A DNA stretch of 64,000 nucleotides from Candidatus Latescibacterota bacterium. Lineage in GTDB: Bacteria; Latescibacterota; UBA2968; GCA-2709665. The stretch covers positions 5,408,001 through 5,472,000 of the forward strand of contig OZ244744.1 in the NCBI GenBank assembly GCA_965219455.1, given 5' to 3'. The notes under the pieces were generated by a model. The model had not been told where the DNA came from, did not search any database, and worked only from the letters and a program-made list of their open reading frames with translations. How positions within the stretch are numbered: position 1 is the stretch's first letter; each line of letters starts with the position of its first letter. This document shows, one piece after another, positions 1 through 64,000 of this stretch. A program made the position numbers and the translations under genes.

Positions 1-1
1 C

Positions 2-58
2 ATTCACTTGCGAAACGGATTACGCGTCCGCACGATACGTGTGGTTCTGGTAAAATGA
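2..58 (+). CDS. 3' end of a gene truncated by the window edge; resembles an FlgD-Ig/C-terminal sorting-domain ending
   Basis: Frame 2 reads IHLRNGLRVRTIRVVLVK-stop, similar to the '...TRKMVLLK' endings of secreted FCB-group proteins. Confidence 0.4.
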   Translation: MHLRNGLRVRTIRVVLVK

Positions 59-244
59 CCCGGGGATAGATCATCCGCGTCCGCCCACGATTAAGGGCAA
101 AACGCCGAAGGTGGCGGCGTGCTGAGCCTCCCGTACCCATGCGCCAGACTGCCTTCTTGCGGATGCAGAGAGTAAATGCCGCTCATCGTCGGCAGGTTCG
201 TTGCGGTTGTAATGAAAAATTATCGAGGAAAGGGGGTGGAATTC

Positions 245-505
245 ATGGCACAGCCCGAGATTACGTTCAGACACGGTTCCTGCAGCGCTTCCGTATTTGA
301 GAACGAATATAACCGTGGCAAGGACAGTTTCAACGTCCGTACAGTTTCGTTTCAAAGAAGCTACCGGGACAAGCAAGGCGAGTGGCAGCGCTCCAGCAGC
401 CTGCGCGTAAACGATATTCCTAAAGCGATCCTGGTGCTCAACAAAGCGTATGAGTACTTAACGTCCAACGGTCACGCTGAAGTCGAAGAAGAAGCCGAAA
501 CCTGA
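245..505 (+). CDS. Small hypothetical protein, possibly ssDNA-binding (SSB/PC4-like)
   Basis: ATG at 245 after a purine-rich RBS; contains 'FQRSYRDKQGEWQRSSSL' and an acidic tail; followed by a terminator. Confidence 0.65.
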   Translation: MAQPEITFRHGSCSASVFENEYNRGKDSFNVRTVSFQRSYRDKQGEWQRSSSLRVNDIPKAILVLNKAYEYLTSNGHAEVEEEAET

Positions 506-531
506 GCTCGGTTTCACAGTTGATTGCGAAG

Positions 532-570
532 AGGGACAACCTGCGTCAGTTTTACGGGTGTCCCTTTTTT
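532..570 (+). terminator. Rho-independent terminator
   Basis: GGGACA...TGTCCC stem followed by a T-run. Confidence 0.65.
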
Positions 571-666
571 GTATTCTTACTGTTCTATTGTTGTTTCAAG
601 GACGATTTATTCGTATCTTCCGGGGAACGTACATTGAGCGGGTTATCGAGAATGCGGAGCGTTCAC

Positions 667-1587
667 ATGGAAGATGCGCCCATCGATATTGAGCAATCTT
701 TGGCCCGGCTGACGGGCGAATTGCAGAATTTCCAGGATATCGTCAAGCATATCAAACCGCCGTCGGGTGAAATTCCCGTATTAAAGGGAATCGACATCTA
801 CGGAGAAACCATTCCGCTGAAAGGTCTGATCGGCGGCGATCATATCATATACGTCGATTTTAAGAAACGGTACGATCTGGAGGCGCGTATACGGCATGCG
901 GAGAAAGAAGGCCGCAGGAGAGTAGCCGCAAACCTCAGGAGATGCCAGCGGATGGCCGGGATCGCGCTCGTGGATGTGTCAGGTCACCAGATTACTGACG
1001 CGATGCTGGCCGGTATGTTGCACGAGGCATTCTTGCTCGGCGCCATCTACGAACTGGACCAGTTCGGCACGATCACTGAGAAATTGTTCGAGAATTTGAA
1101 TACACGGATTTACAATTCTTCCAGCATCAGCAAATTCCTCACGATGATTTATGGAGAGATCAGCGAAGACGACACATTCAAATTTCTTTCTGCGGCCCAC
1201 CCCATGCCGATTGTGTTTTCCAATATGAATGATCGGATTATGGACATTAGCGAGGATCTGTTTGTGAATTTCCCTCCCATCGGAACTTTTCCCTCACAGG
1301 AGGATATCGACCGGCAGGCGATCGAAAGTGTGCTGGGCTTCAAGAAAAAATACGAGATCAATGAGTGGACGCTGATGGGGCCGGGCGACATTCTGTTGTT
1401 GTATACGGACGGGCTGACGGACCATCGTCGGGGCGACGACGACTATTACCCTGATCGGCTCGAGGGCGCGCTCCGGCGGGTCAAAGTGCTGCCGGCCCAG
1501 GGGATTTTCGAGGCCATAAAAGAGGATCTGCTCGACTTTGGCGAACCCCTGGACGATATCAGTCTTGTTGTAATAAAGAGGACTTAG
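667..1587 (+). CDS. PP2C/SpoIIE (RsbU-like) Ser/Thr phosphatase
   Basis: Motifs GGDH, DVSGH, YTDGL, DDISL; start refined to ATG 667 (GGAG upstream). Confidence 0.85.
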   Translation: MEDAPIDIEQSLARLTGELQNFQDIVKHIKPPSGEIPVLKGIDIYGETIPLKGLIGGDHIIYVDFKKRYDLEARIRHAEKEGRRRVAANLRRCQRMAGIALVDVSGHQITDAMLAGMLHEAFLLGAIYELDQFGTITEKLFENLNTRIYNSSSISKFLTMIYGEISEDDTFKFLSAAHPMPIVFSNMNDRIMDISEDLFVNFPPIGTFPSQEDIDRQAIESVLGFKKKYEINEWTLMGPGDILLLYTDGLTDHRRGDDDYYPDRLEGALRRVKVLPAQGIFEAIKEDLLDFGEPLDDISLVVIKRT

Positions 1588-1651
1588 TGTCCCGTTTCGG
1601 AAATATGTCACCATTCATCCGCCGAATTTAGGCAATCTATCTCAGGGACAG
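1587..1651. repeat. MITE/REP-like short element, copy 1
   Basis: 1587-1624 matches the reverse complement of 19686-19723 at 35/38 nt; bounded by TGTCCC...GGGACA. Confidence 0.55.
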
Positions 1652-1737
1652 AACATTAAAAGTGTACGCATCGGCCGCGGTCCGTTGAAGCGCCGGCCTG
1701 AATCCGAATTAGTCGTTAATTCGCAGGAGGCAAAACC

Positions 1738-3147
1738 ATGAAGATGTTTGTCAATTCCCGCTGGATGGACAAGGACGAGAAAGTCGAGGTACTGAATCCC
1801 TACGATGGCTCGGTTATCGATACGGTACCCCGCGCCGACGGAAGAGACGTGCAGGCGGCCCTGGCGACGGCGGCCAGGGGCGCCGAGGTGATGGCGGCGA
1901 TGCCCGCCCACGAACGATACCGCATTCTGCATCGTGCCTCGGAGTTGATGGCGGAGCGCCAGGAGGATTTCGGGCAGACGATCTCCGCTGAAGAGGGGAA
2001 GATCATTTCCGAGGGGCGGGGGGAAGCTGCGCGGGCCGTCGATACAATGACACTCTCGGCCGAGGAGGCGAAACGGCTTTACGGTGAAACCATTCCGCTG
2101 GACGGCGCAACCGGCGCCGAGGGCAAGTTCGGCTTTACCGTTCGGGTCCCCTGTGGCGTCGTCGTTGCGATTACACCCTTTAATTTTCCCCTGAATCTGG
2201 TCTGTCACAAGGTAGGACCGGCTCTGGCAGCTGGAAATTCGGTGATTGTAAAACCGGCCACGGATACGCCGCTCTCCGCGATGAAATTGGTAAAGGTACT
2301 TGTCGATGCGGGCGCCCCGGCCGAAGCCGTGCAGTGCATCACGGGGCCAGGGGGTGAAATTGGAGACATGCTGTCTTCTGATTCCAGGGTGCGTAAAATC
2401 TCCTTCACCGGCAGCAGAGACGTGGGTGAACAGATTTGCAGAACAGCTGGGCTAAAAAAGGTAACAATGGAACTGGGGTCCAATTCTCCGTTAATTGTGA
2501 TGCCCGATGCCGATCTGGAAAAGGTGGCCGCCGCTACGACCGCGACAGGTTTTGCAAATGCCGGGCAAGTTTGCATTTCTGCGCAACGTGTCATGGTCAA
2601 CAAGGACGTATATGAGGACTTCATTGACGTACTCAAGCCTCAGGTGGAGGCTATGAAAACCGGCGACCAATTGGATGAGTCGGTGTCCATGGGTCCAATG
2701 ATTCGCGAAAAAGATGCCGAACGGGTAAGCGCCTGGATAAAGGAGGCCAGGGAGGGCGGTGCGAGGGTGATCGTTGGGGGTGACCGGGAAGGAACCTTAC
2801 ATGCGCCCACAGTGGTGGCAGATGTCGATCCAAAGATGCGGATTTCGTGTGACGAACTCTTCGGTCCGGCCGTTGGACTGACCCGATTCGAAACGATCGA
2901 TGAGGCCATTGCCTCTGCCAACGACACCAATTACGGTTTATCAGCCGCGTTGTTTACTGAGAATCTGGACCATGCGATGCGATTTGTAAACAAGGTGCAG
3001 TCGGGCAATATTATGGTAAATTGGGGTCCTCAATGGCGGGCAGACCTGATGCCTTACGGTGGTCTGAAAGAAAGTGGGATGGGCAAGGAAGGGCCCAAAT
3101 ACGCGGTGGAGGAGATGACGGAGTTGAAGATGGTGGTTTTTCATTAG
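1738..3147 (+). CDS. NAD(P)-dependent aldehyde dehydrogenase
   Basis: ITPFNFP, FTGS, MELGSN, NAGQVCIS (catalytic Cys), ELFGP, PYGGLKESG; RBS GGAGG. Confidence 0.95.
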   Translation: MKMFVNSRWMDKDEKVEVLNPYDGSVIDTVPRADGRDVQAALATAARGAEVMAAMPAHERYRILHRASELMAERQEDFGQTISAEEGKIISEGRGEAARAVDTMTLSAEEAKRLYGETIPLDGATGAEGKFGFTVRVPCGVVVAITPFNFPLNLVCHKVGPALAAGNSVIVKPATDTPLSAMKLVKVLVDAGAPAEAVQCITGPGGEIGDMLSSDSRVRKISFTGSRDVGEQICRTAGLKKVTMELGSNSPLIVMPDADLEKVAAATTATGFANAGQVCISAQRVMVNKDVYEDFIDVLKPQVEAMKTGDQLDESVSMGPMIREKDAERVSAWIKEAREGGARVIVGGDREGTLHAPTVVADVDPKMRISCDELFGPAVGLTRFETIDEAIASANDTNYGLSAALFTENLDHAMRFVNKVQSGNIMVNWGPQWRADLMPYGGLKESGMGKEGPKYAVEEMTELKMVVFH

Positions 3148-3319
3148 GCACGAAGGGGGGAGTCCGCCGCGCGGAACACGAGGCGATGGCGCGGCTCCGA
3201 AAAACATGTGCTGCGAATGACACGCTCAAGGTCCGCATTGAACGCGAACGGCCGGTGTTCAGGGCCGACCCCTGCATGAAATTCGCGATTTCCTGATTCC
3301 GATCTTGTAATTGCGCATT

Positions 3320-3355
3320 AAAAAAAGCGGAGTGGCGTTGTTGGCGCTCCGCTTT
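3320..3355 (-). terminator. Rho-independent terminator (HU gene; possibly bidirectional)
   Basis: A-run then AAAGCGGAG...CTCCGCTTT stem. Confidence 0.7.
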
Positions 3356-3459
3356 AAGCGTAAACAGAGAGATTTTGTGGGGTCGGGACCCTACCATCTT
3401 TCCCGTCAACCTGACCCCGTGGGTGACCGTACGCCTGACCGTACCAGGCGAAGGTCACT

Positions 3460-3789
3460 TCACGTATGTAGCGGTTCGGATTCCTCCTGATCGGTTGGAT
3501 CGAGTGGCTGATGGAGTGCTTTCTTAATGAGCACACCGGCTTTAAAGTAGCTTTTCTTCCGTGCGGGCACATAGACAATTTCACCAGTCCGCGGATTTCG
3601 TGCGGCAGGCTTGGGCTTGGTATTTTTGACGCCCAGTACGCCAAAGCCACGAATTTCGATGCGGTCGCCGGAAATCAGGCTCTCGCGCATAGCCTTAAAA
3701 AGCGTGTCTACAACCTCGTAGGCGAGTTGCTTCTTGACGCCCAGGCGTTCGGAGATTTCGAGCGCCAGGTCCTTCTTGGTTGTTGTCAT
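3460..3789 (-). CDS. HU/IHF family nucleoid-associated protein
   Basis: TKKDL..., IEIRGFG, ARNPRTGE; ATG at 3789 with RBS GGAGGA. Confidence 0.92.
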   Translation of the reverse strand: MTTTKKDLALEISERLGVKKQLAYEVVDTLFKAMRESLISGDRIEIRGFGVLGVKNTKPKPAARNPRTGEIVYVPARKKSYFKAGVLIKKALHQPLDPTDQEESEPLHT

Positions 3790-3844
3790 TATTCTCCTCC
3801 CGTATGGCTTGCTCGATTTAGCCGAAACACAATATAGACCCAAA

Positions 3845-4020
3845 GTGTCGATTGCCGCAAGAAAAAAATTTACTATAAGTTACACAAATTTTTTCCAAAC
3901 GGGACTTGGGTATCAAGGTTTAAATTTTCTTATAATTGATTGTTTTTAATATACTTGCACGTAATTTCTCGTATTTTGTTGAATTTTATACACTTACGCG
4001 GACTGTCTCTTTGCGTATTG
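3845..4020. promoter_or_regulatory. AT-rich promoter region upstream of the HU/IHF gene
   Basis: Strongly AT-rich non-coding tract within a GC-rich background. Confidence 0.45.
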
Positions 4021-4406
4021 TCTGTTGGGGGCGCCACGCGGACACGGAGTCCGGCTTTAGCCGCTACACAATGTGACGATCCGCAGACGGATTTTCCGGC
4101 GAACCTGAAGGCCGATGACGGCCCGAGGATTGCTTGGGCAACGCCGTTTCGAGGAGCCGCATTTCAAGTTGAAGAATTGTCGGGAATGTGGATGTACACC
4201 TGGGAATAGATCGATGACATACGGCGAAACAGGACGCCGTCGCTGCTGGACCTGCGGTTGCGCGGCCCGATCCGTGGTGGGTCGGGAGGCGAATATCTCT
4301 TGGTCAAACGGGATACGTTTTAGGCCTTGAATATCGCGTCGCAAACCGATCCGTACCGAGGTGGGGTGCCGAGAGTGTATCTGAGGGCCACGGAACGTAA
4401 CCAAAC

Positions 4407-5621
4407 TCAGCCGTGTCGTTGTTCGTACAGTGCCTGAATGAGTCTGTCGACATGGTCAAATCCATTGCAAATGTGGGTAGATACCCGTATCCAGTGGGCG
4501 CGGTCGATTCTTTCCGTTGGCACGGTTATCCGATAATGCTTATAGAGGTCGAGGTTTTCGAATCCCGTGACGTGGAATGCCGAGATTGAACCGGACATGT
4601 CGGCCCTGGAGGGTGTGAGCAGTCTTGCCCAGCCGGTTGCCGCCAAACCTTCCCGTAGATAGGCAGCCAGTGTCTGGCCTCTCCGCAGAATCCGGTGTTT
4701 GCCAACCTGTTCCTGGAAATCGACGGCTTCGCCTACGGCGGCAAAGGCGGCCTGGTCACGGGTGCCCCAGTTTTCGATGGCCCACATATACGGAAGACCG
4801 TTGATCCGCAGCCTGCCGTCCCCACCCCGTTTTGCGCCCTCGCGGCTGTATCCCCAGCTTACAATGACGTGATCCAATTGCTCCTGTGCGCGCGGTGACG
4901 CGTAAAGGAACCCCGTACCCTTGGGCGCGCAGAGCCACTTGTGGCAATTGCCTCCGTAAAAGTCGCACTCAAGGGCATCCAGGTCCAGAGGGATCATGCC
5001 CGGGGCGTGTGCGCCGTCGACTGCAATCATCGCGCCACGGTGGTGGGCAAGGCGGGCCAACGCTCCAACGGGCGTAATCAGACCGGTGCGGGTGATGATG
5101 TGACTACAGAGAACCAGCCGCGTGCGACCGGTAAACTCGCTTTCAAAGGCATCAAGAATGGCTTCAGGATTGTCTGTCGCCAGAGGAAAGCGGGCGCGCT
5201 TCACCACAACCCCGTGACGTCGCTCTGCCAGATGAAGGCAATGATCGATTGCGCCGTATTCATGGTTCGAGGCCAGAATTTCGTCACCGGGGCGCCAGAC
5301 CAGACCGTGCACCACCATATTGATGGCTACGGTGACGTTGCAGGTGAATGCGATGTCCTCAGATGGCGCGTTGACAAAAACGCCCAGCCTGCGGCGACCC
5401 TCGTCCACGGCGTCCGAATGTCTCGCTCGATTCCGGATCGGGCTGCGTTCAACATCCTTCAGTATTGCCGTCATTTTCTCGAAGACCGGTCTGGGCTGCG
5501 CACCAACGGATCCGGTATTCAGGTAGACCTCATCGTCGGCAATCATATAGGCTCTGCGAATCGTCTGCCAATAGGCTTCCTCCGCTGTGGACGTCGGCCA
5601 GTTTACGTCTAATTGGGTCAC
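4407..5621 (-). CDS. Class V PLP-dependent enzyme (isopenicillin N epimerase/cysteine desulfurase-like)
   Basis: YLNTGSVG, NHEYG, VDGAH, NCHKWLCAPKG (PLP lysine), GTRD; RBS GGAGG. Confidence 0.9.
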   Translation of the reverse strand: MTQLDVNWPTSTAEEAYWQTIRRAYMIADDEVYLNTGSVGAQPRPVFEKMTAILKDVERSPIRNRARHSDAVDEGRRRLGVFVNAPSEDIAFTCNVTVAINMVVHGLVWRPGDEILASNHEYGAIDHCLHLAERRHGVVVKRARFPLATDNPEAILDAFESEFTGRTRLVLCSHIITRTGLITPVGALARLAHHRGAMIAVDGAHAPGMIPLDLDALECDFYGGNCHKWLCAPKGTGFLYASPRAQEQLDHVIVSWGYSREGAKRGGDGRLRINGLPYMWAIENWGTRDQAAFAAVGEAVDFQEQVGKHRILRRGQTLAAYLREGLAATGWARLLTPSRADMSGSISAFHVTGFENLDLYKHYRITVPTERIDRAHWIRVSTHICNGFDHVDRLIQALYEQRHG

Positions 5622-5730
5622 CTATACCTCCTGGAACGATACCGAATGAAAATTAACGGTTATGGCCAGCCGATGTTCAGTCCCTGAAACAGATTTCCGA
5701 AACTCGGCCGTCGAGTCGCCCGGCTGGCAT

Positions 5731-5775
5731 CCCTTCGACAAGCTCAGGGCGGCGCCTTCGACAGGCTCAGGAACC
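5731..5775. repeat. Tandem pair of CCTTCGACA(A/G)GCTCAGG REP-like units
   Basis: Two direct copies at 5731-5749 and 5755-5775. Confidence 0.6.
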
Positions 5776-6074
5776 AGCGCCTGCGACCAGCGGAGGGTCG
5801 GCCCGACACGCGAGACGTGATGAACCGGCCTGCCTGTGCGTGCTGTCTCAGGCACGTAGACAGGCGGATGAATGGCAACATACTTGTGGGACGGGACACC
5901 AGCGCGGCGATGATTGGTGGCGTACGGATTGACCCACAATTGTAAACTCCGGATCACCCGTTTTCAAGTCCTTTGTGAGCGAAACCTGGACCGTCCGACG
6001 GGATGTCGGGCGCAACGCCGGATCTACCCGCGTTTCTTGAGCGTGTTTCCGTGTCTTGACCGTCAACGTCCTCA

Positions 6075-6318
6075 TGGATGTATTGAAGCCGGCGCGGATC
6101 CGAGCGAGTTGCAGGATCAATTTTTCGGGCTCTGTGAGAATCTGAATCTGGACGGAATGCGGCGTATGGTTGCTATCGGTCTTGATCCGAATCGGGCCGT
6201 CAACGACGGATGGAACTGTGATGTGCTCCACGGATGCCTGCAGACGTACTCGCGAAAGCCCGCCGCACATCTGCACGCCTGCATCAATCTGTTGATCGAC
6301 GCAGGCGCGACCGAGTGA
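6075..6318 (+). pseudogene. Possible ankyrin-repeat gene fragment
   Basis: AGADP, GLDPN and LLIDAGA motifs; no convincing start; upstream part looks non-coding. Confidence 0.35.
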
Positions 6319-6592
6319 ACGCTTTTCATCGCCGACCTTCGTGTTTGTCCCATTCCGTGTACCTCGGCATTGCAGGTGACGTGCATCGAGAGAGATCCTT
6401 CCGGACCGCGCCGCCTTGAAGACCTGGCGGGATAATTCGCGTGAGGTCGCGGGTTTTAGCCCTCGGTACCCCGCCTTGACACGTTCATTTATCTTGTCTA
6501 TATTAAAGTGCTTACAACAACGACGTGTTCCACATGGCAGGGCGCCGGTTCGCGGTTGGTTTCTGATCCACGCGCATCGACGGGAGTGTGCA

Positions 6593-8254
6593 ATGGCAAG
6601 CCCTTCGGACGATGAACTGGTTCGACGCTGGAAAGACGAGCCCGCGCCGCTGCTGCCGTTGTTGCACGCGTTCCACGATCGGGATGGATATGTCTCTGAC
6701 GAGGCCATCCGGTCCATCTCGGCCGGCTTGAAAACACCACTGGCAGATCTTTTTGGCACCGTAACGTTCTACCATCACTTTTCGCGCAAGCCAGGCGGGC
6801 TGGAAAAATCCCGGGTGTGCACCGGCCCCATATGCGCGCTTCGGGGCGCACTGGAAATATGCGATGCCCTGAACGGTGAACCGATGGCATGCGCGGGCAG
6901 ATGTGACGAACCGGTACCGGTGATTCAGAAACACCGCGTCCTCGTGGGAACAGATGCACGGTGCCTGCAAGAAGTCCCGACGCCACCGCCCGCGCCAAAT
7001 CCGGGCCGCCTGGAGGAATGTGTCTTTCGTCACATCCGCGCACCGCACCGCGCCACCCTCCAAGGATATCGCGGGACCCGCGGGTACGACGGGTTGGAAA
7101 AAGCCATAATGAAAATGCGGCCCGTGGAGGTTGTGGAACGGGTCACGGAAAGCGGGCTGGCCGGCCGCGGAGGGGCCGGTTTCCCGACAGGCGCAAAATG
7201 GAAGGCGGTCGCAGAGGCCACGGGCGAGCCGAAAACGGTTGTCTGCAACGCCGATGAGGGAGAGCCGGGCTGTTTCAAGGATCGAGCCCTGATGGACTAC
7301 GATCCGCACGCGGTGCTGGAGGGAATGGCCATCGCCGCGTTCGCAACAGGCGCCACACAAGGATTCATCTATCTGCGGTACGAATACCCGCAAACATTGA
7401 GCATTCTGGAAAGCGCCATTGAAGACGCGGAGAAGGCCGGGTTGCTTGGCGACGGCATTTTGGGGACGGACTTCGACTTTCGGGTGCATATTCGGCGCGG
7501 CGGCGGGGCGTATGTGTGCGGAGAAGAGGGGTCGCTGCTGAACAGCCTGGAGGGCAAGCATCCGTTTCCGAGAAACCGCCCGCCATTTCCCGTAACCCAC
7601 GGATTTGAGGATCTGCCCACGGCGGTGAACAACGTTGAAACGCTTGTTGCCGTACCTCAAATCCTCCGAAAGGGTGCAGATTGGTACCGGGGTCTCGGTC
7701 TGAACGGTCAACCTGGCACCAAAGTAATCAGTCTGTCGGGCGATATCGCAAAGCCGGGCAATTACGAGATCCCGTTCGGCTTGCCTCTGAAAACACTGCT
7801 TTACGATTGGGGAGGCGGCACACCCGATGGCCGGAAAATCCAGGCGGTGACCATGGCAGGGTTGTCCGGCGGGTTCGTAGCCGGCGACGCACTCGACGCC
7901 ACTCTCGACGAACCCAGCCTCCGCAGTTATGGATCTTTTCTGGGCGCCGGGGGCATCATCGTATTCGACGACAGCCGGGATATGGTTGAGGTCGCCCATG
8001 GCGCGATGGCCTTTTTTGCAGACGAGTCCTGCGGAAAGTGTTTTCCGTGCCGCATCGGGACGCGCCGGTTGGCCGAGCGGCTGAGCGGCGTTGGCGGACC
8101 GAGACAGGTCGGTCCCTGGCGGGCGGAAGTTCTTGATATCGGCCAGACAATGATGGCCACCAGCGCGTGCGGCCTGGGTACGGCCGCGCCTCTGGTGACC
8201 GAGAGCCTGATGAAGTATTTTCCGAATCAAGTCGAAAAGCACGTTGAAGGGTAG
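6593..8254 (+). CDS. Fused NuoE/NuoF-like diaphorase subunit of NAD-dependent formate dehydrogenase
   Basis: N-terminal LLPLLH..TFY..CTGPIC..CAGRC ([2Fe-2S]); GRGGAGFP, CNADEGEPG, GEEGSL, CGKCFPCRIG, CGLG; ATG 6593 after GGGAG. Confidence 0.9.
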   Translation: MASPSDDELVRRWKDEPAPLLPLLHAFHDRDGYVSDEAIRSISAGLKTPLADLFGTVTFYHHFSRKPGGLEKSRVCTGPICALRGALEICDALNGEPMACAGRCDEPVPVIQKHRVLVGTDARCLQEVPTPPPAPNPGRLEECVFRHIRAPHRATLQGYRGTRGYDGLEKAIMKMRPVEVVERVTESGLAGRGGAGFPTGAKWKAVAEATGEPKTVVCNADEGEPGCFKDRALMDYDPHAVLEGMAIAAFATGATQGFIYLRYEYPQTLSILESAIEDAEKAGLLGDGILGTDFDFRVHIRRGGGAYVCGEEGSLLNSLEGKHPFPRNRPPFPVTHGFEDLPTAVNNVETLVAVPQILRKGADWYRGLGLNGQPGTKVISLSGDIAKPGNYEIPFGLPLKTLLYDWGGGTPDGRKIQAVTMAGLSGGFVAGDALDATLDEPSLRSYGSFLGAGGIIVFDDSRDMVEVAHGAMAFFADESCGKCFPCRIGTRRLAERLSGVGGPRQVGPWRAEVLDIGQTMMATSACGLGTAAPLVTESLMKYFPNQVEKHVEG

Positions 8255-8309
8255 AGGTTCGCGCCGGTGTGCGTGAGTCCCGTTGCCCATATCCGGAAGG
8301 CGGAAAGTG

Positions 8310-11048
8310 ATGGTCTTAGTTGAAAATGGAGACAGTACCGCCACGATCACTCTGGACAACGAGAAGGTAACGTTTTCCCAAGATGAAACCATTTTTGACG
8401 TGGCGCAAAGGCACTCGAAAGATGTGCCGACGCTGTGTTACGACTCCCGGCTGAAGCCCTTTGGAAGTTGCCGCCTCTGCGTCGTGGATGTGGAGGGCGC
8501 GCGAACCCCCATGGCTTCATGCACCACCCACGCGACACCCGGGATGGTCGTGCGTACGGAGACGGATGCGATAATGAGGTATCGAAAGGTGTTGCTGGAG
8601 ATGGTGGCGTCCGAAAACCCCGAGATTGATGTAGACCCCCTTAGTGGATATGCTTCCCAGGAACTGGCCACACTTGTGGATCGATACGGCGCGCGTACCG
8701 GCCGGTTTAAGGGAGCGCAGTCCGGACGCAACAAGGTGGAGGACGACAATCCGTTTCTGCTGCGTGATTATGACAAATGTATCTCATGCTACCGTTGCGT
8801 CCGGGTGTGTTCCGAGCAGGAGGGAGACGACGCAATCAGCGTCATGAACCGCGGCTTCGAGACACAGATTGTAACCGAATTCGATGGCTTGCTGAAAAAT
8901 TCGTCCTGTACGTTTTGCGGGCAATGTATCCAGACGTGCCCCACGGGTGCGCTTGCGGACAAGAAGGCGTTGCGGGCATCCGGCGATCCGGGGTCAATTG
9001 AAAAGACGCGCACTATCTGCCCGTACTGCGGGGTGGGGTGTTCGGTGGACGTAATGACCAAAGGGGAAGAGATTGTGGGCATCCAGCCCGCGATGGACGG
9101 TCCGGCGAACCTGGGTGCGCTTTGCGTAAAAGGACAGTTTGCATTCGACTTCGTGCATCACCGCGATCGGCTGAAGATGCCGCTGGTGCGCCGGGGAGAC
9201 GGCAGACTGCAAGAAGCGGGCTGGGACGAGGCGCTGGATCGCGCAGCGAGGGGTTTCATGCATGCTCGGGAGGTACATGGGAAGTACAGCGCCTACGGGG
9301 TGGCCTCCGGCCGTGCGCCTACCGAAGCGTCCTACCTGATGGGGAAGTTCATCCGCGCCGGCTTCGGTACCAACTACATAGACAACTGCAGCCGTGCGTG
9401 ACACGCCCCAACGGTTGCCGGTCTGGCAGCCACGATCGGACGGGGCGCAATGTCGAATCCACTGGCCGATATGGACAAACCCGATGTGTTCTTCTGCATC
9501 GGGACGAATATGACCGAGTGTCATCCGGTGGCGGCCACGCGGCTGAAGAAAGCGATACGTACGGGGGCAAAACTGATTGTCGCGGATCCGCGGCGAATCC
9601 CGCTGGCGGAGATGGCGGATCTGTATCTTCCGCTGCGGGTGGGATCGGACGTTGCCCTCCTGCTGGGGATGGCGCATGTCATCGCAAGGGAGGGGTTGAT
9701 CGACGCGGACTTTGTCGAAAAGCGGACGGCAAAGTTTGAGGACTTCCTGGAGCATGTGAAGGAGTATCCGCCGGAATGGGCCGAGCGAATTACGGGGGTG
9801 CCCGCAAAGGATATCGAACTGGCCGCCATCTGGTACGGCATGGCCGATAGGGGTGCGATCTACTATACGCTGGGAATTACCGAGCATATCTGTGGCGTGG
9901 ACAATGTTCAAAGCCTGTGTAATCTGGCCCTGATGACGGGAAACGTGGGTCGCGTCGGTACGGGCATCAATCCGATGCGCGGTCAGAACAATATCCAGGG
10001 CGCGGGGGATTCAGGAGCCATACCGGATAAATTTCCCGGGTTCCAGCCGTGCGACGACCCGGAGAGCGCGACAAAATTCTCCCGGCTTTATGGCCAGCGT
10101 CTCGAAGTGGAAAAGGGCGTTACCAAGGTGGCGGCACTGAACCTGTGCGGCGACCGGATCCGTGCAATGATGATCGACGGCGAGAACACGGTTGTATCCG
10201 ATCCGGACAGGGCGCATTGCACGCGGGCATTACAGAGTCTGGACCACCTGGTGGTGATCGATATCTTCCTGACGGAAACGGCTGAACTTGCCGACGTCGT
10301 GCTGCCGGCCACGGCCTGGGGGGAGACGGATGGGACGTGCACGAATACGGAGCGGCGTGTCCAGCGGCTGCGCGCGGCCGTCCCGCCCCCTGGAGAAGCC
10401 CGGCCTGACTGGTGGATTGTAAGCGAGGTTGCGAAACGGATGGGAACGCCGGGATTCGAGTTCGCTTCTGCGAAGGAGGTGTTCAACGAGTTGTGCAGCG
10501 TGTCGCCTATATACGCAGGGCTGAATTGGGATCGAATAGAACACGGCCTGTACCAATGGCCGGTGCCGGACGGGGAACATCCGGGCACGCCTATGTTGCA
10601 CGAAGGCGAGTTCGCAAACGGCCGGGGTATTTTCACGAATCACCGCTATCGCAATCCGGCCGAGACGGTGAGTGACGCCTTTCCGGTTTGGTTGACGACC
10701 GGTCGCAGATTGCATGCCTACCATACACGGACCCAGACCGGACGAGCGACGGGGATGGATTATTTTCTTTCTGAAGAGACGCTGGAGGTGAATCCATCGG
10801 ACGTGTCGGCCTGGGGTCTGACAGACGGCGGCTGGTGCCGGATGTCGAGTGCACGCGGTTCCATTCGGATCAAGGTTAAGGCGACCCGGCAGTCTCCACG
10901 GGGCACGGTGTTCGCCAGTTTTGGTTTCAATGACGTTCCGGTGAATATTCTGACCGGTTCGGGATACGATCCAGTGACGGAAACAGCTGAATTGAAGGTT
11001 TGCCCGGTTCGTATTGAAGCGGTTGTGCCGGAACGACATACAACCTAA
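8310..11048 (+). CDS. fdhF: Selenocysteine-containing formate dehydrogenase alpha subunit (Mo/W-bis-PGD); Sec at TGA 9399-9401
   Basis: ORFs 8283-9401 and 9450-11048 are in the same frame and join as DNCSRA-U-HAPTVAGL; Fe-S motifs, CPYCGVGC, RGQNNIQG, TNTERRVQ; SECIS present. Confidence 0.93.
9402..9440 (+). promoter_or_regulatory. Bacterial SECIS element
   Basis: GGTTGCC-GGTCT-GGCAGCC hairpin starting 12 nt after TGA, closely resembling the E. coli fdhF SECIS. Confidence 0.88.
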
Positions 11049-11057
11049 GGATTAAAA

Positions 11058-11888
11058 TTGAATTCAAGTATAACACAGCGAGTCGTGTCGAGAGTGAATG
11101 GCGGCTGTCCGGTGCGCTCGATTCAGGACGATATCGCAATTGAAGAGCCCCTGGAAATCCGCGTGGCGGGGGATCCGGTGGCCGTGACCATGCGTTCACC
11201 GGGAGATGACGCGCGGCTTGCAGTGGGTTTTCTGTTTTCGGAAGGGATTATCGCGTCTATCGAGGACGTGGGGCGCGTATATCACTGCGGAAGGCCCGGT
11301 ACAGAGGCATACGGAAATGCGATCGACGTGCTGCCCGCGCCCGGCCACAGTCTGGATATAGAGCGGGTAAACGCCAGCCGGCGCGGCACACTGACGACGT
11401 CGGCGTGTGGGGTCTGCGGCAGACAAGGCGTCGAGGACTTGGTGGCGCGTTGTTCTGCGATGCCGCCTGGGCCGAAAATATCGGCGGAATTGCTCTTTGA
11501 AACCATTGAACAAATGACACGGATTCAGCCAACATTCACCCATACGGGGGGTGTGCACGCCGCCGCCGCATTCGGCCCGGATGGCCACGCGCTTGTATGC
11601 TGCGAGGATGTAGGCCGACACAATGCCTTAGACAAAACCGTCGGCGCCCTGCTTTTCGACCGATTGGTGGGAACCTCTCGGGGACCCGCCGTACTGGCCG
11701 TAAGCGGCAGGGCGAGCTTTGAAATCGTCCAGAAAGCGGCAGTCGCACGGATTCCCATTGTTGCAAGCGTCTCCGCGGCCAGTTCTCTGGCGGTCGATCT
11801 TGCAACCGATGTGGGTATTACCCTTGCGGGATTCGTTCGCCGGAAGGGCTTCAACCTGTACGCGCACCCTGAACGGATCGTGCGATAA
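11058..11888 (+). CDS. fdhD: Formate dehydrogenase accessory sulfurtransferase
   Basis: EEPLEIR, TMRSPG, SACGVCG, TGGVHAAA, EDVGRHNALDK, SGRASFE. Confidence 0.95.
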   Translation: MNSSITQRVVSRVNGGCPVRSIQDDIAIEEPLEIRVAGDPVAVTMRSPGDDARLAVGFLFSEGIIASIEDVGRVYHCGRPGTEAYGNAIDVLPAPGHSLDIERVNASRRGTLTTSACGVCGRQGVEDLVARCSAMPPGPKISAELLFETIEQMTRIQPTFTHTGGVHAAAAFGPDGHALVCCEDVGRHNALDKTVGALLFDRLVGTSRGPAVLAVSGRASFEIVQKAAVARIPIVASVSAASSLAVDLATDVGITLAGFVRRKGFNLYAHPERIVR

Positions 11889-11898
11889 GGAGTGGAAG

Positions 11899-12126
11899 AT
11901 GCCTATTTTTGAGTTTGTCTGCGGCGATTGCCGTCATCCCTTCGAGATATTCATTCAGGGCTCCCAGGAACCGCACTGCCCATCCTGTGGTAGCAGCGAA
12001 CTTGAAAAGCAACTTTCGGTCTTTGCCGTAAGCGGAGGCAGCGGCCAAACGGCGACGCGCGGACCCTCGGGGCCCTGCGGAACCTGCGGAGACCCCAGGG
12101 GTCCCGGCGCCTGTTCATTGAATTAG
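11899..12126 (+). CDS. FmdB family zinc-ribbon protein
   Basis: MPIFEFVCGDC..FE..CPSCGS..LEKQLS; RBS AAGGAG. Confidence 0.9.
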   Translation: MPIFEFVCGDCRHPFEIFIQGSQEPHCPSCGSSELEKQLSVFAVSGGSGQTATRGPSGPCGTCGDPRGPGACSLN

Positions 12127-12133
12127 ACAATGG

Positions 12134-12163
12134 ATCCCGGTTGAGAACGCCGGGTTTTTTTTT
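12134..12163 (+). terminator. Rho-independent terminator ending the fdh operon
   Basis: CCCGG...CCGGG stem followed by T9. Confidence 0.75.
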
Positions 12164-12245
12164 GTACATAAATTGAAAATGCGAACGAATTTTCGAACGA
12201 TTCTGGCCAATCCCTATAGATCGTCTGCTACCTGAAGCATGTAAG

Positions 12246-12282
12246 AATTGCATTTGTGCAATTTACCAATTCGTACTATCTT
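12246..12282 (+). promoter_or_regulatory. Putative sigma70 promoter with an overlapping palindromic operator
   Basis: TTGTGC-17nt-TATCTT; AATTGCA-N4-TGCAATT inverted repeat covers the -35. Confidence 0.45.
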
Positions 12283-12410
12283 TGGCGGAGTTGGCACGTT
12301 TCGCGTCATCTCCCGCGCCGGACGACGTGCCTGGATTCAATTCGTCGATCTGGCCGAACCCCAACAGCCAATGTCAGGCCTGGTGGCTGGCGCGCCGGGG
12401 AGTATTCGCC

Positions 12411-14159
12411 ATGGGCGGCTTTTTCACAAAAGCCTACCGCCGAATTCAACAATCGATAGCCGAGGATCGTTGTGTGATTCTGGATGGCGGTGTTGCAACG
12501 GAGTTGGACCGCTTGGGTCTTGGGGATCACGCCATAAGCGATCACAGCCTCTGGGGTACCTGGGCGTTGTACAATGAACCCCTTTCGGTGCTGGATGTAC
12601 ACCGACGGTTTGCGGAGGTTGGCTGCGACTTGATTTCAACCAATACCTGGGGGATTCTCGACGGATCGGAGATAGACGCACGCGGGCTGACGGCAGGTGC
12701 GGGAATCTCGCATCGGATGGACGTGGCGCGACGCGGCATCAGGTTGGCTCGCCAGGCAATTCAACAGGTGGGCAGGGATGGCGAATGCGCCGTGGCCTTC
12801 AGCGTAAATGGAGACATCGATACGTCTCAACGCCTGGAACGATTGCAGCTGCTTTCGAGGGTATTTGCAGACGATCCACCCGATCTCATTTTGATGGAGA
12901 CGATGTCCATTGTCCGCGAAGACCTCACGCTTCCAGCGGTCGAACTGATGATTCAGACCGGAATTCCGGTGTGGTTGAGCTTCCGGCGATGCATTCAGGG
13001 TCTGTGCGGCGTGCATGGGCAGCACTGGGGGGGTCCCGAGGATGACTATTTCGGCAGATTGGCTGGCCGTTTCGAACGAATGGAAATAGGGGCCCTCTTA
13101 ATCAATTGTCTGCCGGTGGAACACGTACCGGGTATGATTTCCTGGCTGAGGGATTTTACGGATCTTCCACTGGGCGTGTACCCGAACCTGGGGCGTTACC
13201 TGGACCCGGGTTGGAAATTCGACGACACGGTGGGATCCCGATGCTTTGCGGCGCTGGCCCAGGCCTGGCGCGAAGAGGGAGCGCAGATCGTCGGTGGGTG
13301 CTGTGGTGTCACTCCCGAACACATTGCCGAAGCCGGGAAGGCGCTGGCTTGCACCCGGGCGGGTCGAAAGCGAGTCCGGCCTCATACATCTGCGGGGGGT
13401 GGAGCCGATCGGGACGATCCGGTCGTTCCGTGCCCATGGGTCGACGAAAACATGCGGACGCTCTTTCCGTTGCCATTCCCTGAAATCGTGTGCGATCCGG
13501 AAGTTTTCGCTCCCACACAAGGTAGCTTTCTAATCTGGAAGCATCTCTTTCGAACGGGCGCCGGTCAAGGCAAACGCTGTCTGGATGTGGGGTGCGGCAC
13601 CGGAATCCTGTCCGTGCAACTCGCGTTGAACGGAGCGGAGCAGGTGGTCGCAATTGATATCCAGAAAGAAGCCGTAGGCAATACGATGACAAACGCTTTT
13701 CGAAACGGCGTGGCCGACCGCGTTTCCGGACGGGTTGTGGATCTTTATACCTATATTCCGGAAGAGAGGTATGACCTGGTAATCGGCAGTCTTTATCAGA
13801 TGCCGGTGGATCCGATTCGGCAAACAACCGGACATCGTCCCGCCGATTTCTGGGGCAGAAATCTGCTGGATCACCTGATTTCTCTGCTGCCGGAGATGCT
13901 TGCCGACGAAGGTGTCGCCTATCTGATGCAGATTTCGGCTTTGAGTCAGATTCGCACGTCCGAGCTGATTTCGATCGCCGGACTGGACGCGACGGTAATC
14001 GACTTCAGTTTTTTTTACTTCAGCCCGGTATTCGACGAAAATACCGATCAGATCAAGCGGGTCTCCGATTTGTCGGATGCTTTTCACCTGAGTTTCGGGC
14101 AGGAAAACGTGATGGTGATGTACCTGCTGGAGATTAGGTTCGGGGGACCGAAGCCATAG
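12411..14159 (+). CDS. Homocysteine S-methyltransferase domain fused to a class I SAM-dependent methyltransferase
   Basis: ILDGGVATEL, LINC, YPN, GGCCG (Zn ligands); C-terminal LDVGCGTGIL and AIDI; ATG 12411 after GGGGAG. Confidence 0.88.
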   Translation: MGGFFTKAYRRIQQSIAEDRCVILDGGVATELDRLGLGDHAISDHSLWGTWALYNEPLSVLDVHRRFAEVGCDLISTNTWGILDGSEIDARGLTAGAGISHRMDVARRGIRLARQAIQQVGRDGECAVAFSVNGDIDTSQRLERLQLLSRVFADDPPDLILMETMSIVREDLTLPAVELMIQTGIPVWLSFRRCIQGLCGVHGQHWGGPEDDYFGRLAGRFERMEIGALLINCLPVEHVPGMISWLRDFTDLPLGVYPNLGRYLDPGWKFDDTVGSRCFAALAQAWREEGAQIVGGCCGVTPEHIAEAGKALACTRAGRKRVRPHTSAGGGADRDDPVVPCPWVDENMRTLFPLPFPEIVCDPEVFAPTQGSFLIWKHLFRTGAGQGKRCLDVGCGTGILSVQLALNGAEQVVAIDIQKEAVGNTMTNAFRNGVADRVSGRVVDLYTYIPEERYDLVIGSLYQMPVDPIRQTTGHRPADFWGRNLLDHLISLLPEMLADEGVAYLMQISALSQIRTSELISIAGLDATVIDFSFFYFSPVFDENTDQIKRVSDLSDAFHLSFGQENVMVMYLLEIRFGGPKP

Positions 14160-14352
14160 CTGGACCGGTTTGAAAACATCGCGCCGACCGATCCCGAACG
14201 TGGGGATACCCGGCTTCGGCGTCGGGGATCGGCTTGCAGCCTTGCGGTCGGCACGGCGTCTGGAGCACAAAACGGCCTCCGCTGATCGTGGTCAGCGCGT
14301 TTGAGCGAGGTTCTCCGGCGGTGTGGGCGCCGAATTCGCCAGGGAATGCAAT

Positions 14353-15183
14353 ATGGTCGATCAATTCCTTCAAGGACGCGCGGCAATTGTCACGGGAGGC
14401 GCGAGTGGACTGGGCAGGGCCATCGCATTGCGCCTGGCAGGCCGGGGTGCGGACATCTGCATTATGTCCCTGAGCAGCCGGCGCGTGAAAAGGGTACACA
14501 GTGAGGTGAAATATTTCGCGGACGTGGACGAAATCGAGACGACCCGGCAGGAAATCCGGGAAATGGGCGTACGGTGCATCGGTCTGGACGGGGACGTCAG
14601 TTCGGAAACCGACGTGGAGGACATGATCGGCCAGACCGTCAGAACCTTCGGCAGGTTGGATGTTCTGGTGAACAACGCCGCGACCAACGTTATACATCCG
14701 ATCCTCAACCACGACAACCACGCCTGGAGACGCGTGCTCGATGTGAATCTATTCGGACCCTACCTGTGTACCCGGAACGCACTGCCCCATATGATCGAAA
14801 GCGGATGGGGACGAATCGTCTCTATCGGTTCCACCAATTCCCACGTCGGGTCGTCCGATTACAGTGCTTACGCGGCATCCAAACACGGATTGTTGGGGTT
14901 CAACAGATCTCTCGCATTGGAGGTGGCGCGCCACCATATTACGGCCAATACCGTCAGCCCGGCAACAATCGAAACGCCGTCCGGACATATGCATCTGCTG
15001 CGGTGGGCGGAAGACCAGGGTCTTTCTCGTGAAGCCATGAGAGAGGAAATCATGAAATCCTATCCGCAGGGCAGATTTCTGCGCCCGGAGGAAATTGCCG
15101 ACCTGGTTGTCTATCTGTGCCGGGAAGAAGCGCAGGGAATAAACGGGGAAGATATCCGTGTGACAACGGGTGCGATGTATTAG
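14353..15183 (+). CDS. Classical short-chain dehydrogenase/reductase
   Basis: TGGASGLG, NNA, YAASKHG. Confidence 0.93.
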   Translation: MVDQFLQGRAAIVTGGASGLGRAIALRLAGRGADICIMSLSSRRVKRVHSEVKYFADVDEIETTRQEIREMGVRCIGLDGDVSSETDVEDMIGQTVRTFGRLDVLVNNAATNVIHPILNHDNHAWRRVLDVNLFGPYLCTRNALPHMIESGWGRIVSIGSTNSHVGSSDYSAYAASKHGLLGFNRSLALEVARHHITANTVSPATIETPSGHMHLLRWAEDQGLSREAMREEIMKSYPQGRFLRPEEIADLVVYLCREEAQGINGEDIRVTTGAMY

Positions 15184-15248
15184 ATGGGGCCGCGAAATAG
15201 GTACCCGAAACCACCCTGTCCCGCCCTTGGCGTGTGAAGGAGGCGTTA

Positions 15249-16031
15249 GTGGATCTGGGATTGAAAGGCCGCCGGGCGCTGGTGACTGGCGCGAGTAAGG
15301 GCATCGGCAAGGCAATTGCATTTGAACTGGCAACGGAAGGTGCCGATCTTGCAATCTGCGCGCGCGGGTCCCTCGCGCTTCAGGATACGGCGGCAACGCT
15401 TAAGGCGGCAACGGGCGTGAACGTGTTCGCAGCCACCGCGGACGTCACGGTCGACATCGAGACCCAGGCGTTTGTGGAGCAGGGCGCCGCCGCGCTGGGT
15501 GGGCTGGATATTCTGGTGAACAACGCTGGCAGTGCGCTTCCCGGTACCTTCGAAGAGGTGGACGAGGCTAGCTGGCGTGCGGATCTGGACGTGAAGCTGT
15601 TTGCCGCGATGCACTGTGTGCGTACCGCCCTGCCTTATCTGAAAAAGAGCCCGCAGGCGAGGATCATCAATATCAACTCGATTGTCGGACGTCAGATTGC
15701 ACCGGAATACATCGCCAACAGCACCGATAGGGCGGCCTGTCTGGCGTTCAGCAAAGGCCTTTCGGACAACCTGGCACCATACGGAATTCTCGTTAACAGT
15801 GTGAATCCCGGCAACGTGAAGAGCCAGGCATGGGGCAGCACATTGGACTATTTCGCACCGGACGCGGACCTGAAGGACTATTATGCACTGGCAAGCCGGG
15901 AGACACCGCTGGGCAGGGTGGCGGAAGCGGCCGAGATTGCGGCAGTGGTGACTTTTCTGGCAAGCAAACGGGCGAGCTACGTCACCGGAGCGTCCATCGA
16001 CGTGGACGGCGGATTGGTGAGGTACATTTAG
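15249..16031 (+). CDS. Atypical SDR (BKR-like)
   Basis: MDLGLKGRRALVTGASKGIG, NNAG; YxxxK replaced by NSTDR; GTG start after AAGGAGG. Confidence 0.9.
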   Translation: MDLGLKGRRALVTGASKGIGKAIAFELATEGADLAICARGSLALQDTAATLKAATGVNVFAATADVTVDIETQAFVEQGAAALGGLDILVNNAGSALPGTFEEVDEASWRADLDVKLFAAMHCVRTALPYLKKSPQARIININSIVGRQIAPEYIANSTDRAACLAFSKGLSDNLAPYGILVNSVNPGNVKSQAWGSTLDYFAPDADLKDYYALASRETPLGRVAEAAEIAAVVTFLASKRASYVTGASIDVDGGLVRYI

Positions 16032-16227
16032 GTCCGGCGAGACAGAATCCGTGTGCCCGGGGATTCGGACGTTTTGCCTGCGGGCCCAGGTTCGTCGGCA
16101 AAAGATCGCGTGTTGCAGAAATTGCGACACGTGGACCTGGCGTCCCGTTCTACCGCTCGGCAATCCTGGACACGGTCCGTCTGCCCGTCACGTCGAACAA
16201 GAGGCCCCGCACGTTAAGGTAATTGTA

Positions 16228-18483
16228 TTGTCCAATCCTCGTTTTGAAAAATTGTCTCCCGTCCCCGGCCTGGGGCTGGAGGGCTATGCCGACGAAATAA
16301 CCCTTCCGGCGGGAGCGGAGATCGGTTTCAAATTGGGTGGCCCTCCGGGCGTGGCGGAGGTGAATCTGGCCCGGCTGATTCACGGGGATCCAAATTCCGA
16401 CGGTCCGGGTTACAGGGAAGAACGTGTTTCGTGGGGGCAGCAGGATCGGATTGAGGTGTCCGACCAGGCAACGGATTATGGTTCATTTATCGAGATTCCG
16501 AATTCCGACGCCCTGAACCCGGTGGGTGCGTTTACCGTGGCGCTCTGGTTTCTGCCCACTCTGGGTGGCGGCGGATGGCGCGCCCTGACGGTGAAGTGGG
16601 CGCGTGAAAACTTGAGCTACGGGATTTTTTTCGCCGGCGAGCGGTTTCTGACGGCTGCCGTGTCTCACGACGGCAAAACCGCGCACTGGGCAACGGCCAG
16701 AGAGTCCATCCATATTGGCAACTGGCAGTTCGTGGCGTTCTCGTACCAACCTGACTCGGGTGACATTTGTCTTTATCAGCAGATCGGGGATACGGCGGGG
16801 GTGGTCGAAACCCGATCGTCTCAAGATGCGCTGAGTTGTACATCGAAAAATATCGAGATGGGTACGGTGTTCGCGGGCACCGCGCCGCTGCTGTTTGGCG
16901 CCTGCCCGGACCCCGGCCGCGAAGGCAGCCATTGGGCCCACTTTACGGGCAAGATCGCGCACCCTGTGCTTTTCGGAACCGCGCTGGATCGCGAAGGGAT
17001 CCAGGCACTCGCCGGAGGACAGAATCCTTCAACTCTGGGGCCCCTGCTGGGATGCTGGCATCTTGGCGTGGAGGTGTCCGGCATCCGCGTCGTCGATCTG
17101 TCTGATAACAGGAATCACGGGTTTGCCGTAAATGCGCCGGGACGTGCGGTTACCGGCCCATTCTGGAAGGGAATGCCGTCCCGGCTCTATACGGATCTGC
17201 CTGACGACTACAATGCGATCTACCTTCACGAAGACGATCTGGAAGATGCCGGATGGCCAACGTCTCTTTCGGTGGAAATACCGCCCGACGCAAGATCCGG
17301 CATCTATACACTACGCGCCGGGACAGATGCCGACGCACTCTTCGTGCCGTTCATCGTGACGTCGGATGAACCGCGGTCGGAATTGGCGTGCCTGATCCCC
17401 ACGCTCACATGGCAGGCGTACGGAAGTAACCGTGCCGCGTACAGCTATACTGAAGACGGCGTGCTGGATCGAACGCTTTGCACCTACGACGTGCATAGCG
17501 ACGGGTCGATGGTTTACTATTACTCGCGGCTACAGCCCACGCGTGGATGGAATCCCGGTGCGGGATTCCAAAACTGGGGCGCGCACAATATTACCGCGAA
17601 TCTCTATCTGATCGACTGGCTGGAAGCGCTGGAATTCGAATACGACGTGTTTGCGGACGAAGATCTGCATTGCGGGGGCACCGAACTACTTTCGAAATAC
17701 CGATGTGTGATTCTGGGTAGCCATCCCGAATACCACACCGAAAACATGGTCGACAGCCTGGCGGCGTACGTGCGAAACGGGGGCCGCCTGGTCTATTTGG
17801 GCGGCAATGGTCTGTACTGGGTGATGTCCATCGACCCCCGTCGCCCGCACCTGATTGAACTTCGCCGGGGAGGAGAGGGCGACTACGGACCCACATACAA
17901 GCCGGTGCCCGGGGAGTCGCAGCACAGCACCACACTGGAGCTCGGGGGACTGTGGGCAAGGCGGAGGCGTCCGCCCCGTCGGACAGTCGGTGTGGAACAT
18001 GCGTCCAACACCTGGATGGAAGCCGAAGAAAAAAGGGGTTTTCGGCAACTTCCAGCAAGCAGTGACGCCAGGTACGCGTGGGTTTTCCAAGGTGTCGGAG
18101 AAGACGAGGTTATCGGAGACTTCGGTCTGAATCTGGGCAGCGCAGCAGGCTTCGAAATGGACGCCGTACAGGCATGGGCGTGGGACCGGCTCACGCCCGA
18201 GCCCGTCGTACTTGCCCGGGCGGCGCATCCCGAATTCATCCCCGCCCGACGTACGCACGTTTCGCCGACGGCGGATGTTGCAATTATGAATTACCCTGGA
18301 GGCGGCGCGGTTTTTTCGGCAGGCTCCGTAACCTGGACGGGCAGCCTATCCCACAACGGTTACGCCAACAATGTTTCCACCATCACCCGCAACGTGATTC
18401 GCCGTTTTCTGGATGCGCCCGGCGGCGGGACCGTACTTGGAGAGGCCGGCCATCCATCGCCGGAGAACACCTCTCCCGGATGA
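16228..18483 (+). CDS. N,N-dimethylformamidase large-subunit family protein with LamG-like insert
   Basis: ARLIHGDPN..GPG, LHEDDLEDAGW, TWQAYG, TYDVHSDG, SHPEY, YLGGNG, GFEMD, GAVFSAGS; start uncertain (TTG 16228 after AAGGT). Confidence 0.85.
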   Translation: MSNPRFEKLSPVPGLGLEGYADEITLPAGAEIGFKLGGPPGVAEVNLARLIHGDPNSDGPGYREERVSWGQQDRIEVSDQATDYGSFIEIPNSDALNPVGAFTVALWFLPTLGGGGWRALTVKWARENLSYGIFFAGERFLTAAVSHDGKTAHWATARESIHIGNWQFVAFSYQPDSGDICLYQQIGDTAGVVETRSSQDALSCTSKNIEMGTVFAGTAPLLFGACPDPGREGSHWAHFTGKIAHPVLFGTALDREGIQALAGGQNPSTLGPLLGCWHLGVEVSGIRVVDLSDNRNHGFAVNAPGRAVTGPFWKGMPSRLYTDLPDDYNAIYLHEDDLEDAGWPTSLSVEIPPDARSGIYTLRAGTDADALFVPFIVTSDEPRSELACLIPTLTWQAYGSNRAAYSYTEDGVLDRTLCTYDVHSDGSMVYYYSRLQPTRGWNPGAGFQNWGAHNITANLYLIDWLEALEFEYDVFADEDLHCGGTELLSKYRCVILGSHPEYHTENMVDSLAAYVRNGGRLVYLGGNGLYWVMSIDPRRPHLIELRRGGEGDYGPTYKPVPGESQHSTTLELGGLWARRRRPPRRTVGVEHASNTWMEAEEKRGFRQLPASSDARYAWVFQGVGEDEVIGDFGLNLGSAAGFEMDAVQAWAWDRLTPEPVVLARAAHPEFIPARRTHVSPTADVAIMNYPGGGAVFSAGSVTWTGSLSHNGYANNVSTITRNVIRRFLDAPGGGTVLGEAGHPSPENTSPG

Positions 18484-18514
18484 ACAATAGAGATACACCG
18501 GAGAACCCATTCAG

Positions 18515-19582
18515 ATGAACGTCGGAAATCCGGTCAACCCCCGAAGCCTGTTGCAGCGCCTCGACGATGACGTGGTGATCTGCGCCGAGGGTTATCTGTT
18601 TGAACTCGAGCGCCGAGGGTATCTGCAGGCGGGCCCTTTCGTTCCGGAAGTCGTGCTCGAGCATCCCGAGGTCGTGGCCGGGTTGCACCGGGAATTCTGG
18701 CGTGCGGGTTCGGACGTGATTGAGGCGTTTACGTATTACGCCCATCGCGAAAAGCTGCGCCTTATCGGCAAGGAACATCTTCTGGAACCACTGCAGAAAA
18801 GTGCGCTGGCGATAGCGAAATCGGTCGCCGCCTCGGTCGAAGGAGAACGCCCGCTGGTTGCCGGCAACATTTGCAATACCAACATTTGGGATCCGGAGGA
18901 TCGCACAACGGACGCGCAGGTTGCAGCGATGTTCGACGAACAGGTGGCCTGGGCGGTTGAGGCGGGAGTCGATTTCATAATCGCGGAGACATTCTCCTTT
19001 TTCGGGGAGGCCGCGTTGGCGCTGGCGTCTGTCAAACGCGCTGGATTGTCGGCCGTGGTGACCTTTGCTCACCATCGGGAGGAAGGGTTGAGGGATGGGA
19101 TCCTGCTGGATGAGGCCGCAAAACGTCTGGAGCAGGCCGGAGCGGAAGTCGTGGGGGTAAATTGCACGAGAGGACCAAAGACGATGCTGCCCGACGTGGA
19201 ACGCATTCGGCGCGCGGTATCGTGTCACGTAGCGGCATTGCCTGTTCCGTATCGCACGACGGAGAATCAGCCGACGTTTCAGTCCCTTCAGGAGCCGGGC
19301 TCCGAGCCGCCACCTGCAGAACGTTCGTTTCCGACGGCGTTGGATCCCTTTACCTGCCACAGGTACGAAATGGCCGCGTTTGCCCGTCGGGCCTTCGATA
19401 TGGGTGTCCGATACCTGGGCGCCTGCTGCGGATCCGGGCCTCATCACGTCAGATCAATCGCGGAAGCGTTGGGACGAATCCCGCGTGCCAGCCGGTACTC
19501 TCCGGACATGTCCAGGCACTATGCGCTGGGCAGCGATTCCAGCCTGAAGAACCAAAACCGGGATTTTGTCGATAAGTTGTGA
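18515..19582 (+). CDS. Betaine-homocysteine S-methyltransferase-like enzyme
   Basis: EGYLFELERRGYLQAGPFVPEVVLEHP, GVNC, FPTALDP, YLGACCG. Confidence 0.88.
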   Translation: MNVGNPVNPRSLLQRLDDDVVICAEGYLFELERRGYLQAGPFVPEVVLEHPEVVAGLHREFWRAGSDVIEAFTYYAHREKLRLIGKEHLLEPLQKSALAIAKSVAASVEGERPLVAGNICNTNIWDPEDRTTDAQVAAMFDEQVAWAVEAGVDFIIAETFSFFGEAALALASVKRAGLSAVVTFAHHREEGLRDGILLDEAAKRLEQAGAEVVGVNCTRGPKTMLPDVERIRRAVSCHVAALPVPYRTTENQPTFQSLQEPGSEPPPAERSFPTALDPFTCHRYEMAAFARRAFDMGVRYLGACCGSGPHHVRSIAEALGRIPRASRYSPDMSRHYALGSDSSLKNQNRDFVDKL

Positions 19583-19637
19583 GATATCCCGTGGCCACAC
19601 CGTATTGGCAATCGTGTATTTTCTCGGAATTCTCCCT

Positions 19638-19723
19638 GTGTCCCGGAGGGCGCAAGCGCCGAGTCGGCCATGACGATGGATCCACCGGCGGAGGAATGGT
19701 GACATATTTCCGGGACGGGACAC
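19638..19723. repeat. MITE/REP-like short element, copy 2 (inverted relative to copy 1)
   Basis: Ends GTGTCCCG...CGGGACAC; right half matches 1587-1624 in reverse complement. Confidence 0.55.
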
Positions 19724-19747
19724 AAGTTTCGGAATCGACCCGGAGCG

Positions 19748-21358
19748 TTGAAGTCGATGCGATCCTGCGCGGACGCCATTGCGGAAACTTTGCACGAAGG
19801 AAGGGTCCGGTACGTATTCGGTCATCCGGGCGGCGAGGTCGTGGATCTGATCGATGCGCTGGAGAACACGGGAATACGATTCGTGCTGACCGGCCACGAG
19901 GCCGCCGCGGCCTTTATGGCCAGCGCGATCGGGCGCCTGACCGGGACTCCTGGCGTCTGCCTGGCGACACTGGGGCCAGGCGGCTGCAATCTGGTTCTGG
20001 GGGTCGGCTCCGCTTACCTCGACAGGGACCCGATGCTGGCGATTTCAGCGCGGAGCCCCACATCGCGGGCCAGAGTGAGCGAGAAACAGAATCTGCTTCT
20101 CAATGAGCTGTTCGATCCCATCTGCAAATGGTCCGTCGCCCTGGGAACAACCGGCGTGGAAGCGACGGTGCGGTCCGCGTTGACGCTTTCGGCGGCGCCG
20201 CCTGTCGGCCCGGTGTACCTCACGATACCGAATGACGTCGCAGTGGCCGATACGGCGCCCGGCGTGGCAGCGTCGCCACCCTCCACGTCTCGCGTGTGCA
20301 ACGGGGACCTCGAAGCGATAACAAGGGCACTGAATCGGGCCGAACGTCCTGTTGGTGTTGTGGGCGTCGCCTTGAATGCCCGGCTGGATTCCGCCGCAGT
20401 GCGTCGGTTTTTTACGGAATCGCAAATCCCCTACGTTGTTCTTCCACAGGCAAAGGGCATTCCGGATGAGTTTGGTCCGGGGTATCTGGGCACCGTGGCG
20501 TCGGCCGCAGGAGACGCCGTACTTGTGAATCTGATCGGTCTCAGCGATTGCTTGCTGGGCGTGGGTTTCGATCCCGTGGAGTCGGCGCAGGACTGGCATC
20601 TTCGCCATCCGGTCTACTCCCTGGCCAATTCCTCAATTGCCTTTGGCGACTTTAAACCGGTTGCGGAGTGTGTGGGCGACGTCACATCCATGCTCGATCG
20701 GTTGCTGGAGGTGTATGACCGAGGCGCACGCTGGACGGCGGCCGAAATTCGCAACGCGCAGGTTGCCGTCGCGGATGCGATCCGTCCCGGGACGGATGCC
20801 AGCACAAACGGTCTTTCCCCTTACCACTTAATGCGTGAATTGCGCGATACGCTGCCCGAGGAGACCATTCTGTCAGTCGACGTAGGCGCCCACAAGATGC
20901 TGGTTTCGCAGGTCTGGCGGGCGCGTTCGCCAGGAACCTTTCTGACGTCGAACGGCCTGTCCGCGATGGGCTACGGGCTGCCGACGGCGCTGGCGGCGGC
21001 GCTGATCCGGCCAGGCCGACCGGTGGCAGGCGTGTTCGGGGACGCCGGTTTCGCGATGATGGTTCAGGAATTGGAAACGGCGCGCAGGTTGGACCTGCGT
21101 CCGTTACTGGTCGTGCTCTGCGACCGATCTCTGGCGATCGTCAAGGTCGCACAGGCCATGCGTAACATCCCTTACCGGGGCGTTGATTTCCAACCGGTGG
21201 ACTGGGCAAAGGTCGCTGACGGGTTCGGCGCACGGGGTTTAACCGTGACCACCCTGGACGCAGTGCGGAGGGTGGGGGAAGCGTGGCTGGCAAAACCGCA
21301 GTTGACGGTCGTGGCTGCGCGGGTGGACGATGAATTATACACAGCGCTGGAATATTGA
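19748..21358 (+). CDS. Thiamine diphosphate-dependent enzyme (acetolactate synthase-like)
   Basis: VFGHPGG, HEAAAAFMA, TLGPG, SAMGYGLP, GDAGFAM. Confidence 0.9.
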   Translation: MKSMRSCADAIAETLHEGRVRYVFGHPGGEVVDLIDALENTGIRFVLTGHEAAAAFMASAIGRLTGTPGVCLATLGPGGCNLVLGVGSAYLDRDPMLAISARSPTSRARVSEKQNLLLNELFDPICKWSVALGTTGVEATVRSALTLSAAPPVGPVYLTIPNDVAVADTAPGVAASPPSTSRVCNGDLEAITRALNRAERPVGVVGVALNARLDSAAVRRFFTESQIPYVVLPQAKGIPDEFGPGYLGTVASAAGDAVLVNLIGLSDCLLGVGFDPVESAQDWHLRHPVYSLANSSIAFGDFKPVAECVGDVTSMLDRLLEVYDRGARWTAAEIRNAQVAVADAIRPGTDASTNGLSPYHLMRELRDTLPEETILSVDVGAHKMLVSQVWRARSPGTFLTSNGLSAMGYGLPTALAAALIRPGRPVAGVFGDAGFAMMVQELETARRLDLRPLLVVLCDRSLAIVKVAQAMRNIPYRGVDFQPVDWAKVADGFGARGLTVTTLDAVRRVGEAWLAKPQLTVVAARVDDELYTALEY

Positions 21359-21412
21359 AATCCCGTGGCGTTCCGGTATCGGAACGCCCGGGATGTGAAC
21401 GTGAGGTAACTC

Positions 21413-22750
21413 GTGCGTTTACCTGAACACGCGAAATATCTGATCATTGGCGCCGGGGTGCACGGTCTGAGCACCGGATTTCACCTCGCGCAAGACTTGA
21501 AAAGGCGACGCCGGGGAGGCGGGTCTGACGTGCTGATTGTGGACAAAACAGGGGTGGCCGCGGGCGCTTCCGGCATCGCCTGCGGCGTCATCCGAAACAA
21601 CTATTACCAACCGGCCATGCGCGAACTGATGGCTCACAGCGTCCATATATGGGAAACCGATCCGGAGGCATTCAGTTATCACCCCGTTGGGTACATGCAG
21701 ATAAGCCCCGAGTCCATGCACGAGGATGTTGCGAGCATCGCTCAACAGCAGCGCAAAATCGGTTACGAATCTGAGTTTATAGAAGGAGAAGCAGACTGCC
21801 TGAAATATATGCGGGGGCTGTTTCACGACTGGCAGGCCAGGGGAATCACATCCGTTCTTCACGAAAAAAAGGGGGGATATGCCAACAACCGGACGTCGAT
21901 GATGGGTCTGGCCGACAAGAGCAGGAGCGAAGGCGTGGGGATTCTGGAAGGCGTTGCGGTGACCGGATTTAGGTACGATGGCGGTGCAATATCGGCGGTG
22001 GAAACGGATCACGGCGTGATCCGGGCAGACGAGGTTATCATTGCCGTGGGGCCGTGGGCGAAATTGCTCTGGGAAATGCTGGACCTGCCCACGTCGGTGA
22101 GCATTAAGGGTTCGGATGGCGCCATGCATCACGATATCCCGATGTGGAATTACTGGTGTCTTCAGGAAGGTACGCTGGGCGTGGACCCTCATTATCTCAA
22201 AACCAACGACGGCAGGATGCCTCCGGTGATTCATCTGGACACAGACGCACCGCTGTATTCGGACGTCGACGGTTCGCTGATTACGGATCGCCTGTGGGGA
22301 ATATATTACAAACCCGATTTCCACTTCGGGGGCGTGCAGGGAGGGGCTATGCCCTACAGGGTGGAAAGACCACCGGGCGAAGTTGCGGTGGACCCCTATG
22401 GTCCGGAATCTCCCGATTTTATCGTTGGCGACCAGTTCGCGCACCAGTGGTGTTCCGCACTGGCATTTTGTCATAAGCGGTTCGAAGGAAAGTCTCAACT
22501 CTTCAAAAAGGAGCCGTCCGGTGGCATCGGCGCGTTTACACCCGATAGTTTCCCGGTGTTCGACCGGTTTCACAAGAACTGTTACATCATTGCGGATTCC
22601 AACCACGGGTACAAGATGATTGGCGTGGGTAAGCTGGTGGCGGAGGAACTGCTGGGGCAACGCTCCCGTCTCCTGGAGCCGTTCCGTTTTTCCCGTTATG
22701 CCAAGGGTAGACTGCACCCGGTGTCCAACAGCCCGTTTCCCTGGAGTTGA
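21413..22750 (+). CDS. FAD-dependent amine oxidoreductase (DAO/sarcosine oxidase beta-like)
   Basis: IIGAGVHGLS, GASGIACG, FTPDSFP, HGYKM. Confidence 0.88.
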   Translation: MRLPEHAKYLIIGAGVHGLSTGFHLAQDLKRRRRGGGSDVLIVDKTGVAAGASGIACGVIRNNYYQPAMRELMAHSVHIWETDPEAFSYHPVGYMQISPESMHEDVASIAQQQRKIGYESEFIEGEADCLKYMRGLFHDWQARGITSVLHEKKGGYANNRTSMMGLADKSRSEGVGILEGVAVTGFRYDGGAISAVETDHGVIRADEVIIAVGPWAKLLWEMLDLPTSVSIKGSDGAMHHDIPMWNYWCLQEGTLGVDPHYLKTNDGRMPPVIHLDTDAPLYSDVDGSLITDRLWGIYYKPDFHFGGVQGGAMPYRVERPPGEVAVDPYGPESPDFIVGDQFAHQWCSALAFCHKRFEGKSQLFKKEPSGGIGAFTPDSFPVFDRFHKNCYIIADSNHGYKMIGVGKLVAEELLGQRSRLLEPFRFSRYAKGRLHPVSNSPFPWS

Positions 22751-22920
22751 GATTCGACCGCGAGCATCCGGACACCCCGATGCCAGAGAGCGCCGATAAG
22801 TCAATCCAGGCCAGTGACGTCAATACGCCCGGCCCCTTGTTGAAATCCGGTTGCTGCATTTCGCGGCCACAAATTGGAAACCCGGTGGCCCGCTTCAGGA
22901 GCACACAGGGAGATGTACTG

Positions 22921-24168
22921 ATGCAACAACCCGACGTCCGGCGACGCATGCGGGTTCGGCAAACGGATTGGGGCGACGCTGTGCGTATCGATCTCAATCA
23001 ACTGGGCGCGCGGTTGCCATCGCAGGGAATGCAGGGCGCGACATGGTCGGAAGCAACCAGCGAGGCATTGCGGGACGAATGGTCGGAATCCCAGAACGAG
23101 GCGCTTTGCGACACGATGGCGGAGGTCGCCGCCAGATGGGGCGGGACCTTCGATTCGTTTGCTGAGTGGACGGTTTTGCACAACAAGCTGTACGACGGCA
23201 CCCACATGCGCGATGTGCGCCGGGCGCGGTTCAGCCACGGGTACCGCGCGGCGATCACGACACTCGGCTGGGCGCATCCTGAGACCAGACTTTCCACGTG
23301 TATTCAGGCAGTGGGTTATGTTCCGAAAGCCAAGGTGACGTTCGAGCAGGCCATGTGGCGGCCGGAATCACTGTACAATACTGAGTTTATGGCGCTTGCG
23401 CCTGCCGTGGTGACGCGGTTCGGCGGTGGCCGGCACGTCCACTTGTCGGGCGTTGTCGCGTGGGACGAGGAGATAAATCCGCAATTCGAAGGACAGCCGG
23501 AACGTCAGGTTTCCCGCGTGTTCGACCTCATTGAGGACGTCTTCCAGGAGGCGGGAGGATCGCTGGCCGACGTTGTGCGACTCCGCCCATTCGCTCACTG
23601 TACGAGGATTGCGAGACTCATCCGAGCGGAGGTCAGCCGCCGCTGGGCGGGCCATCCACGGCCCGTGGTGATGATGTCGGACAGCCGGCGCTTTGGCGAT
23701 CCCCCAAGGCTGTATGCGGAAATTCAGGTCATGGGGGTCATGTCGGACGGCCATAGTGGTGTGCGGCACTCGGAAATGGATCTTCCTGCCGGGATTCCTG
23801 ATGAGGGCGCCACGCGTATTCGCTTCAGTCGGGCTCGTGATTGGGAACTGATCCAGGTAGGCGAACTGCGGGCGCCGCCGGGTACGGACCCGAACCGGGA
23901 GGCCGAGCACGTCACCGGACAGATGGCCGCGGCCCTCGAACGAGTATCGCTTACGCGGAGCGATGTCTGTTTGACATTCGCCTACGTCAGTTCAGCGGAA
24001 GCTGCCACAGCTTTCCAGGAAGCCGTGACCCAGGCGGCGCCGATGGACACAGTGCACGTGTTGCCCTGTCCCGCAATGCCCGAACTGGAGGGACGACGTA
24101 TCAAGGTGGAGATGACGGCCAGAAGACGCCTGGCGCCGGTATCGAGGACGGGTTCCGTGCGCCCCTGA
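22921..24168 (+). CDS. Multi-domain RidA/YjgF-like protein
   Basis: VHLSGVVA..QVSRVFDLIEDVFQEAGGSLADVVRL..YAEIQV, with similar degenerate units before and after; ATG 22921 after GGGAG. Confidence 0.65.
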   Translation: MQQPDVRRRMRVRQTDWGDAVRIDLNQLGARLPSQGMQGATWSEATSEALRDEWSESQNEALCDTMAEVAARWGGTFDSFAEWTVLHNKLYDGTHMRDVRRARFSHGYRAAITTLGWAHPETRLSTCIQAVGYVPKAKVTFEQAMWRPESLYNTEFMALAPAVVTRFGGGRHVHLSGVVAWDEEINPQFEGQPERQVSRVFDLIEDVFQEAGGSLADVVRLRPFAHCTRIARLIRAEVSRRWAGHPRPVVMMSDSRRFGDPPRLYAEIQVMGVMSDGHSGVRHSEMDLPAGIPDEGATRIRFSRARDWELIQVGELRAPPGTDPNREAEHVTGQMAAALERVSLTRSDVCLTFAYVSSAEAATAFQEAVTQAAPMDTVHVLPCPAMPELEGRRIKVEMTARRRLAPVSRTGSVRP

Positions 24169-24294
24169 CGGTATCGGTTCCGTAGGGTCGTACAAGACAC
24201 GATTCTCGCGAACCATCCTGGAACGTTCTTCACCACAGACTGGTCTAATGCATAGAGTGCTGCATACCATCTGAACCCCCATAAGGGTCTGAAA

Positions 24295-25185
24295 ATGCGT
24301 ATAATGGCGGCGGGTTTGACGAAATTCTATCCGAAGGGGACCGTGCCTGCGCTGGATAGCGTCGACCTGGAGATCGGTCAGGGGACATTCGGGCTCCTGG
24401 GTCCGAACGGTGCGGGAAAAACCACGCTCATCAAGATTCTCTCAACCCAGATGGCGCCAACCACCGGGCAGGTAAGGATCGGTGCGTGGGATCTGCAGCG
24501 GAATCGTTCCGAAGTGCGTCGAAGGCTGGGTTATCTTCCTCAACACTTCGGGGCGTATCCGCAACTGACGGCGTGGGAGTTTCTGGATTATATGGACCGG
24601 CTGGCGGTCGGGCGGCGTCGGAGCGGGAGAAAGGCGCGGGTGCGGGATGCGTTGGAGAACGTGGGGCTCTACGATGTGCGCAACCGGCGGACCGGCACGT
24701 ATTCCGGCGGAATGATGCGGCGGCTCGGCATTGCGCAGGCCATCGTCGGTGATCCTGAAATCCTGGTTGTGGACGAGCCCACGGTGGGCCTGGATCCTGA
24801 AGAACGCATACGCTTCAGGGGGATCCTCGCCCGGTTGAGTCGAGACAGGGTCATCTTGATTTCCACCCATATTGTGGGTGATATTTCGAGTACCTGCGAT
24901 GATCTGGCCGTGCTGAATGCCGGACGGATCGTCTACAGGGGTTCGCCAGCGGCGTTAGTTGCTCGCGCGAATGGCAAGACCTGGCGCGTACAGGCGGACG
25001 ACGCCGGATTCGAGACAATCTCCAAACGGTTTCTGGTCGTGACGGTTGCCGTGGACGGTGGCCGGATGGATCTTCGGATCGTGGGCGATGGCCAACCACC
25101 CGCCAACGCGGAACCGGTTTCACCGAATCTTGAAGATGCGTATGTCTATTTTATGGGTAGTGAGAATCTGGAAAGGGCGGCGTAA
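24295..25185 (+). CDS. ABC exporter ATP-binding protein
   Basis: GPNGAGKTT, YSGGM, VVDEPT, STH. Confidence 0.95.
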   Translation: MRIMAAGLTKFYPKGTVPALDSVDLEIGQGTFGLLGPNGAGKTTLIKILSTQMAPTTGQVRIGAWDLQRNRSEVRRRLGYLPQHFGAYPQLTAWEFLDYMDRLAVGRRRSGRKARVRDALENVGLYDVRNRRTGTYSGGMMRRLGIAQAIVGDPEILVVDEPTVGLDPEERIRFRGILARLSRDRVILISTHIVGDISSTCDDLAVLNAGRIVYRGSPAALVARANGKTWRVQADDAGFETISKRFLVVTVAVDGGRMDLRIVGDGQPPANAEPVSPNLEDAYVYFMGSENLERAA

Positions 25186-25197
25186 GTCGCATTGAGC

Positions 25198-28100
25198 ATG
25201 AATTCGGCTTTCACCATATTGTCGGTCGCCAGATACGAACGCAAATTGCTGATGCGGACGATCAGATTTCGCATTCTGGGCGGTATCGGCGTACTTATCC
25301 CCGTTGTTCTGGGCGTGGGCCTGGCCATCGCGGAAGCCCGAGGCGTTGAATTCGAGTCTGTCAGCGGAATCGGCGCCTATATGCCCTTTTTCGTCTACAG
25401 TTTCCTGCAGACCGTCGTGATTGCGTTTATCGTCGGAGATTTCCGCGCCGGCGATGAGCGCGCAGGAATCTACGAGGTGGTTGCGGCCCGGCCGCTGTCC
25501 ACGGCCGAATTGGTCATGGGCAAATACCTGGGTGTTCTGGGTGCTCTCATTACGCTGAGCCTGGTTGTGCTGGTGCTCAGCCTGGGGGTACACGCGGCCA
25601 AGATCAGTATTACCGGTGCGCCGTTTGCCATTCGACCCTATCTGGCGTACTTGCTACTGCTGAACCTTCCGGGGCTCGTTTATATGTCCGCCCTTACGTT
25701 TTTTCTTGGTGCGGTGTTGCGTCGACAGGCTGCAGTGACGGTGCTGACCATTGCTTACGTCCTGGTTGTGCTTTTGTTTCTGGGAAGCCGATACGGCGGT
25801 ATTTACGATTTCGGTGCATTTTTCGCCCCCGTGTTCTATTCGGATATGCTCGGTCTTGGCGATATCCAACGTGTCGTGGAAATCCGATTTTTCTATATGA
25901 TGGCAGCCCTGTTTTTCTTCGGTTTGTCAATCGACCGGTATCCGCGCCTGCCGCAGTCCCGGCCCTGGCGCAGGTTCGGCCGATGTCTGACCGCCGGCGG
26001 TTTCGTCGCCGCGCTGGGCGTGTTCCTGTATATGGAGAGCCGGGACGCGGCCGATCTCGAATACAGGTCGGCACAGTTGGAAGTTCAGGAAAGATATGCC
26101 GAACAGCCGGCCGCTGCCGTAACCCATTACGCGCTGGACCTGGACCTGGCGACAGACAAGGCGCCACTGCGGGGCACGGCGGTTCTGAAAGTCCTGAACC
26201 CTCATCCCGTGCCGCTGGATACCCTCGTTTTCTCTCTCAACCCTGGATTGAAATTGCGGTCTGTGGGCACACAACAGGGAGGAGGCGTTACTGTCAGATG
26301 GCGGCGCGAATATTCTACCGTGCGGGTCGCGCGACCACTCCAACCCGATAGCCTGGCGACACTGGTGTTTGTGTACGACGGTTCGATCGACCGCAGCGGA
26401 TTCGATCTGAGGCGTCATCCGGACGCAAGGCGTTTGCAGAAAAGGCGCGCCGGGCCGGGAAGAAAAGGTGATCTGACCGCCTGGATTCGCCGCAATTCCG
26501 TATTCCTGCCGCCACGCAGCAGATGGTATCCCTCACCCGGCGTGGACTACGGGCATCAGGACGGAAAACCCCTTTCCTTCGCCACCGCAGATCTCAATAT
26601 TTCACTTCCCGCCGGGCTGGAAGTTGTGACCCAGGGTGTGCCGGTGAACCGGAAACCAATGGGCGGACGGGAGACGCATACATGGAAAGTGGAACGCCCT
26701 GTACCTGTTCTTTCGCTCAACGCGGGCGTCTATCGTGTCTATCAGGCGGAAATCCATGATATCCAATGCGCCATTTACGTGCATCCGGCCCACGCCAGAC
26801 AGGTCACCTTCTTCGAAGACGCGAAGGACGATGCCCTCAATACACTCGGCGAAATCCTGGATAGTGTTGAGCAGGAAACCAGCCTGGCCTATCCCTACCA
26901 ACGCCTATCGGTCGTTGAGGTGCCATTCCAGGTACAATGGTATTACGACGGATGGGAGGAAGCCGGTGGATTGGTGCAGCCCGGTGTGCTGATGCTGGAA
27001 GAGGACGTCCTGATGCGGTTGAGGTTACGGCAGCGGTTGAAGTGGATGCAGCGACGGCAGCGGCGAAACGACGACCCTGCGAGAATCAAACGGGATTTGC
27101 TGGTCAGAACGATGCTGAATACGTTTCTGGCGCAGGAATCGTCTCAAAGTGGAATATACCGGAGTCCCGTTGCGCAACTCTGGTCGTTCAACAAGGGATT
27201 CGAAGGCGAGCACTATTCCCTGCTGAAACGCGGTATGCCTGTCTATATGCAGAAACATCTCCTTACCAATCTGCAACAGACATTCTATTCGCGGCGGGGG
27301 CGCTTCCGGGGGCGGTTCCGGCGTAGCAGGGGCGCACGCGGCGTCTCCTGGGATACGGTAACGGCCAGGATGCGGCAGCGTTCCTTTTCGGAACTGGACC
27401 CGAATGACGATGCGGAACTCTACCGGGCGGTCGTCGATGCCAAGGGCGCCTCCATGTTCGGCATGATGCAGGCTGTGGTTGGAGACGAGGCATTCAGGGA
27501 CGTGGTAAGCGGATTCGAGGAAGCGAATCGGCATGCGGGTGTCGACTTCGCTTCGTTTGAGCGGGCGGCTGTGGGAGATTCCTCGCGCCAGGTGAACAAA
27601 CCCAACCTGAATCGCCTGGTCCGCGACTGGCTGCACGGCACCCAGGTTCCGGGGTACACACTGACACGGGCAAAAGCATATAAAGCGGACGACGGGTGGG
27701 GTATGATGACGTACCAGGTCATCGTACGGATCCGTAACGGTGAGTCGGGTCGCGGGTTCGTCCAGATTCGAGCGATGGGTGCCGAGGACGAGGCGGTAAA
27801 GGGAGTCGAGATAGAGGGAGGGCAGGAAGTCGAGGTGGGGTTGATCCTCTGGGAGCGGCCCTCAAGGATAAGCGTCGAGCCCTTTTTTTCACGCAACCGG
27901 CGCGTCCTGATGGCGCCGCTGCGCATACCCGAGCAGCCGATGGACGGATCCGCCACGACCTACGTGAGGGAGGTTGCCCCGGATGAGACCGGATTGACCG
28001 AGATAATCGTTGACAACGATGATGAAGGCTTCGAGATGCCGGTCCGCAGGGTGCGGCGTTATCTTCGGCCGCAGTTGAAGGGCGACAACTGGCAGGAAAG

Positions 28101-28560
28101 GCAGATGCCGTTTTCCTTCGGCCGGTATGAGAGCAACTTCCGGTGGAAGAAACCCGGCGACGGCGCGCAACCGGCCGTCTGGACCGCCAGGTTGCCCCAC
28201 AGCGGGGATTACGATGTTTACTATTATTTCCTTTCCCACAGATTCTCCAGGCGTCTTCGCATGGCATCGGAATTCAATCTGGCCGTTTACCACGGTGGCG
28301 AGGTGGATACACTGGCGGTCGAAGCACACAAACTGAAGGCGGGCTGGAACGTCCTCGGACGTTACCGGTTCGAGGGTGGGGAATTGGCACGTGTCGAATT
28401 GTCCGACCGCGCCAACGGGCGGCTGTACGCCGACGCAGTGCGCTGGAGGTACGTAGACCCTGACCATCCGGAGGACGTATATGAAGAGGAACTTCCCAAC
28501 TGGAACTTCGGCCGCGGCCGGCGCGGTGGGCGCGGACAAAGCCGCGGAGGACGATGGTAA
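25198..28560 (+). CDS. ABC-2 type permease fused to an M1-aminopeptidase-like ectodomain and a C-terminal beta-sandwich
   Basis: About 7 N-terminal TM helices; HYALDL, LNPGL, WYP, YPY..L.VVEVP, KG; no HEXXH seen; C-terminal IIVDNDD...YADAVRW. Confidence 0.75.
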   Translation: MNSAFTILSVARYERKLLMRTIRFRILGGIGVLIPVVLGVGLAIAEARGVEFESVSGIGAYMPFFVYSFLQTVVIAFIVGDFRAGDERAGIYEVVAARPLSTAELVMGKYLGVLGALITLSLVVLVLSLGVHAAKISITGAPFAIRPYLAYLLLLNLPGLVYMSALTFFLGAVLRRQAAVTVLTIAYVLVVLLFLGSRYGGIYDFGAFFAPVFYSDMLGLGDIQRVVEIRFFYMMAALFFFGLSIDRYPRLPQSRPWRRFGRCLTAGGFVAALGVFLYMESRDAADLEYRSAQLEVQERYAEQPAAAVTHYALDLDLATDKAPLRGTAVLKVLNPHPVPLDTLVFSLNPGLKLRSVGTQQGGGVTVRWRREYSTVRVARPLQPDSLATLVFVYDGSIDRSGFDLRRHPDARRLQKRRAGPGRKGDLTAWIRRNSVFLPPRSRWYPSPGVDYGHQDGKPLSFATADLNISLPAGLEVVTQGVPVNRKPMGGRETHTWKVERPVPVLSLNAGVYRVYQAEIHDIQCAIYVHPAHARQVTFFEDAKDDALNTLGEILDSVEQETSLAYPYQRLSVVEVPFQVQWYYDGWEEAGGLVQPGVLMLEEDVLMRLRLRQRLKWMQRRQRRNDDPARIKRDLLVRTMLNTFLAQESSQSGIYRSPVAQLWSFNKGFEGEHYSLLKRGMPVYMQKHLLTNLQQTFYSRRGRFRGRFRRSRGARGVSWDTVTARMRQRSFSELDPNDDAELYRAVVDAKGASMFGMMQAVVGDEAFRDVVSGFEEANRHAGVDFASFERAAVGDSSRQVNKPNLNRLVRDWLHGTQVPGYTLTRAKAYKADDGWGMMTYQVIVRIRNGESGRGFVQIRAMGAEDEAVKGVEIEGGQEVEVGLILWERPSRISVEPFFSRNRRVLMAPLRIPEQPMDGSATTYVREVAPDETGLTEIIVDNDDEGFEMPVRRVRRYLRPQLKGDNWQERQMPFSFGRYESNFRWKKPGDGAQPAVWTARLPHSGDYDVYYYFLSHRFSRRLRMASEFNLAVYHGGEVDTLAVEAHKLKAGWNVLGRYRFEGGELARVELSDRANGRLYADAVRWRYVDPDHPEDVYEEELPNWNFGRGRRGGRGQSRGGRW

Positions 28561-28573
28561 TTAATTATGTAAC

Positions 28574-28589
28574 AAGGATATATATCCTT
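28574..28589. promoter_or_regulatory. Perfect 16-bp palindrome AAGGATATATATCCTT
   Basis: Self-complementary; lies in the short AT-rich gap before the MFP gene. Confidence 0.4.
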
Positions 28590-28604
28590 TTAGCGAGGTG
28601 CGTT

Positions 28605-29684
28605 TTGAATCGACGACTCACTGAATTCTACATGCTATTCATCGGTATTTCTTCGCTGTCGGGCTGCGGCGGGCAAACCGAACAGCGGTCCGTCGATCTG
28701 ACCGTCCCCGTTACGGTTCAGGCGGTACGGCTGGACACTATGGAAGCGACGGTGGGGGCCACGGGCACGCTCCGGTCCTCTAAAGAAGCTCGAATTCTAA
28801 CCGAGGTCGAGGGTATTCTTCGATTTGTCGCACGGGACGGCGGGGGAAGGCCGGCGGAGGGTATGCGGGTAACCCGAAACCAGGAAATCGCCCGTCTGGT
28901 GAACAAGGAACTCGTAGTGAATGCCCGCATTGAATCCCGGTCGCTTGCCAGGTCCGCTGCGAAGCGAACGCTTCGTGAACATGAAGTACTGGTTGAACGC
29001 AAGCTGGGTACGGAGAAAGATCTCGACGAAGCACGCCGCGCACTTGCCGAGGCCGAATCAAATTATGAAGACGCCCTCGTTCAGATCGCCAAGACGACGA
29101 TTCGTACACCAATCACCGGCTTTCTAACGGGATTGGCCGACATTACCGACGGTACACTCGTAGAAGCCCGTACGACCATTGCGACGGTGATGGATTACAG
29201 CCGTGTGTTCGTCGACCTTAAGATACCGAACGCCCATATCTCTTCGGTTTCGCCGGGTCAGGTTGTGCGTGTGGAGAACTATGCCCTGCCCAACCGGTTG
29301 TTTCTGGGGACCATCAAGGTGGTGGATCCGGCGATCGATCCGACGACCCGTACGTTCCGGGTGGTGGGGGTTGTGAAGAATCCGGACCTGATATTGCGGC
29401 CGGGCATGTTCGTGAAAGCGGAGATTGTCACGGAGTCACACGAAAACGCGGTGGTGATCCCGCGCCTCTTTGTCCTGACCCGCCAGAATCGCAAGGTGGT
29501 GTTCGTTGAAGAGGAGGGGAGGGCGCAGATGCGCAACGTGGTATTGGGGTTGGAGGGGTCGGAGCGGGTCGAGATTCTCGAGGGGCTTGAACCGGGGGAG
29601 CGCCTCATTACCAGCAACTACGAGACCCTGCGGCCCCGTACGCGCGTACGGGTAACCGGCGAGGGAGTGCCGGGGCAGCGATAG
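28605..29684 (+). CDS. RND membrane fusion (periplasmic adaptor) lipoprotein
   Basis: Lipobox LSGC; IRTPITG, PAIDPTTRT, LRPGMFV, GLEPGE; TTG start after GAGGTG. Confidence 0.92.
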   Translation: MNRRLTEFYMLFIGISSLSGCGGQTEQRSVDLTVPVTVQAVRLDTMEATVGATGTLRSSKEARILTEVEGILRFVARDGGGRPAEGMRVTRNQEIARLVNKELVVNARIESRSLARSAAKRTLREHEVLVERKLGTEKDLDEARRALAEAESNYEDALVQIAKTTIRTPITGFLTGLADITDGTLVEARTTIATVMDYSRVFVDLKIPNAHISSVSPGQVVRVENYALPNRLFLGTIKVVDPAIDPTTRTFRVVGVVKNPDLILRPGMFVKAEIVTESHENAVVIPRLFVLTRQNRKVVFVEEEGRAQMRNVVLGLEGSERVEILEGLEPGERLITSNYETLRPRTRVRVTGEGVPGQR

Positions 29685-29920
29685 TTCCAGGGGCCGGATG
29701 TACCCGATATGTGGACCCGCAACGAATTCGAAAGATCCCGTCCGCGCCGATATATCAACAGAAAAAAACCTGTGAGTTCTCGTTTGGACCCCTCTGGGGC
29801 CCAGGGACTGCGTATGGGCCTTCCGGAGGGTTATTTTTGGCCCAACGCGTCGGGGCTCACATTCGTATGAGTATCCGGCAATAAAACACCTGGATAAACT
29901 TCTATCAAAGAGCTGATACG

Positions 29921-32900
29921 ATGTCTTTGCCCGAATTCTCGATAAAATATCCGGTGACGGTTGCAATGGCCACGCTGGCGGTCGCGCTCCTGGGTTGGAT
30001 CTCGCTGGCGCGGCTGGACGTGGATCTGTTGCCCGACCTGCGTTCTCCCGTGATCACTGTCGACCTGCGTTTTCCGGGTAAGACTCCCAGGGAAATGGAG
30101 GAGCGTTATGCGCAGCGGCTCGAAGGGGATATCGGTACGGTGCGCCATGTCAAGCGGGTACATTCAGTGTCTCGCTCCGGGCAGGCCGTGGTGATCGCGG
30201 AATTTGAATGGGACGCGGATATGGATTTCGCCCTGCTCGACGTGCAAAAAAAAGTGGCGCGTTACGCAGCGGATCCGGATATCACGAGTCTGGACGTGAC
30301 TCAGGAAGACCCTCAGGCGCTGCCGGTGATGCGCCTGGCCGTCTCCGGAGCGGATTGGCAGGATCCGGACGAATTGCTGGGCAGCGTGGAAACGATAATA
30401 AGGCCGAAACTTGAAGGGTTCTCCGGGGTGGCTTCGGTTGAAATCGAAGGGGGGGCGGAGAAGGAGATCCATGTCACGCTGGATTCCTATCTTCTGCAGG
30501 CCTTTGGTGTCAATTCCGAAACGGTCGTCTCGCGGATTCGTGAGGCGAATTCGGATGTCTCCGGGGGAACGTTGAAGGACGGACAACGTTCCTTTCTGGT
30601 CAAGGGTCTGGGACGTCTGACCGGTTTGCAGGACGTGAACAACCTGGTTGTGGGTGAGCGCGGAGGCGGAACGGCGAACGGCCAGGAAGACGCCCCAACC
30701 CAGCGGGTGCCCGTCACGGTTAGCGACGTGGGTACCGTGGCTCTACGATACAAGGAAAGGGAAACCATCGTGCGGCTCGACGGCATGGAGTGCGTCGGGC
30801 TTTCCGTTTACAAAGAAGCGGGTGCGAATACCTCGTCGGTGGCCAAAGGGGTTCTTCAAGAACTGGGAAGCCTTGAGTCCGACCTGGCCGGCATTCGGTT
30901 TACGGTGGTGGAAAATCAGGCACGTTTTGTTGAACGCGCGGTAAACGAAGTGGAAGAAGCGGCTGTTTTCGGTGCGTTACTGGCCGTGGGCGTGCTGCTG
31001 GCTGCGCTACGGCAGTGGACAGCCACACTGGTGATTGGACTTGCCATTCCGATTTCCGTACTGGCCACCTTCACGCTGATGTATTTCCAGGGGTTGACGT
31101 TGAATGTGATGACCCTGGGCGGGTTGGCGTTGGGGGCAGGCATGCTGGTTGATAACGCCATTGTCGTGATCGAAAACATCTACCGGCACCTCGAACGGGG
31201 GGAAACGGCCGCCGAAGCCTCCATCAGAGGCGCGAGCGAGGTCGGGGTCGCCATTCTGGCCTCCACGCTTACCACGGTGTCCGTGTTTCTGCCCATCGTC
31301 TATCTTCAAGGGTTGGCTGGCGAACTCTTCAAGGAGCAGGCCTGGACGGTAGCGTTTTCGCTGATTTCGTCTCTTGCGGTGGCCATGACTGTGGTTCCGA
31401 TGTTGACCGCCCGGCTTTTCGGGCGGTATCCTCGCCGATCCGCAAGAGGCGCCGGCTCGGCCACGTTCAGGCGCTTTCTGGGTGGATCACTCAGCCACAA
31501 GGGCCGCACGTTGGCGGTGCTTGCCGCTTGTCTTCTGGCCGCCGTCTACATGGCCGGGTCGATCCATACGTCTTTTATACCCGGGGAAGACGAGGGTGTG
31601 CTTCACGTGGACCTCTCGCTCCCGGAGGGCACGAGGCTCGAGTCAACGGACCGGGTGGCGAGACGCGTTGCCGCAATCACACAGGCGGTCACCGGAGAGG
31701 AAGCCCGTCACATTTACCTCCGCGTGGGAAACGATCCGAACCGGTTGACGGCCGTGGGAGAACCCACCGGCCCGAACAGGGCCGAGCTGACGGTGGTGCT
31801 GGTGCAGCGAACGGACCGGCGCAGTCTCTCCGAACTCACCGCCGCGCTGGATACGGCCATTCGGGAAGTGCCGGATATTAAGGTAAACTATCGCCTTCAA
31901 AAGGCTGCATTAGAAGGACTTATCGGTGGAGATGCCGCACCGGTTCAAGTCGAGGTCAGCGGAGAGAACCTGGATTTACTCCGGGAACTGACGGCAGATC
32001 TGAAACGGCGCATGGAAGCGTTACCCACGGTGTATAATGTACGAACCAGCTTCCAGGATGGTCAGCCCGAAGTGGACGTGGTGTTGCGGCCGGACGTCAC
32101 GGCGGCGTTTGGTCTCACGTCACAGAACCTCGTACGCGAACTCGAGCGCAGACTGGCAGGTGAGGAAGCCGGGGAACTCTCCAAAGACCAGCGGGCGCGA
32201 ACCATCCGGGTGGGTTTCGAAGATGTTGATCTTCGCGAGTTGAAACACACAAGAATTGACGGTCCCGACGGGGCGATGCTCACACTGGGAGATCTCGCCG
32301 ACTTGCGCGTTGTCCAGGGGCCGCGGGAGATTTTGCGTGACGGTCAGCGCCGGGTGGGTAGGGTATCCGCTTATCTGACCGACGGGGTGGTGTTGAGCCA
32401 GGCGGCAACGCAGATCAGACAGGCGGTGGGACAGATGGCCGTTCCGAACGGATATCGGGTGATCGTTACAGGCGAGGAACGGGAGCGGGCCGAGTCATTT
32501 GGCGGCCTGCAATTCGCCCTTTTGCTGTCGGTGGTGCTCGTATATATGGTAATGGCTTCGCTTTTTGAGTCTTTGCTCCATCCGTTTACCGTGATGCTGA
32601 CAGTGCCGCTGGCAGGCATCGGGGTGGTGTTCGCATTCTGGAGCCTTGGAGAAGCGTTTGGCGTAATGGCATTCATCGGAGCAATCATGCTGGGAGGAAT
32701 CGCGGTGAACGACGCCATCATTATGGTGGACCGCATCAACCAGCTGCGGCGCGATACGGACGACTTGAGACAGGCGGTTCTCCAGGGTGCGCAGGATCGG
32801 CTGCGTCCGATCCTGATGACCAGCGCCACAACCATTCTTGCGCTGTTACCCATGGCGGTGGGGGTCGGCGAAGGCGCCCGTTTGCGGACGCCGATGGCGG

Positions 32901-33004
32901 TGGCGGTTATCGGCGGGCTGGTGACGTCCACGCTGATGACCCTTGTGGTGATTCCTGTGGTTTACGAATTGATCGAACGGCTCAGAATCAGGAGAGCGTC
33001 GTGA
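29921..33004 (+). CDS. RND (AcrB/NolG-like) permease
   Basis: PVTVAM, DLLP, LNVMTLGGLALGAGMLVDNAIVV, RLRPILMT. Confidence 0.95.
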   Translation: MSLPEFSIKYPVTVAMATLAVALLGWISLARLDVDLLPDLRSPVITVDLRFPGKTPREMEERYAQRLEGDIGTVRHVKRVHSVSRSGQAVVIAEFEWDADMDFALLDVQKKVARYAADPDITSLDVTQEDPQALPVMRLAVSGADWQDPDELLGSVETIIRPKLEGFSGVASVEIEGGAEKEIHVTLDSYLLQAFGVNSETVVSRIREANSDVSGGTLKDGQRSFLVKGLGRLTGLQDVNNLVVGERGGGTANGQEDAPTQRVPVTVSDVGTVALRYKERETIVRLDGMECVGLSVYKEAGANTSSVAKGVLQELGSLESDLAGIRFTVVENQARFVERAVNEVEEAAVFGALLAVGVLLAALRQWTATLVIGLAIPISVLATFTLMYFQGLTLNVMTLGGLALGAGMLVDNAIVVIENIYRHLERGETAAEASIRGASEVGVAILASTLTTVSVFLPIVYLQGLAGELFKEQAWTVAFSLISSLAVAMTVVPMLTARLFGRYPRRSARGAGSATFRRFLGGSLSHKGRTLAVLAACLLAAVYMAGSIHTSFIPGEDEGVLHVDLSLPEGTRLESTDRVARRVAAITQAVTGEEARHIYLRVGNDPNRLTAVGEPTGPNRAELTVVLVQRTDRRSLSELTAALDTAIREVPDIKVNYRLQKAALEGLIGGDAAPVQVEVSGENLDLLRELTADLKRRMEALPTVYNVRTSFQDGQPEVDVVLRPDVTAAFGLTSQNLVRELERRLAGEEAGELSKDQRARTIRVGFEDVDLRELKHTRIDGPDGAMLTLGDLADLRVVQGPREILRDGQRRVGRVSAYLTDGVVLSQAATQIRQAVGQMAVPNGYRVIVTGEERERAESFGGLQFALLLSVVLVYMVMASLFESLLHPFTVMLTVPLAGIGVVFAFWSLGEAFGVMAFIGAIMLGGIAVNDAIIMVDRINQLRRDTDDLRQAVLQGAQDRLRPILMTSATTILALLPMAVGVGEGARLRTPMAVAVIGGLVTSTLMTLVVIPVVYELIERLRIRRAS

Positions 33005-36000
33005 TTCTCCCCGATCTTGCGGTACGGCGGCCAGTGACGACGTCCATGTTTTTCGCTGCGTTCGCCATATTGGGTGTCGTATCGTGGACCCGGCTTCCGG
33101 TACAGCTCTTTCCCGAGCTGATTTTTCCCGAAGTTTTCGTTACGCTCTCGCTGCCGGGGGCCGCTCCGGAACAGGTTGAAAGGGACCTGGTGATTCCCGC
33201 CGAAGGGGAGATCGGCAAGCTGGACGGGGTCCGGGAGATGGAGTCGTTTGCTATGGCCAATATGGGTGGCATAAGAATTTCCTATGCCCCGGACGTGGAT
33301 ATGAAATTCGCCCTGCTTCAGCTGCAAAGCAACCTGAACAGGTTGCAGCCGACGCTGCCCGAACGTACGCAAACGGATGTACAGAGGTTCGATTCTACAG
33401 ATCTGAGCAGCAGTATCATGGAGCTTCACGTGCTTGCCGATTGGGATCTGAACCAGCTACGGGAGTTCACGGAGGAAAAAATCCGTCCTGAATTGGAGTC
33501 TATCGACGGTGTTGTGAATGTGTCCGTAATGGGCGGGCGGCGCAGCGCCGTGGAAATCGTCCTGGATCCGTTGCTGCTGGAGGCGCATGGCCTTTCCATC
33601 GCACAGGTACGGGGACGCATGAACAACTATAACCGGCGACGTGAGTACCTCGGCCGCGTATACGACGGGAATCGGGCTTACTCGGTGAGCATTCAGGGAC
33701 AGTTTACCGACCTGCGCCAGATTCGGGATCTTGTGTTGAACGCGGACGGTACACTCAGACTTGGCGACGTTTCCCGGGTGGGATACGGACTTCAGGAACA
33801 GGCCGATCGCCACAGAGTCAACGGCAAACCATCGGTGGGGGTCCGAGTTCAGAAGGACGACGACGCGAATCTGGTCGAGGTGGCCACCGCTGTAGAAGCG
33901 GCCATTGGACAGCTGAATCGGAATTTCAAGAGCGAGGGTGTGGAATTGGGCGTGAGTTCGTCTCAGGCGGACCTGATGACCGGGGCGCTTTCCACCCTGA
34001 AACAGGCGGCCATTGTCGGCGCTGTCCTCGGACTGATCGTGCTCTTTCTGTTTCTTCGGAACCTTCGTTTTGTCTCGGTCCTCCTTCTGGCCATTCCGGT
34101 TTCTCTCCTGATGACCTTTAATCTGATGTACCTGGGGGGACTATCCGTGAACGTCCTGTCGCTTTGCGGCCTGGCCCTCGCGATGGGAATGCTCGCGGAC
34201 AACGGCATCGTGGTGATGGAAAATATCTTCAAGCACTACGAGCGTGGAAAACCGCCGGCCCAGGCGGCGCGGGAGGGGACGGCCGAGGTTGGGCGCGCGG
34301 TGGTCGCGGCAACCGCCACCACCGTTACCGCTTTCCTGCCCGTTCTGTTTATCGAGAGCGACGCGAGGGACCTGCTGCGCGAACTGGCGTTGTCCATGGC
34401 GTTTCCACTTATGGCATCACTGCTGGTCGCGCTGACGCTTGTACCGGCCCTTGCCGTCCGCGCATTGAGCCGCGAGGTCCGGCAACCGCCTGACGTCCGC
34501 GGCTTACTCGAACAGTATACGCTACTGTTGAAGGCGGCTCTGCGGCACCGCGTGTCGGTCGCCATGTCAGTAGGGGGCGCGCTCGCGCTGACACTCGTCG
34601 TGGCCTTCTTCTTCCTGCTACAGCAGCAGGTACGGCGAGAGGAGACGCGATTTACGGTTTACGTGAACCTTCCGCAGGGGGCCACACTGGATGCCACCGA
34701 TGAGGTCGCTAAACAGGTGGAAGAATCTGTGAGGGACGTGCCCGGGCTGGACCGGTTTACGACGTCGGTTCAGGAGGCCGAGGCAAACGTTACCGTCCTG
34801 CTGGGAAAGCGTACTGACCGGCCGGGCGGCATCTCGCTGGATGAAATCAAAGAGCAACTCGACGAAAAACTGCAGAACGTGCAGGGCGGTGTGGTCGGAT
34901 ACGAGCCCAGGCCGCGGGCAGGGAGGGGCGGTCGCGGGCAGGGGATAGGGCAGCGTCGGAGGCGCAGTTCCGGTGGTTTCGATCTGACGGGGGCCACGCC
35001 GAACGAGCAGGCCGTGGTTCGAGGATACGATTTTACAATACTCACGATGATCGCCAACGACATGGTGTACCGCCTTGAGGAACTGGAGGAGGTGGATGCC
35101 AACAGCGTACGCGCTGACGCCGAACGGAGTTCGCCGGAGGTTCAGGTGATTCCCGATGCAGCGGCCCTGTTCGACCGGCGGCTCGGGGCACAGGAGGTAC
35201 TGGCTGCCATGGGAGACACCCGCTTTGACGGATTCCGCACCACCGTACCGTTTCTGCTGCCCGACGCAACCGAGGTACCCATCGAAGTGCGTACGATTGA
35301 AGAGGAGGACCGCGACCGCTACGGGCTGGCTGAATTCAAACGCTCCCGCATTCTCAACCAGGAGGGGCAGTACGTGTCTCTGGACGAAGTCGCGCGGGTT
35401 CGAACGGACGAGGGCAGAAGCAGCCTGTTGCGGACCGACCAGGCCCGTCGGATTGTGGTTTCCTACCAATTTCCTTCGGAAATTCTGGATTCACAGCCAC
35501 GGTTGGATGTTGCGAGACGGTCCGTGCGGACGACTCTGCAGGATATGGTGCTGCCGGAGGGCTATTCTATCGAGACAATCGAGGCGCAGGAAGAGACGAT
35601 TTACTATTGGATGATGGGAATTGCCGCGGTGCTCATCTACATGATTCTGGCCTCGCTGTTTGAATCTTTCGCGTCTCCGGTCATCATTCTATGTACGTTG
35701 CCGCCCGCGGCCATCGGCTCCTGTTGGGCGCTGATGGCGTCGGGCACGGGTCTGAGCCAGCAGGAGGGCCCCATGGCGCTTCTGGGCCTTATTGTCCTGC
35801 TGGGTATCGCCGTGAATAACGGAATCATCCTGATTGACGCGGTCGGCGTGCTCAGGTCCCGTTTCGGATATCGCAGGGAACGTGCTGTACTGACCGCGGC
35901 AAGGTCCCGAGTGCGACCCATATTGATGACGACGGCCACAACGCTTCTGGGCGTTCTTCCGCTCGCGCTGGAATTCGGTGGTGATTTTGAAATCTGGCCG

Positions 36001-37713
36001 CCGTTTGCAATCACCGTTCTGGGTGGCTTGTCGGTTTCCATGGTATCCACACTGATCCTGATTCCGGTCGTTTACATGGGGCTGGATCAGATCGGAGCCT
36101 GGCTGGCCGACATGGGGTTTGTCGGCGTCACGCTCTCCCTGCTGGCTACCGCTGCGGCCGGCTACGGCGTATATACCCGATATGAAAGCATTTTCTGGGC
36201 AGCCCTGTCGATATTGCCCATCTGGTGCGCGTTCCTGGCGGCGGTGTGGATCGTCCTGAAGGTGCATCGCGCTCGAGTCGACGCCCGTCGGGCGTCGAGC
36301 GCCGTGTATTCCATTCAACTCAGGAATCTGACCAAAATCTACGGCGCACCCGGGCGTTTTGGCCGGGAGTGGGCGCGCAACGAGCGTCGGAGAGGGCGGT
36401 TAATGGAATTGGGATTGGATCCGCAGGACCGCAAAGCGGTTCGTGATGCTCTCCTCTGGAAGCTGCCGTTGCTCGCCCTGTTGGTGTTTTTTACCTCCTA
36501 TTTCGAGGACGAAATCTGGATCTATCTGCACGGGTTGGCGCTTGCATTCATGCTGGCACACGTGGGTCGACGTTTCGGCGACCTCTGGCGAGGGCGTTTG
36601 TCGGCGCCGGTGGACCGCATCGGAGACTTTCTGCACAAAGTCGCTCTACCACTGGGGTTTATGGCTTATGCGCACTGGCGGCTGAACTTGCTTTCCGTCA
36701 CCATTGCAACCTTCGGATTGTGGGCCGCCTATCGTCTGGCGCGATGGCTCGCGGACAAGGTGCGGACTGGCGAGATAAATCTCGATGACCTGCCCGGGCG
36801 TTTTGCACGGGCGCGCCGATGGTTTTATCGGATGCCATCGGCCCTGCCCCTTATCGGTGTTCCCCGCCCGGAATTTCGGGCGCTGGCTGGCGTCAACCTG
36901 GAAATCGGCAGGGGAATGTTCGGTCTTTTGGGCCCCAATGGCGCCGGTAAGACCACGTTGATGCGTATTCTTTGTCGGGTCCTCGAACCCAGCTACGGGT
37001 CGATTCAGATCGATGGTCGAAACATCTTGAGGAAGGGTTCGATTCATGGTCTGATCGGGTACCTTCCGCAGCACTTCGGCAACTACGAACATCTCTCCGC
37101 ATACGAATTTCTGGAATACCGGGCGCTGCTGGAAGGCTATAAGGACCGCAAGATTCGCGAGAGGCGGGTGATCGAATCTCTGGAACAGGTAAATCTGATC
37201 GAACGCAAGGAAGATCCGATCGGGTCTTTCTCAGGGGGAATGAAGCAGCGACTTGGCATCGCACAGACCCTCTTGCACACCCCGATGATCGTGGTGGTGG
37301 ACGAGCCCACTGCGGGGCTCGATCCGCTGGAGCGTATCCGGTTTCGCAACCTGCTCGCCCGCTTGAGTCAGGATCGGATCGTCATTTTTTCCACGCACAT
37401 TGTGGAAGATATCTCCGGAAGCTGCAATCGACTGGCGGTACTGGATCAGGGGCGTCTTCTGTATACGGGAACGCCGGAGGAGATGAGAAATCTGGCGGAG
37501 GGACGGGTTTGGGACGCGGTGGTTTCGGAACAGCACTTTTCCGAATTGGAAGAAAAACTGAAGCTCATATCACACCAGCGAGCGTCAGACGGCGTCCGAA
37601 TGCGATTCTTGTCCGAACGTCCACCGGTTGGCTTCGGCGCGCAGAGCGTGGATCCAACCCTGGAAGACGCGTATCTCTACCTTCTTGGCGGAGGAGAGGA
37701 ACAGCCGTGCTGA
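33001..37713 (+). CDS. RND permease fused to extra TM helices and a C-terminal ABC ATPase
   Basis: Continuous 1570-aa ORF: RND motifs (GMLADNGIVV, RVRPILMT), then GPNGAGKTT, FSGGMKQR, VVDEPT, STH. Confidence 0.92.
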   Translation: MILPDLAVRRPVTTSMFFAAFAILGVVSWTRLPVQLFPELIFPEVFVTLSLPGAAPEQVERDLVIPAEGEIGKLDGVREMESFAMANMGGIRISYAPDVDMKFALLQLQSNLNRLQPTLPERTQTDVQRFDSTDLSSSIMELHVLADWDLNQLREFTEEKIRPELESIDGVVNVSVMGGRRSAVEIVLDPLLLEAHGLSIAQVRGRMNNYNRRREYLGRVYDGNRAYSVSIQGQFTDLRQIRDLVLNADGTLRLGDVSRVGYGLQEQADRHRVNGKPSVGVRVQKDDDANLVEVATAVEAAIGQLNRNFKSEGVELGVSSSQADLMTGALSTLKQAAIVGAVLGLIVLFLFLRNLRFVSVLLLAIPVSLLMTFNLMYLGGLSVNVLSLCGLALAMGMLADNGIVVMENIFKHYERGKPPAQAAREGTAEVGRAVVAATATTVTAFLPVLFIESDARDLLRELALSMAFPLMASLLVALTLVPALAVRALSREVRQPPDVRGLLEQYTLLLKAALRHRVSVAMSVGGALALTLVVAFFFLLQQQVRREETRFTVYVNLPQGATLDATDEVAKQVEESVRDVPGLDRFTTSVQEAEANVTVLLGKRTDRPGGISLDEIKEQLDEKLQNVQGGVVGYEPRPRAGRGGRGQGIGQRRRRSSGGFDLTGATPNEQAVVRGYDFTILTMIANDMVYRLEELEEVDANSVRADAERSSPEVQVIPDAAALFDRRLGAQEVLAAMGDTRFDGFRTTVPFLLPDATEVPIEVRTIEEEDRDRYGLAEFKRSRILNQEGQYVSLDEVARVRTDEGRSSLLRTDQARRIVVSYQFPSEILDSQPRLDVARRSVRTTLQDMVLPEGYSIETIEAQEETIYYWMMGIAAVLIYMILASLFESFASPVIILCTLPPAAIGSCWALMASGTGLSQQEGPMALLGLIVLLGIAVNNGIILIDAVGVLRSRFGYRRERAVLTAARSRVRPILMTTATTLLGVLPLALEFGGDFEIWPPFAITVLGGLSVSMVSTLILIPVVYMGLDQIGAWLADMGFVGVTLSLLATAAAGYGVYTRYESIFWAALSILPIWCAFLAAVWIVLKVHRARVDARRASSAVYSIQLRNLTKIYGAPGRFGREWARNERRRGRLMELGLDPQDRKAVRDALLWKLPLLALLVFFTSYFEDEIWIYLHGLALAFMLAHVGRRFGDLWRGRLSAPVDRIGDFLHKVALPLGFMAYAHWRLNLLSVTIATFGLWAAYRLARWLADKVRTGEINLDDLPGRFARARRWFYRMPSALPLIGVPRPEFRALAGVNLEIGRGMFGLLGPNGAGKTTLMRILCRVLEPSYGSIQIDGRNILRKGSIHGLIGYLPQHFGNYEHLSAYEFLEYRALLEGYKDRKIRERRVIESLEQVNLIERKEDPIGSFSGGMKQRLGIAQTLLHTPMIVVVDEPTAGLDPLERIRFRNLLARLSQDRIVIFSTHIVEDISGSCNRLAVLDQGRLLYTGTPEEMRNLAEGRVWDAVVSEQHFSELEEKLKLISHQRASDGVRMRFLSERPPVGFGAQSVDPTLEDAYLYLLGGGEEQPC

Positions 37714-38429
37714 ACTGGCGAGAATTGCTGCTGACCACGTGGCGGCTCTATCGGCTTAGCTGCAGGATCATATTTCACAGGAAGTTGATGTTCATGGCCA
37801 TTGGTGTTCTTGTCTATTACGCCGCCATGTATGCATTTGCAGTCTGGCGCCCCAGCGAAGGATTCGGCGTATCGCGAGCGCTCAATGTTCTGGTTGAAAT
37901 TCCCGGCATCGCCCTGGCCATTTATCTGACGATGGATCTCGTTGCAGGCGAACGCGATAGAAATACACTGGAGACGCTATTCAGTACAACCTCGTCCCAC
38001 TATAAAATATGGGCGATTCGGATGGTCGGAGTTTATCTGGTGTTGGCGGGAACCCTGATGGGAATGACGGTTGCCGCCTATTTCTTATTTGCGGAATTGC
38101 CGATATTCCGGGGTGGGTTGAATGCGTTTCTGCCAGCGTGTTTCACCGCGGGGCTTACGTTTTACTTTTCCGTTCTCTGTCGAAGCGGCAATGCGGCCGC
38201 GATGCTCGCTACCGGAGTGATGGGCCTGACTCTGTTCATCTCGGAATCCATGCCAGATTCTCCATTCACGCTTTTTCTGAGTACGTTTGATCCCCCGGTG
38301 GGTATGGAAGGCACCCTGTGGGGCGACCAGGTGCTGCTGAATCGCCTGGCTGTACTGATGCTGTCGGGATTGCTGCTTTTTATGGGCCTGCGCAAGATGG
38401 AAGCCAGGGAGCGATTGGTATCTTCGTAG
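37707..38429 (+). CDS. ABC-2 type permease
   Basis: About 6 TM helices; ERDRNTLETLFST motif; GTG 37707 overlaps the upstream gene. Confidence 0.85.
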   Translation: MLNWRELLLTTWRLYRLSCRIIFHRKLMFMAIGVLVYYAAMYAFAVWRPSEGFGVSRALNVLVEIPGIALAIYLTMDLVAGERDRNTLETLFSTTSSHYKIWAIRMVGVYLVLAGTLMGMTVAAYFLFAELPIFRGGLNAFLPACFTAGLTFYFSVLCRSGNAAAMLATGVMGLTLFISESMPDSPFTLFLSTFDPPVGMEGTLWGDQVLLNRLAVLMLSGLLLFMGLRKMEARERLVSS

Positions 38430-38614
38430 CGGTATGTGATTCCGCCCCGGATGAACCGATCGTACGCCACACGGCCACGGATTCCGAATCCGGTCGACGA
38501 CACGGCATTATCAGGTCGTCGTCACGGGCGGAATCTGCGGAGCGCGCCACTTTAGGTTGGACATGTCACCGATCTGATGCGCGAGACACCGGCCGGGATT
38601 CTCGCCCGCCGATG

Positions 38615-39757
38615 TTATTCCTTGCGTACATCCAACCGGACCTTGCGGGGTTCTACCTTTACGACCGTCAGATCCGTCCCGTGTGTTATCGACTCGACGC
38701 CAAACTCGAATGTTCTGCGTCCGAACCTGACGTAGGCGGCATTGATCACGAGTCGAAAGTCGTCCACGGGCGCCAGCAGAAAGGCGCGCCGCGGCCCCTT
38801 CACGGTTACGTTTACAACGTCCGGTCTGACCCCCTCCAGTGTATAGCCACTCGGTAGGTTCTCCACGCCGACCTCCACTTCGTACGTCGTTTCCTGGACC
38901 GCCGCGCCGGGTACCAACAACAGCCATGCACCGAACGCCAGCGCGAAGGAGAGCAAACCTTCAGCGAGATGTCGCGCCAGCCAGCCCCGACCGGTCCTCC
39001 TCGCGCTCGCGACCACGTGCTGCGCGTGCTCCTGTAACCTGGCCAGCAGTTCCTCGGGATCGTCTATAATCTCCAGTCGACCCTGCCGCGCGACGGCGAT
39101 GGTGCCGCGCTCCTCGGAAACCACCAGGCACAGGGCGTCGCTACGCTCGGTCAGCCCGAGTGCCGCAGCGTGGCGAGTGCCTCCGGGCCCGAGTTCGCCC
39201 CGGTTTTCCGAGAGCGGCAGATATACGGCGAAACGCTCCAGCCTGTCTTCTCTCATAACCAGAGCGCCATCGTGACCCGCCGCCGCCGTGCCGAACAGGC
39301 TATCGATAAGTTCCTCGCTGATGGTCGCTTGCAGTTCAATCCCGCCTTGCAAATACCGATCCAGCGGCTCGCGTCCGGGCAATACCACCAGGGCGCCCTG
39401 CCGCTTCGCCGCCAGTTGATGCATCGCCCGAACCAGCACCGCCAGACTCCCGCTCCGGGGGCGCGATACCCTCCTGCCCAGGCCGAGTGCGGCAATCTGT
39501 TCAAAGAGCCGTCGCAGGTCGTCCTGAAAAACGACAACAAGCAACACAACCAGGACCGCAAAAAACCCCTGGAAGATCCACGCTGTCAGTTGCAGTTCGA
39601 ATTGCCGCGCCAGCAGGTAGAAGGCACCCAAAAAGGCCAGCCCGATGAGCGCCATTCGGGCGTGCATTCTCCGAGTCCAGACCAACAGGCCCCAGAACAG
39701 TACACCCACGACCGCTATGTCCACAAAATCGGCCAATGCGATCTCAAGTAGCGTCAT
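38615..39757 (-). CDS. Diadenylate cyclase (CdaA/DacA) fused to a YbbR/CdaR-like domain
   Basis: 3 N-terminal TMs, VVFQDDLRR, HDGA, GTRHAAALG, VVSEERG; then a TM and V.V.V.GPR YbbR-like repeat. Confidence 0.85.
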   Translation of the reverse strand: MTLLEIALADFVDIAVVGVLFWGLLVWTRRMHARMALIGLAFLGAFYLLARQFELQLTAWIFQGFFAVLVVLLVVVFQDDLRRLFEQIAALGLGRRVSRPRSGSLAVLVRAMHQLAAKRQGALVVLPGREPLDRYLQGGIELQATISEELIDSLFGTAAAGHDGALVMREDRLERFAVYLPLSENRGELGPGGTRHAAALGLTERSDALCLVVSEERGTIAVARQGRLEIIDDPEELLARLQEHAQHVVASARRTGRGWLARHLAEGLLSFALAFGAWLLLVPGAAVQETTYEVEVGVENLPSGYTLEGVRPDVVNVTVKGPRRAFLLAPVDDFRLVINAAYVRFGRRTFEFGVESITHGTDLTVVKVEPRKVRLDVRKE

Positions 39758-40108
39758 ATCAGGAGATTTCCCGGCTGCCGGATTCACTGGATGGAGGACG
39801 CGAGCCTGCCCACGATGGGCGAATACCTGCCGGCTCGAAATATGGGCAATCTTTCACAATTCGTCAAGACCGCAGCGAATCATTCCCGCTGGGCCGTTGA
39901 ATGTCGATCGGGGTCTCCGGCGGCCTATTCATCGCGCGATCCGGTCGGAGGCACAAGGCGTTGGATTCAGACGTCCTGCAAGACCACGCTTCGGATCTCG
40001 CCTTTCGCTTGGTCAGTCCAGGGTAAATACATATATTTAGAGACATTCAGGGCAACCGGAAATGGACATCTGTTTGTCTGACGCTGTTTATGGACGGAGG
40101 AGAGCGAT

Positions 40109-40789
40109 ATGCAGGGTACACGGGGACGATTGAGCAGGCGGGAACTCAGGCAGGACGAGTTTGCGAAAAGGATATTGGTTGCATGGGCTTATGTGGAGGA
40201 GAACTATATACGTGTGCTTGCCGTGGGCGCGGGGGTGGCGGTCCTTATCCTGCTAGGCGTATTCGTCATGCACCGGATGGACGCCCGGGCCATGGAGGCA
40301 GTGGAGGCGGAGGGACGGGTTCGGGTATTGTTGCTACAGGGGCGGGTTGACGATGCCATCTTGGAAGCAGAGCGCATTGCGGAAGCCTATAGTGGTGATG
40401 CAGCCGCAGGGCGAGCGCTTCAACTGGCTGGCGGCCTTTATTTCGAAACGGGGCGTCACGCCGAGGCACAGGCTGCATTTGAAAAATACCTCCAGGAGTT
40501 CGACTCGACGGGTCCCACGGGGTATAGCGCCTGGTCCGGTGTGGCCGCGGCGATGGAAGAACAGGGCGATCCCGCGAGTGCGGCGGCCAGATACCAGGCG
40601 TTCGCCGATGAATTCGAAGACTCGCCGTTCGCGCCCAATGCACTCAAAGAGGCGGCCCGTTGTTATCGGGTCTCGGGAGATACCGATCAGGCCAGGAATC
40701 TGTTGCAGCGCATTCTGGACAGGTATTCCAAGAGCCCGGTCGTTCGGAGCGCAGAGGAGGAACTCAAGCAGATGGGTGGCATCGGATGA
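40109..40789 (+). CDS. Membrane-anchored TPR protein (YfgM/CpoB-like)
   Basis: ELRQDEF, single TM, TPR repeats ending 'ILDRYSKS'; RBS GGAGGAG. Confidence 0.8.
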   Translation: MQGTRGRLSRRELRQDEFAKRILVAWAYVEENYIRVLAVGAGVAVLILLGVFVMHRMDARAMEAVEAEGRVRVLLLQGRVDDAILEAERIAEAYSGDAAAGRALQLAGGLYFETGRHAEAQAAFEKYLQEFDSTGPTGYSAWSGVAAAMEEQGDPASAAARYQAFADEFEDSPFAPNALKEAARCYRVSGDTDQARNLLQRILDRYSKSPVVRSAEEELKQMGGIG

Positions 40790-43700
40790 CCGATCCGCAA
40801 CTCATAATGACCCGTTCACGCGAATTTCTCCCGACCAATCTGGCCGACGATATACTGCTGGTGGTACCGGACGACATGCTGCGGCATTCAACCGTCGCCC
40901 GCGTCCGTGAAGCGATCGGAGAGGCGGGACGACTGCCTGAAACGATCCCACAGAGGCGTTTTCAGCCGGCGATGTTCCGGAAAAAACACGTGATTGCCTG
41001 CGGAAATCTGGCAAATAACCGGGCGATTCAACGTTTGTATACCGCCCGTTGTTGTTTTGTTGATACCTTTTTCCCCGGTGCGAACGGGTATCTGGTCAAA
41101 TCGATTTCGAATCCGTTCGGGTACGGCCGGAATTGCATTGTCGCAGGCGCCAGCACGGAGGAGGCGCTGGTGGCGGCCCTGGGCGTCTTCAGGGACATCG
41201 TCGCCGCCAGCAGCGGCAGCCTGGATCGGGTTCACGCCGCGTCTTTCGACCACAACCTGCCTAGATTTCCGGAAGCCTCCGAGATGGACCGGATGGTTCG
41301 GGACGATCTGGAGATCTGGGGTACGGGGTGGTCCGCTTCGCCCTTTCGGGGCGGCAGGCTGCTGTCCTATCTCTGGCACTATTACCTGACAGATCATCCG
41401 GTCTGGGCGCGAGCGGCGGTGGATATCCTGAAGGGATCGATAGAACCGTGGCGCGCGGAGTGCCGTGCGCACCCGGAGGCATACCACTGTTTCTTCAACC
41501 TGCACCTCCACATCCATCTTTGGGACCTGGTGGAAGACAGCCCGCTGTTCATCCCTGAAGACCGCCTGAGGGCGGTCACTATGTTCGGCGAGTTGTTGAG
41601 ACATCTCATGAAACTCTCCTACGTCTCCGAGGATGTGAATCCGCCCGGTGAAATTCGGCAGAATCACACGACTTTTATCGGGTTGAACCTGGCGGTGGGC
41701 GCCGATTATATGATCAGGCGGTACGGCATCGGGGAATTTCAGCGGACGAACGATATCGCAAAGCGCATATTCGAAGGTCAGATGGATTCTTATAAGCCCG
41801 ACGACGATGGGGGAGTGGGGTATACCTGGCATGTACCTCAGGAAACCCTCTCTTATTTTCTGTATCGCGGGGACGACCGTTATATTACCGGGGGCCACGT
41901 GTCGGATCTATGCAAATTGGCGGTGGTGACAACCGACAATATGCGCAGCGAGTGCGGTTACGGCGATACCTCGGGATACGCCCGCTTTTCCACGAATGGT
42001 TGGGAAACGCGCCTGTGGCCGTTCATGGTATCGACCTGGCATCGGCCGGACCCCGAACACCTCTGGACGTTGAACTGGCTGGGCGACGGAAAACGTCCTC
42101 CGCTGGACCGGGTGATGCACGGCCTCTATTCCACAATAGACTACGTCGACGACGGCTTTGCCCAGGCGGGGTGCGAGCCGAAAGCACCGAACGGTTTGCT
42201 CGGAATCAGCGTGATGGATATGCCCGAGGCCGTGCTGAACTGGGTCCGTCGAAATGTCCCGCGGGCGCATCATCCGGTTCCCGGTGGACGGTATTTCGAT
42301 AAATTGTCCCTCAGGCGGAACTTCGAGCCCGACGGCGAATACCTGTTGCTGGAAGGACTCGGCACGACCTGCCATGGACACGAAGATACCAATGCGATCG
42401 TACGACTTACTTGGAACAACAGGGCGTGGCTGGCAGACGGGGATTACATCCGGGCGGCACCCAGGTTTCACAATTCCGTCGTGGTCCTGCGAGACGGTGT
42501 CGGCGTTCTCGAATCGCCTGGAGACGGCGTGGTCATCCCACCACTGGCAACTTTGAACAACAGTAACGACGGAACGGAACTCGCGATGCTCCGCACCGAG
42601 GCCGCGGGTTATAATGGCGTGGATTGGCAACGGGATATTTTCTGGCGCAAGGGTCGATACATGGTGGTTATGGACCGGCTGTGCTGTCGTGAAGCCGGCG
42701 ACTATCACATGCAGTGTCTCTGGCGGATGGTAGGGGATCCGGCACTTCAAGCGGACGGGGTCCACATCCGGCAGGAAGGAGAAGGGTTTCATATTCGCAA
42801 CGCGGACGGTTCCGCACAAGAGGTCGTTCCGGATCCGCACGTCAAGAGCCGCTGGGGAAGCTATCCCCATTCGGACGGTACGATATCCGTGTTGCATCAG
42901 CGAATAGGGTGCGGGCTCGAGCCCGGTACGTCGTTTACCTTTATGAATCTGCTCACCCCGGACACAGACATTCATATGGAGCGGGTCGGTCCCGATGCGG
43001 TGAAAGTGACGGACGCAGACGAAGTCACGTTGTTGGGTGCGGGAACGCTGGAAATGGATGACCTCGAACTTTCGGGGAGCATGTTCGCCTGTCTGGCCAG
43101 GGACAATCGGGTGGTTGTGCAGGGCATCGAACGGCTGGCCGGACAAGAAGTTGACTGTATTGAACAGGTCGTGGATCGTCCGGAGCTTGCGGCGGCGATC
43201 CGGTCCGTACGTGAAACCCCGGCGGTGAGGCCACCGTCGGACCGCCCCTCGGTTTCAGACGGCCTGACGCAACGATGGCGCCGGGAATTCCCCGCCGGCA
43301 TCCGGGATATCTCCGTCGCAGGGGACGGCAGTCTGCTTCTGGCAAGCGGGGGAGACGTCGCGTGGCTGGACGCGGAATCCGGCGAGACGGCCTGGTCTCG
43401 ATCCGTCGACGTGGAGGGCGGCGCCAGCCGGGTACATGCATCGGACATCGACGGCGACGGGAATTCGGAAGCCCTGTTGGGAACCGAGGACTCGCGACTT
43501 ATTGTACTGGAAGGAGATTCCGGAAAGGAGCGGTGGCGGCGCGGGTTGCGGAATATGTCGAGTCGCGGCTCGAGGGTGTCGGGCCTCGCCGTTGCGGATC
43601 TGGAGGGCAATGGCGACCTGAGCGTGCTTGCCGGTACCGAAGGATGGTTTGTCAATGCGTTTGCGCACGACGGCAGCCCCAAATGGGCCGAGTGGTTTCG

Positions 43701-44328
43701 ATATCACGCCATAACCGCGCTGAAAGTGGAGGACACGGACGGAGATGGAAGGGCCGAGATTCTGGTCGGTACGGAATATTATACGCCGCTAACGGTCCAC
43801 AATTTCGACGGGTCGTTTCGCTGGTCCACGTTCGAACAGGTCGGATCGCATGGTAACGCCACAACACCCAGGCGCGGCATCTGCCTGAAACATATGGTTG
43901 TATGTGATCTTGATCGCGACGGGATCCTCGAAATTGTCTATGGCACGGAGGATGGCTGGGTCTATGCCGTCAAACCGCACGATGGAGCGGAACTCTGGCA
44001 CATCAATCTCGTGGGAGAAATCACTGGGATTGTCGTTAAGGACGACGTCCTGATTGTCGCCTGCGAATACGGCGCGCTCTACGGGTTCGATTTTGACGGC
44101 AATCTGAAATGGCGCCGCCACGAGGCGCAATGGATTCACGCGCTCGCTGAATCGTGCGGCGTGATGGCCGTCGCGGCCAACCGTCGGGAAATCCGGACGT
44201 ATGACATCAAGGGACGCTGTCAGGGCTTGTTGGAAATGCCCGCGGACGTCACGTCGCTCACCGCGGAGGCGAGCGGATTCGTGTGTGGTGCGGGACGACT
44301 GCTGTTTGTATTGGATGTTTCCAACTGA
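40786..44328 (+). CDS. Large hypothetical protein: alpha-helical/heparinase II/III-like region plus a PQQ/FG-GAP-like beta-propeller
   Basis: QNH, HGHEDTNAI, FHNSV; repeated DxDGDG..E.L.G motifs with Trp; ATGA overlap with the TPR gene. Confidence 0.65.
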   Translation: MTDPQLIMTRSREFLPTNLADDILLVVPDDMLRHSTVARVREAIGEAGRLPETIPQRRFQPAMFRKKHVIACGNLANNRAIQRLYTARCCFVDTFFPGANGYLVKSISNPFGYGRNCIVAGASTEEALVAALGVFRDIVAASSGSLDRVHAASFDHNLPRFPEASEMDRMVRDDLEIWGTGWSASPFRGGRLLSYLWHYYLTDHPVWARAAVDILKGSIEPWRAECRAHPEAYHCFFNLHLHIHLWDLVEDSPLFIPEDRLRAVTMFGELLRHLMKLSYVSEDVNPPGEIRQNHTTFIGLNLAVGADYMIRRYGIGEFQRTNDIAKRIFEGQMDSYKPDDDGGVGYTWHVPQETLSYFLYRGDDRYITGGHVSDLCKLAVVTTDNMRSECGYGDTSGYARFSTNGWETRLWPFMVSTWHRPDPEHLWTLNWLGDGKRPPLDRVMHGLYSTIDYVDDGFAQAGCEPKAPNGLLGISVMDMPEAVLNWVRRNVPRAHHPVPGGRYFDKLSLRRNFEPDGEYLLLEGLGTTCHGHEDTNAIVRLTWNNRAWLADGDYIRAAPRFHNSVVVLRDGVGVLESPGDGVVIPPLATLNNSNDGTELAMLRTEAAGYNGVDWQRDIFWRKGRYMVVMDRLCCREAGDYHMQCLWRMVGDPALQADGVHIRQEGEGFHIRNADGSAQEVVPDPHVKSRWGSYPHSDGTISVLHQRIGCGLEPGTSFTFMNLLTPDTDIHMERVGPDAVKVTDADEVTLLGAGTLEMDDLELSGSMFACLARDNRVVVQGIERLAGQEVDCIEQVVDRPELAAAIRSVRETPAVRPPSDRPSVSDGLTQRWRREFPAGIRDISVAGDGSLLLASGGDVAWLDAESGETAWSRSVDVEGGASRVHASDIDGDGNSEALLGTEDSRLIVLEGDSGKERWRRGLRNMSSRGSRVSGLAVADLEGNGDLSVLAGTEGWFVNAFAHDGSPKWAEWFRYHAITALKVEDTDGDGRAEILVGTEYYTPLTVHNFDGSFRWSTFEQVGSHGNATTPRRGICLKHMVVCDLDRDGILEIVYGTEDGWVYAVKPHDGAELWHINLVGEITGIVVKDDVLIVACEYGALYGFDFDGNLKWRRHEAQWIHALAESCGVMAVAANRREIRTYDIKGRCQGLLEMPADVTSLTAEASGFVCGAGRLLFVLDVSN

Positions 44329-44472
44329 AAATATAACAGATTCCAGACCAAAGGTTTAATGACAGATATTCATGTAATTCTGGAGGCTAAACTGAGGCCA
44401 GGAAGGACAGTACGATAGGAGAATCAAGGTAAGACATGCTCAACACTGGATCCAACTATACCAGGAATACAC

Positions 44473-44852
44473 CATGCCCTGGCCAAGGTTCCCCTCCTCG
44501 TCATTGATGACTTCGGACTCCGACCCCTTGGCCCGCCGCACGAGGACGACTTCCATGACCTCGTCGCCGAACGCTATGAACGCGCTGCCACTATCGTCAC
44601 CTCCAACCTCGACTTCAACGAGTGGGGCAACGCCTTCTCCAATCGACTCCTCGGCGCCGCAACACTCGACCGACTGCGACACGCCGCCTACCGCATCATC
44701 CTCGACGGACACAGCTATCGGTCTCCGCGTCCTCTACATACACCACACAAAATCACCCTTGCAAAGGAGGTCACCAAAACCTAATTACATGTCACGTCTG
44801 AGACCCCCTTTTTCACCCTCGTTCACTGGCGCCTTTACACCGATCATTGACA
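44473..44852 (+). mobile_element. istB: IS21 family remnant: 3' part of istB plus right end
   Basis: Start-less frame ALAKVPLLVIDDFG..ERYER..IVTSNL..EW..ATLDRLRH..LDGHSYR (stop 44782-44784); terminus ...CCGATCATTGACA. Confidence 0.85.
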
Positions 44853-45111
44853 GCATCGAAGAAGGCAAACAGAATTGTCCCAGGGTGGTTGCCGAAATAC
44901 TACGTTATTTTCCCGCATCTCATCTGTTGGAACACCGTGTAGGAGTAGACCAAATTCCGGCCCTTCTTTCATCGGCACTACTTTGGCAAATTTCAGAAGG
45001 TAAGGTTCCTAAGTATACCGGTCCTGAATATTCTCTGAATCTGTTCGTTGGTATATCCGGCAAAGAGTGAAACGTCCTGAGTCATCGTTGTCTCCTGTAT
45101 GATGCGTGGGA

Positions 45112-47094
45112 TTATCCTGAATCCCCGAACGATGCTGCGAATATGAGGAAGTCGGAAAAGCCGACCATGCCATCGGAATCCAGATCAAATCTGGAATCGT
45201 AATCCGCATCCGTGGATTGTTTTCCAAACACTTGAGCGAATTGCACAAAATCCGAAAAGCCAACAGATGAATCGCCGTCGAAGTCACCTGTCAATTGAGA
45301 TTCGACACTCAGCGTTATTGAGCTATACCGTTCAATCTCTACCATTGTACCATCGGAAAGAGAGAAGATCGCAGTCGTGAGGTTTATGGAAGTGCTGTCC
45401 GAAAAGTTGTCTGCAACAACGAAGGTTAATGTTCCCATCAGGCCTGAATTCTTCTCGAAGGAGCCTTTTCCTGTTGTGGCTGTGCCTACGGTAACGGCAT
45501 TCTCTGCGTGGGCTATAACTGCAAGGGCATCAGGTATAAGTTCCCCGGCCTCAAAGGCAAATGAGTTGGTGTTGATAGAAGTGGGGTCATGTTGTAAAGA
45601 AACTTGAAATCCGTTTAGCGTTGGCATGTCGGTGCCAAAGATTTGGACGGTGATTGAGTCTCCACTGGTGACTCCTTGCAATGTTTGCGCGTTTCGATTT
45701 TCAGGACCACGTTCCAAGTCCAAATCAATCTGGGATGAAAAAACTGTGGCTGTAAGGGGAATAGTTACGTTGGACTGATCTGGATCTGTATTCAAGACTG
45801 TGATTGTGCCGGTGATTTCTCCAGGTGATTCCGGTTTGATTGTGAGAGTGACGGAAGCGCTGTCCCCACTTTCAATGTGTACCGATTTGGGCTGGACGGA
45901 CAAACCTGGAATTTGTGAGGAAATATCCTGAATGGATAGTGTCATATTCCCAATGTTGGACACTTGCATAAATTTCGTTCTTGAAGAGCCAAGGACGATT
46001 TCGCCCATTGGGAATGTTTCTGGTATCTCAATGTCAGGTTCAAATCCCTTGCTGTTGGTGATCCGGTAGATTTTGTTTTCTTCGATATCGGCAAATATGA
46101 CATTGCCTTCTTTGTCGATGGCAAGGTCTGATGCTTTTCCGGTGACTGTGCTGATTTTTTCGGTGCCAATTTCCCGAAATCCAGAATCGTCGTTTATTTC
46201 TCCGTATCGAAATACACCTAACGATTGGAATGGTGCGTATGTTGCATAGAAAAGGTTCGATTTGGACAAGGAAAATGACTGGACATTATGGCTGCTGTGT
46301 GTAAATACGCTATCTTGGGTGCCTGATTTCCCGTTGTATCTTGCAATTGTTGTGCTGCCATAATACTCAGGGCCACTGTAAGTATATATTAAGAAGACAT
46401 TTCCGAGGGCGTCTACATCAATGTCATTTTGAAAGTTCTGATTAGTACCCGGGTCGCTCAGAAAGGTTACAGCATCTCCTGATGGGATAATTCGCATTAC
46501 AGATGAGATGAAGTCGTCTTTTCTCCTTCTGAGAATTCTTTCAGTGTACCGATCCGTGAAGTAGACGATGCCATTGAGGTTATCAATGGCAATCTGTCCA
46601 GGTACAAGGTTCGGGGCTTTGTGCACGGTGGACATGATGCCGGATTCGGTAACTTTTCTAACGCGGTGATTTCCTGTGTCGGAAATGTAAAAATCCCCGT
46701 TTTCAGCAACGCTTACGAATTGAGGGGAGTTGAGTTGTACTTCAGTGGCAATGCCGGTTTCTTCTGAGAAACCCCCCTCTCCCGTTCCTGCCACTGTGGA
46801 TATGATGCCCGTTTCTGCTTCGATTCGGCGGATTACATGGTTTTCAGAATCGGCTATGTAGAGATTCCCGTCAGCGTCAATGGCGATTCCAGTCGGAGCG
46901 TTGAGTCCGGCGTAAAGGGAAGATCCATCATCGCCAGTGTAAGATGCTGTACCTGTTCCTGCAATCGGATAAACCAGGTTCTTTTTCTGAACAATGTCAT
47001 ATGATTGGGCATGGCAATCACTGGCATTTGATATCAGTGTGAAGACGGGGATGAGGAAGATTAGTTTGGACATGGAGTTGGCAAGACGTTGCAT
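45112..47094 (-). CDS. Secreted NHL-repeat protein with Ig-like, cohesin-like and dockerin/EF-hand-like domains
   Basis: Signal-like N-terminus; IAGTG..GD.G..LNAPTGIAID..GNLYIAD; SNIGNMTLSI; GFQVSLQHD..GTLTF; GDFDGDSSVGFSDF/DLDSDGMVGFSDF. Confidence 0.8.
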   Translation of the reverse strand: MQRLANSMSKLIFLIPVFTLISNASDCHAQSYDIVQKKNLVYPIAGTGTASYTGDDGSSLYAGLNAPTGIAIDADGNLYIADSENHVIRRIEAETGIISTVAGTGEGGFSEETGIATEVQLNSPQFVSVAENGDFYISDTGNHRVRKVTESGIMSTVHKAPNLVPGQIAIDNLNGIVYFTDRYTERILRRRKDDFISSVMRIIPSGDAVTFLSDPGTNQNFQNDIDVDALGNVFLIYTYSGPEYYGSTTIARYNGKSGTQDSVFTHSSHNVQSFSLSKSNLFYATYAPFQSLGVFRYGEINDDSGFREIGTEKISTVTGKASDLAIDKEGNVIFADIEENKIYRITNSKGFEPDIEIPETFPMGEIVLGSSRTKFMQVSNIGNMTLSIQDISSQIPGLSVQPKSVHIESGDSASVTLTIKPESPGEITGTITVLNTDPDQSNVTIPLTATVFSSQIDLDLERGPENRNAQTLQGVTSGDSITVQIFGTDMPTLNGFQVSLQHDPTSINTNSFAFEAGELIPDALAVIAHAENAVTVGTATTGKGSFEKNSGLMGTLTFVVADNFSDSTSINLTTAIFSLSDGTMVEIERYSSITLSVESQLTGDFDGDSSVGFSDFVQFAQVFGKQSTDADYDSRFDLDSDGMVGFSDFLIFAASFGDSG

Positions 47095-47138
47095 AACGAA
47101 ACCCTCTCGCGAAAGAGAACACAAATGAATCCGGCACC

Positions 47139-48525
47139 GAGATATTGTCAAATGTTGTGGATGGCGGCGAGCGCATCCTGATGGATTAGGCGGCGGCTTT
47201 GACGTCTCCATCCTGGAATTCAACGCCCTGGACGACGAGTTCAATGAGTTTGTGGCTGTGTAACCGCTGCCAGTGTTTTTGGGCTTGGGTGGTCAGTTTG
47301 TAGACCATCATCAAAGTGGCATTTCTAGAGCCGCATCCTTTGGTCTGGCGTGTGCGGTGGCGAACGGTGCTGAAGGTGGATTCAATGGGATTGGTGGTAC
47401 GGAGGTGTCGCCAGTGGGCGGCTGGGAAATCGTAAAAGGCGAACAGCACGTCCTTGTCTTTTTCCAGACATGAGCAGGCCTTGGGGTATCTGGCTTCATA
47501 CAGGGACAAGAAGTCCTCGTAGGCGCCCAGGGCATCCTGTCTGGTGGGTGACAGATACATCTGGTGGAGGCGCGCTTTGGCCTGTGCCTGGACCGTTTTG
47601 GGGAGGCTATCCAGCACGTTGGCACTCTTATGCACCCAGCAGCGCTGATGGTTTGTCCCAGGGTAGACTTCCTCCAGCGCTGCCCAGAACCCCAGACCGC
47701 CATCGCCAATGGCCAGGGCAGGCGCTTCTTTCAACCCTCTTCTTTTCAGGTCCGTCAGCACACCTTCCCAGGACAGCTTGCTTTCCCGATGCCCATCTTC
47801 GATGGCCAGCAGTTCGTTACGGCCGTCCTTCGTGGCACCGATGATGACTAAGATACAGGGCCGATCCGGTTCCAGCCGCACCTGGAAATAGATGCCATCG
47901 GCCCACACATACACGTAGTGTTTATCTGAAAGATCGCGATGTTGCCACTCTCGATACTCTTCATCCCAGATCTGTTTGAGCCGAACAATGTTGGCGGGTG
48001 ACAGGCCGACGGCATTCTCACCCAAAATCGCAGAGAGCGCCTCGGGGAAGGACGACGTGGAGACCCCCTTGAGATACAGCGCCGGAATCAACGCATCGAT
48101 CGACGGTGCCCGGCGCATATATCGTGGCAAGATGGCAGAACTGAACGTCTTGTCCTCACGCCTGTCGTGCACACGCGGCTGCCGGATCTCAAGGTGTCCT
48201 ACGCCCGTGATCAGTTCCCGTGGCTTGTGAGAACCATTCCTGACCACTTGACGGTGGCCACGTTCATCTTTCTCGTCTTGCAAGTTCTTGACGTAGGCTT
48301 CCACTTCAAAATCCAACGCGGCTTGCAGCATCCGCCTGGCCCCGACACGAATCAAGGCTTCCAGGCTCAACGTCACTTCATCTTTGACTATCGTCTCAAC
48401 TTCGGAGCCTGTATATTGTCTCATCGAGCGTATCCTTTCTCCCTCGTCTGAGGGATCTCGGGTTTGTTGTGATACTATAGGATACGCTCTTTTTTTGCCT
48501 CATCCACAACTTTTGAATATACCTC
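47139..48525 (-). mobile_element. IS256 family insertion sequence, apparently intact
   Basis: 25-bp terminal IRs (21/25 match); 9-bp direct repeat TCCGGCACC at 47130-47138 and 48526-48534. Confidence 0.93.
47186..48424 (-). CDS. IS256 family DDE transposase
   Basis: RNG, YLKGVS, WADG, GDGGLGFW, QRCWVHK, RTTNPIES. Confidence 0.95.
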   Translation of the reverse strand: MRQYTGSEVETIVKDEVTLSLEALIRVGARRMLQAALDFEVEAYVKNLQDEKDERGHRQVVRNGSHKPRELITGVGHLEIRQPRVHDRREDKTFSSAILPRYMRRAPSIDALIPALYLKGVSTSSFPEALSAILGENAVGLSPANIVRLKQIWDEEYREWQHRDLSDKHYVYVWADGIYFQVRLEPDRPCILVIIGATKDGRNELLAIEDGHRESKLSWEGVLTDLKRRGLKEAPALAIGDGGLGFWAALEEVYPGTNHQRCWVHKSANVLDSLPKTVQAQAKARLHQMYLSPTRQDALGAYEDFLSLYEARYPKACSCLEKDKDVLFAFYDFPAAHWRHLRTTNPIESTFSTVRHRTRQTKGCGSRNATLMMVYKLTTQAQKHWQRLHSHKLIELVVQGVEFQDGDVKAAA

Positions 48526-48562
48526 TCCGGCACCCGGTAAGAAGGTGTCGGGCGGCATGGGC

Positions 48563-48592
48563 ATTATAATATTTCGCCTTGACAAGACGCAA
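48563..48592 (-). promoter_or_regulatory. Putative sigma70 promoter pointing toward IS256 and the NHL gene
   Basis: On the - strand, TTGCGT-18nt-TATAAT. Confidence 0.5.
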
Positions 48593-48627
48593 GACTTTTC
48601 TGGATAAGATTCGAGGGAGGATATACC

Positions 48628-48788
48628 ATGAGCAGGATAGAGGAAATGATAGAGCGCGTGAGGGGCGGCGAGGACGCTGAGGCGATTGTTGAGGGCCTGG
48701 GGGGGGCCTGGGGTGGGGAGAGAAGGGGAAGAAAGGCGATTCTGAGGGCTTAGACGAGCGTCTGGAGCGTTTTCTAAGGAGGAAGTAA
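48628..48788 (+). pseudogene. Small ORF with a G8 tract (frameshift or phase-variation candidate)
   Basis: Strong RBS GGGAGG; current frame stops at 48753 (41 aa); one extra G gives a 53-aa frame ending at 48788. Confidence 0.35.
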
Positions 48789-49642
48789 GAATACGGGGAT
48801 CGCAACTGTGAAGCTGATGTCGAAATTGGATCTTGCGAGGGTTCAGAAAAGGGCAATTGCAATTGTCGGCGTGGTATCTGCAGTTCTTGGTTACATTTTA
48901 GGGCGCATAGGCTGGAGGGCGTTGGTGAGGTTTCTCTCGGGCTTTCCATTGAAAATATCCGCCTGGTGACAATTGTTAAATGCCTGCACAGGAGAGTCTT
49001 GGCGGACCTGGCAATTCGAAAGCGAGGAATCGCAATGAGCGCAACCGATGAGAGAAAACGAAAGCCGATTGTGGAGGTTGCGGGGGAGCGAATATCAGCG
49101 TACGAAAAAGGAGTTAGAGGAAGCCGTAGGGTCGATTTTCCCTGACGATCCGCCGTTGGTGGAATCCGGCAAGGGGAAGCAGGCAGAGAAGGACTTCAAG
49201 GCGTGGCCGAAGCGTTTGCAGGAGCGGCAGGACAAGTCCTTATTGGTCTGGTTTGTAAAATAGGTTGCTCTTCGGGTTTTCTCAATGGGCCCATTGGTCG
49301 TTCGCCGGAGATAGGGATATGGGGAGAACGACGGACAGGCGTGGAAAGTGGGCCACAACGTGTCGTTTGGGCAGTTTCCGGGAAAAGCCGTTTCCCGCTC
49401 CTATTGAAATTATATGGATAAGAATTGAAGACTCCAGGCCAAATTGGCATTTTAATATATAGTTCCCAATACTAAAGTCACCAGAACATGGCCGGACGAT
49501 TGAAAGCCGCAGCGAAACTGTGCATTGTGCAGATATCGGTTGATACCTTATCGAGATTTTCCTACTTGCTAAACCTGGGCTTGTTGGCGGACAAGCGATC
49601 ATAACGGTCAACACAGAATCTCCACACAAAGGAGGATGCTAG

Positions 49643-50416
49643 ATGGATAGGCGACAAGAGATGCAAATGACGGTTTTAGTGTCGCAAAGGGACTTACCCC
49701 ATGAACCCATCCGTCCAAAGCCGTGTGATGTATTATGGAGGTACATGAACTTCGAAAAATACGTCGCCATGCTGATGGATGGCGGCATCTACTTTTCGCG
49801 TCCCAGTGAATTGGGCGATGACTACGAGGGAAGCCTGCCGAGAGTGACAGTCGAACGCTTTAGGGACATATTGAACCAAGGAAAACGTCATCAAACTGCA
49901 GAGAATGAAGCACGATCTCAACAAGCCTTTATAAGGAACGCATTCGTCGTTTCGTGCTGGCACGAAATGCCACAGGAGTCAGATGCAATGTGGCGTCTCT
50001 ACGCTGGAAACGGTGCCGGGATTGCGATCAAAACCAACTTCGATTCGTTGCTAACCGCTGTCCTTGGGGATGATATACTAAGTGACGACTATCGGGCTGG
50101 CAGAGTAAAGTACGTAGACTATGAAAAGTGTGATATTCCGACGCTATTCGGAATGCCGCTATTTTACAAGAGGAAATCCTTCGCCCATGAGCGTGAAGTT
50201 CGGATTATACGCTTTAAAGAAGATAGTGGATCCAGTACCGGGGAAACGCATAGAGTAGTTTTACGCACATTAATCCACGAGGTAGTGCTTTCGCCTAATG
50301 CAGACGATTGGATGTACAACGTCGTAAAGACGACAACAAGGCGATTTATTGAACCATTAGCGGAAAAAGTCAGAAAATCGGAGATTTCAAAACCAATCTA
50401 TCTAGAGGATCTTTAA
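49643..50416 (+). CDS. DUF2971-like hypothetical protein
   Basis: LWRYM, DDYEG, VSCW..ESDAMWRLY, VKYVD, KRKSFAHEREVR; RBS AAGGAGG. Confidence 0.8.
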   Translation: MDRRQEMQMTVLVSQRDLPHEPIRPKPCDVLWRYMNFEKYVAMLMDGGIYFSRPSELGDDYEGSLPRVTVERFRDILNQGKRHQTAENEARSQQAFIRNAFVVSCWHEMPQESDAMWRLYAGNGAGIAIKTNFDSLLTAVLGDDILSDDYRAGRVKYVDYEKCDIPTLFGMPLFYKRKSFAHEREVRIIRFKEDSGSSTGETHRVVLRTLIHEVVLSPNADDWMYNVVKTTTRRFIEPLAEKVRKSEISKPIYLEDL

Positions 50417-50867
50417 GTGACGCATCCAAATAGAGTAGCCGGGCCGAAGTGTTACTGCGCTCGGCCTGTCAAAACTGGAATATGGTGCCAACGACCGTCC
50501 AAATAACATAATGTGCGCTTTCGGTTGCTTTGCAGCCGATTCCCGACACATCCGCCAAGGATGTTGAGCCGTTAGACCGGGCGTTGTGGGAGTTGTGGCA
50601 GCAGATAGAGAAGTGTTTTCACGGCATCTCTATGCGGAGACCAGCGTACAACTGTTACAGAGCGCACCGATCGTCCAGGACATTGCTTAGGGATTTTGCG
50701 AAAACGGGGCGAGTGAGGCCCTTGACAGGATTGACAATTGTGATTTCTTTTTATTGAAGATGCGTCGTGAGCCTTCTGGAACGAACCAACTAAAAACCGG
50801 TATAAGATACATTATGTAAACTTGAGGTTGGCGCAGACGGCTTCTTTGCCAATTGTCTCTGATATTT

Positions 50868-51536
50868 CTATTCGAAGGGCCCATTCTGCCTGTATTTCTC
50901 CTGCAGCATGGTCAATTCGGTTTTCAGACGTCCTATTTCCCTGTTTTTGGCCGCCACGTCCTCTTTGAATGTTTCGCAGATGTTGTCGAGCATCCGGTTT
51001 TTTTCTCTCAGGCGATTCCGTTCTTCTCCGAGTCGGTTCATTTCTTTTCTGAGCCAATGCGCCGTTAAAGCTGCCTCTTCCCGGGCTTTATCCGCAGAGT
51101 GCAGGTTTTCCCGCAAACCCTCGACGTCATCCTTGTATTTTCGTGCTTCGGTCCATCCGGATGCGGACGACGCTTCGAGTTGAGCCTGACGTTCGCTCAG
51201 TGCTCGAAACTCGGCCGTGCGTTCGGCCAGAGTGCGCTCAACGGCATCCAGTTTTCCGACACGCTGTTGCAACCGGTCATAGTCATCCCGATGAAGCTGC
51301 ACCAGGGGCTCGCTTTCGAGTCGTTCCAATCTTTCTGATTCTATAATTTTTCCATATTTCTTCCTATAAATTTCCATTATATTTTCTTTGGGAATTCTCC
51401 ACGCGCCATTCCACTTCTGCGCCTTCAGAAATTCACGATCTATGTAGTTTCGGACCGTTTTCGTGGTTACTTTGAGCAAATGTGCCGCTTGATCGATGGT
51501 TAAATGCTGTAACTGGACGTCTCCGGAGTCGGACAT
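50868..51536 (-). CDS. Excisionase/MerR-like HTH protein with a long coiled coil
   Basis: LTIDQAAHLLKVTTKTVRNYI..LKA..WRI, then a heptad-rich tail; RBS GGAGG. Confidence 0.8.
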   Translation of the reverse strand: MSDSGDVQLQHLTIDQAAHLLKVTTKTVRNYIDREFLKAQKWNGAWRIPKENIMEIYRKKYGKIIESERLERLESEPLVQLHRDDYDRLQQRVGKLDAVERTLAERTAEFRALSERQAQLEASSASGWTEARKYKDDVEGLRENLHSADKAREEAALTAHWLRKEMNRLGEERNRLREKNRMLDNICETFKEDVAAKNREIGRLKTELTMLQEKYRQNGPFE

Positions 51537-51650
51537 AATCCCTCCATTACATAATTATTCCATTTATTTTCATAAATTATTATAAGACATTTCATCCCTG
51601 AATTCAAGAGCGATTCACGGGTTGGATTCGTCCACGGAAGGAAAACGCAA

Positions 51651-52760
51651 ATGAAAAGTGCAGGTTTGAAACATACCCCACTCTCCGGACAGCATGTGGC
51701 ACTAAACGCAAAAATGGTCGAATTCGGAGGTTGGGAGATGCCGGTCCAATATTCCGGGATCGTTGCGGAACATCAAGCGGTGCGAACGGCCGCGGGGCTG
51801 TTCGACGTCAGCCACATGGGCCAGATCCAGGTCTCGGGGTCCGGAGCGAGGGATTTCTTACAATATCTGGCAGCCAACGACATCGGGAAGCTGGAAATTG
51901 GCAGATGTCAATATTCCTTTCTCCTGAACGAACGCGGCGGCACGATTGACGACATGATGGTCTACCGGATCGAAGCGGACACCTACACGCTCGTTGTCAA
52001 CGCTTCCAATGCGGAAAACGACTGGGCTCACGTGCGGTCCACGGGGATTGGCCGTAAAGGAATCCATCTGCATAACGGAAGCGGCGCCAGCGCCCTGCTG
52101 GCATTCCAGGGTCCCGCAGCCGGTAGAATCCTATCGGAACTGACGTCCGGCGACGTCGAGGCGCTTCGTTTCCACGATGTACGTCCGTTTACCGTTGCCG
52201 GTCTGCCGGTAATGCTCGCCGCATCGGGTTATACCGGCGAAAACGGCTTTGAGATGTTCGTGTCGTCGGACGAGGTGGAATTGTTGTGGCGCGCGCTCCT
52301 GGACGCGGGTGAAGACGTGGGAGCGGTACCGGTTGGTCTGGGCGCCCGGGATACCCTCCGGCTGGAGGCCTCGCTGGCCCTGTACGGACACGAACTGGAT
52401 GAGAATACGTCTCCGTTGGAGGCCAATCTCGGTTTCGCTGTGGCGAAGACCGGATCGTATATCGGTTCCGGTGCGATTCGGGAGCAGATGGCGCGCGGCG
52501 TCGACAAAAGGCTCGTGATGCTGGAAATGATCGACAGAGGCATCCCACGCCAGGGTTACGAGATTCACCGTTCCGACGGCACGACCACAGGCGTCGTCAC
52601 CAGCGGGTCGGTCTCGCCCTGGTCCGGCAAGATCATCGCCATGGGCTTTGTGAACCCGAAGCTCGCCAGGCCGGGCCAGGAACTGCTTGTGTCCGTCCGC
52701 AACCGGCGGCTTCGGGCAAAGGTGGTTCGCCGACCGTATTACCGTCGTCCAAGCACTTAG
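51651..52760 (+). CDS. gcvT: Glycine cleavage system T protein
   Basis: TPL..H..MVEFGGWEMPVQY, FDVSHMG, GYTGE.GFE, GLGARDTLRLEA. Confidence 0.96.
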   Translation: MKSAGLKHTPLSGQHVALNAKMVEFGGWEMPVQYSGIVAEHQAVRTAAGLFDVSHMGQIQVSGSGARDFLQYLAANDIGKLEIGRCQYSFLLNERGGTIDDMMVYRIEADTYTLVVNASNAENDWAHVRSTGIGRKGIHLHNGSGASALLAFQGPAAGRILSELTSGDVEALRFHDVRPFTVAGLPVMLAASGYTGENGFEMFVSSDEVELLWRALLDAGEDVGAVPVGLGARDTLRLEASLALYGHELDENTSPLEANLGFAVAKTGSYIGSGAIREQMARGVDKRLVMLEMIDRGIPRQGYEIHRSDGTTTGVVTSGSVSPWSGKIIAMGFVNPKLARPGQELLVSVRNRRLRAKVVRRPYYRRPST

Positions 52761-52842
52761 TGTCCTCCCCCCTACCCTGCCGATTTCGTCTCCTGACGCT
52801 AAACCACGTCGATCCGCACGAACATCTGCATCCAACTGTATT

Positions 52843-52884
52843 AAAAAAACGAACCCGGAGTCGGTGGATGACTCCGGGTTTTTG
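52843..52884. terminator. Bidirectional terminator between gcvT and leuS
   Basis: AACCCGGAGTC-loop-GACTCCGGGTT flanked by A and T runs. Confidence 0.8.
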
Positions 52885-52887
52885 TAA

Positions 52888-55341
52888 TTACGCCACGATA
52901 TTGACGAGGCGATTGGGAACGACAATCACCTTTCTGGGTACCTTGCCCGCCAGATGGTTCCTGACATTCGGCTGCTCCAGCGCCAGTTTTTTGACGTCGT
53001 CGCCTTCCGCATCCACCTCCACCTGAAACCGGGCGCGGACCTTACCGTTGACCTGTACCGGCATCTGAATGGTTGCCGGACGCGCAAGATCCTCGTCCCA
53101 TTCGGGCCAGGCCTGTTCGTGAACGCTGTAGGTTTCGCCGATGCGTTCCCACAGTTCTTCCGATAAATGCGGCGCAAACGGCGCCATTAACAGGCACAGC
53201 GACCGGACGGCATCTTTCCATTCGGCCGATTCGGCGACCGCCGCGGTTTTTGCTTTACCGAGCCGGTTGACGAAGGTCATCAGAGCGGCAACGGCGGTGT
53301 TGAAGTCGAACGACTCCAGGTCCGCCGAGACCTTCTTGATCGCCTGGTGGGTCATCCTCTGCAGTTCCGTCGTCTCCCCTATACCCGGTGGCTCGCCCGC
53401 CGACTCCACCGGCTCCACGACAAGCGACCAGACCCGGTTCAGAAATCGGGGAACGCCCTCCATGCTCGCCGGGTTCCAGGGGCCGCCCTGGTCCCAGCGG
53501 CTGATGAACATCAGATACGCCCGAATGCTGTCAACGCCGTGCGCATCGATGAGATGGTCCGGATTCACCACGTTGCCCCGGGACTTGCTCATTTTCTCGT
53601 AATCCTCGCCCAGTATGATTCCCTGGTTGAACAACCGGACCATGGGTTCGGCTTCGTCCGTGGCGATCAGCTTCATATCCCGCATCGCCATGGTGAAAAA
53701 GCGAGTGTAGAGCAGATGCATCGTGGCGTGTTCGATACCGCCCGTATACTGATCCACCGGCAGCCAGTAGGCCCCCTCGTCCGGATCGAACGGGCCGACG
53801 CCGTATTGAGGACTGAGATACCGGTACTGATACCACGATGAACACATGAATGTATCCATCGTATCGGTTTCTCTCAGCGCATCCCCGTGACATTCCGGGC
53901 AGGTCGTATGCAGAAATCCCTCGTGATGTTTCAGCGGAGATTCGCCCGTAGGCAGAAACTCCGCATCGTCCGGCAGTGTCACGGGAAGATCCCGTTCCGG
54001 GACGGGCAACACGCCGCAGTCGGCGCAGTAGACGATCGGTATGGGGCAACCCCAATACCGTTGACGGGAAATCAGCCAGTCGTGCAACCGATAGTTTACC
54101 TTCCGCTCGCCGATTTCCCGATCTTCCAGATCTTCAGCCACCGCGTTCTTCGCGGCCTCGGATGACATTCCGCTGAACCTTCCGGAATTGACCAGCGCGC
54201 CTTCTCCCTCGTACGGACGCCGCAGGGGGCGACCATCCCAATCCGGAGGCGAAATTACCGTTGAAACGGGCAATCCGTACCGTTTCGCAAACTCGAAATC
54301 CCTTTCGTCGTGTCCGGGCACGGCCATGATCGCGCCGGTTCCGTACGTTGTCAGCACATAGTCGGCAATAAAGATCGGCACCTCGGCGTCGTTCATCGGA
54401 TTGATCGCATACGCACCCGTAAAGACACCGTCCCTTTCTTTGTCCAGCGATAATCGATCGATTTCGGATCGCCTGCCGACCCTCTCGCGGTACGACGCGA
54501 CTTCGGCCGCCCGGGCCTGAGTTGTTATGGTATCGACAAGATGGTGCTCCGGCGCCAATACGGCGAACGTAACGCCGAAAATCGTATCCGCGCGCGTGGT
54601 GAAAACCCGGAATGATTCCCCCGTTCCCTTCACGCTCATTTCAAACTCCACCCCGTCGCTGCGGCCGATCCAGTTGGTCTGCATCGTTTCGACCCGGTCG
54701 GGCCAGTCCAGGCCCGAAAAATCCAGCAGGGAATCCGCATATTTCGTTATCCGGAACAACCACTGATCCAGGTCTTTTTTGACAACCGGGGTGTCGCAGC
54801 GTTCGCAGTGGCGGTCGTCTCCCCACACCTGCTCTCTTGCAAGCGTGGTATTGCAACGGGGGCACCAGTCCACCGGGGCCTTTTTCCGATAGGCCAGCCC
54901 GTGGCGATAGAACTGCAGGAACAGCCATTGCGTCCACTTGTAATATTCGGGCTCGCACGTGACGATCTCTCTGTCCCAGTCGAACATGGCGCCCATTTTC
55001 TTCAAATGCCGCCGCATTCTTTCCACGTTGTCCATGGTCCATTTGGCCGGATGAATTCCCCTTTCGATGGCGGCATTCTCCGCCGGCAGCCCGAACGCAT
55101 CAAAACCAATCGGGAACAGGACGTTATATCCTTTCATCCGCATCCATCTGGCGCGAGCGTCGGAAGGCGCCATCGCATACCAGTGTCCGATATGCAGGTC
55201 TCCCGACGTATACGGCAACATCGTCAGCGCATAGTGCTTGGGTCTGCCTTCCTTAACGGCGCTCTTGTAAAGCCCCGTCTCCTCCCAGCGTGTGCGCCAC
55301 TTGGACTCGATCGAAGCGAAGTCATATCCACTCTCAGCCAT
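52888..55341 (-). CDS. leuS: Leucine--tRNA ligase
   Basis: HIGH, FTTR, GTGAIMAVPGHD, WLISRQRYWG, KMSKS, VQVNGK. Confidence 0.97.
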   Translation of the reverse strand: MAESGYDFASIESKWRTRWEETGLYKSAVKEGRPKHYALTMLPYTSGDLHIGHWYAMAPSDARARWMRMKGYNVLFPIGFDAFGLPAENAAIERGIHPAKWTMDNVERMRRHLKKMGAMFDWDREIVTCEPEYYKWTQWLFLQFYRHGLAYRKKAPVDWCPRCNTTLAREQVWGDDRHCERCDTPVVKKDLDQWLFRITKYADSLLDFSGLDWPDRVETMQTNWIGRSDGVEFEMSVKGTGESFRVFTTRADTIFGVTFAVLAPEHHLVDTITTQARAAEVASYRERVGRRSEIDRLSLDKERDGVFTGAYAINPMNDAEVPIFIADYVLTTYGTGAIMAVPGHDERDFEFAKRYGLPVSTVISPPDWDGRPLRRPYEGEGALVNSGRFSGMSSEAAKNAVAEDLEDREIGERKVNYRLHDWLISRQRYWGCPIPIVYCADCGVLPVPERDLPVTLPDDAEFLPTGESPLKHHEGFLHTTCPECHGDALRETDTMDTFMCSSWYQYRYLSPQYGVGPFDPDEGAYWLPVDQYTGGIEHATMHLLYTRFFTMAMRDMKLIATDEAEPMVRLFNQGIILGEDYEKMSKSRGNVVNPDHLIDAHGVDSIRAYLMFISRWDQGGPWNPASMEGVPRFLNRVWSLVVEPVESAGEPPGIGETTELQRMTHQAIKKVSADLESFDFNTAVAALMTFVNRLGKAKTAAVAESAEWKDAVRSLCLLMAPFAPHLSEELWERIGETYSVHEQAWPEWDEDLARPATIQMPVQVNGKVRARFQVEVDAEGDDVKKLALEQPNVRNHLAGKVPRKVIVVPNRLVNIVA

Positions 55342-55365
55342 CTGACGGCTCCCTCTTCTCACATT

Positions 55366-56661
55366 TTAAGGGTAAAGCCGCTGCAGCATCCGGGGAAACG
55401 GAATGGTCTCCCGTACATGCCGCAACCCGCAGATCCACGCCACGGTCCGTTCGATGCCCAGGCCGAAACCGGCGTGTGGGACCGATCCGTAGCGTCTCAG
55501 GTCCAGGTACCATTGGAAAGGGGCCTCGTCAAGTCTGTGTTCGGCGATTTTCCGCCGTAATTCCTCCAGGTTGTCCTCCCGTTGCCCGCCGCCGATGATT
55601 TCTCCGTATCCTTCGGGAGCCAGCATATCCATACACAGCGCCAGCCGTCCGTCGTCCGGATCCCCCTTCATATAAAAGGCTTTACACGCCGCCGGATACC
55701 TGTGCACCAGGACAGGACGATCGAACTGTTCGGCCAGAACGGTTTCTTCGTCGCCGCCGAAATCATCGCCCCACGCATGCGATATGCCCTTTTTATTCAC
55801 GATGTCCACCGCTTCCGTATAGGAGACTCTGGGGAACGGTTTCTTCACGCGTTCGAGCGGCTCGAGATCCCGTTCCAGTAGCTCCAATTCCTCCCTGCGG
55901 TTTTCCAGGACCTGCTGAACCACGGTACTCACGAAATCCTCCGCCAGATCCATGTCGCCATTCAGGTCCATGTAAGCCACCTCCGGCTCGACCATCCAGA
56001 ATTCGGTGAGGTGCCGTCGGGTTTTGGATTTCTCCGCTCGGAATGTCGGCCCAAAGCAGTAAACCTTTCCGAAGGCCATGGCGCTGGCTTCCAGATAGAG
56101 TTGTCCACTCTGGGTCAGGTAGGCCTGATCGTCGAAGTAGTCGGTCTGAAAGAGCGTCGTGGTGCCCTCACAGGATGAAGGCGTAAAAATCGGTGAATCC
56201 GTCAGGACGAATTCTCTTTCATCGAAATAATTCCTGCATGCCCGGATTACTTCGCTTCGCACCCGCAAAATGGCGTGCTGGCGGGAAGAACGCAGCCAGA
56301 GATGACGATGATCCATCAGAAAGGCGGTACCGTGCGCTTTTGGCGTTATGGGATAGGGTTCCGATGCCTGGACCACCTCGAAATCGGAAACCCCAACCTC
56401 AAAACCCAGGGGCGAGCGTCTGTCTTCGCGCACAACCCCCCATACGCGCAGCGACGACTCCCGGGTCAGGTTACCGGAGCGCTCAAACAGGTCTGACGAC
56501 ACCTCCCCCTTGAACACGATACATTGCACCACACCGGTTCCGTCTCTCAGTTGTAGAAAGTGCAGCTTTCCGCTGGAGCGTTTGTTGTGCAGCCAGCCCT
56601 GAAGAAGCACCTGACGCCCGTCGTACCCGGCGATCTTTGAAATCGAAATCGGTTCGGCCAT
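55366..56661 (-). CDS. asnS: Asparagine--tRNA ligase
   Basis: [44 protein letters not shown]. Confidence 0.96.
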
Positions 56662-56840
56662 CGTTTCCCTCTTCGGACCAGGCGGTCGTTGCGTCCCTAA
56701 CAGTCCGTTGAAAAAGTTGCTCTGCAGGCGAGACCGAGCCGAATCGGGGGATTCGGGGAGGGAGCGCAACGTTGCAAAACCAAAAAAGACGACCGGAAGT
56801 TGCCGATCGCCTTCTGCCGACCACTGGTTTTCCTGCCGGA

Positions 56841-58979
56841 TCAGCGCCGACTCGGCCTTCGTGGACCTCGAGATTGGCGGGGCGGTGGTTCGACGTACCC
56901 GGGGGGCGGTTCGAAAGTCGCCTTGCGACTGAGTCGAACCTTACCCTGGTCGTCGATCGAAACCACCTTGACGTCCACCTTATCCCCTTCGGACAGCACG
57001 TCTTCCACCTTGTTCACACGGTGGTAATCCAGCTCGGAAATGTGGCAGAGCCCCTCTTTCCCGGGGAGAATCTCGATAAAGGCGCCGAAGTCCAACGTTC
57101 GCTTGACCGTTCCATTGTATACACGGCCCACTTCCGGATCTTCCACCAGCGCCTTGATCATCTGCATGGCTTCTTCGCCGGCCGCAGCGTCGACCGAACT
57201 GACGGTAATCAACCCGTCGTCTTCCACCGCTACGGTGGCTCCCGTTTCTTCGATACGGCGAATGGTCTTTCCGCCCGGGCCGATAACCGTGCCGATCTTG
57301 GAGGGATCGATATAGACTGAGAGAATGCGCGGCGCGTAAGGAGACAACTCCGGCCTGGGGCGGGCGATCGCTTCGTTCATTTTGCCCAGAATATGGTCCA
57401 GCGCTCCCCGGGCGCGCCCGAAGGCCTCCTGCATAATCTCAAGACTGATTCCCTTGACTTTGATATCCAGCTGGATCGACGTCAATCCCTCGGCCGTCCC
57501 CGCAATCTTGAGATCCATATCGCCGAGATGGTCTTCCGCACCCAGAATATCGGTCAGCAGCGCCCAATTGGAACTGTCCTCCCCCATCACGAGCCCGACT
57601 CCCGCGCCCGCAACGGCCGTCTTGACGGGAACCCCAGCATCCATCAGTGCGAGCGATCCGCCGCACACCGTGGCCATGGACGACGAACTGTTCGATTCCA
57701 GAATTTCGGAAACCACCCGAATTGTATAGGGAAAGTGCTTTTCGTTGGGTATGGCGGGTATCAGAGCCTTTTCCGCAAGAATGCCGTGTCCAATTTCCCG
57801 CCTTCCAGGAGCCCCGATCCGGCGGGTTTCCCCGACGCTGTACGACGGAAAGTTGTAGTCCAGCATGAAACTCTTATAGGACATTCCTTCGAGATCGTCC
57901 ACCATCCGGGTATCCAGCTTGCTGCCCAGCGTGGCCACGCATAGCGCCTGGGTCTGCCCCCGTGTAAACAAAGCCGAACCGTGTGCGCGCGGCAAACTCC
58001 CGATTTCAATCTCGATCGGCCGCACTTCGTCCAGGTCCCTTCCATCGATCCGACGGCCTTCTTCCAGAATCATCCGGCGCATTTCCGCCTTGACAATCGC
58101 CCCGATTTCAGCGGCGATTTCCGCGCGCGATTCCGGATACCCCTCTTCAAGGGTCGCTTGCACATCCTCCTCGATTCCCGCAATAACACTCGCCCGGTCT
58201 TCTTTCTCAGACAACCGGTTCGCCTCTCTGATGCGTTGAGCCGCCAGTTCCCTTACGGCTTCCCCAAGCGCTTCATCGGATTCGGGTTCGACAACCACCC
58301 GCTTTGGTTTTCCGCATCGGGCCACCAGGTCTTCCTGCATTTCCACCAGCCTGGCGATGGCTTCCTGACCCGCCCGTAGCGCACCCAGTACATCGGCGTC
58401 GGGAACCTCGTGGCATTCGCCTTCAACGGAAATAATCGATTCCTTGTTACCGGAAACGATGATGTTGATATCGCTTTCTTCCAGCTGTTCATACGTTGGA
58501 TTGATCACGTACTCGCCGTTTATCCGACCCACCTTCACGGCGCCGATCGGTCCTTCAAACGGAATGTCGGAGATACAGACAGCCGCCGATGCGCCGTTCA
58601 TCGCCAGCACGGCGGGGTCATTATCTTCATCGAACGATAGTATGGTTACCAGAACCTGCGTTTCCACGTCCCGTTTCAGGAACAAAGGCCGAATCTGGTG
58701 GTCAATCAGCCTCGCGCTCAACTTTTCCGTTGTGGAAGGCGCGCCTTCACGCTTGAAAAAGTTGCCGGGAATTTTGCCGCTTGCATAGAACTTCTCTCGA
58801 TAGTCCACGGTTAACGGAAAAAAATCCAGATTGGATACTTTGGTATCCGCCACCGTTGCAACCAGTACCACGGTTTCACCATATTGCATCCATACGGCGC
58901 CGTGGGCCTGCTTCGCCACCCGCCCGTATTCGATGGACAACGTCCGTCCTTCCAGTTCCAACTCTATTTTTTCTACCAT
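56841..58979 (-). CDS. pnp: Polyribonucleotide nucleotidyltransferase
   Basis: [39 protein letters not shown] and S1 domains. Confidence 0.97.
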
Positions 58980-59062
58980 CCACCCATTCTCCTCAACAAA
59001 AATGAAGTTACCTCCAGCCTTCAGCCATCAATCCGTGGGATGTTGGATTTCGCTACAGACAT

Positions 59063-59332
59063 TCAACCACGGATTCCGAGTTTACCAATTAGTGTACGAT
59101 ATCCGGTGAGATCACGCCGCTGCATATACCTCAGGAAACGCCGGCGCTGGCCAACCAGTTTGAGCAGCCCGCGGCGCGAATGGTGATCCTTCCTGTGGCG
59201 CCGCGCGTGCTCGGTCAACATTCTGATCCGCTCCGTCAACAGTGCGATCTGCACCTCGACGGATCCCGTATCCTGAGCGGCTCGACCGAAGGTCTCAACC
59301 AATTCGCCTTTCATTTCGTTTGTTAAACCCAA
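59063..59332 (-). CDS. rpsO: 30S ribosomal protein S15
   Basis: [23 protein letters not shown]; TTG start after GGAGG gives 89 aa. Confidence 0.96.
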
Positions 59333-60279
59333 TGCCTTACCTCCATTTGATGAGCGCACTTCTCTTCCACGATTTCCCGGGCACGCTGCCCGTCTCTTTG
59401 AATTTGCGATACAAGTGCCTCCGAATTCCGAAACCTGCGCTCGTCGCGCAGGCGCCCCACCAGTTCCAGGGATATCCGGCGTCCGTAGAGATCACCGTTG
59501 AAATCCAGCAGGTGGGCCTCCAGCAGCCTGTCTTTTCCGTTAAACGTGGGACGCATACCAAGGTTCATAACGGCCGCATACGGTTCTGGAATAAATGCCC
59601 TGGCGGCGTAGACGCCATTGGGAGGCAACAGCTTCATGGACTCGTCCAATGCAAGATTGGCGGTCGGAAAACCCAACTGCCGCCCGCGACCTTCGCCCGG
59701 CGCCACACGGCCTGAAATGGGATACCCGCCTCCAAGCAACTCACGGGCTTCGTCAATTTTCCCCTTTTGGACCAGATCCCGAAGCCGGCTGCTGCTTACC
59801 GGGCGTTCCCCCACCATCACCGGTGACACAACAGAGACTTCGAAACCGAACCGATCGCCAAGCGTCCGCATGGTTTCGGGATCGCCGCCGCGGCCTTTAC
59901 CAAATCCGTGATCGTAACCCAGCACCACAACCTTCGCGCCCAGATATTCCACCAGATAGGTCGATACAAATGCTTCGGGACTCAACATCTGTACCTGCCG
60001 GGTAAACGGAATAACCGCCAACACGTCGATCCCGGCATCTCCAAGCCGCCGGCGCTTCTCGTTCATCGACGTCAGAACAACCGGCGGGTCGGCAGGATGG
60101 ATAACGGCCCGTGGATGTGGATCGAAGGTGACGGCAACGGCGGTGCCGGAACGCGCACGGGCCGCGGCGACAACGGCTTCGATAACGGCCCGGTGCCCCC
60201 GGTGGACACCGTCGAATGTGCCGACCGTGACCACCGCGTTGGCCAATTCGAGAGTCTGTACCAATGTCCGCGTCTGCAT
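59323..60279 (-). CDS. ribF: Bifunctional riboflavin kinase/FAD synthetase
   Basis: [39 protein letters not shown]. Confidence 0.96.
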
Positions 60280-60284
60280 CCGGT

Positions 60285-61205
60285 TCAACCTTTTGGCTGG
60301 CAAAGCACCCGCACGGGCTTCAAGATGCCGTCGTCGGCTCTCCAACGCCCGATTCCGAGCAATACCCCCTCGGGATAAAGCACCCGTACGAGCCGGCCTG
60401 ACTCGAGCGCGTTTCCGTCCTCTACATTGGCAACCACATTGCCATGAATAAAACAACCTGCCTGAGCTGCGTTCAAGTTGAGACGGGGCAGGTCGCGCAA
60501 TAACCGGTTGGGATCCATCAGGTACGGCTGCAGTTCCTCCCCCGACCCGACCGATTCGAGGCTGGGAAGGGTAACGCACTCATCGACACGAACGGGGCCG
60601 GCGGCCGTGCGCCTGAGTCCGGCCAGATACGCGCCACAACCCAGCTCCCGGCCGATATCGTCGGCCAGGGTGCGGATATAGGTACCTTTAGAACATGAGA
60701 CCGTCAGGTGTAAATCGGGAGGCCTGAAATTTTCAATATCGATTCCAAAAATGCGCACGGGGGACGGTCGTCGAGCGACTTCCGTACCCTCCCGCGCCAG
60801 GCGGTACAACCGCGTGCCACCCACCTTTCGGGCCGAAAACATCGGCGGAATCTGTTCAATTTCACCAACAAAAGAAGCCACCGCGCGACGGACAACCGCC
60901 GACTCGGTGGGTACGCGGTCGGACCTGGCCACGACTTCGCCTTCCGCGTCGAGGGTACTTGTGCGGATTCCAAGCCGGACGTGGGCGGAATACGTCTTAT
61001 CGTGGTTCGCAAAATAGGTACTGAGTCGGGTTGCCCGACCGAGGCACAACACCAGAACTCCGGTCGCGAGCGGATCCAGAGTGCCCGTATGCCCCACTTT
61101 CCGAATGTTCAGGCTTCGTCGAACGCTGTCTATCACATCGTGAGACGTCAGTCCCAGAGGCTTGTCGATCGGCAACACGCCAGTGACGTTGATCCCGGCC
61201 TCCAT
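60285..61205 (-). CDS. truB: tRNA pseudouridine(55) synthase
   Basis: DKP.G.TSHD, GHTGTLDP, PPMFSA, CSKGTYIR. Confidence 0.96.
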   Translation of the reverse strand: MEAGINVTGVLPIDKPLGLTSHDVIDSVRRSLNIRKVGHTGTLDPLATGVLVLCLGRATRLSTYFANHDKTYSAHVRLGIRTSTLDAEGEVVARSDRVPTESAVVRRAVASFVGEIEQIPPMFSARKVGGTRLYRLAREGTEVARRPSPVRIFGIDIENFRPPDLHLTVSCSKGTYIRTLADDIGRELGCGAYLAGLRRTAAGPVRVDECVTLPSLESVGSGEELQPYLMDPNRLLRDLPRLNLNAAQAGCFIHGNVVANVEDGNALESGRLVRVLYPEGVLLGIGRWRADDGILKPVRVLCQPKG

Positions 61206-61206
61206 T

Positions 61207-61542
61207 CTACGGCTTCAAGTCATCCAGCAGCCTGTCGATTCTGCTGGCGCGCTCCAGCGTCTGATCCTGCTTAAACTCCAATTCCGGCACGTGTCTCAAC
61301 CGGATCCTCCTGCCGAGTTCCTTGCGGAGAAACGGCATCGCCCGCTGGAGGGTCTTCAGGCTCGTGTCGCGAATTTGCCCATCACCCATCACGCTAACGT
61401 ATACCCGCGCGAATTTCAGATCCCGTGTCACCTGCACGTCCGTGACGGTGACGTAGCCCAGACGAGGGTCCTTTACGTGCCTGTGGATCAAGTCACTCAA
61501 CTCTTCCTGAATCTGCCGTCCTACACTTTCGGCGCGCCACAT
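61207..61542 (-). CDS. rbfA: Ribosome-binding factor A
   Basis: KDPRL..VTVTDV..DL..A.VY, LRHVPEL.F..D. Confidence 0.94.
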   Translation of the reverse strand: MWRAESVGRQIQEELSDLIHRHVKDPRLGYVTVTDVQVTRDLKFARVYVSVMGDGQIRDTSLKTLQRAMPFLRKELGRRIRLRHVPELEFKQDQTLERASRIDRLLDDLKP

Positions 61543-61823
61543 CAGATCATTTCCAGAGAATAGTCAATGAGCTCCACACGGTGGTCCCGTTGTACCATAT
61601 CCATGACTTTGGAAAGCACGCGATTGACGTAACGGGATTCGTTCGCCACCATAGCCACGCCGACCTCCGCCTTCTGCCAGAGTTCGTTATGGCCAACCTC
61701 CGAAACAGATACGTTGTATTTCGCCCGGATCCGCTGCCGAAGACTCTCCAGAATGCGGCGTTTTCCCTTTAACGAACCACTTTCGGGCAGATATAACACC
61801 ATGCGACAAAGGCCAATTGTCAT
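61542..61823 (-). CDS. DUF503 (YlxP) family protein
   Basis: SLKGKR, NVSVSEV, WQ; canonical position between infB and rbfA. Confidence 0.92.
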   Translation of the reverse strand: MTIGLCRMVLYLPESGSLKGKRRILESLRQRIRAKYNVSVSEVGHNELWQKAEVGVAMVANESRYVNRVLSKVMDMVQRDHRVELIDYSLEMI

Positions 61824-61826
61824 AGG

Positions 61827-63998
61827 CTATAGAGTACGTGCGGTTTCAACCTGTTCATAGGCCTCGATCACGTCGCCCAGCTTGGTATCGTTGAAATTCT
61901 CCAGGCCGATACCGCATTCGAACCCCGACTGAACCTCCCTCACGTCGTCCTTGAACCTGCGCAGGGACCCAATCCGGCCCTCGTAGACCACAACATTGTC
62001 TCGCAGCACCCGAACCATGGCGCTGCGTGTCATTTTGCCGTTGGAGATGTAACAGCCGGCGATAATTCCGATCCGCGGCACCTGGAACGTCTCCCGGACC
62101 TCGGCTGATCCCACGACCTGTTCATCGATGTCCGGAGTGAGCAACCCGGAAAGCGCCGCCCTGATGTCTTCAACCGCTTCGTAAATCACCCGGTAGGAGC
62201 GAACGTCGACCCGCTCCTGAGCAACGACCTCGCGTGCACGGAGATCCGGCCGTACATTGAAGCCAATAATGATCGCATCAGAGGCGGAAGCGAGCAGGAC
62301 ATCGGATTCCGACACCGCGCCTACCCCGCGGTGAATCACGTTGATCCGGACTTCGTCGCTGGGGATCTGCATCAGGGAATCGTGAAGCGCTTCTACGGAT
62401 CCGTCGACGTCGCCCTTGAGAATCAGGCGCAACTCCTGAACCTGTCCGGCCTTGATCTGATCGTGAATGTCAACCAGGCTCACCCTGCGTATCCGATGGG
62501 CCTCCCGCTCCCGGCGCAGCCTTTGCCTTTTCTGGCTGATTTCCCGGGCGGTGCGTTCGTTTTCAACGGAGTAAAAAGAATCTCCGGCCTGAGGCAGTCC
62601 GGACAGGCCGAGCACCTGAACCGGCACCGACGGTCCCACTTCGGGAACCCGATGACCGCGCTCGTCCAAAAGGGCCCTCGCCCTGCCGCTGTAAAGCCCC
62701 GTGACAAAGGTATCGCCGACTTTGAGCGTTCCCTCCTGCACAAGCACGGTCGCCACATTGCCGCGGCCGCGGTCGAGACTCGCCTCCACAATGGCGCCCT
62801 TGGCGCGTCTATCGGGGTTGGCCTTAAGCTCAAGCAGATCCGTTTCCAGGGCTAGTAACTCCAGCAAATCGTTGATATTCTCGCCGGTCTTTGCGGAGAT
62901 CTCACAGGACTGGACTTTGCCACCGTAGTCTTCAAGGAGGACGTTGTGTTCCGTCAGTTGCCGCTTAATGCGATCCACGTCCGCGCCGGGAAGGTCTATC
63001 TTGTTGATGGCCAGCACGATCGGTACGCCCGCGGCACGGGCATGGTCGATGGCTTCAACAGTCTGCGGCATCACATTGTCGTCGGCCGCCACAATCAGGA
63101 CGACCACGTCCGTCACCTGGGCGCCCCTCGCACGCATTGCAGTGAAAGCTTCGTGACCGGGCGTATCGAGGAACGTCACCATCCGGTCGTTGTCGAGTTT
63201 CACGTGATAGGCGCCGATGTGTTGGGTAATGCCCCCGGCCTCGCCCGCGACCACGTTGGTATTCCGAACATAGTCCAGAAGAGATGTTTTTCCGTGGTCT
63301 ACATGGCCCATAATGGTCACCACTGGCGGACGCGGCTTGACATCGCCTTCCACGTCTTCGTCTTCCTGCTCGAGCACCTCTTCAGCAAATTCCTGGAGCT
63401 CTTCAACGTCAACTCCGAACTCGTCGGCAACCAGGGTAATGGTGTCCATATCCAGCCGCTGGTTGATGGTGACCATGAGGCCCAGGATGAGACACTGTTT
63501 GATCACATCGGTGAGCGGTATATCCATCAGTGCCGACAGTTCACCGACTGTGGTAAACTCGCTGACCTTGATGACACGGTCTACACCGACCTCCTCGTCG
63601 ACTTCCGTGTCGTCTCTGCGACGACGTCGACGTGACCGCGTAGTACCGGACTCCATCTGTGCCATCGTGCGACGTACACTGGCTTCGACTTCAACCTGGT
63701 CGGTGGCGGGTCTGCCGCGCTTCCGTCGGCGTCGCTTGCCTTCGCCACGATCGGGGGCGGGCTTATCCTGCGGTTTCGGCGTTCCGGCTTGCGGGCCCGG
63801 GCCCGCCTTGTCAATGACCTCGACCGACGGTTCTCTTCGCGATAAATCGCGCCTTCGCCGCCGCGTTGCCTGGTCGTCGCGAATTTCATGAATCTCAACA
63901 GCCGCTCTGACGGGCTCGGCCGGCCTGGGGGTGTCCGCTGTTTTGGGTGCGGGCTTTTTGGCGCTTCGCGCTTTAGGTTTGACCTGTGTCTTCGGAAC
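61827..63998 (-). CDS. infB: Translation initiation factor IF-2 (5' part outside the window)
   Basis: [23 protein letters not shown]; the frame stays open upstream of 63665 to the window edge. Confidence 0.97.
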
Positions 63999-64000
63999 TT

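Follow-up and report, generated by a model that had tools for sequence, protein, structure and literature searches.

Does the gene cluster described here encode a single envelope export system, or several pumps that travel together? Proton-driven RND pumps and ABC transporters are normally treated as alternatives, and this locus unites them by covalently joining an RND subunit to an ABC motor. It lies in a window of 64,000 nucleotides from a Candidatus Latescibacterota genome (contig OZ244744.1) and consists of six co-oriented + strand ORFs (g1 to g6, 24295..38429), each found where the first-pass annotation had placed it (Table 1). The genes had been called mostly overlapping, and overlaps occur at three of the five junctions (g2/g3, 7 nt; g4/g5, 4 nt; g5/g6, 7 nt). 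Spacing between g1 and g2 is 12 nt, provided that g2 starts at ATG 25198, and g3 and g4 are 236 nt apart; the g6 start codon is GTG 37707, preceded by a GGAGGAGAGGA stretch. The g3-g4 gap holds a terminator-like hairpin (folding energy -28.8 kcal/mol, z-score -0.33) that has no Rfam match and whose sequence is kept in 12 of 14 close loci, the window counted in. Since this hairpin splits g1-g3 from g4-g6 in the window's clade, the six genes may not share one transcript. The conserved hairpin was absent from the first-pass annotation, as were the M1-fold and Golvesin_C ectodomain of g2 and the interruption of the g5 ATPase by membrane helices. On balance, we favour the view that the cassette specifies one conserved envelope export system, in which an RND pump carries a tethered ABC-2 exporter, a second ABC-2 module is co-inherited, and the ATP-driven modules feed the RND.

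Table 1. Genes and features of the cassette, with positions in the window.
Feature	Position	Strand	Basis or remark
g1, stand-alone ABC ATPase, DrrA/GldA-like class, C-terminal beta domain, 296 aa	24295..25185	+	PF00005, E 6.9e-31
g2, ABC-2 permease with ectodomain, 1122 aa	25198..28560	+	ORF opens at TTG 25192; ATG 25198
g3, periplasmic adaptor (MFP) lipoprotein, 376 aa	28554..29684	+	TIGR01730, 179.6 bits against a cut-off of 94.9
Terminator-like hairpin (14 pairs), then UUAUUUUU	29790..29838	+	g3-g4 gap
g4, RND permease, 1027 aa, TM4 DN, TM10 ND	29921..33004	+	PF00873, 749.6 bits, profile positions 3-1020 of 1021
g5, fusion of RND, six TM helices and ABC ATPase, 1570 aa	33001..37713	+	One unbroken ORF
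g5, G/R-rich insertion of ~24 residues in periplasmic porter domain (residues 637-660)	34909..34980	+	Sequence alignment
g5, two additional TM helices after RND TM12 (residues 1035-1097)	36103..36291	+	Hydropathy; AF2
g5, detached first beta-strand of the NBD, SIQLRNLTKIY (residues 1104-1114)	36310..36342	+	AF2 strand E70-80
g5, membrane insertion of four helices within the NBD (residues 1144-1255)	36430..36765	+	AF2
g5, NBD core and C-terminal beta domain (residues 1292-1570)	36874..37710	+	Motifs; Foldseek
g6, ABC-2-type permease, 240 aa	37707..38429	+	PF12679, 21.6 bits, under cut-off

The fusion resides in g5. Its residues 1 to ~1030 are an RND protein (PF00873, 606.5 bits; DN in TM4, NN in TM10), from which the chain is predicted to continue through two extra membrane helices (5-27 and 30-63 in the AF2 model of the C-terminal part, whose numbering is used below; W32 invariant) into an ABC ATPase. 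The first beta-strand of this ATPase, with K78 and Y80 invariant across 24 sequences, corresponds to GLTKFY of g1, where the strand sits ~5 residues ahead of the next one. In g5 the intervening space is occupied by four helices (110-133, 137-162, 168-194 and 197-221 by AF2; conserved positions W119, P122, Y133, W139, P183 and W207), which would anchor the ATPase in the membrane between its first and second strands, and the charged loops seen in the sequence agree with a positive-inside topology. The remainder of the domain (PF00005 at residues 1297-1438, 94.8 bits) retains intact motifs, namely Walker A GPNGAGKT, the Q-loop, FSGGMKQR, VVVDEPT and STH, and its top Foldseek matches were TM_1403 (E 3.2e-23), NosF, ABCA1/4/7 and LptB.

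Directly after g5, in all 22 diverged loci examined, lies g6, which probably serves the g5 NBD as its membrane partner. A complex model of g6 with the g5 C-terminal part gave an ipSAE of 0.65 (best of three controls, 0.00), passing a mark that 116 of 157 solved complexes attain, compared with 2 of 215 mismatched pairs; the model used alignments built in the present analysis, and these calibration counts apply only roughly. The runs showed at least 89% contact agreement and partner pLDDT of at least 74. The predicted contacts are canonical, with the Q-loop and helical subdomain facing the g6 N-terminal helix and an ERDRNTLE coupling helix, and the model contained no confident g6 contact with the six extra helices of g5. 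Because the pairing of an NBD with an ABC-2 TMD is textbook knowledge, resemblance to solved structures may account for this result. Together, the g5 NBD and g6 would make up a type-V (ABC-2) exporter of the ordinary kind, held on the RND by a permanent tether.

We examined how widely this arrangement is kept. All of the listed matches to g5 residues 1035-1570, at least 120, combine PF00873 with PF00005, mostly in proteins of 1540-1650 aa, and fused homologues of ~1570 aa number more than 100 among the matches listed. Named sources include Latescibacterota, Gemmatimonadota, Acidobacteriota, KSB1, Krumholzibacteria and Bacteroidota (Marinifilum), and the fusion also occurs in a Pseudomonadales MAG; it is thus kept over at least six named phyla, at identities down to 35%. 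The order g1-g2-(OMF)-g3-g4-g5-g6, which the first-pass annotation had proposed to check by a synteny search, held in 20 of 20 diverged loci of sufficient reach, comprising 19 of 19 in Latescibacterota (locus L026, cut upstream, is outside this count) and one in Bacteroidota (L046, the seven-gene form that includes the OMF gene). Its conservation down to 21-36% identity rules out chance. Among 168 Latescibacterota genomes, 82 contain the full g5 C-terminal module (best E <= 1e-100); the fusion and the g2 ectodomain are both present in 78 and both absent from 82, with four genomes having the fusion only and four g2 only. All eight discordant genomes are assemblies of 150-820 contigs, 58-90% complete. 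Of 31 genomes in one genus, 7 carry the fusion and 6 carry g2. The covalent link, fixed order and co-distribution bear out the earlier proposal that the ABC and RND parts belong together.

These data also bear on the view that the cassette is a company of independent pumps, namely an RND, a g5C/g6 ABC exporter fused to it only for co-localisation or co-regulation, and a separate g1/g2 transporter. Such a view would accommodate the hairpin between g3 and g4 in the window's clade, the variable position of the OMF gene, and the fact that every module is found alone somewhere. We nevertheless regard it as quite unlikely, given the phylum-level maintenance of the fusion, the near all-or-none gain and loss illustrated by the genus above, and a fixed order in which distant relatives place the OMF gene between the two halves.

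The two ABC modules are related to each other. The g1 and g5 NBDs are 46% identical, and the g2 TMD and g6 are remote homologs (hhalign 89.6%, E 1.9e-6); judged from sequence, the two modules, g1+g2 and g5-NBD+g6, are paralogous, each an NBD+TMD pair. In the NBD tree, the g5-NBD clade (100/99) is separate from that of g1 (95/84), and their sub-clades match. The motifs of g1 are complete (Walker A, Q-loop, YSGGM signature, Walker B DE, H-loop). By hydropathy, Pfam and modelling, g2 has six TM helices (residues 28-247), a probable seventh, an ectodomain of ~830 aa with an M1-aminopeptidase fold, and then Golvesin_C (57.1 bits, above the Pfam cut-off); ABC2_membrane_3 (27.8 bits) and Peptidase_M1 (24.2 bits) each fall under theirs. 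The AF2 model of g2 (pLDDT 80.4) had IRAP as its top Foldseek match (E 1.9e-22). Since the HExxH zinc motif is absent from the window's g2 and from 19 orthologues, the periplasmic M1-fold domain is probably a binding domain rather than a peptidase.

The first-pass annotation had taken the genes to supply precisely what one heterodimeric ABC exporter requires. In such a model g1 would pair with the g5 NBD and g2 with g6, docked on the RND, whose trimer would then comprise one g5 and two g4. The cassette does hold exactly two NBDs and two single-TMD permeases, in paralogous pairs that have co-diverged since before the cassette radiation, and both modules occur in 78 and neither in 82 of the 168 genomes. 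Hetero-oligomeric ABC-2 exporters exist, one example being DrrABC, whose hetero-oligomeric complex the abstract of PMC11539658 labels putative. The pairs, however, also occur apart. Duplicates of g1-g2 stand as a unit with no RND or MFP nearby in two genomes (G083 and G079), and related pairs of an NBD and an M1-permease stand alone in both Bacteroidota loci inspected. Conversely, g5-g6 is alone in the Pseudomonadales MAG (G169), where g1, g2, g3, g4 and the OMF gene are absent from 13 kb upstream and 2.5 kb downstream; at least six g2-like loci lie elsewhere in that genome. Asymmetric NBD sites are common among heterodimeric ABC exporters, whereas those of g1 and g5 are fully canonical, with no asymmetry. 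With g6 predicted on the g5 NBD and each pair found alone, the single heterodimer seems unlikely to us, and in the tethered-exporter system that we prefer, g1-g2 need not be coupled to the pump, either physically or functionally.

Turning to the RND genes, both have the relay residues first described for them, DN in TM4 and N(D/N) in TM10: AcrB D407 is retained, D408 and K940 are each replaced by N, and at position 941 g4 has D where g5 has N. This variant had been offered as a hint that the ABC part energises the RND, with the caveat that it also occurs in ordinary RNDs. The caveat proved correct and the hint lost its force, as none of eight unfused RND paralogues in the same genome has DD/K and four have DN/NN. 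Given these paralogues and the conservation of D407, R971 and T978 in all 42 g4 and g5 sequences, proton drive of the RND would need no special pleading.

An ATP-energised or ATP-gated RND, with closure of the fused NBDs passing via the six extra helices to the RND TM domain and replacing or supplementing proton drive, would draw on the covalent link and on the single TM4 Asp of g5, which lacks both the second Asp and the TM10 Lys. In addition, W32, W119, P122, W139, P183 and W207 are conserved in 24 sequences, and such aromatic and proline positions suggest specific packing of the extra helices rather than a floppy tether. The relay residues of the paralogues and of the 42 sequences argue otherwise, as does g6, which comes after g5 in all 22 loci and is predicted to fill the TMD-coupling groove of the NBD, and a mismatch between trimer and dimer symmetry persists; we consider this mechanism improbable. 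A further feature of g5, the Gly-rich porter insertion, is present in 21 of 21 g5 sequences, aligns to AcrB 663-676 and is absent from AcrB, MdtB and g4.

In gene layout, the RND part resembles MdtABC-TolC and MuxABC-OpmB, with one adaptor gene followed by two adjacent, translationally coupled RND genes, both full-length PF00873, and an OMF that may be encoded elsewhere. E. coli MdtABC contains an MdtB2C heterotrimer. Orthology to MdtB and MdtC does not, however, extend to g4 and g5 (377.6 and 396 bits; cut-offs 1584 and 1774), their relay is DN/N(D/N) instead of DD/K, an ABC ATPase is joined to one of the RNDs, and the cassette includes two ABC-2 modules.

The first-pass statement that the operon has no outer-membrane factor holds for this locus but not for the cassette in general. 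The window contains no PF02321 gene, and the five in the genome all lie at least 500 kb from the cassette. All 12 distant loci have an OMF gene between g2 and g3, and in L026 the tail of one can be seen; in all, the gene is inside the cassette in 13 diverged Latescibacterota loci and the Bacteroidota locus, and follows g6 in two (L032 and L034). Its position in distant relatives indicates that the absence here is a local loss. No match to the relatives' cassette-type OMF was obtained by tblastn against this genome, and the best candidate for a trans-acting duct is the OMF at ~795.8 kb. The adaptor g3, which has an LSGC lipobox and also matches HlyD_D23 (E 1.5e-24), shows no shortening of its hairpin region, which is of the same length in the OMF-less clade and in OMF-bearing relatives.

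These observations can be assembled into a working scheme. The core would be an RND pump of g4 and the g5 RND body, probably heteromeric, served by the single lipoprotein adaptor g3. The tethered g5-NBD/g6 exporter and the paralogous, co-inherited g1-g2 module would collect a substrate, amphipathic or peptide-like, in the cytoplasm or inner leaflet and deliver it to the periplasmic face, where the proton-driven RND might take it over for expulsion via g3 and an outer-membrane duct, supplied in trans in this lineage. As RNDs are trimeric and NBDs work in pairs, dimerisation of the NBDs would leave a stoichiometric mismatch with the pump, which counts against this scheme. The parts are known individually; literature searches returned no description of an RND-ABC fusion cassette, and we could not find the combination described in the literature searched.

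A functional parallel is the export of the mycobacterial lipid PDIM, in which, according to the abstract of PMC11539658, the ABC-2 exporter DrrABC works with the RND MmpL7 on one envelope lipid. DrrA is also the best NCBIfam subfamily match of both NBDs (TIGR01188; 194.8 bits for g1 and 175.6 for g5, under the cut-off of 312). In the mycobacterial system, DrrABC and MmpL7 are separate proteins and the RND is of MmpL type, with neither MFP nor OMF, whereas here the NBD is covalent with an AcrB-type RND and accompanied by an adaptor and, ancestrally, a TolC-like duct. MacAB-TolC likewise combines an ABC ATPase, an MFP and an OMF in one envelope-spanning system. MacB, however, is described in PMC8277102 as a four-TM FtsX-type permease with an N-terminal NBD, in contrast to the six-TM ABC-2 permeases here; the present cassette gives no match to the MacA model (45.9 bits; cut-off 342), and it includes an RND. 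Comparable to g1-g2 are the two Bacteroidota pairs (L051 and L053), in which an NBD of the same class precedes a permease of ~1190 aa with a C-terminal M1 domain. In those permeases the ABC-2 membrane domain is present twice and the M1 match exceeds the Pfam cut-off, with Golvesin_C not among the listed matches, whereas g2 has one TMD and an M1 fold lacking HExxH. No RND or MFP gene lies near either pair within the 9-13 kb loci, and in both a LytS-type histidine kinase, assigned by Pfam, adjoins the pair.

Open reading frames and their Pfam and NCBIfam matches place six plus-strand genes, g1 to g6, at the coordinates that the first-pass annotation had claimed for them. Its description of these genes as mostly overlapping holds for three of the five junctions (7 nt at g2/g3, 4 nt at g4/g5 and 7 nt at g5/g6) but not for g3 and g4, which are separated by a 236-nt gap. 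The last gene starts at a GTG codon at 37707, with a purine-rich stretch just 5' of it. Flanking genes are unrelated to transport, with a TPP enzyme, a DAO oxidoreductase and a RidA-like protein encoded upstream, and a CdaA-like cyclase (on the opposite strand), a TPR protein and a PQQ/FG-GAP protein downstream. The host genome is a single 5.84-Mb contig.

Features of the window discussed in the text (positions are those of the window)
Feature	Positions	Strand	Description
Upstream ORF	22747-24168		473 aa
g1	24295-25185	+	ABC ATPase, DrrA/GldA class (Pfam/NCBIfam)
g2	25192/25198-28560	+	1122 aa, ABC-2 permease with predicted M1-fold ectodomain
g2 C-terminal tail	28507-28557		Arg/Gly-rich low-complexity stretch
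g3	28554-29684	+	RND-type periplasmic adaptor (MFP), TIGR01730
g3-g4 gap	29685-29920		236 nt
Gap hairpin	29790-29838		GC-rich, 14 pairs, then U-run
g4	29921-33004	+	full-length RND, PF00873 (ACR_tran) 749.6 bits
g5	33001-37713	+	1570 aa, RND PF00873 (ACR_tran) 606.5 bits plus ABC_tran at residues 1297-1438
g5 residues 637-660	34909-34980		Arg/Gly-rich low-complexity stretch
g6	37707-38429	+	240-aa ABC-2-like permease
Cyclase gene	38615-39787	-	CdaA-like diadenylate cyclase
Low-G+C segment	44001-52000		G+C 0.48-0.52, against 0.57-0.61 on both sides

The most unusual of these proteins is g5, which combines an RND transporter, six extra transmembrane helices and an ABC nucleotide-binding domain (NBD) in one polypeptide. 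Beyond TM12 of the RND, two hydrophobic helices are followed by a basic loop, the strand SIQLRNLTKIY, a charged helix, four hydrophobic helices and then the rest of a complete NBD. Comparison with g1, which reads GLTKFY-PKGTVPAL at the equivalent site, indicates that the insertion of about 175 residues lies precisely at the junction of strands one and two of the NBD. Charged loops predict a cytoplasmic location for both NBD pieces, and the resulting topology is self-consistent. The same helices, strand and NBD appear when residues 1035-1570 are modelled from 24 sequences (pLDDT 83.1, pTM 0.65). Foldseek matches of this model run through the NBD only, to type-V/ABC-2-class ATPases (TM_1403, NosF, ABCA1/4/7 and LptB); the extra helices have no convincing match, the only long alignments being to ABCA transporters at an rmsd of 17-22 A. 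The extra helices retain certain W, P and Y positions across the 24 sequences, down to 35% identity. Separately, the Arg/Gly-rich stretch of g5 coincides with a Gly-rich insertion found in all 21 g5 orthologues, which aligns to AcrB 663-676, part of the periplasmic cleft entrance, and is absent from g4, AcrB and MdtB.

The fusion is widely conserved. All 120 listed matches to g5 residues 1035-1570, a lower bound on the number of fused homologues, carry both PF00873 and PF00005, and most are 1540-1650 aa long. Their named sources include Latescibacterota, Gemmatimonadota, Acidobacteriota, KSB1, Krumholzibacteria and Bacteroidota, with Marinifilum species among the organism names. In a search for naturally split forms, most of the shorter matches (120 listed) sit on contigs of 1-10 kb or carry a 'partial' label, and a few (P0129, P0133, P0137 and P0206) lie on long contigs and might be truly unfused. 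Within the phylum of the window, the full C-terminal module (best E <= 1e-100) was detected in 82 of 168 genomes; at 13 close loci, this part of g5 is 82-87% identical to that of the window. A synteny search, which had been proposed as a check, recovered the order g1-g2-g3-g4-g5-g6 in 19/19 diverged loci that reach far enough upstream (20 were fetched; L026, which is cut, was not counted for order), with identities falling to 34% for g5, 25% for g2 and 21-29% for g6. Among 301 evenly sampled Bacteroidota genomes, the fusion was found in only one (G312), together with the whole cassette.

The g2 ectodomain is likewise present in 82 of the 168 phylum genomes, and it largely coincides with the fusion: 78 genomes have both, 82 have neither, four have only the fusion (G044, G061, G127 and G147) and four only g2 (G067, G154, G156 and G162). 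These counts are given without a statistic, as the genomes are related rather than independent. Each of the eight genomes in which the two disagree is fragmented (150-820 contigs) and 58-90% complete. The distribution is patchy even inside genera, one of which has the fusion in 7 and g2 in 6 of 31 genomes. Because this co-distribution is both patchy and nearly all-or-none, the cassette seems to have been gained and lost as a set. The ABC and RND halves, whose independent occurrence in most genomes would speak against a single machine, therefore mostly travel together, with exceptions on either side. In a Pseudomonadales metagenome-assembled genome (G169, locus L047), a 1615-aa fusion is followed by a g6-like gene, and neither the 13 kb upstream nor the 2.5 kb downstream contains an adaptor, second RND, g1, g2 or outer-membrane factor; paralogous g2-like genes of about 1180-1225 aa occur at no fewer than six loci of that genome (contigs C19, C31, C32 and C3), one of them beside a g1-like NBD. 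In two genomes of the comparison set (G083 and G079), second g1-g2 copies stand alone, with neither RND nor adaptor in the surrounding 8-11 kb, and the NBD tree shows them to be recent duplicates of the cassette g1. Such standalone modules are what would be expected if independent pumps merely travelled together, a reading that we regard as quite improbable given the conserved gene order and the near all-or-none distribution.

Both g4 and g5 contain full-length RND sequences, matching ACR_tran from position 3 to 1020 and from 3 to 1019, respectively, of 1021. PMC8277102 gives D407 and D408 in TM4, K940 in TM10, R971 and T978 as the relay residues of AcrB. In an alignment referenced to E. coli AcrB, MdtB and MdtC, D407, R971 and T978 were retained in 42/42 sequences (21 g4 and 21 g5), and both D408 and K940 were replaced by N in every one, so that the full AcrB triad is absent; position 941 distinguishes the two proteins, being D in all g4 and N in all g5 sequences. 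The residues reported in the first-pass annotation, DN in TM4 and N(D/N) in TM10, are thus seen in the alignment. The use made of them there, as a hint that the ABC module energises the RND, did not hold up, since the same variants occur in unfused RND paralogues of the same genome. Among eight such paralogues, none has DD/K; four have DN/NN, two DD/ND, one DP/NN and one is CusA-like. As a mark of lost proton coupling, the variant can thus be ruled out; judged from these alignments, it is a trait of the lineage or subfamily rather than of the fusion, and it offers no evidence that ATP replaces protons. That ATP acts on the RND itself, which would constitute a new energy-coupling mode and might be imagined from the physical joining of RND and NBD, is in our view highly improbable. 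The eight paralogues lie on the single contig at about 556k, 625k, 791k, 3584k, 3945k, 4908k, 5203k and 5808k, four of them without an adjacent outer-membrane factor gene.

A single adaptor gene followed by a neighbouring pair of RND genes, the arrangement observed in 21/21 cassette loci examined, resembles the layout of MdtBC, and the RND pump formed by g4 and g5 is probably heteromeric; the Pseudomonadales g5-g6 locus departs from this arrangement in having no g4. The proteins are not MdtBC orthologues, however, as g4 and g5 score 396.0/367.1 bits against 1774 for the MdtC model and 377.6/337.1 against 1584 for the MdtB model. Scores against RND_permease_2 (NF033617) were also well below the cut-off of 1250 (628.7 for g4 and 519.7 for g5).

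The first-pass annotation had also noted that the operon lacks an outer-membrane factor (OMF). No PF02321 gene is found in the window, or at the cassette in 13 close relatives, but more distant relatives carry an OMF inside the cassette or after it. In 12/12 of the most distant complete loci, tblastn detected a 1.5-kb TolC-like OMF gene between g2 and g3 (PF02321 E 1.2e-48 in L028 and 2.4e-40 in L024), the tail of which is also present in L026, and the seven-gene Bacteroidota locus (L046) has an OMF as well. This gene is absent from the g2-g3 position in a clade nearer the window (seven loci, 51-73% identity), and in L034 and L032 a different OMF directly follows g6 (PF02321 E 9e-72). The adaptor g3 is complete (TIGR01730 179.6 bits against a cut-off of 94.9, profile 1-321 of 322), has a lipobox, LSGC, and retains a hairpin region of the same length as in OMF-bearing relatives. 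The presence of an OMF in distant relatives and the unshortened hairpin argue that the machine is ancestrally tripartite and that the absence of an OMF here is a local loss, which suggests that a duct is borrowed in trans. Five PF02321 genes are present in the genome, the nearest about 500 kb from the window. Cassette-type OMFs of L028 and L024 found nothing at E <= 1e-3 (tblastn) in this genome or the 13 close loci. A search for a TolC-like gene elsewhere, also proposed earlier, did yield a homologue of the L034-type OMF, the best in this genome, at C1:795793-797061 on its contig (45% identity, E 2e-88); it adjoins another RND gene, and to name it as the trans partner would be a guess.

Both g1 and the g5 NBD have Walker A, Q-loop, signature, Walker B Asp-Glu and H-loop motifs; they are 46% identical and have a C-terminal beta domain in common. 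Their candidate membrane partners match ABC-2 families below threshold (g2, PF12698, 27.8 bits against 31.6; g6, PF12679, 21.6 against 27.2), with six transmembrane helices in g2 and five clear ones in g6 by hydropathy. Remote homology between the g6 protein and the g2 membrane domain extends along their full length (hhalign 89.6%, E 1.9e-6, 219 columns). In a tree of 47 NBDs, the g5 group (support 100/99) and the g1 group (95/84) contain the same two sub-clades, which indicates that the NBD duplication predates the spread of the cassette. A single heterodimeric ABC exporter, as the first-pass annotation proposed, would account for two NBDs and two membrane domains in one operon. The comparison instead points to two paralogous NBD-permease modules, g1-g2 standing alone in G083 and G079 and g5-g6 in G169, and we consider the heterodimer fairly unlikely. 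Other identities were rejected: the DrrA subfamily (TIGR01188; 194.8 and 175.6 bits against 312.45), GldA of gliding motility (TIGR03522; 168.8 and 169.1 against 402.6) and a MacAB-type pump (MacA model 45.9 against 342, and no FtsX/MacB family among the Pfam matches of the six proteins).

Modelled as a complex, g6 and the C-terminal part of g5 gave an ipSAE of 0.65, compared with 0.00 for the best of three controls, a mark reached by 116/157 solved complexes and 2/215 mismatched pairs, counts that hold only roughly here because custom alignments were used. Runs agreed in at least 89% of contacts, with partner pLDDT of at least 74. The modelled contacts join g6 residues 6-24 and 85-96 to residues 288-349 of the NBD model, so that the N-terminal helix of g6 and a conserved ERDRNTLE helix after TM2 are predicted to dock canonically in the NBD groove, against the Q-loop and helical subdomain. 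Since an NBD and an ABC-2 permease are a textbook pair, this result shows likeness to solved complexes rather than proving binding. The extra helices of g5 bear on a further possibility, that they couple the ABC cycle mechanically to the RND in a dual-energy (ATP and proton) supercomplex rather than in serial pumps. ATP binding and hydrolysis in paired g5 NBDs of a 1:2 g4:g5 trimer might directly gate or power the RND transmembrane domain, or the ABC cycle might push membrane-embedded substrate into the intramembrane entry groove of the RND. These helices do have conserved positions, and the g6/g5 model has no confident contact involving them; coupling of this kind strikes us as unlikely.

The second module differs in having a large ectodomain. 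Hydropathy places six hydrophobic helices at g2 residues 28-247, followed by a basic loop and a probable seventh helix, and by the positive-inside rule the approximately 830 residues that follow should be periplasmic. Pfam detects Golvesin_C (57.1 bits, passing its cut-off) and, below threshold, Peptidase_M1 (PF01433, 24.2 bits against 27.7). When the ectodomain was modelled with AlphaFold from an alignment of 19 sequences (pLDDT 80.4, pTM 0.75), the best PDB match of the model by Foldseek was IRAP (E 1.9e-22, about 660 columns, TM-score 0.42), followed by ERAP1/2, PSA and APN, and the predicted structure has the M1 multi-domain fold. M1 aminopeptidases are recognized by an HExxH zinc site and a GxMEN exopeptidase motif. 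The former is absent from the window's g2 and 19 orthologues, the latter from the window's g2; an M1 fold lacking HExxH most likely binds a ligand without cleaving it. In Protein Atlas, the ectodomain retrieved only Golvesin_C clusters, one auto-named 'xanthan lyase family', a name that is a lead and not evidence for a polysaccharide substrate. At two Bacteroidota loci, L051 (G265) and L053 (G413), a standalone ABC ATPase is paired with a permease of about 1190 aa whose M1 domain passes the Pfam cut-off (two ABC-2 membrane domains in L053, one weak match in L051). A LytS-type histidine kinase gene adjoins the pair in both, recalling peptide-sensing ABC/two-component modules.

We favor, as the probable arrangement, modules acting in series. 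A proton-driven RND pump of g4 and g5, probably heteromeric, would work with one adaptor and a borrowed OMF; the g5 NBD and g6 would form an ABC-2 exporter tethered to it, and g1 and g2 a second, accompanying ABC-2 exporter with a ligand-binding ectodomain. Substrate would reach the periplasmic face through the ABC modules and be expelled from there by the RND. The closest parallel that we found in print is DrrABC/MmpL7, an ABC-2 exporter and an RND both involved in PDIM export (PMC11539658).

If the modules do act in series, the cassette would be a hard-wired two-step route from cytoplasm to periplasm to outside, and substrate hand-off would become directly testable. To our knowledge, such a route has so far been inferred only from the cooperation of separate pumps. 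Proton-driven RND and ATP-driven ABC transporters are conventionally presented as alternatives for powering tripartite efflux pumps at the inner membrane. In g5, the two are joined in one polypeptide, and this join is conserved across several phyla within a fixed cassette, where it is accompanied by a second ABC module whose ectodomain has a peptidase fold and is catalytically dead by motif. If Marinifilum strains are available in culture, genetics and structural work would be feasible. We found no description of the RND-ABC fusion and no paper on ABC-2/M1 permeases in openly accessible articles, and a term search of the first 300,000 characters of the tripartite-pump review PMC8277102 returned no passage on an RND-ABC fusion. 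Databases name the fusion only as 'efflux RND transporter permease subunit', as 'ATP-binding cassette domain-containing protein' or by both COG-style names.

The long g3-g4 gap is confined to this clade, distant relatives having 12-55 nt. Its hairpin is conserved in 12/14 close sequences (-28.8 kcal/mol, z-score -0.33), and the gap has no Rfam match at E <= 1. Given the conserved hairpin and U-run, g1-g3 and g4-g6 may be separate transcripts in this clade. When 23500-39500 was scanned for sigma-70 promoters and terminators, 5 promoter-like sites turned up where chance predicts 5.5, an uninformative number, and the scan missed the hairpin, which is bulged and was recognized by alignment. The stretch TATTTTTG, which overlaps the U-run, resembles the -7 element of Bacteroidota-type promoters.

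The ORF upstream of g1 has only a short RidA/L-PSP match (residues 228-283). Homologues of it precede the cassette in L035, as a TPP-enzyme gene does in L043; part of the upstream context is thus common only to close relatives. The cyclase downstream has DAC and CdaA_N domains and, in its C-terminal part, a weak YbbR-like match (E 6.6e-4, under the cut-off), and may be a CdaA-CdaR-type fusion. Farther downstream, the segment of low G+C content may be a foreign island.

What the first reader, a model, noticed from the sequence alone, without database searches (positions are those of the whole stretch)
33001..37713. RND permease fused to an ABC ATPase whose NBD is split by a membrane insertion
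Seen: one uninterrupted ORF carries a full AcrB-like RND domain, two further TM helices and a complete ABC ATPase (Walker A GPNGAGKTT, FSGGM signature, VVDE, H-loop). The first NBD strand (SIQLRNLTKIYG, about 36310-36345) is separated from ALAGVNLEIG..Walker A (about 36880) by roughly 175 aa containing about 4 hydrophobic helices. The stand-alone paralog at 24295 has only 6 aa at this position. Known: RND pumps are proton-motive-force driven and ABC exporters are ATP driven, normally as separate machines. Inference: a physically coupled ABC-RND hybrid transporter.
Basis: partly seen in the sequence, partly recalled or inferred. Interest (0 to 1): 0.88.

Follow-up and report, generated by a model that had tools for sequence, protein, structure and literature searches.

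The report
RND pump fused to split ABC ATPase
One conserved 1570-residue membrane protein joins a proton-driven RND efflux permease to an ATP-driven ABC motor whose first strand is separated from the rest by four membrane helices, an undescribed hybrid found in about half of the sampled genomes of its phylum.

Summary
ORF 33001-37713 (+) is uninterrupted and encodes 1570 aa: a full AcrB-type RND domain (5-1027), two extra TM helices, an ABC beta1 strand with A-loop tyrosine (1104-1114), a roughly 175-aa insert with four hydrophobic helices, then a complete ABC ATPase (1292-1570).

It is not an assembly artefact. The genome is one closed contig, contigs from a second study bridge the junction without indels, and the same architecture recurs in 82 of 168 genomes of the phylum and 4 of 401 sampled Bacteroidota. 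No convincing stand-alone form of the insert-bearing ATPase was found.

The gene sits in a conserved cluster: ABC ATPase, ABC-2 permease with an M1-peptidase-like domain, (OMF), MFP, RND1, the RND2::ABC fusion, and a NosY-like permease.

The most likely reading is a composite tripartite exporter in which a type-V (ABC-2) ATP-driven module is tethered to a two-gene RND pump. Whether substrate or energy passes between the two is inferred, not shown.

A suspected loss of the proton relay was rejected, because stand-alone RND paralogs carry the same residues. Seven literature searches found no description. I rate it a new variant of known kinds, with high interest.

The parts
24295..25185 (+). Stand-alone ABC ATPase, the closest paralog of the fused NBD, with an unsplit NBD
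   Evidence: Pfam ABC_tran E 6.9e-31. 46% identity to residues 1288-1563 of the fusion. Best non-self hit in the genome. Present at the head of the cluster in related loci.
25192..28560 (+). 1122-aa ABC-2 permease fused to an M1-peptidase-like domain and a Golvesin_C domain. The M1 catalytic motifs are absent.
   Evidence: Pfam hits are Golvesin_C 2.6e-15, ABC2_membrane_3 1.7e-06 and Peptidase_M1 2.9e-05; all but Golvesin_C are below the gathering score. No HExxH or GxMEN motif; 6-7 hydrophobic segments at the N-terminus. No NCBIfam hit. Co-occurs with the fusion in the phylum: 77 genomes have both, 5 only the fusion, 4 only this protein, 82 neither, of 168.
28554..29684 (+). Periplasmic adaptor (membrane fusion protein)
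   Evidence: Pfam HlyD_D23 1.5e-24. NCBIfam RND_mfp 179.6 bits against a cut-off of 94.9.
29921..33004 (+). RND1, a 1027-aa stand-alone AcrB-type permease. Its stop overlaps the fusion's GTG start.
   Evidence: Pfam ACR_tran 6.6e-225. 33% identical to the RND half of the fusion. Immediately upstream of the fusion in 25 of 26 related loci.
33001..37713 (+). The fused gene: RND2, two TM helices, beta1/A-loop, four-helix insert, ABC NBD (1570 aa)
33013..36081 (+). RND (AcrB/MdtB-like) domain, residues 5-1027
   Evidence: Pfam ACR_tran. Best solved relative is MdtB 9lyq_B, E 2.1e-86.
36091..36291 (+). Two extra transmembrane helices (TM13 and TM14, residues 1031-1097) that return the chain to the cytoplasm
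   Evidence: AF2 helices 2-32 and 35-68 of the C-terminal model. Hydropathy medians 1.79 and 2.08 over 36 orthologs.
36310..36342 (+). Detached NBD strand beta1 with A-loop tyrosine Y1114 (residues 1104-1114)
   Evidence: Invariant L1110, K1112, Y1114. AF2 strand E75-85, block pLDDT 78-81. Matrix from stand-alone ATPases picks this site in 128 of 130 proteins.
36355..36765 (+). Insert: a charged helix (1119-1136) followed by four hydrophobic helices (1144-1167, 1171-1196, 1202-1228, 1231-1255), predicted TM15-18
   Evidence: AF2 helices 90-107, 115-138, 142-167, 173-199, 202-226. Hydropathy and K+R distribution fit an in-out-in-out-in path. The profile is specific to this family: 159 representatives among 1.84 billion.
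36874..37710 (+). Remainder of the ABC NBD (beta2 onward) plus a small C-terminal beta-rich domain, residues 1292-1570. Motifs: Walker A 36931-36957, signature 37231-37242, Walker B 37294-37305, H-loop 37396-37398.
   Evidence: Pfam ABC_tran. Invariant motifs. Foldseek top hits TM_1403 4yer (E 7.7e-23), NosF 7osf/7o0y, ABCA4/7/1/3, LptB.
37707..38429 (+). 240-aa six-to-seven-helix ABC-2-like permease. Its GTG start overlaps the fusion's stop by 7 nt. Presumed membrane partner of the fused NBD.
   Evidence: Start context. Present directly downstream in 24 of 26 related loci. AF2 pLDDT 83.0, pTM 0.80. All top Foldseek hits are type-V ABC permeases, with NosY 7o0y_D at TM 0.61/0.56 but E 0.011. 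Pfam ABC2_membrane_2 is below cut-off. Complex prediction gave weak support.

Best explanation
The gene encodes a natural, conserved 18-helix hybrid. An AcrB/MdtB-type RND permease is followed by two extra membrane helices and then the ATPase subunit of an ABC-2 (type V, NosFY-like) transporter. The ATPase's first strand and adenine-stacking tyrosine sit about 175 residues upstream of the rest of the domain. They are separated from it by a pair of membrane hairpins and fold back onto it in the cytoplasm.

The fused ATPase most likely works with the small NosY-like permease that is translationally coupled downstream. The RND half most likely assembles with the upstream RND1 (an MdtBC-like mixed trimer), the adaptor protein, and an outer-membrane channel. 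That channel is encoded in the cluster in distant relatives and elsewhere in this genome.

The result would be one supercomplex in which an ATP-driven ABC-2 module is held against a proton-driven tripartite RND conduit. My preferred mechanism is a relay. The ABC module, together with the second ABC-2 system of the cluster, moves an unknown substrate out of the cytoplasm or inner leaflet. The RND/MFP/OMF part then expels it across the outer membrane.

Shown: the fusion, the split NBD, intact catalytic motifs, family and cluster conservation. Inferred: partners, stoichiometry, relay, substrate.
For: Architecture:
-.
- All 120 of the 120 listed hits carry both PF00873 and PF00005; most are about 1550-1620 aa, at 40-87% identity over the C-terminal 541 aa.
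- Six full-length homologs at 34-36% identity lie in Bacteroidota contigs, including the cultured Labilibacter sediminis.
- 82 of 168 genomes of the window's phylum have a match, almost all a single one in an open frame of about 1570 aa or more where the contig allows. 4 of 401 sampled Bacteroidota have one, all in open frames of 1572-1577 aa.

Split NBD:
- The conserved motif before the insert.
- The independent matrix test, 128 of 130.
- An AF2 model of the C-terminal 541 aa (36-sequence alignment, mean pLDDT 80.8, pTM 0.60) makes residues 1104-1114 an 11-residue beta strand. All other strands of the model lie in the NBD.
- The catalytic motifs are invariant.

Membrane insert: hydropathy, and K+R medians of 15, 3.5 and 8.5 in the predicted cytoplasmic loops against 0, 0 and 1 in the predicted periplasmic turns.

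ABC type: NBD fold hits to TM_1403, NosF and ABCA. Permease fold hits are all type-V permeases, with NosY first.

Partner permease:
- The start overlaps the fusion's stop.
- It is downstream in 24 of 26 loci.
- Complex prediction gave weak support. The score was 0.59 against a best control of 0.00. That mark was reached by 58 of 80 solved complexes and 2 of 110 mismatched pairs. At 0.60 or under, only 7 of the 80 solved complexes reached it, as did both mismatches. Runs agreed in at least 92% of contacts and the partner pLDDT was at least 72. Solved NosFY complexes exist, so the pass may be from likeness.

Cluster:
- MFP-RND1-fusion adjacency in 25 of 26 loci.
- An OMF gene in the gap of L001.
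- Five OMF genes elsewhere in this genome and none in the window.
- Co-occurrence with the ABC-2/M1-like protein: 77 both, 5 and 4 discordant, 82 neither, of 168. All 9 discordant genomes are 58-90% complete. Related genomes are not independent samples.

No stand-alone form.
Against: - No experiment or expression data exist. The only RNA-library contig (201 nt) does not show transcription.
- The tools do not return model coordinates, so the strand pairing of beta1 with the NBD sheet is inferred from DSSP strand assignment, not seen.
- TM15 and TM17 are only moderately hydrophobic. Their medians are 1.26 and 1.47, and 12 and 16 of 36 sequences reach 1.5. No dedicated topology predictor was available.
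- The permease's fold matches have weak E-values (0.011 or more). Its Pfam match is below the gathering score.
- The complex score is only weak support.
- ABC NBDs act as dimers while RND pumps are trimers, so the stoichiometry is unresolved.
- Nothing indicates the substrate, or that substrate passes from the ABC part to the RND part.
- The ESM Atlas lists Bacteroidota clusters with representatives of 551 and 480 aa that resemble the C-terminal module. I could not inspect them; they might be stand-alone forms.
Confidence: 0.6

Rival explanations
1. One asymmetric ABC transporter. The fused NBD pairs not with itself but with the stand-alone paralog ATPase at the head of the cluster, and the small permease pairs with the large ABC-2/M1-like permease. 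This gives a single heterodimeric ABC-2 transporter docked through one RND2 subunit onto an RND1(2)RND2(1) trimer. It is a variant of the best explanation that solves the dimer-versus-trimer problem.
For: - Two NBD genes and two ABC-2-type permease genes are always in the same cluster.
- They co-occur almost perfectly in the phylum.
- The two NBDs are each other's closest paralogs in the genome, at 46-47% identity.
- The best solved relative of the RND half is MdtB of the MdtB2C heterotrimer.
Against: - Both NBDs keep fully canonical motifs, so there is no degenerate site of the kind often seen in heterodimers.
- The two permeases show no detectable sequence similarity.
- The two gene pairs are separated by four or five genes.
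- Extra copies of the ABC-2/M1-like protein occur away from the fusion in some genomes.
Confidence: 0.2
2. ATP acts on the RND pump itself. The insert wires the A-loop and beta1 hairpin of the NBD into the membrane next to the RND transmembrane bundle. Nucleotide binding or hydrolysis would then gate, prime or power the RND cycle, and the small permease would be an accessory.
For: - The covalent link is strictly conserved, and no split forms were found.
- The insert sits right after the adenine-stacking tyrosine.
- The insert is unique to this family and is unrelated to the ABC-2 permease.
Against: - The RND half keeps the same TM4 and TM10 residues (D-N and N-N) as three stand-alone RND paralogs in the same genome, so nothing suggests it has lost proton coupling.
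- The insert has no conserved charged residue inside its helices. Its invariant positions are mostly interfacial Trp, Pro and Gly.
- A dedicated permease with a NosY-like fold is conserved downstream.
- I know of no precedent.
Confidence: 0.12
3. Co-assembly only. The fusion merely tethers two transporters that act on related but separate substrates or steps, giving equal dosage or co-localisation. There is no hand-over of substrate and no conformational coupling.
For: Gene fusions of functionally linked but mechanistically independent proteins are common (general knowledge). Both halves look complete and individually competent.
Against: The split NBD and six extra helices are an elaborate and conserved linker for a mere tether. 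The architecture is held constant from 87% down to 34% identity with no split forms.
Confidence: 0.06
4. Artefact or decaying gene: a misassembly, or a recent accidental read-through fusion without function.
For: None found.
Against: - The genome is closed.
- Independent contigs bridge the junction without indels.
- More than 100 full-length homologs occur in several phyla, with invariant catalytic residues.
Confidence: 0.01

Closest known systems
MdtABC-type RND pumps (two different RND permease genes in one operon, MdtB2C heterotrimer)
   Same: Two tandem RND genes follow an MFP gene. MdtB is the best solved relative of the fused RND half. MdtC and MdtB are the best named NCBIfam models, though far below their cut-offs.
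   Different: One of the two RND subunits carries six more helices and an ABC ATPase. The TM4/TM10 relay is D-N and N-N instead of D-D and K; the E. coli AcrB residue numbers are recalled from memory, and the MdtB alignment is. Heterotrimer formation was not tested.
NosFY / NosDFY and other type-V (ABC-2) transporters (Wzm-Wzt, ABCA, ABCG)
   Same: The NBD plus C-terminal domain resembles TM_1403, NosF and ABCA NBDs. The downstream permease's best fold matches are NosY, PmtCD, ABCG and CcmB.
   Different: The NBD is not a free cytoplasmic subunit. It is fused behind an RND permease and split after beta1 by four membrane helices. The permease matches are weak by E-value.
MacAB-TolC (ABC-driven tripartite efflux pump)
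   Same: An ABC ATPase is associated with an MFP and an OMF in an envelope-spanning system.
   Different: No MacB/FtsX-type permease or MacB periplasmic domain was detected. The conduit-forming inner-membrane component here is an RND pair, and the ABC part is of the ABC-2 type.
CFTR NBD1 regulatory insertion between beta1 and beta2
   Same: An insertion at the same place in the ABC fold is tolerated.
   Different: The CFTR insertion is a short, soluble, disordered segment. Here it is about 175 residues with four hydrophobic helices.
ArsAB
   Same: An ATPase and a carrier that can use membrane potential are combined in one machine.
   Different: The families are unrelated, the subunits are separate, and no outer-membrane conduit is involved.

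Membership tests
RND permease, AcrB/MdtB type (Pfam ACR_tran) | Full-length match to the family profile, with 12 TM helices and two large periplasmic loops | tested here: met
   PF00873 E 1.1e-181, profile positions 3-1019 of 1021 on residues 5-1027. Hydrophobic segments lie at the expected places. MdtB matches at E 2.1e-86.
RND permease, AcrB/MdtB type (Pfam ACR_tran) | E. coli-type proton relay: two Asp in TM4 and Lys in TM10 (AcrB D407, D408, K940; numbers recalled) | tested here: not met
   TM4 reads D400-N401 and TM10 reads N939-N940, where MdtB has DD and KKN. Both are invariant or nearly so. Three stand-alone RND paralogs of the same genome have the same D-N and N-N, and none of the 10 paralogs has the Lys. 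This is therefore a lineage trait, not a defect of the fusion.
RND permease, AcrB/MdtB type (Pfam ACR_tran) | Genomic association with a periplasmic adaptor and an outer-membrane factor | tested here: met
   An MFP gene lies two genes upstream. An OMF gene is inside the cluster in L001. OMF genes lie elsewhere in this genome.
ABC ATPase (Pfam ABC_tran) | Walker A, Q-loop, signature, Walker B, D-loop, H-loop | tested here: met
   All are present and invariant in 33 homologs. PF00005 E 8.9e-27.
ABC ATPase (Pfam ABC_tran) | Contiguous domain, with beta1 and the A-loop aromatic residue a few residues before beta2 | tested here: not met
   Beta1 and Y1114 lie about 175 residues before beta2. The paralog has 6 residues there.
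ABC-2 / type-V ABC transporter | NBD of the ABC-2/ABCA type with a C-terminal regulatory-like domain | tested here: met
   Foldseek hits: 4yer E 7.7e-23 (TMt 0.75), NosF 7osf E 3.4e-19, ABCA4/7/1/3. The best NCBIfam ATPase models are DrrA and GldA types, below cut-off.
ABC-2 / type-V ABC transporter | Partner permease with the six-helix ABC-2 fold | tested here: inconclusive
   AF2 model pLDDT 83.0. The first 41 Foldseek hits are all ABC permeases, nearly all type V, with NosY at TM 0.56-0.64, but E is 0.011 or more. Pfam ABC2_membrane_2 scores 16.1-21.6 bits against a cut-off of 27.2.
MdtBC-like heteromeric RND pump | The two RND gene products form one mixed trimer | not testable with these tools
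   Only the tandem, always-adjacent genes are shown. The pair exceeds the size limit for complex prediction.
MacB-type tripartite ABC pump | FtsX/MacB permease with a periplasmic domain, fused to or paired with the NBD | tested here: not met
   No FtsX or MacB_PCD hit in any cluster protein.

The most novel reading that the evidence does not exclude
ATP hydrolysis and the proton-motive force are mechanically combined in one polypeptide. The four-helix insert, placed directly after the adenine-sensing tyrosine, transmits the nucleotide state of the ABC domain into the membrane domain of the RND pump, or the reverse. ATP would then gate or boost an RND transport cycle. This would be a dual-energised efflux machine, a mode of energy coupling not known for either superfamily.
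Probability: 0.12. Interest if true: 0.92.

Novelty: new variant of a known kind. Interest (0 to 1): 0.74.

Why it matters
RND pumps and ABC transporters are the two main engines of envelope-spanning export in diderm bacteria. They are treated as separate machines with separate energy sources.

A conserved natural fusion of the two would give a direct experimental handle on how primary and secondary transporters can cooperate. It carries an ABC domain whose fold is interrupted by membrane helices, and it sits in a fixed cluster with a second RND, an adaptor, an outer-membrane channel and a second ABC-2 system.

It also shows that the ABC fold tolerates a membrane-embedded insertion after its first strand. 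The family is common in the window's phylum, probably Gemmatimonadota, and is also named in Latescibacterota, KSB1, Acidobacteriota and some Bacteroidota, where transport physiology is almost unknown. At least one cultured host, Labilibacter sediminis, makes the family tractable.

Tried and rejected
1. Loss of the proton relay in the fused RND. I noticed D-N in TM4 and N-N in TM10 and considered that ATP had replaced protons. I rejected this after scanning all 10 RND paralogs found in the genome. The same D-N and N-N occur in three stand-alone paralogs, and none of the 10 has the Lys.

2. The insert as a diverged ABC-2 permease. A profile-profile comparison of the insert alignment with the permease alignment gave probability 0.2%. 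Rejected.

3. Duplication of the permease. BLASTP of the small permease against the N-terminal membrane part of the ABC-2/M1-like protein gave no significant match.

4. Stand-alone or split forms.
- The word-based search of shorter proteins gave 8 hits, mostly fragments that carry the end of ACR_tran.
- The full scan with the insert profile gave 159 representatives at E 0.001 or better.
- Of the 10 odd-length ones I checked, 7 start inside ACR_tran.
- Of the 3 without an ACR_tran hit, P0243 and P0274 start in the last RND helix.
- Only P0153 (526 aa, starting with M at the first extra helix) remains unclear.
- The Atlas clusters of 551 and 480 aa are an unchecked lead.

5. Catalysis by the M1-like domain. 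There is no HExxH or GxMEN motif.

6. RNA evidence. One 201-nt contig of a metatranscriptome library covers 36030-36230. It does not show transcription.

7. Rfam at gathering thresholds found nothing in the window.

8. Literature. Seven full-text searches turned up no description of an RND-ABC fusion. The phrases 'RND-ABC', 'ABC-RND' and 'RND ABC fusion' had 0 occurrences. I also read passages of three papers: PMC8277102 (first 300,000 characters held), bioRxiv 10.1101/072470 and PMC3924187. Supplements were closed and not seen. Subscription journals and TCDB are not covered, so 'not described' holds only for these searches.

The phylum is inferred from source names of more distant hits.

Full report
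OBSERVATION. The window holds an uninterrupted ORF at 33001-37713 on the + strand (GTG start, 1570 aa). Its start overlaps the stop of the upstream RND gene by 4 nt. Pfam places a complete AcrB-family domain on residues 5-1027 (E 1.1e-181, profile 3-1019 of 1021) and an ABC ATPase domain on 1297-1438 (E 8.9e-27). SIQLRNLTKIYG is residues 1104-1115 (nt 36310-36345), and the ALAGVNLEIG strand begins at residue 1293 (nt 36877). The stand-alone paralog at 24295-25185 is 46% identical over the NBD. It has six residues between its LTKFY and its ALDSV, where the fusion has about 175.

IS IT REAL DNA? The window's genome is a single contig of 5.84 Mb, and the gene occurs once in it. Two public runs each hold the whole stretch 32900-38500 in one contig with no difference, but they may be the source of this assembly. 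A run of a different study holds a related strain. Its 2343-nt contig covers 34297-36639 with 12 substitutions and no gap. That contig crosses the RND end, the two extra helices, the detached strand and the start of the insert. No indel or joint was reported inside the gene, apart from a cross-match of the conserved Walker-B region to the paralog.

IS IT A FAMILY? A search with the C-terminal 541 residues, restricted to proteins of 863-2748 aa, listed 120 best hits. All 120 carry both PF00873 and PF00005, most are 1550-1620 aa, and identity runs from 87% to 40%. Source names, where given, are Gemmatimonadetes/Gemmatimonadota, Latescibacterota, Acidobacteriota and candidate division KSB1. The product names are generic: 'efflux RND transporter permease subunit', 'ATP-binding cassette domain-containing protein', and JGI's 'AcrB/ABC-type ... 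ATPase subunit'.
- A scan of one genome per species found six full-length relatives at 34-36% identity in Bacteroidota contigs, among them Labilibacter sediminis and a Sunxiuqinia MAG.
- In the window's own phylum, 82 of 168 genomes have a match at E 1e-90 or better. Among genomes at least 90% complete and at most 5% contaminated, the count is 34 of 52. Almost all have a single match, in an open frame of about 1570 aa or more where the contig allows.
- In a sample of 401 Bacteroidota genomes, 4 have the insert, all in open frames of 1572-1577 aa.

THE SPLIT NBD. In an alignment of 110 full-length proteins, the motif I-x-[IL]-[RK]-N-L-T-K-[IV]-Y-G-A-P-G-R-F-x-R-E-W precedes the hydrophobic insert in every sequence shown, down to 40% identity. 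L1110, K1112 and Y1114 are invariant in 33 diverse members. So are Walker A, Q1357, SGGM, D1434/E1435 and H1466.

As an independent test, I built a position matrix from residues 3-14 of 65 stand-alone ABC ATPases taken from fetched loci and scanned whole fused proteins. The best site fell at residues 1080-1160 in 128 of 130 proteins. In the window protein it scored 24.1 bits at 1105, against 5.7 for the second-best site. By position, the tyrosine is the A-loop residue that stacks on adenine in ABC ATPases (general knowledge).

An AlphaFold2 model of residues 1030-1570 was made with a 36-sequence alignment from fetched loci (A2). It has mean pLDDT 80.8 and pTM 0.60. Its elements, in order, are:
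- two long helices (1031-1061 and 1064-1097);
- an 11-residue strand (1104-1114);
- a charged helix (1119-1136);
- four helices (1144-1167, 1171-1196, 1202-1228, 1231-1255);
- a short helix (1269-1281);
- strand beta2 (1292-1303) and a normal NBD with a small beta-rich C-terminal domain.

DSSP assigns a strand only where there are bridge partners, and all other strands of the model lie in the NBD. The model therefore returns beta1 to the NBD sheet. I could not inspect coordinates, so this step is inferred.

Hydropathy and charge fit a membrane path. K+R medians are 15, 3.5 and 8.5 in the three predicted cytoplasmic segments, and 0, 0 and 1 in the three predicted periplasmic turns. Two of the four insert helices are only moderately hydrophobic.

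THE INSERT IS PRIVATE TO THIS FAMILY. A profile of residues 1030-1291 (A3) was searched against 1.84 billion representative proteins. It found 159 at E 0.001 or better, 112 at 1e-10 and 44 at 1e-30. The full-length hits have it at about 1030-1290.
- Of the 10 hits of odd length that I scanned, 7 begin inside the ACR_tran profile, so they are N-terminally cut fragments.
- I read the 3 that lacked an ACR_tran hit. P0243 and P0274 begin in the last RND helix. P0153 (526 aa) begins with M at the first extra helix and stays unclear.
- The word-based search of shorter proteins gave 8 hits of the same kinds.

I therefore found no convincing stand-alone insert-bearing ATPase. Two Atlas clusters (551 and 480 aa, Bacteroidota) are an unchecked lead. 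The insert profile is unrelated to the downstream permease (hhalign probability 0.2%).

THE NEIGHBOURHOOD. In the window the + strand reads as follows:
- ABC ATPase (24295-25185);
- 1122-aa ABC-2 permease with an M1-peptidase-like and a Golvesin_C domain (25192-28560);
- MFP (28554-29684);
- RND1 (29921-33004);
- the fusion (33001-37713);
- a 240-aa permease (37707-38429), whose GTG start overlaps the fusion's stop by 7 nt.

I compared 26 related loci with long flanks: 6 Bacteroidota or other loci, and 20 from the phylum fetched.
- MFP-RND1-fusion adjacency holds in 25 of 26. L004 is a rearranged variant.
- The small permease follows the fusion in 24. In L124 the contig ends, and in L004 the locus ends.
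- The ABC-2/M1-like protein lies upstream in 24.
- In the more distant loci, a gap of about 1.5 kb separates that protein from the MFP gene. In L001 the gap holds a TolC-family OMF gene (OEP E 3.3e-43).

This genome has five OMF genes elsewhere and none in the window. Across the 168 genomes of the phylum, the fusion and the ABC-2/M1-like protein are both present in 77, the fusion alone in 5, the other alone in 4, and neither in 82. All 9 discordant genomes are 58-90% complete. Related genomes are not independent samples, so I give no statistic.

WHAT KIND OF ABC MODULE? The modelled NBD is closest to TM_1403 (4yer, E 7.7e-23), NosF of NosDFY, the ABCA NBDs and LptB. The downstream permease modelled well (pLDDT 83.0, pTM 0.80). 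The first 41 Foldseek hits are all ABC permeases, nearly all of type V: NosY first (TM 0.61/0.56), then PmtCD, ABCH, CcmB, ABCG. No hit has E below 0.011, and its Pfam ABC2_membrane_2 match is below the gathering score.

A complex prediction of the C-terminal module with this permease gave weak support. The score was 0.59 against a best control of 0.00. That mark was reached by 58 of 80 solved complexes and 2 of 110 mismatches. At 0.60 or below, only 7 of the 80 solved complexes reached it, as did both mismatches. Contact agreement was at least 92% and the partner pLDDT at least 72. Solved NosFY complexes make a pass from likeness possible.

THE RND HALF. The best solved relative is MdtB (9lyq_B, E 2.1e-86). 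TM4 has D400-N401 and TM10 has N939-N940 where MdtB has DD and KKN. RND1 has D-N and N-D. This looked like a lost proton relay, but the control says otherwise. Among the 10 RND paralogs in the genome, three stand-alone ones have the same D-N and N-N, and none has the lysine. The RND half therefore looks like an ordinary RND of this lineage.

INTERPRETATION. The following are shown:
- one polypeptide joins an RND permease and an ABC ATPase;
- the ATPase fold is interrupted after beta1 and the A-loop by a conserved hydrophobic insert;
- the catalytic motifs are intact;
- the protein and its six-to-seven-gene cluster are conserved across at least two phyla that I examined directly.

The following are inferred: the fused NBD drives the NosY-like permease, RND1 and RND2 form a mixed trimer with the MFP and an OMF, and the ABC-2 module hands an unknown substrate to the RND conduit. 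The dimer-versus-trimer mismatch is unresolved. An attractive solution pairs the fused NBD with the paralog ATPase in one asymmetric ABC transporter docked on an RND1(2)RND2(1) trimer (rival 1). A bolder reading is that the insert couples nucleotide state to the RND cycle. The data do not exclude it, but the ordinary RND relay residues and the dedicated permease speak against it.

NOVELTY. Seven full-text searches and passages of three papers gave no description of such a fusion. NCBIfam has no model that reaches its cut-off for the whole protein. Databases name the proteins generically. The components are known families, so I file it as a new variant of known kinds, with high interest.

Noticed in passing
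window 25192-28560 (+): A 1122-aa protein has an ABC-2-type membrane domain (6-7 hydrophobic segments in the first 285 residues) followed by an M1-peptidase-like region that lacks HExxH and GxMEN, and a Golvesin_C domain. It has no NCBIfam hit. It co-occurs almost perfectly with the fusion in the phylum, and extra copies lie elsewhere in some genomes.
   Followed up: partly
window about 34906-35010 (residues about 636-670 of the fusion): A Gly/Arg-rich low-complexity stretch sits inside the periplasmic part of the fused RND. It is absent from RND1, and it is Gly-rich in the consensus of 33 homologs.
   Followed up: no
whole genome G000: None of the 10 RND paralogs has a lysine at the TM10 position where MdtB has one. 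Most have D-N in TM4 and N-N or N-D in TM10, so RND pumps of this lineage use a relay different from the E. coli textbook one.
   Followed up: partly
window 38615-39787 (-): A CdaA-like diadenylate cyclase (DAC domain, CdaA_N, weak YbbR) converges on the end of the cluster.
   Followed up: no
window 40109-44328 (+): A TPR protein (226 aa) is followed by a 1222-aa protein with PQQ_2/FG-GAP beta-propeller repeats.
   Followed up: no
window 19748-24168 (+): Upstream of the cluster lie a TPP-dependent enzyme, an FAD-dependent oxidoreductase (DAO), and a 473-aa protein with an L-PSP (RidA-like) domain. The related loci examined did not reach this far upstream, so their conservation was not tested.
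   Followed up: no
L004: A rearranged variant of the cluster occurs in an uncultured bacterium. Its order is MFP-like, ABC ATPase, RND1-like, a weak ABC-2/M1-like protein, then a fusion-like ORF that runs to the end of the locus.
   Followed up: no
P0274: This is a fragment of a distant family member. About 270 residues, with more hydrophobic segments, lie between its beta1-like strand and its Walker A, so the size of the insert varies. Its C-terminus looks frameshifted.
   Followed up: no
window 36030-36230: A 201-nt contig from a metatranscriptome library labelled sponge metagenome matches with one difference. It is too little to show expression or habitat.
   Followed up: no
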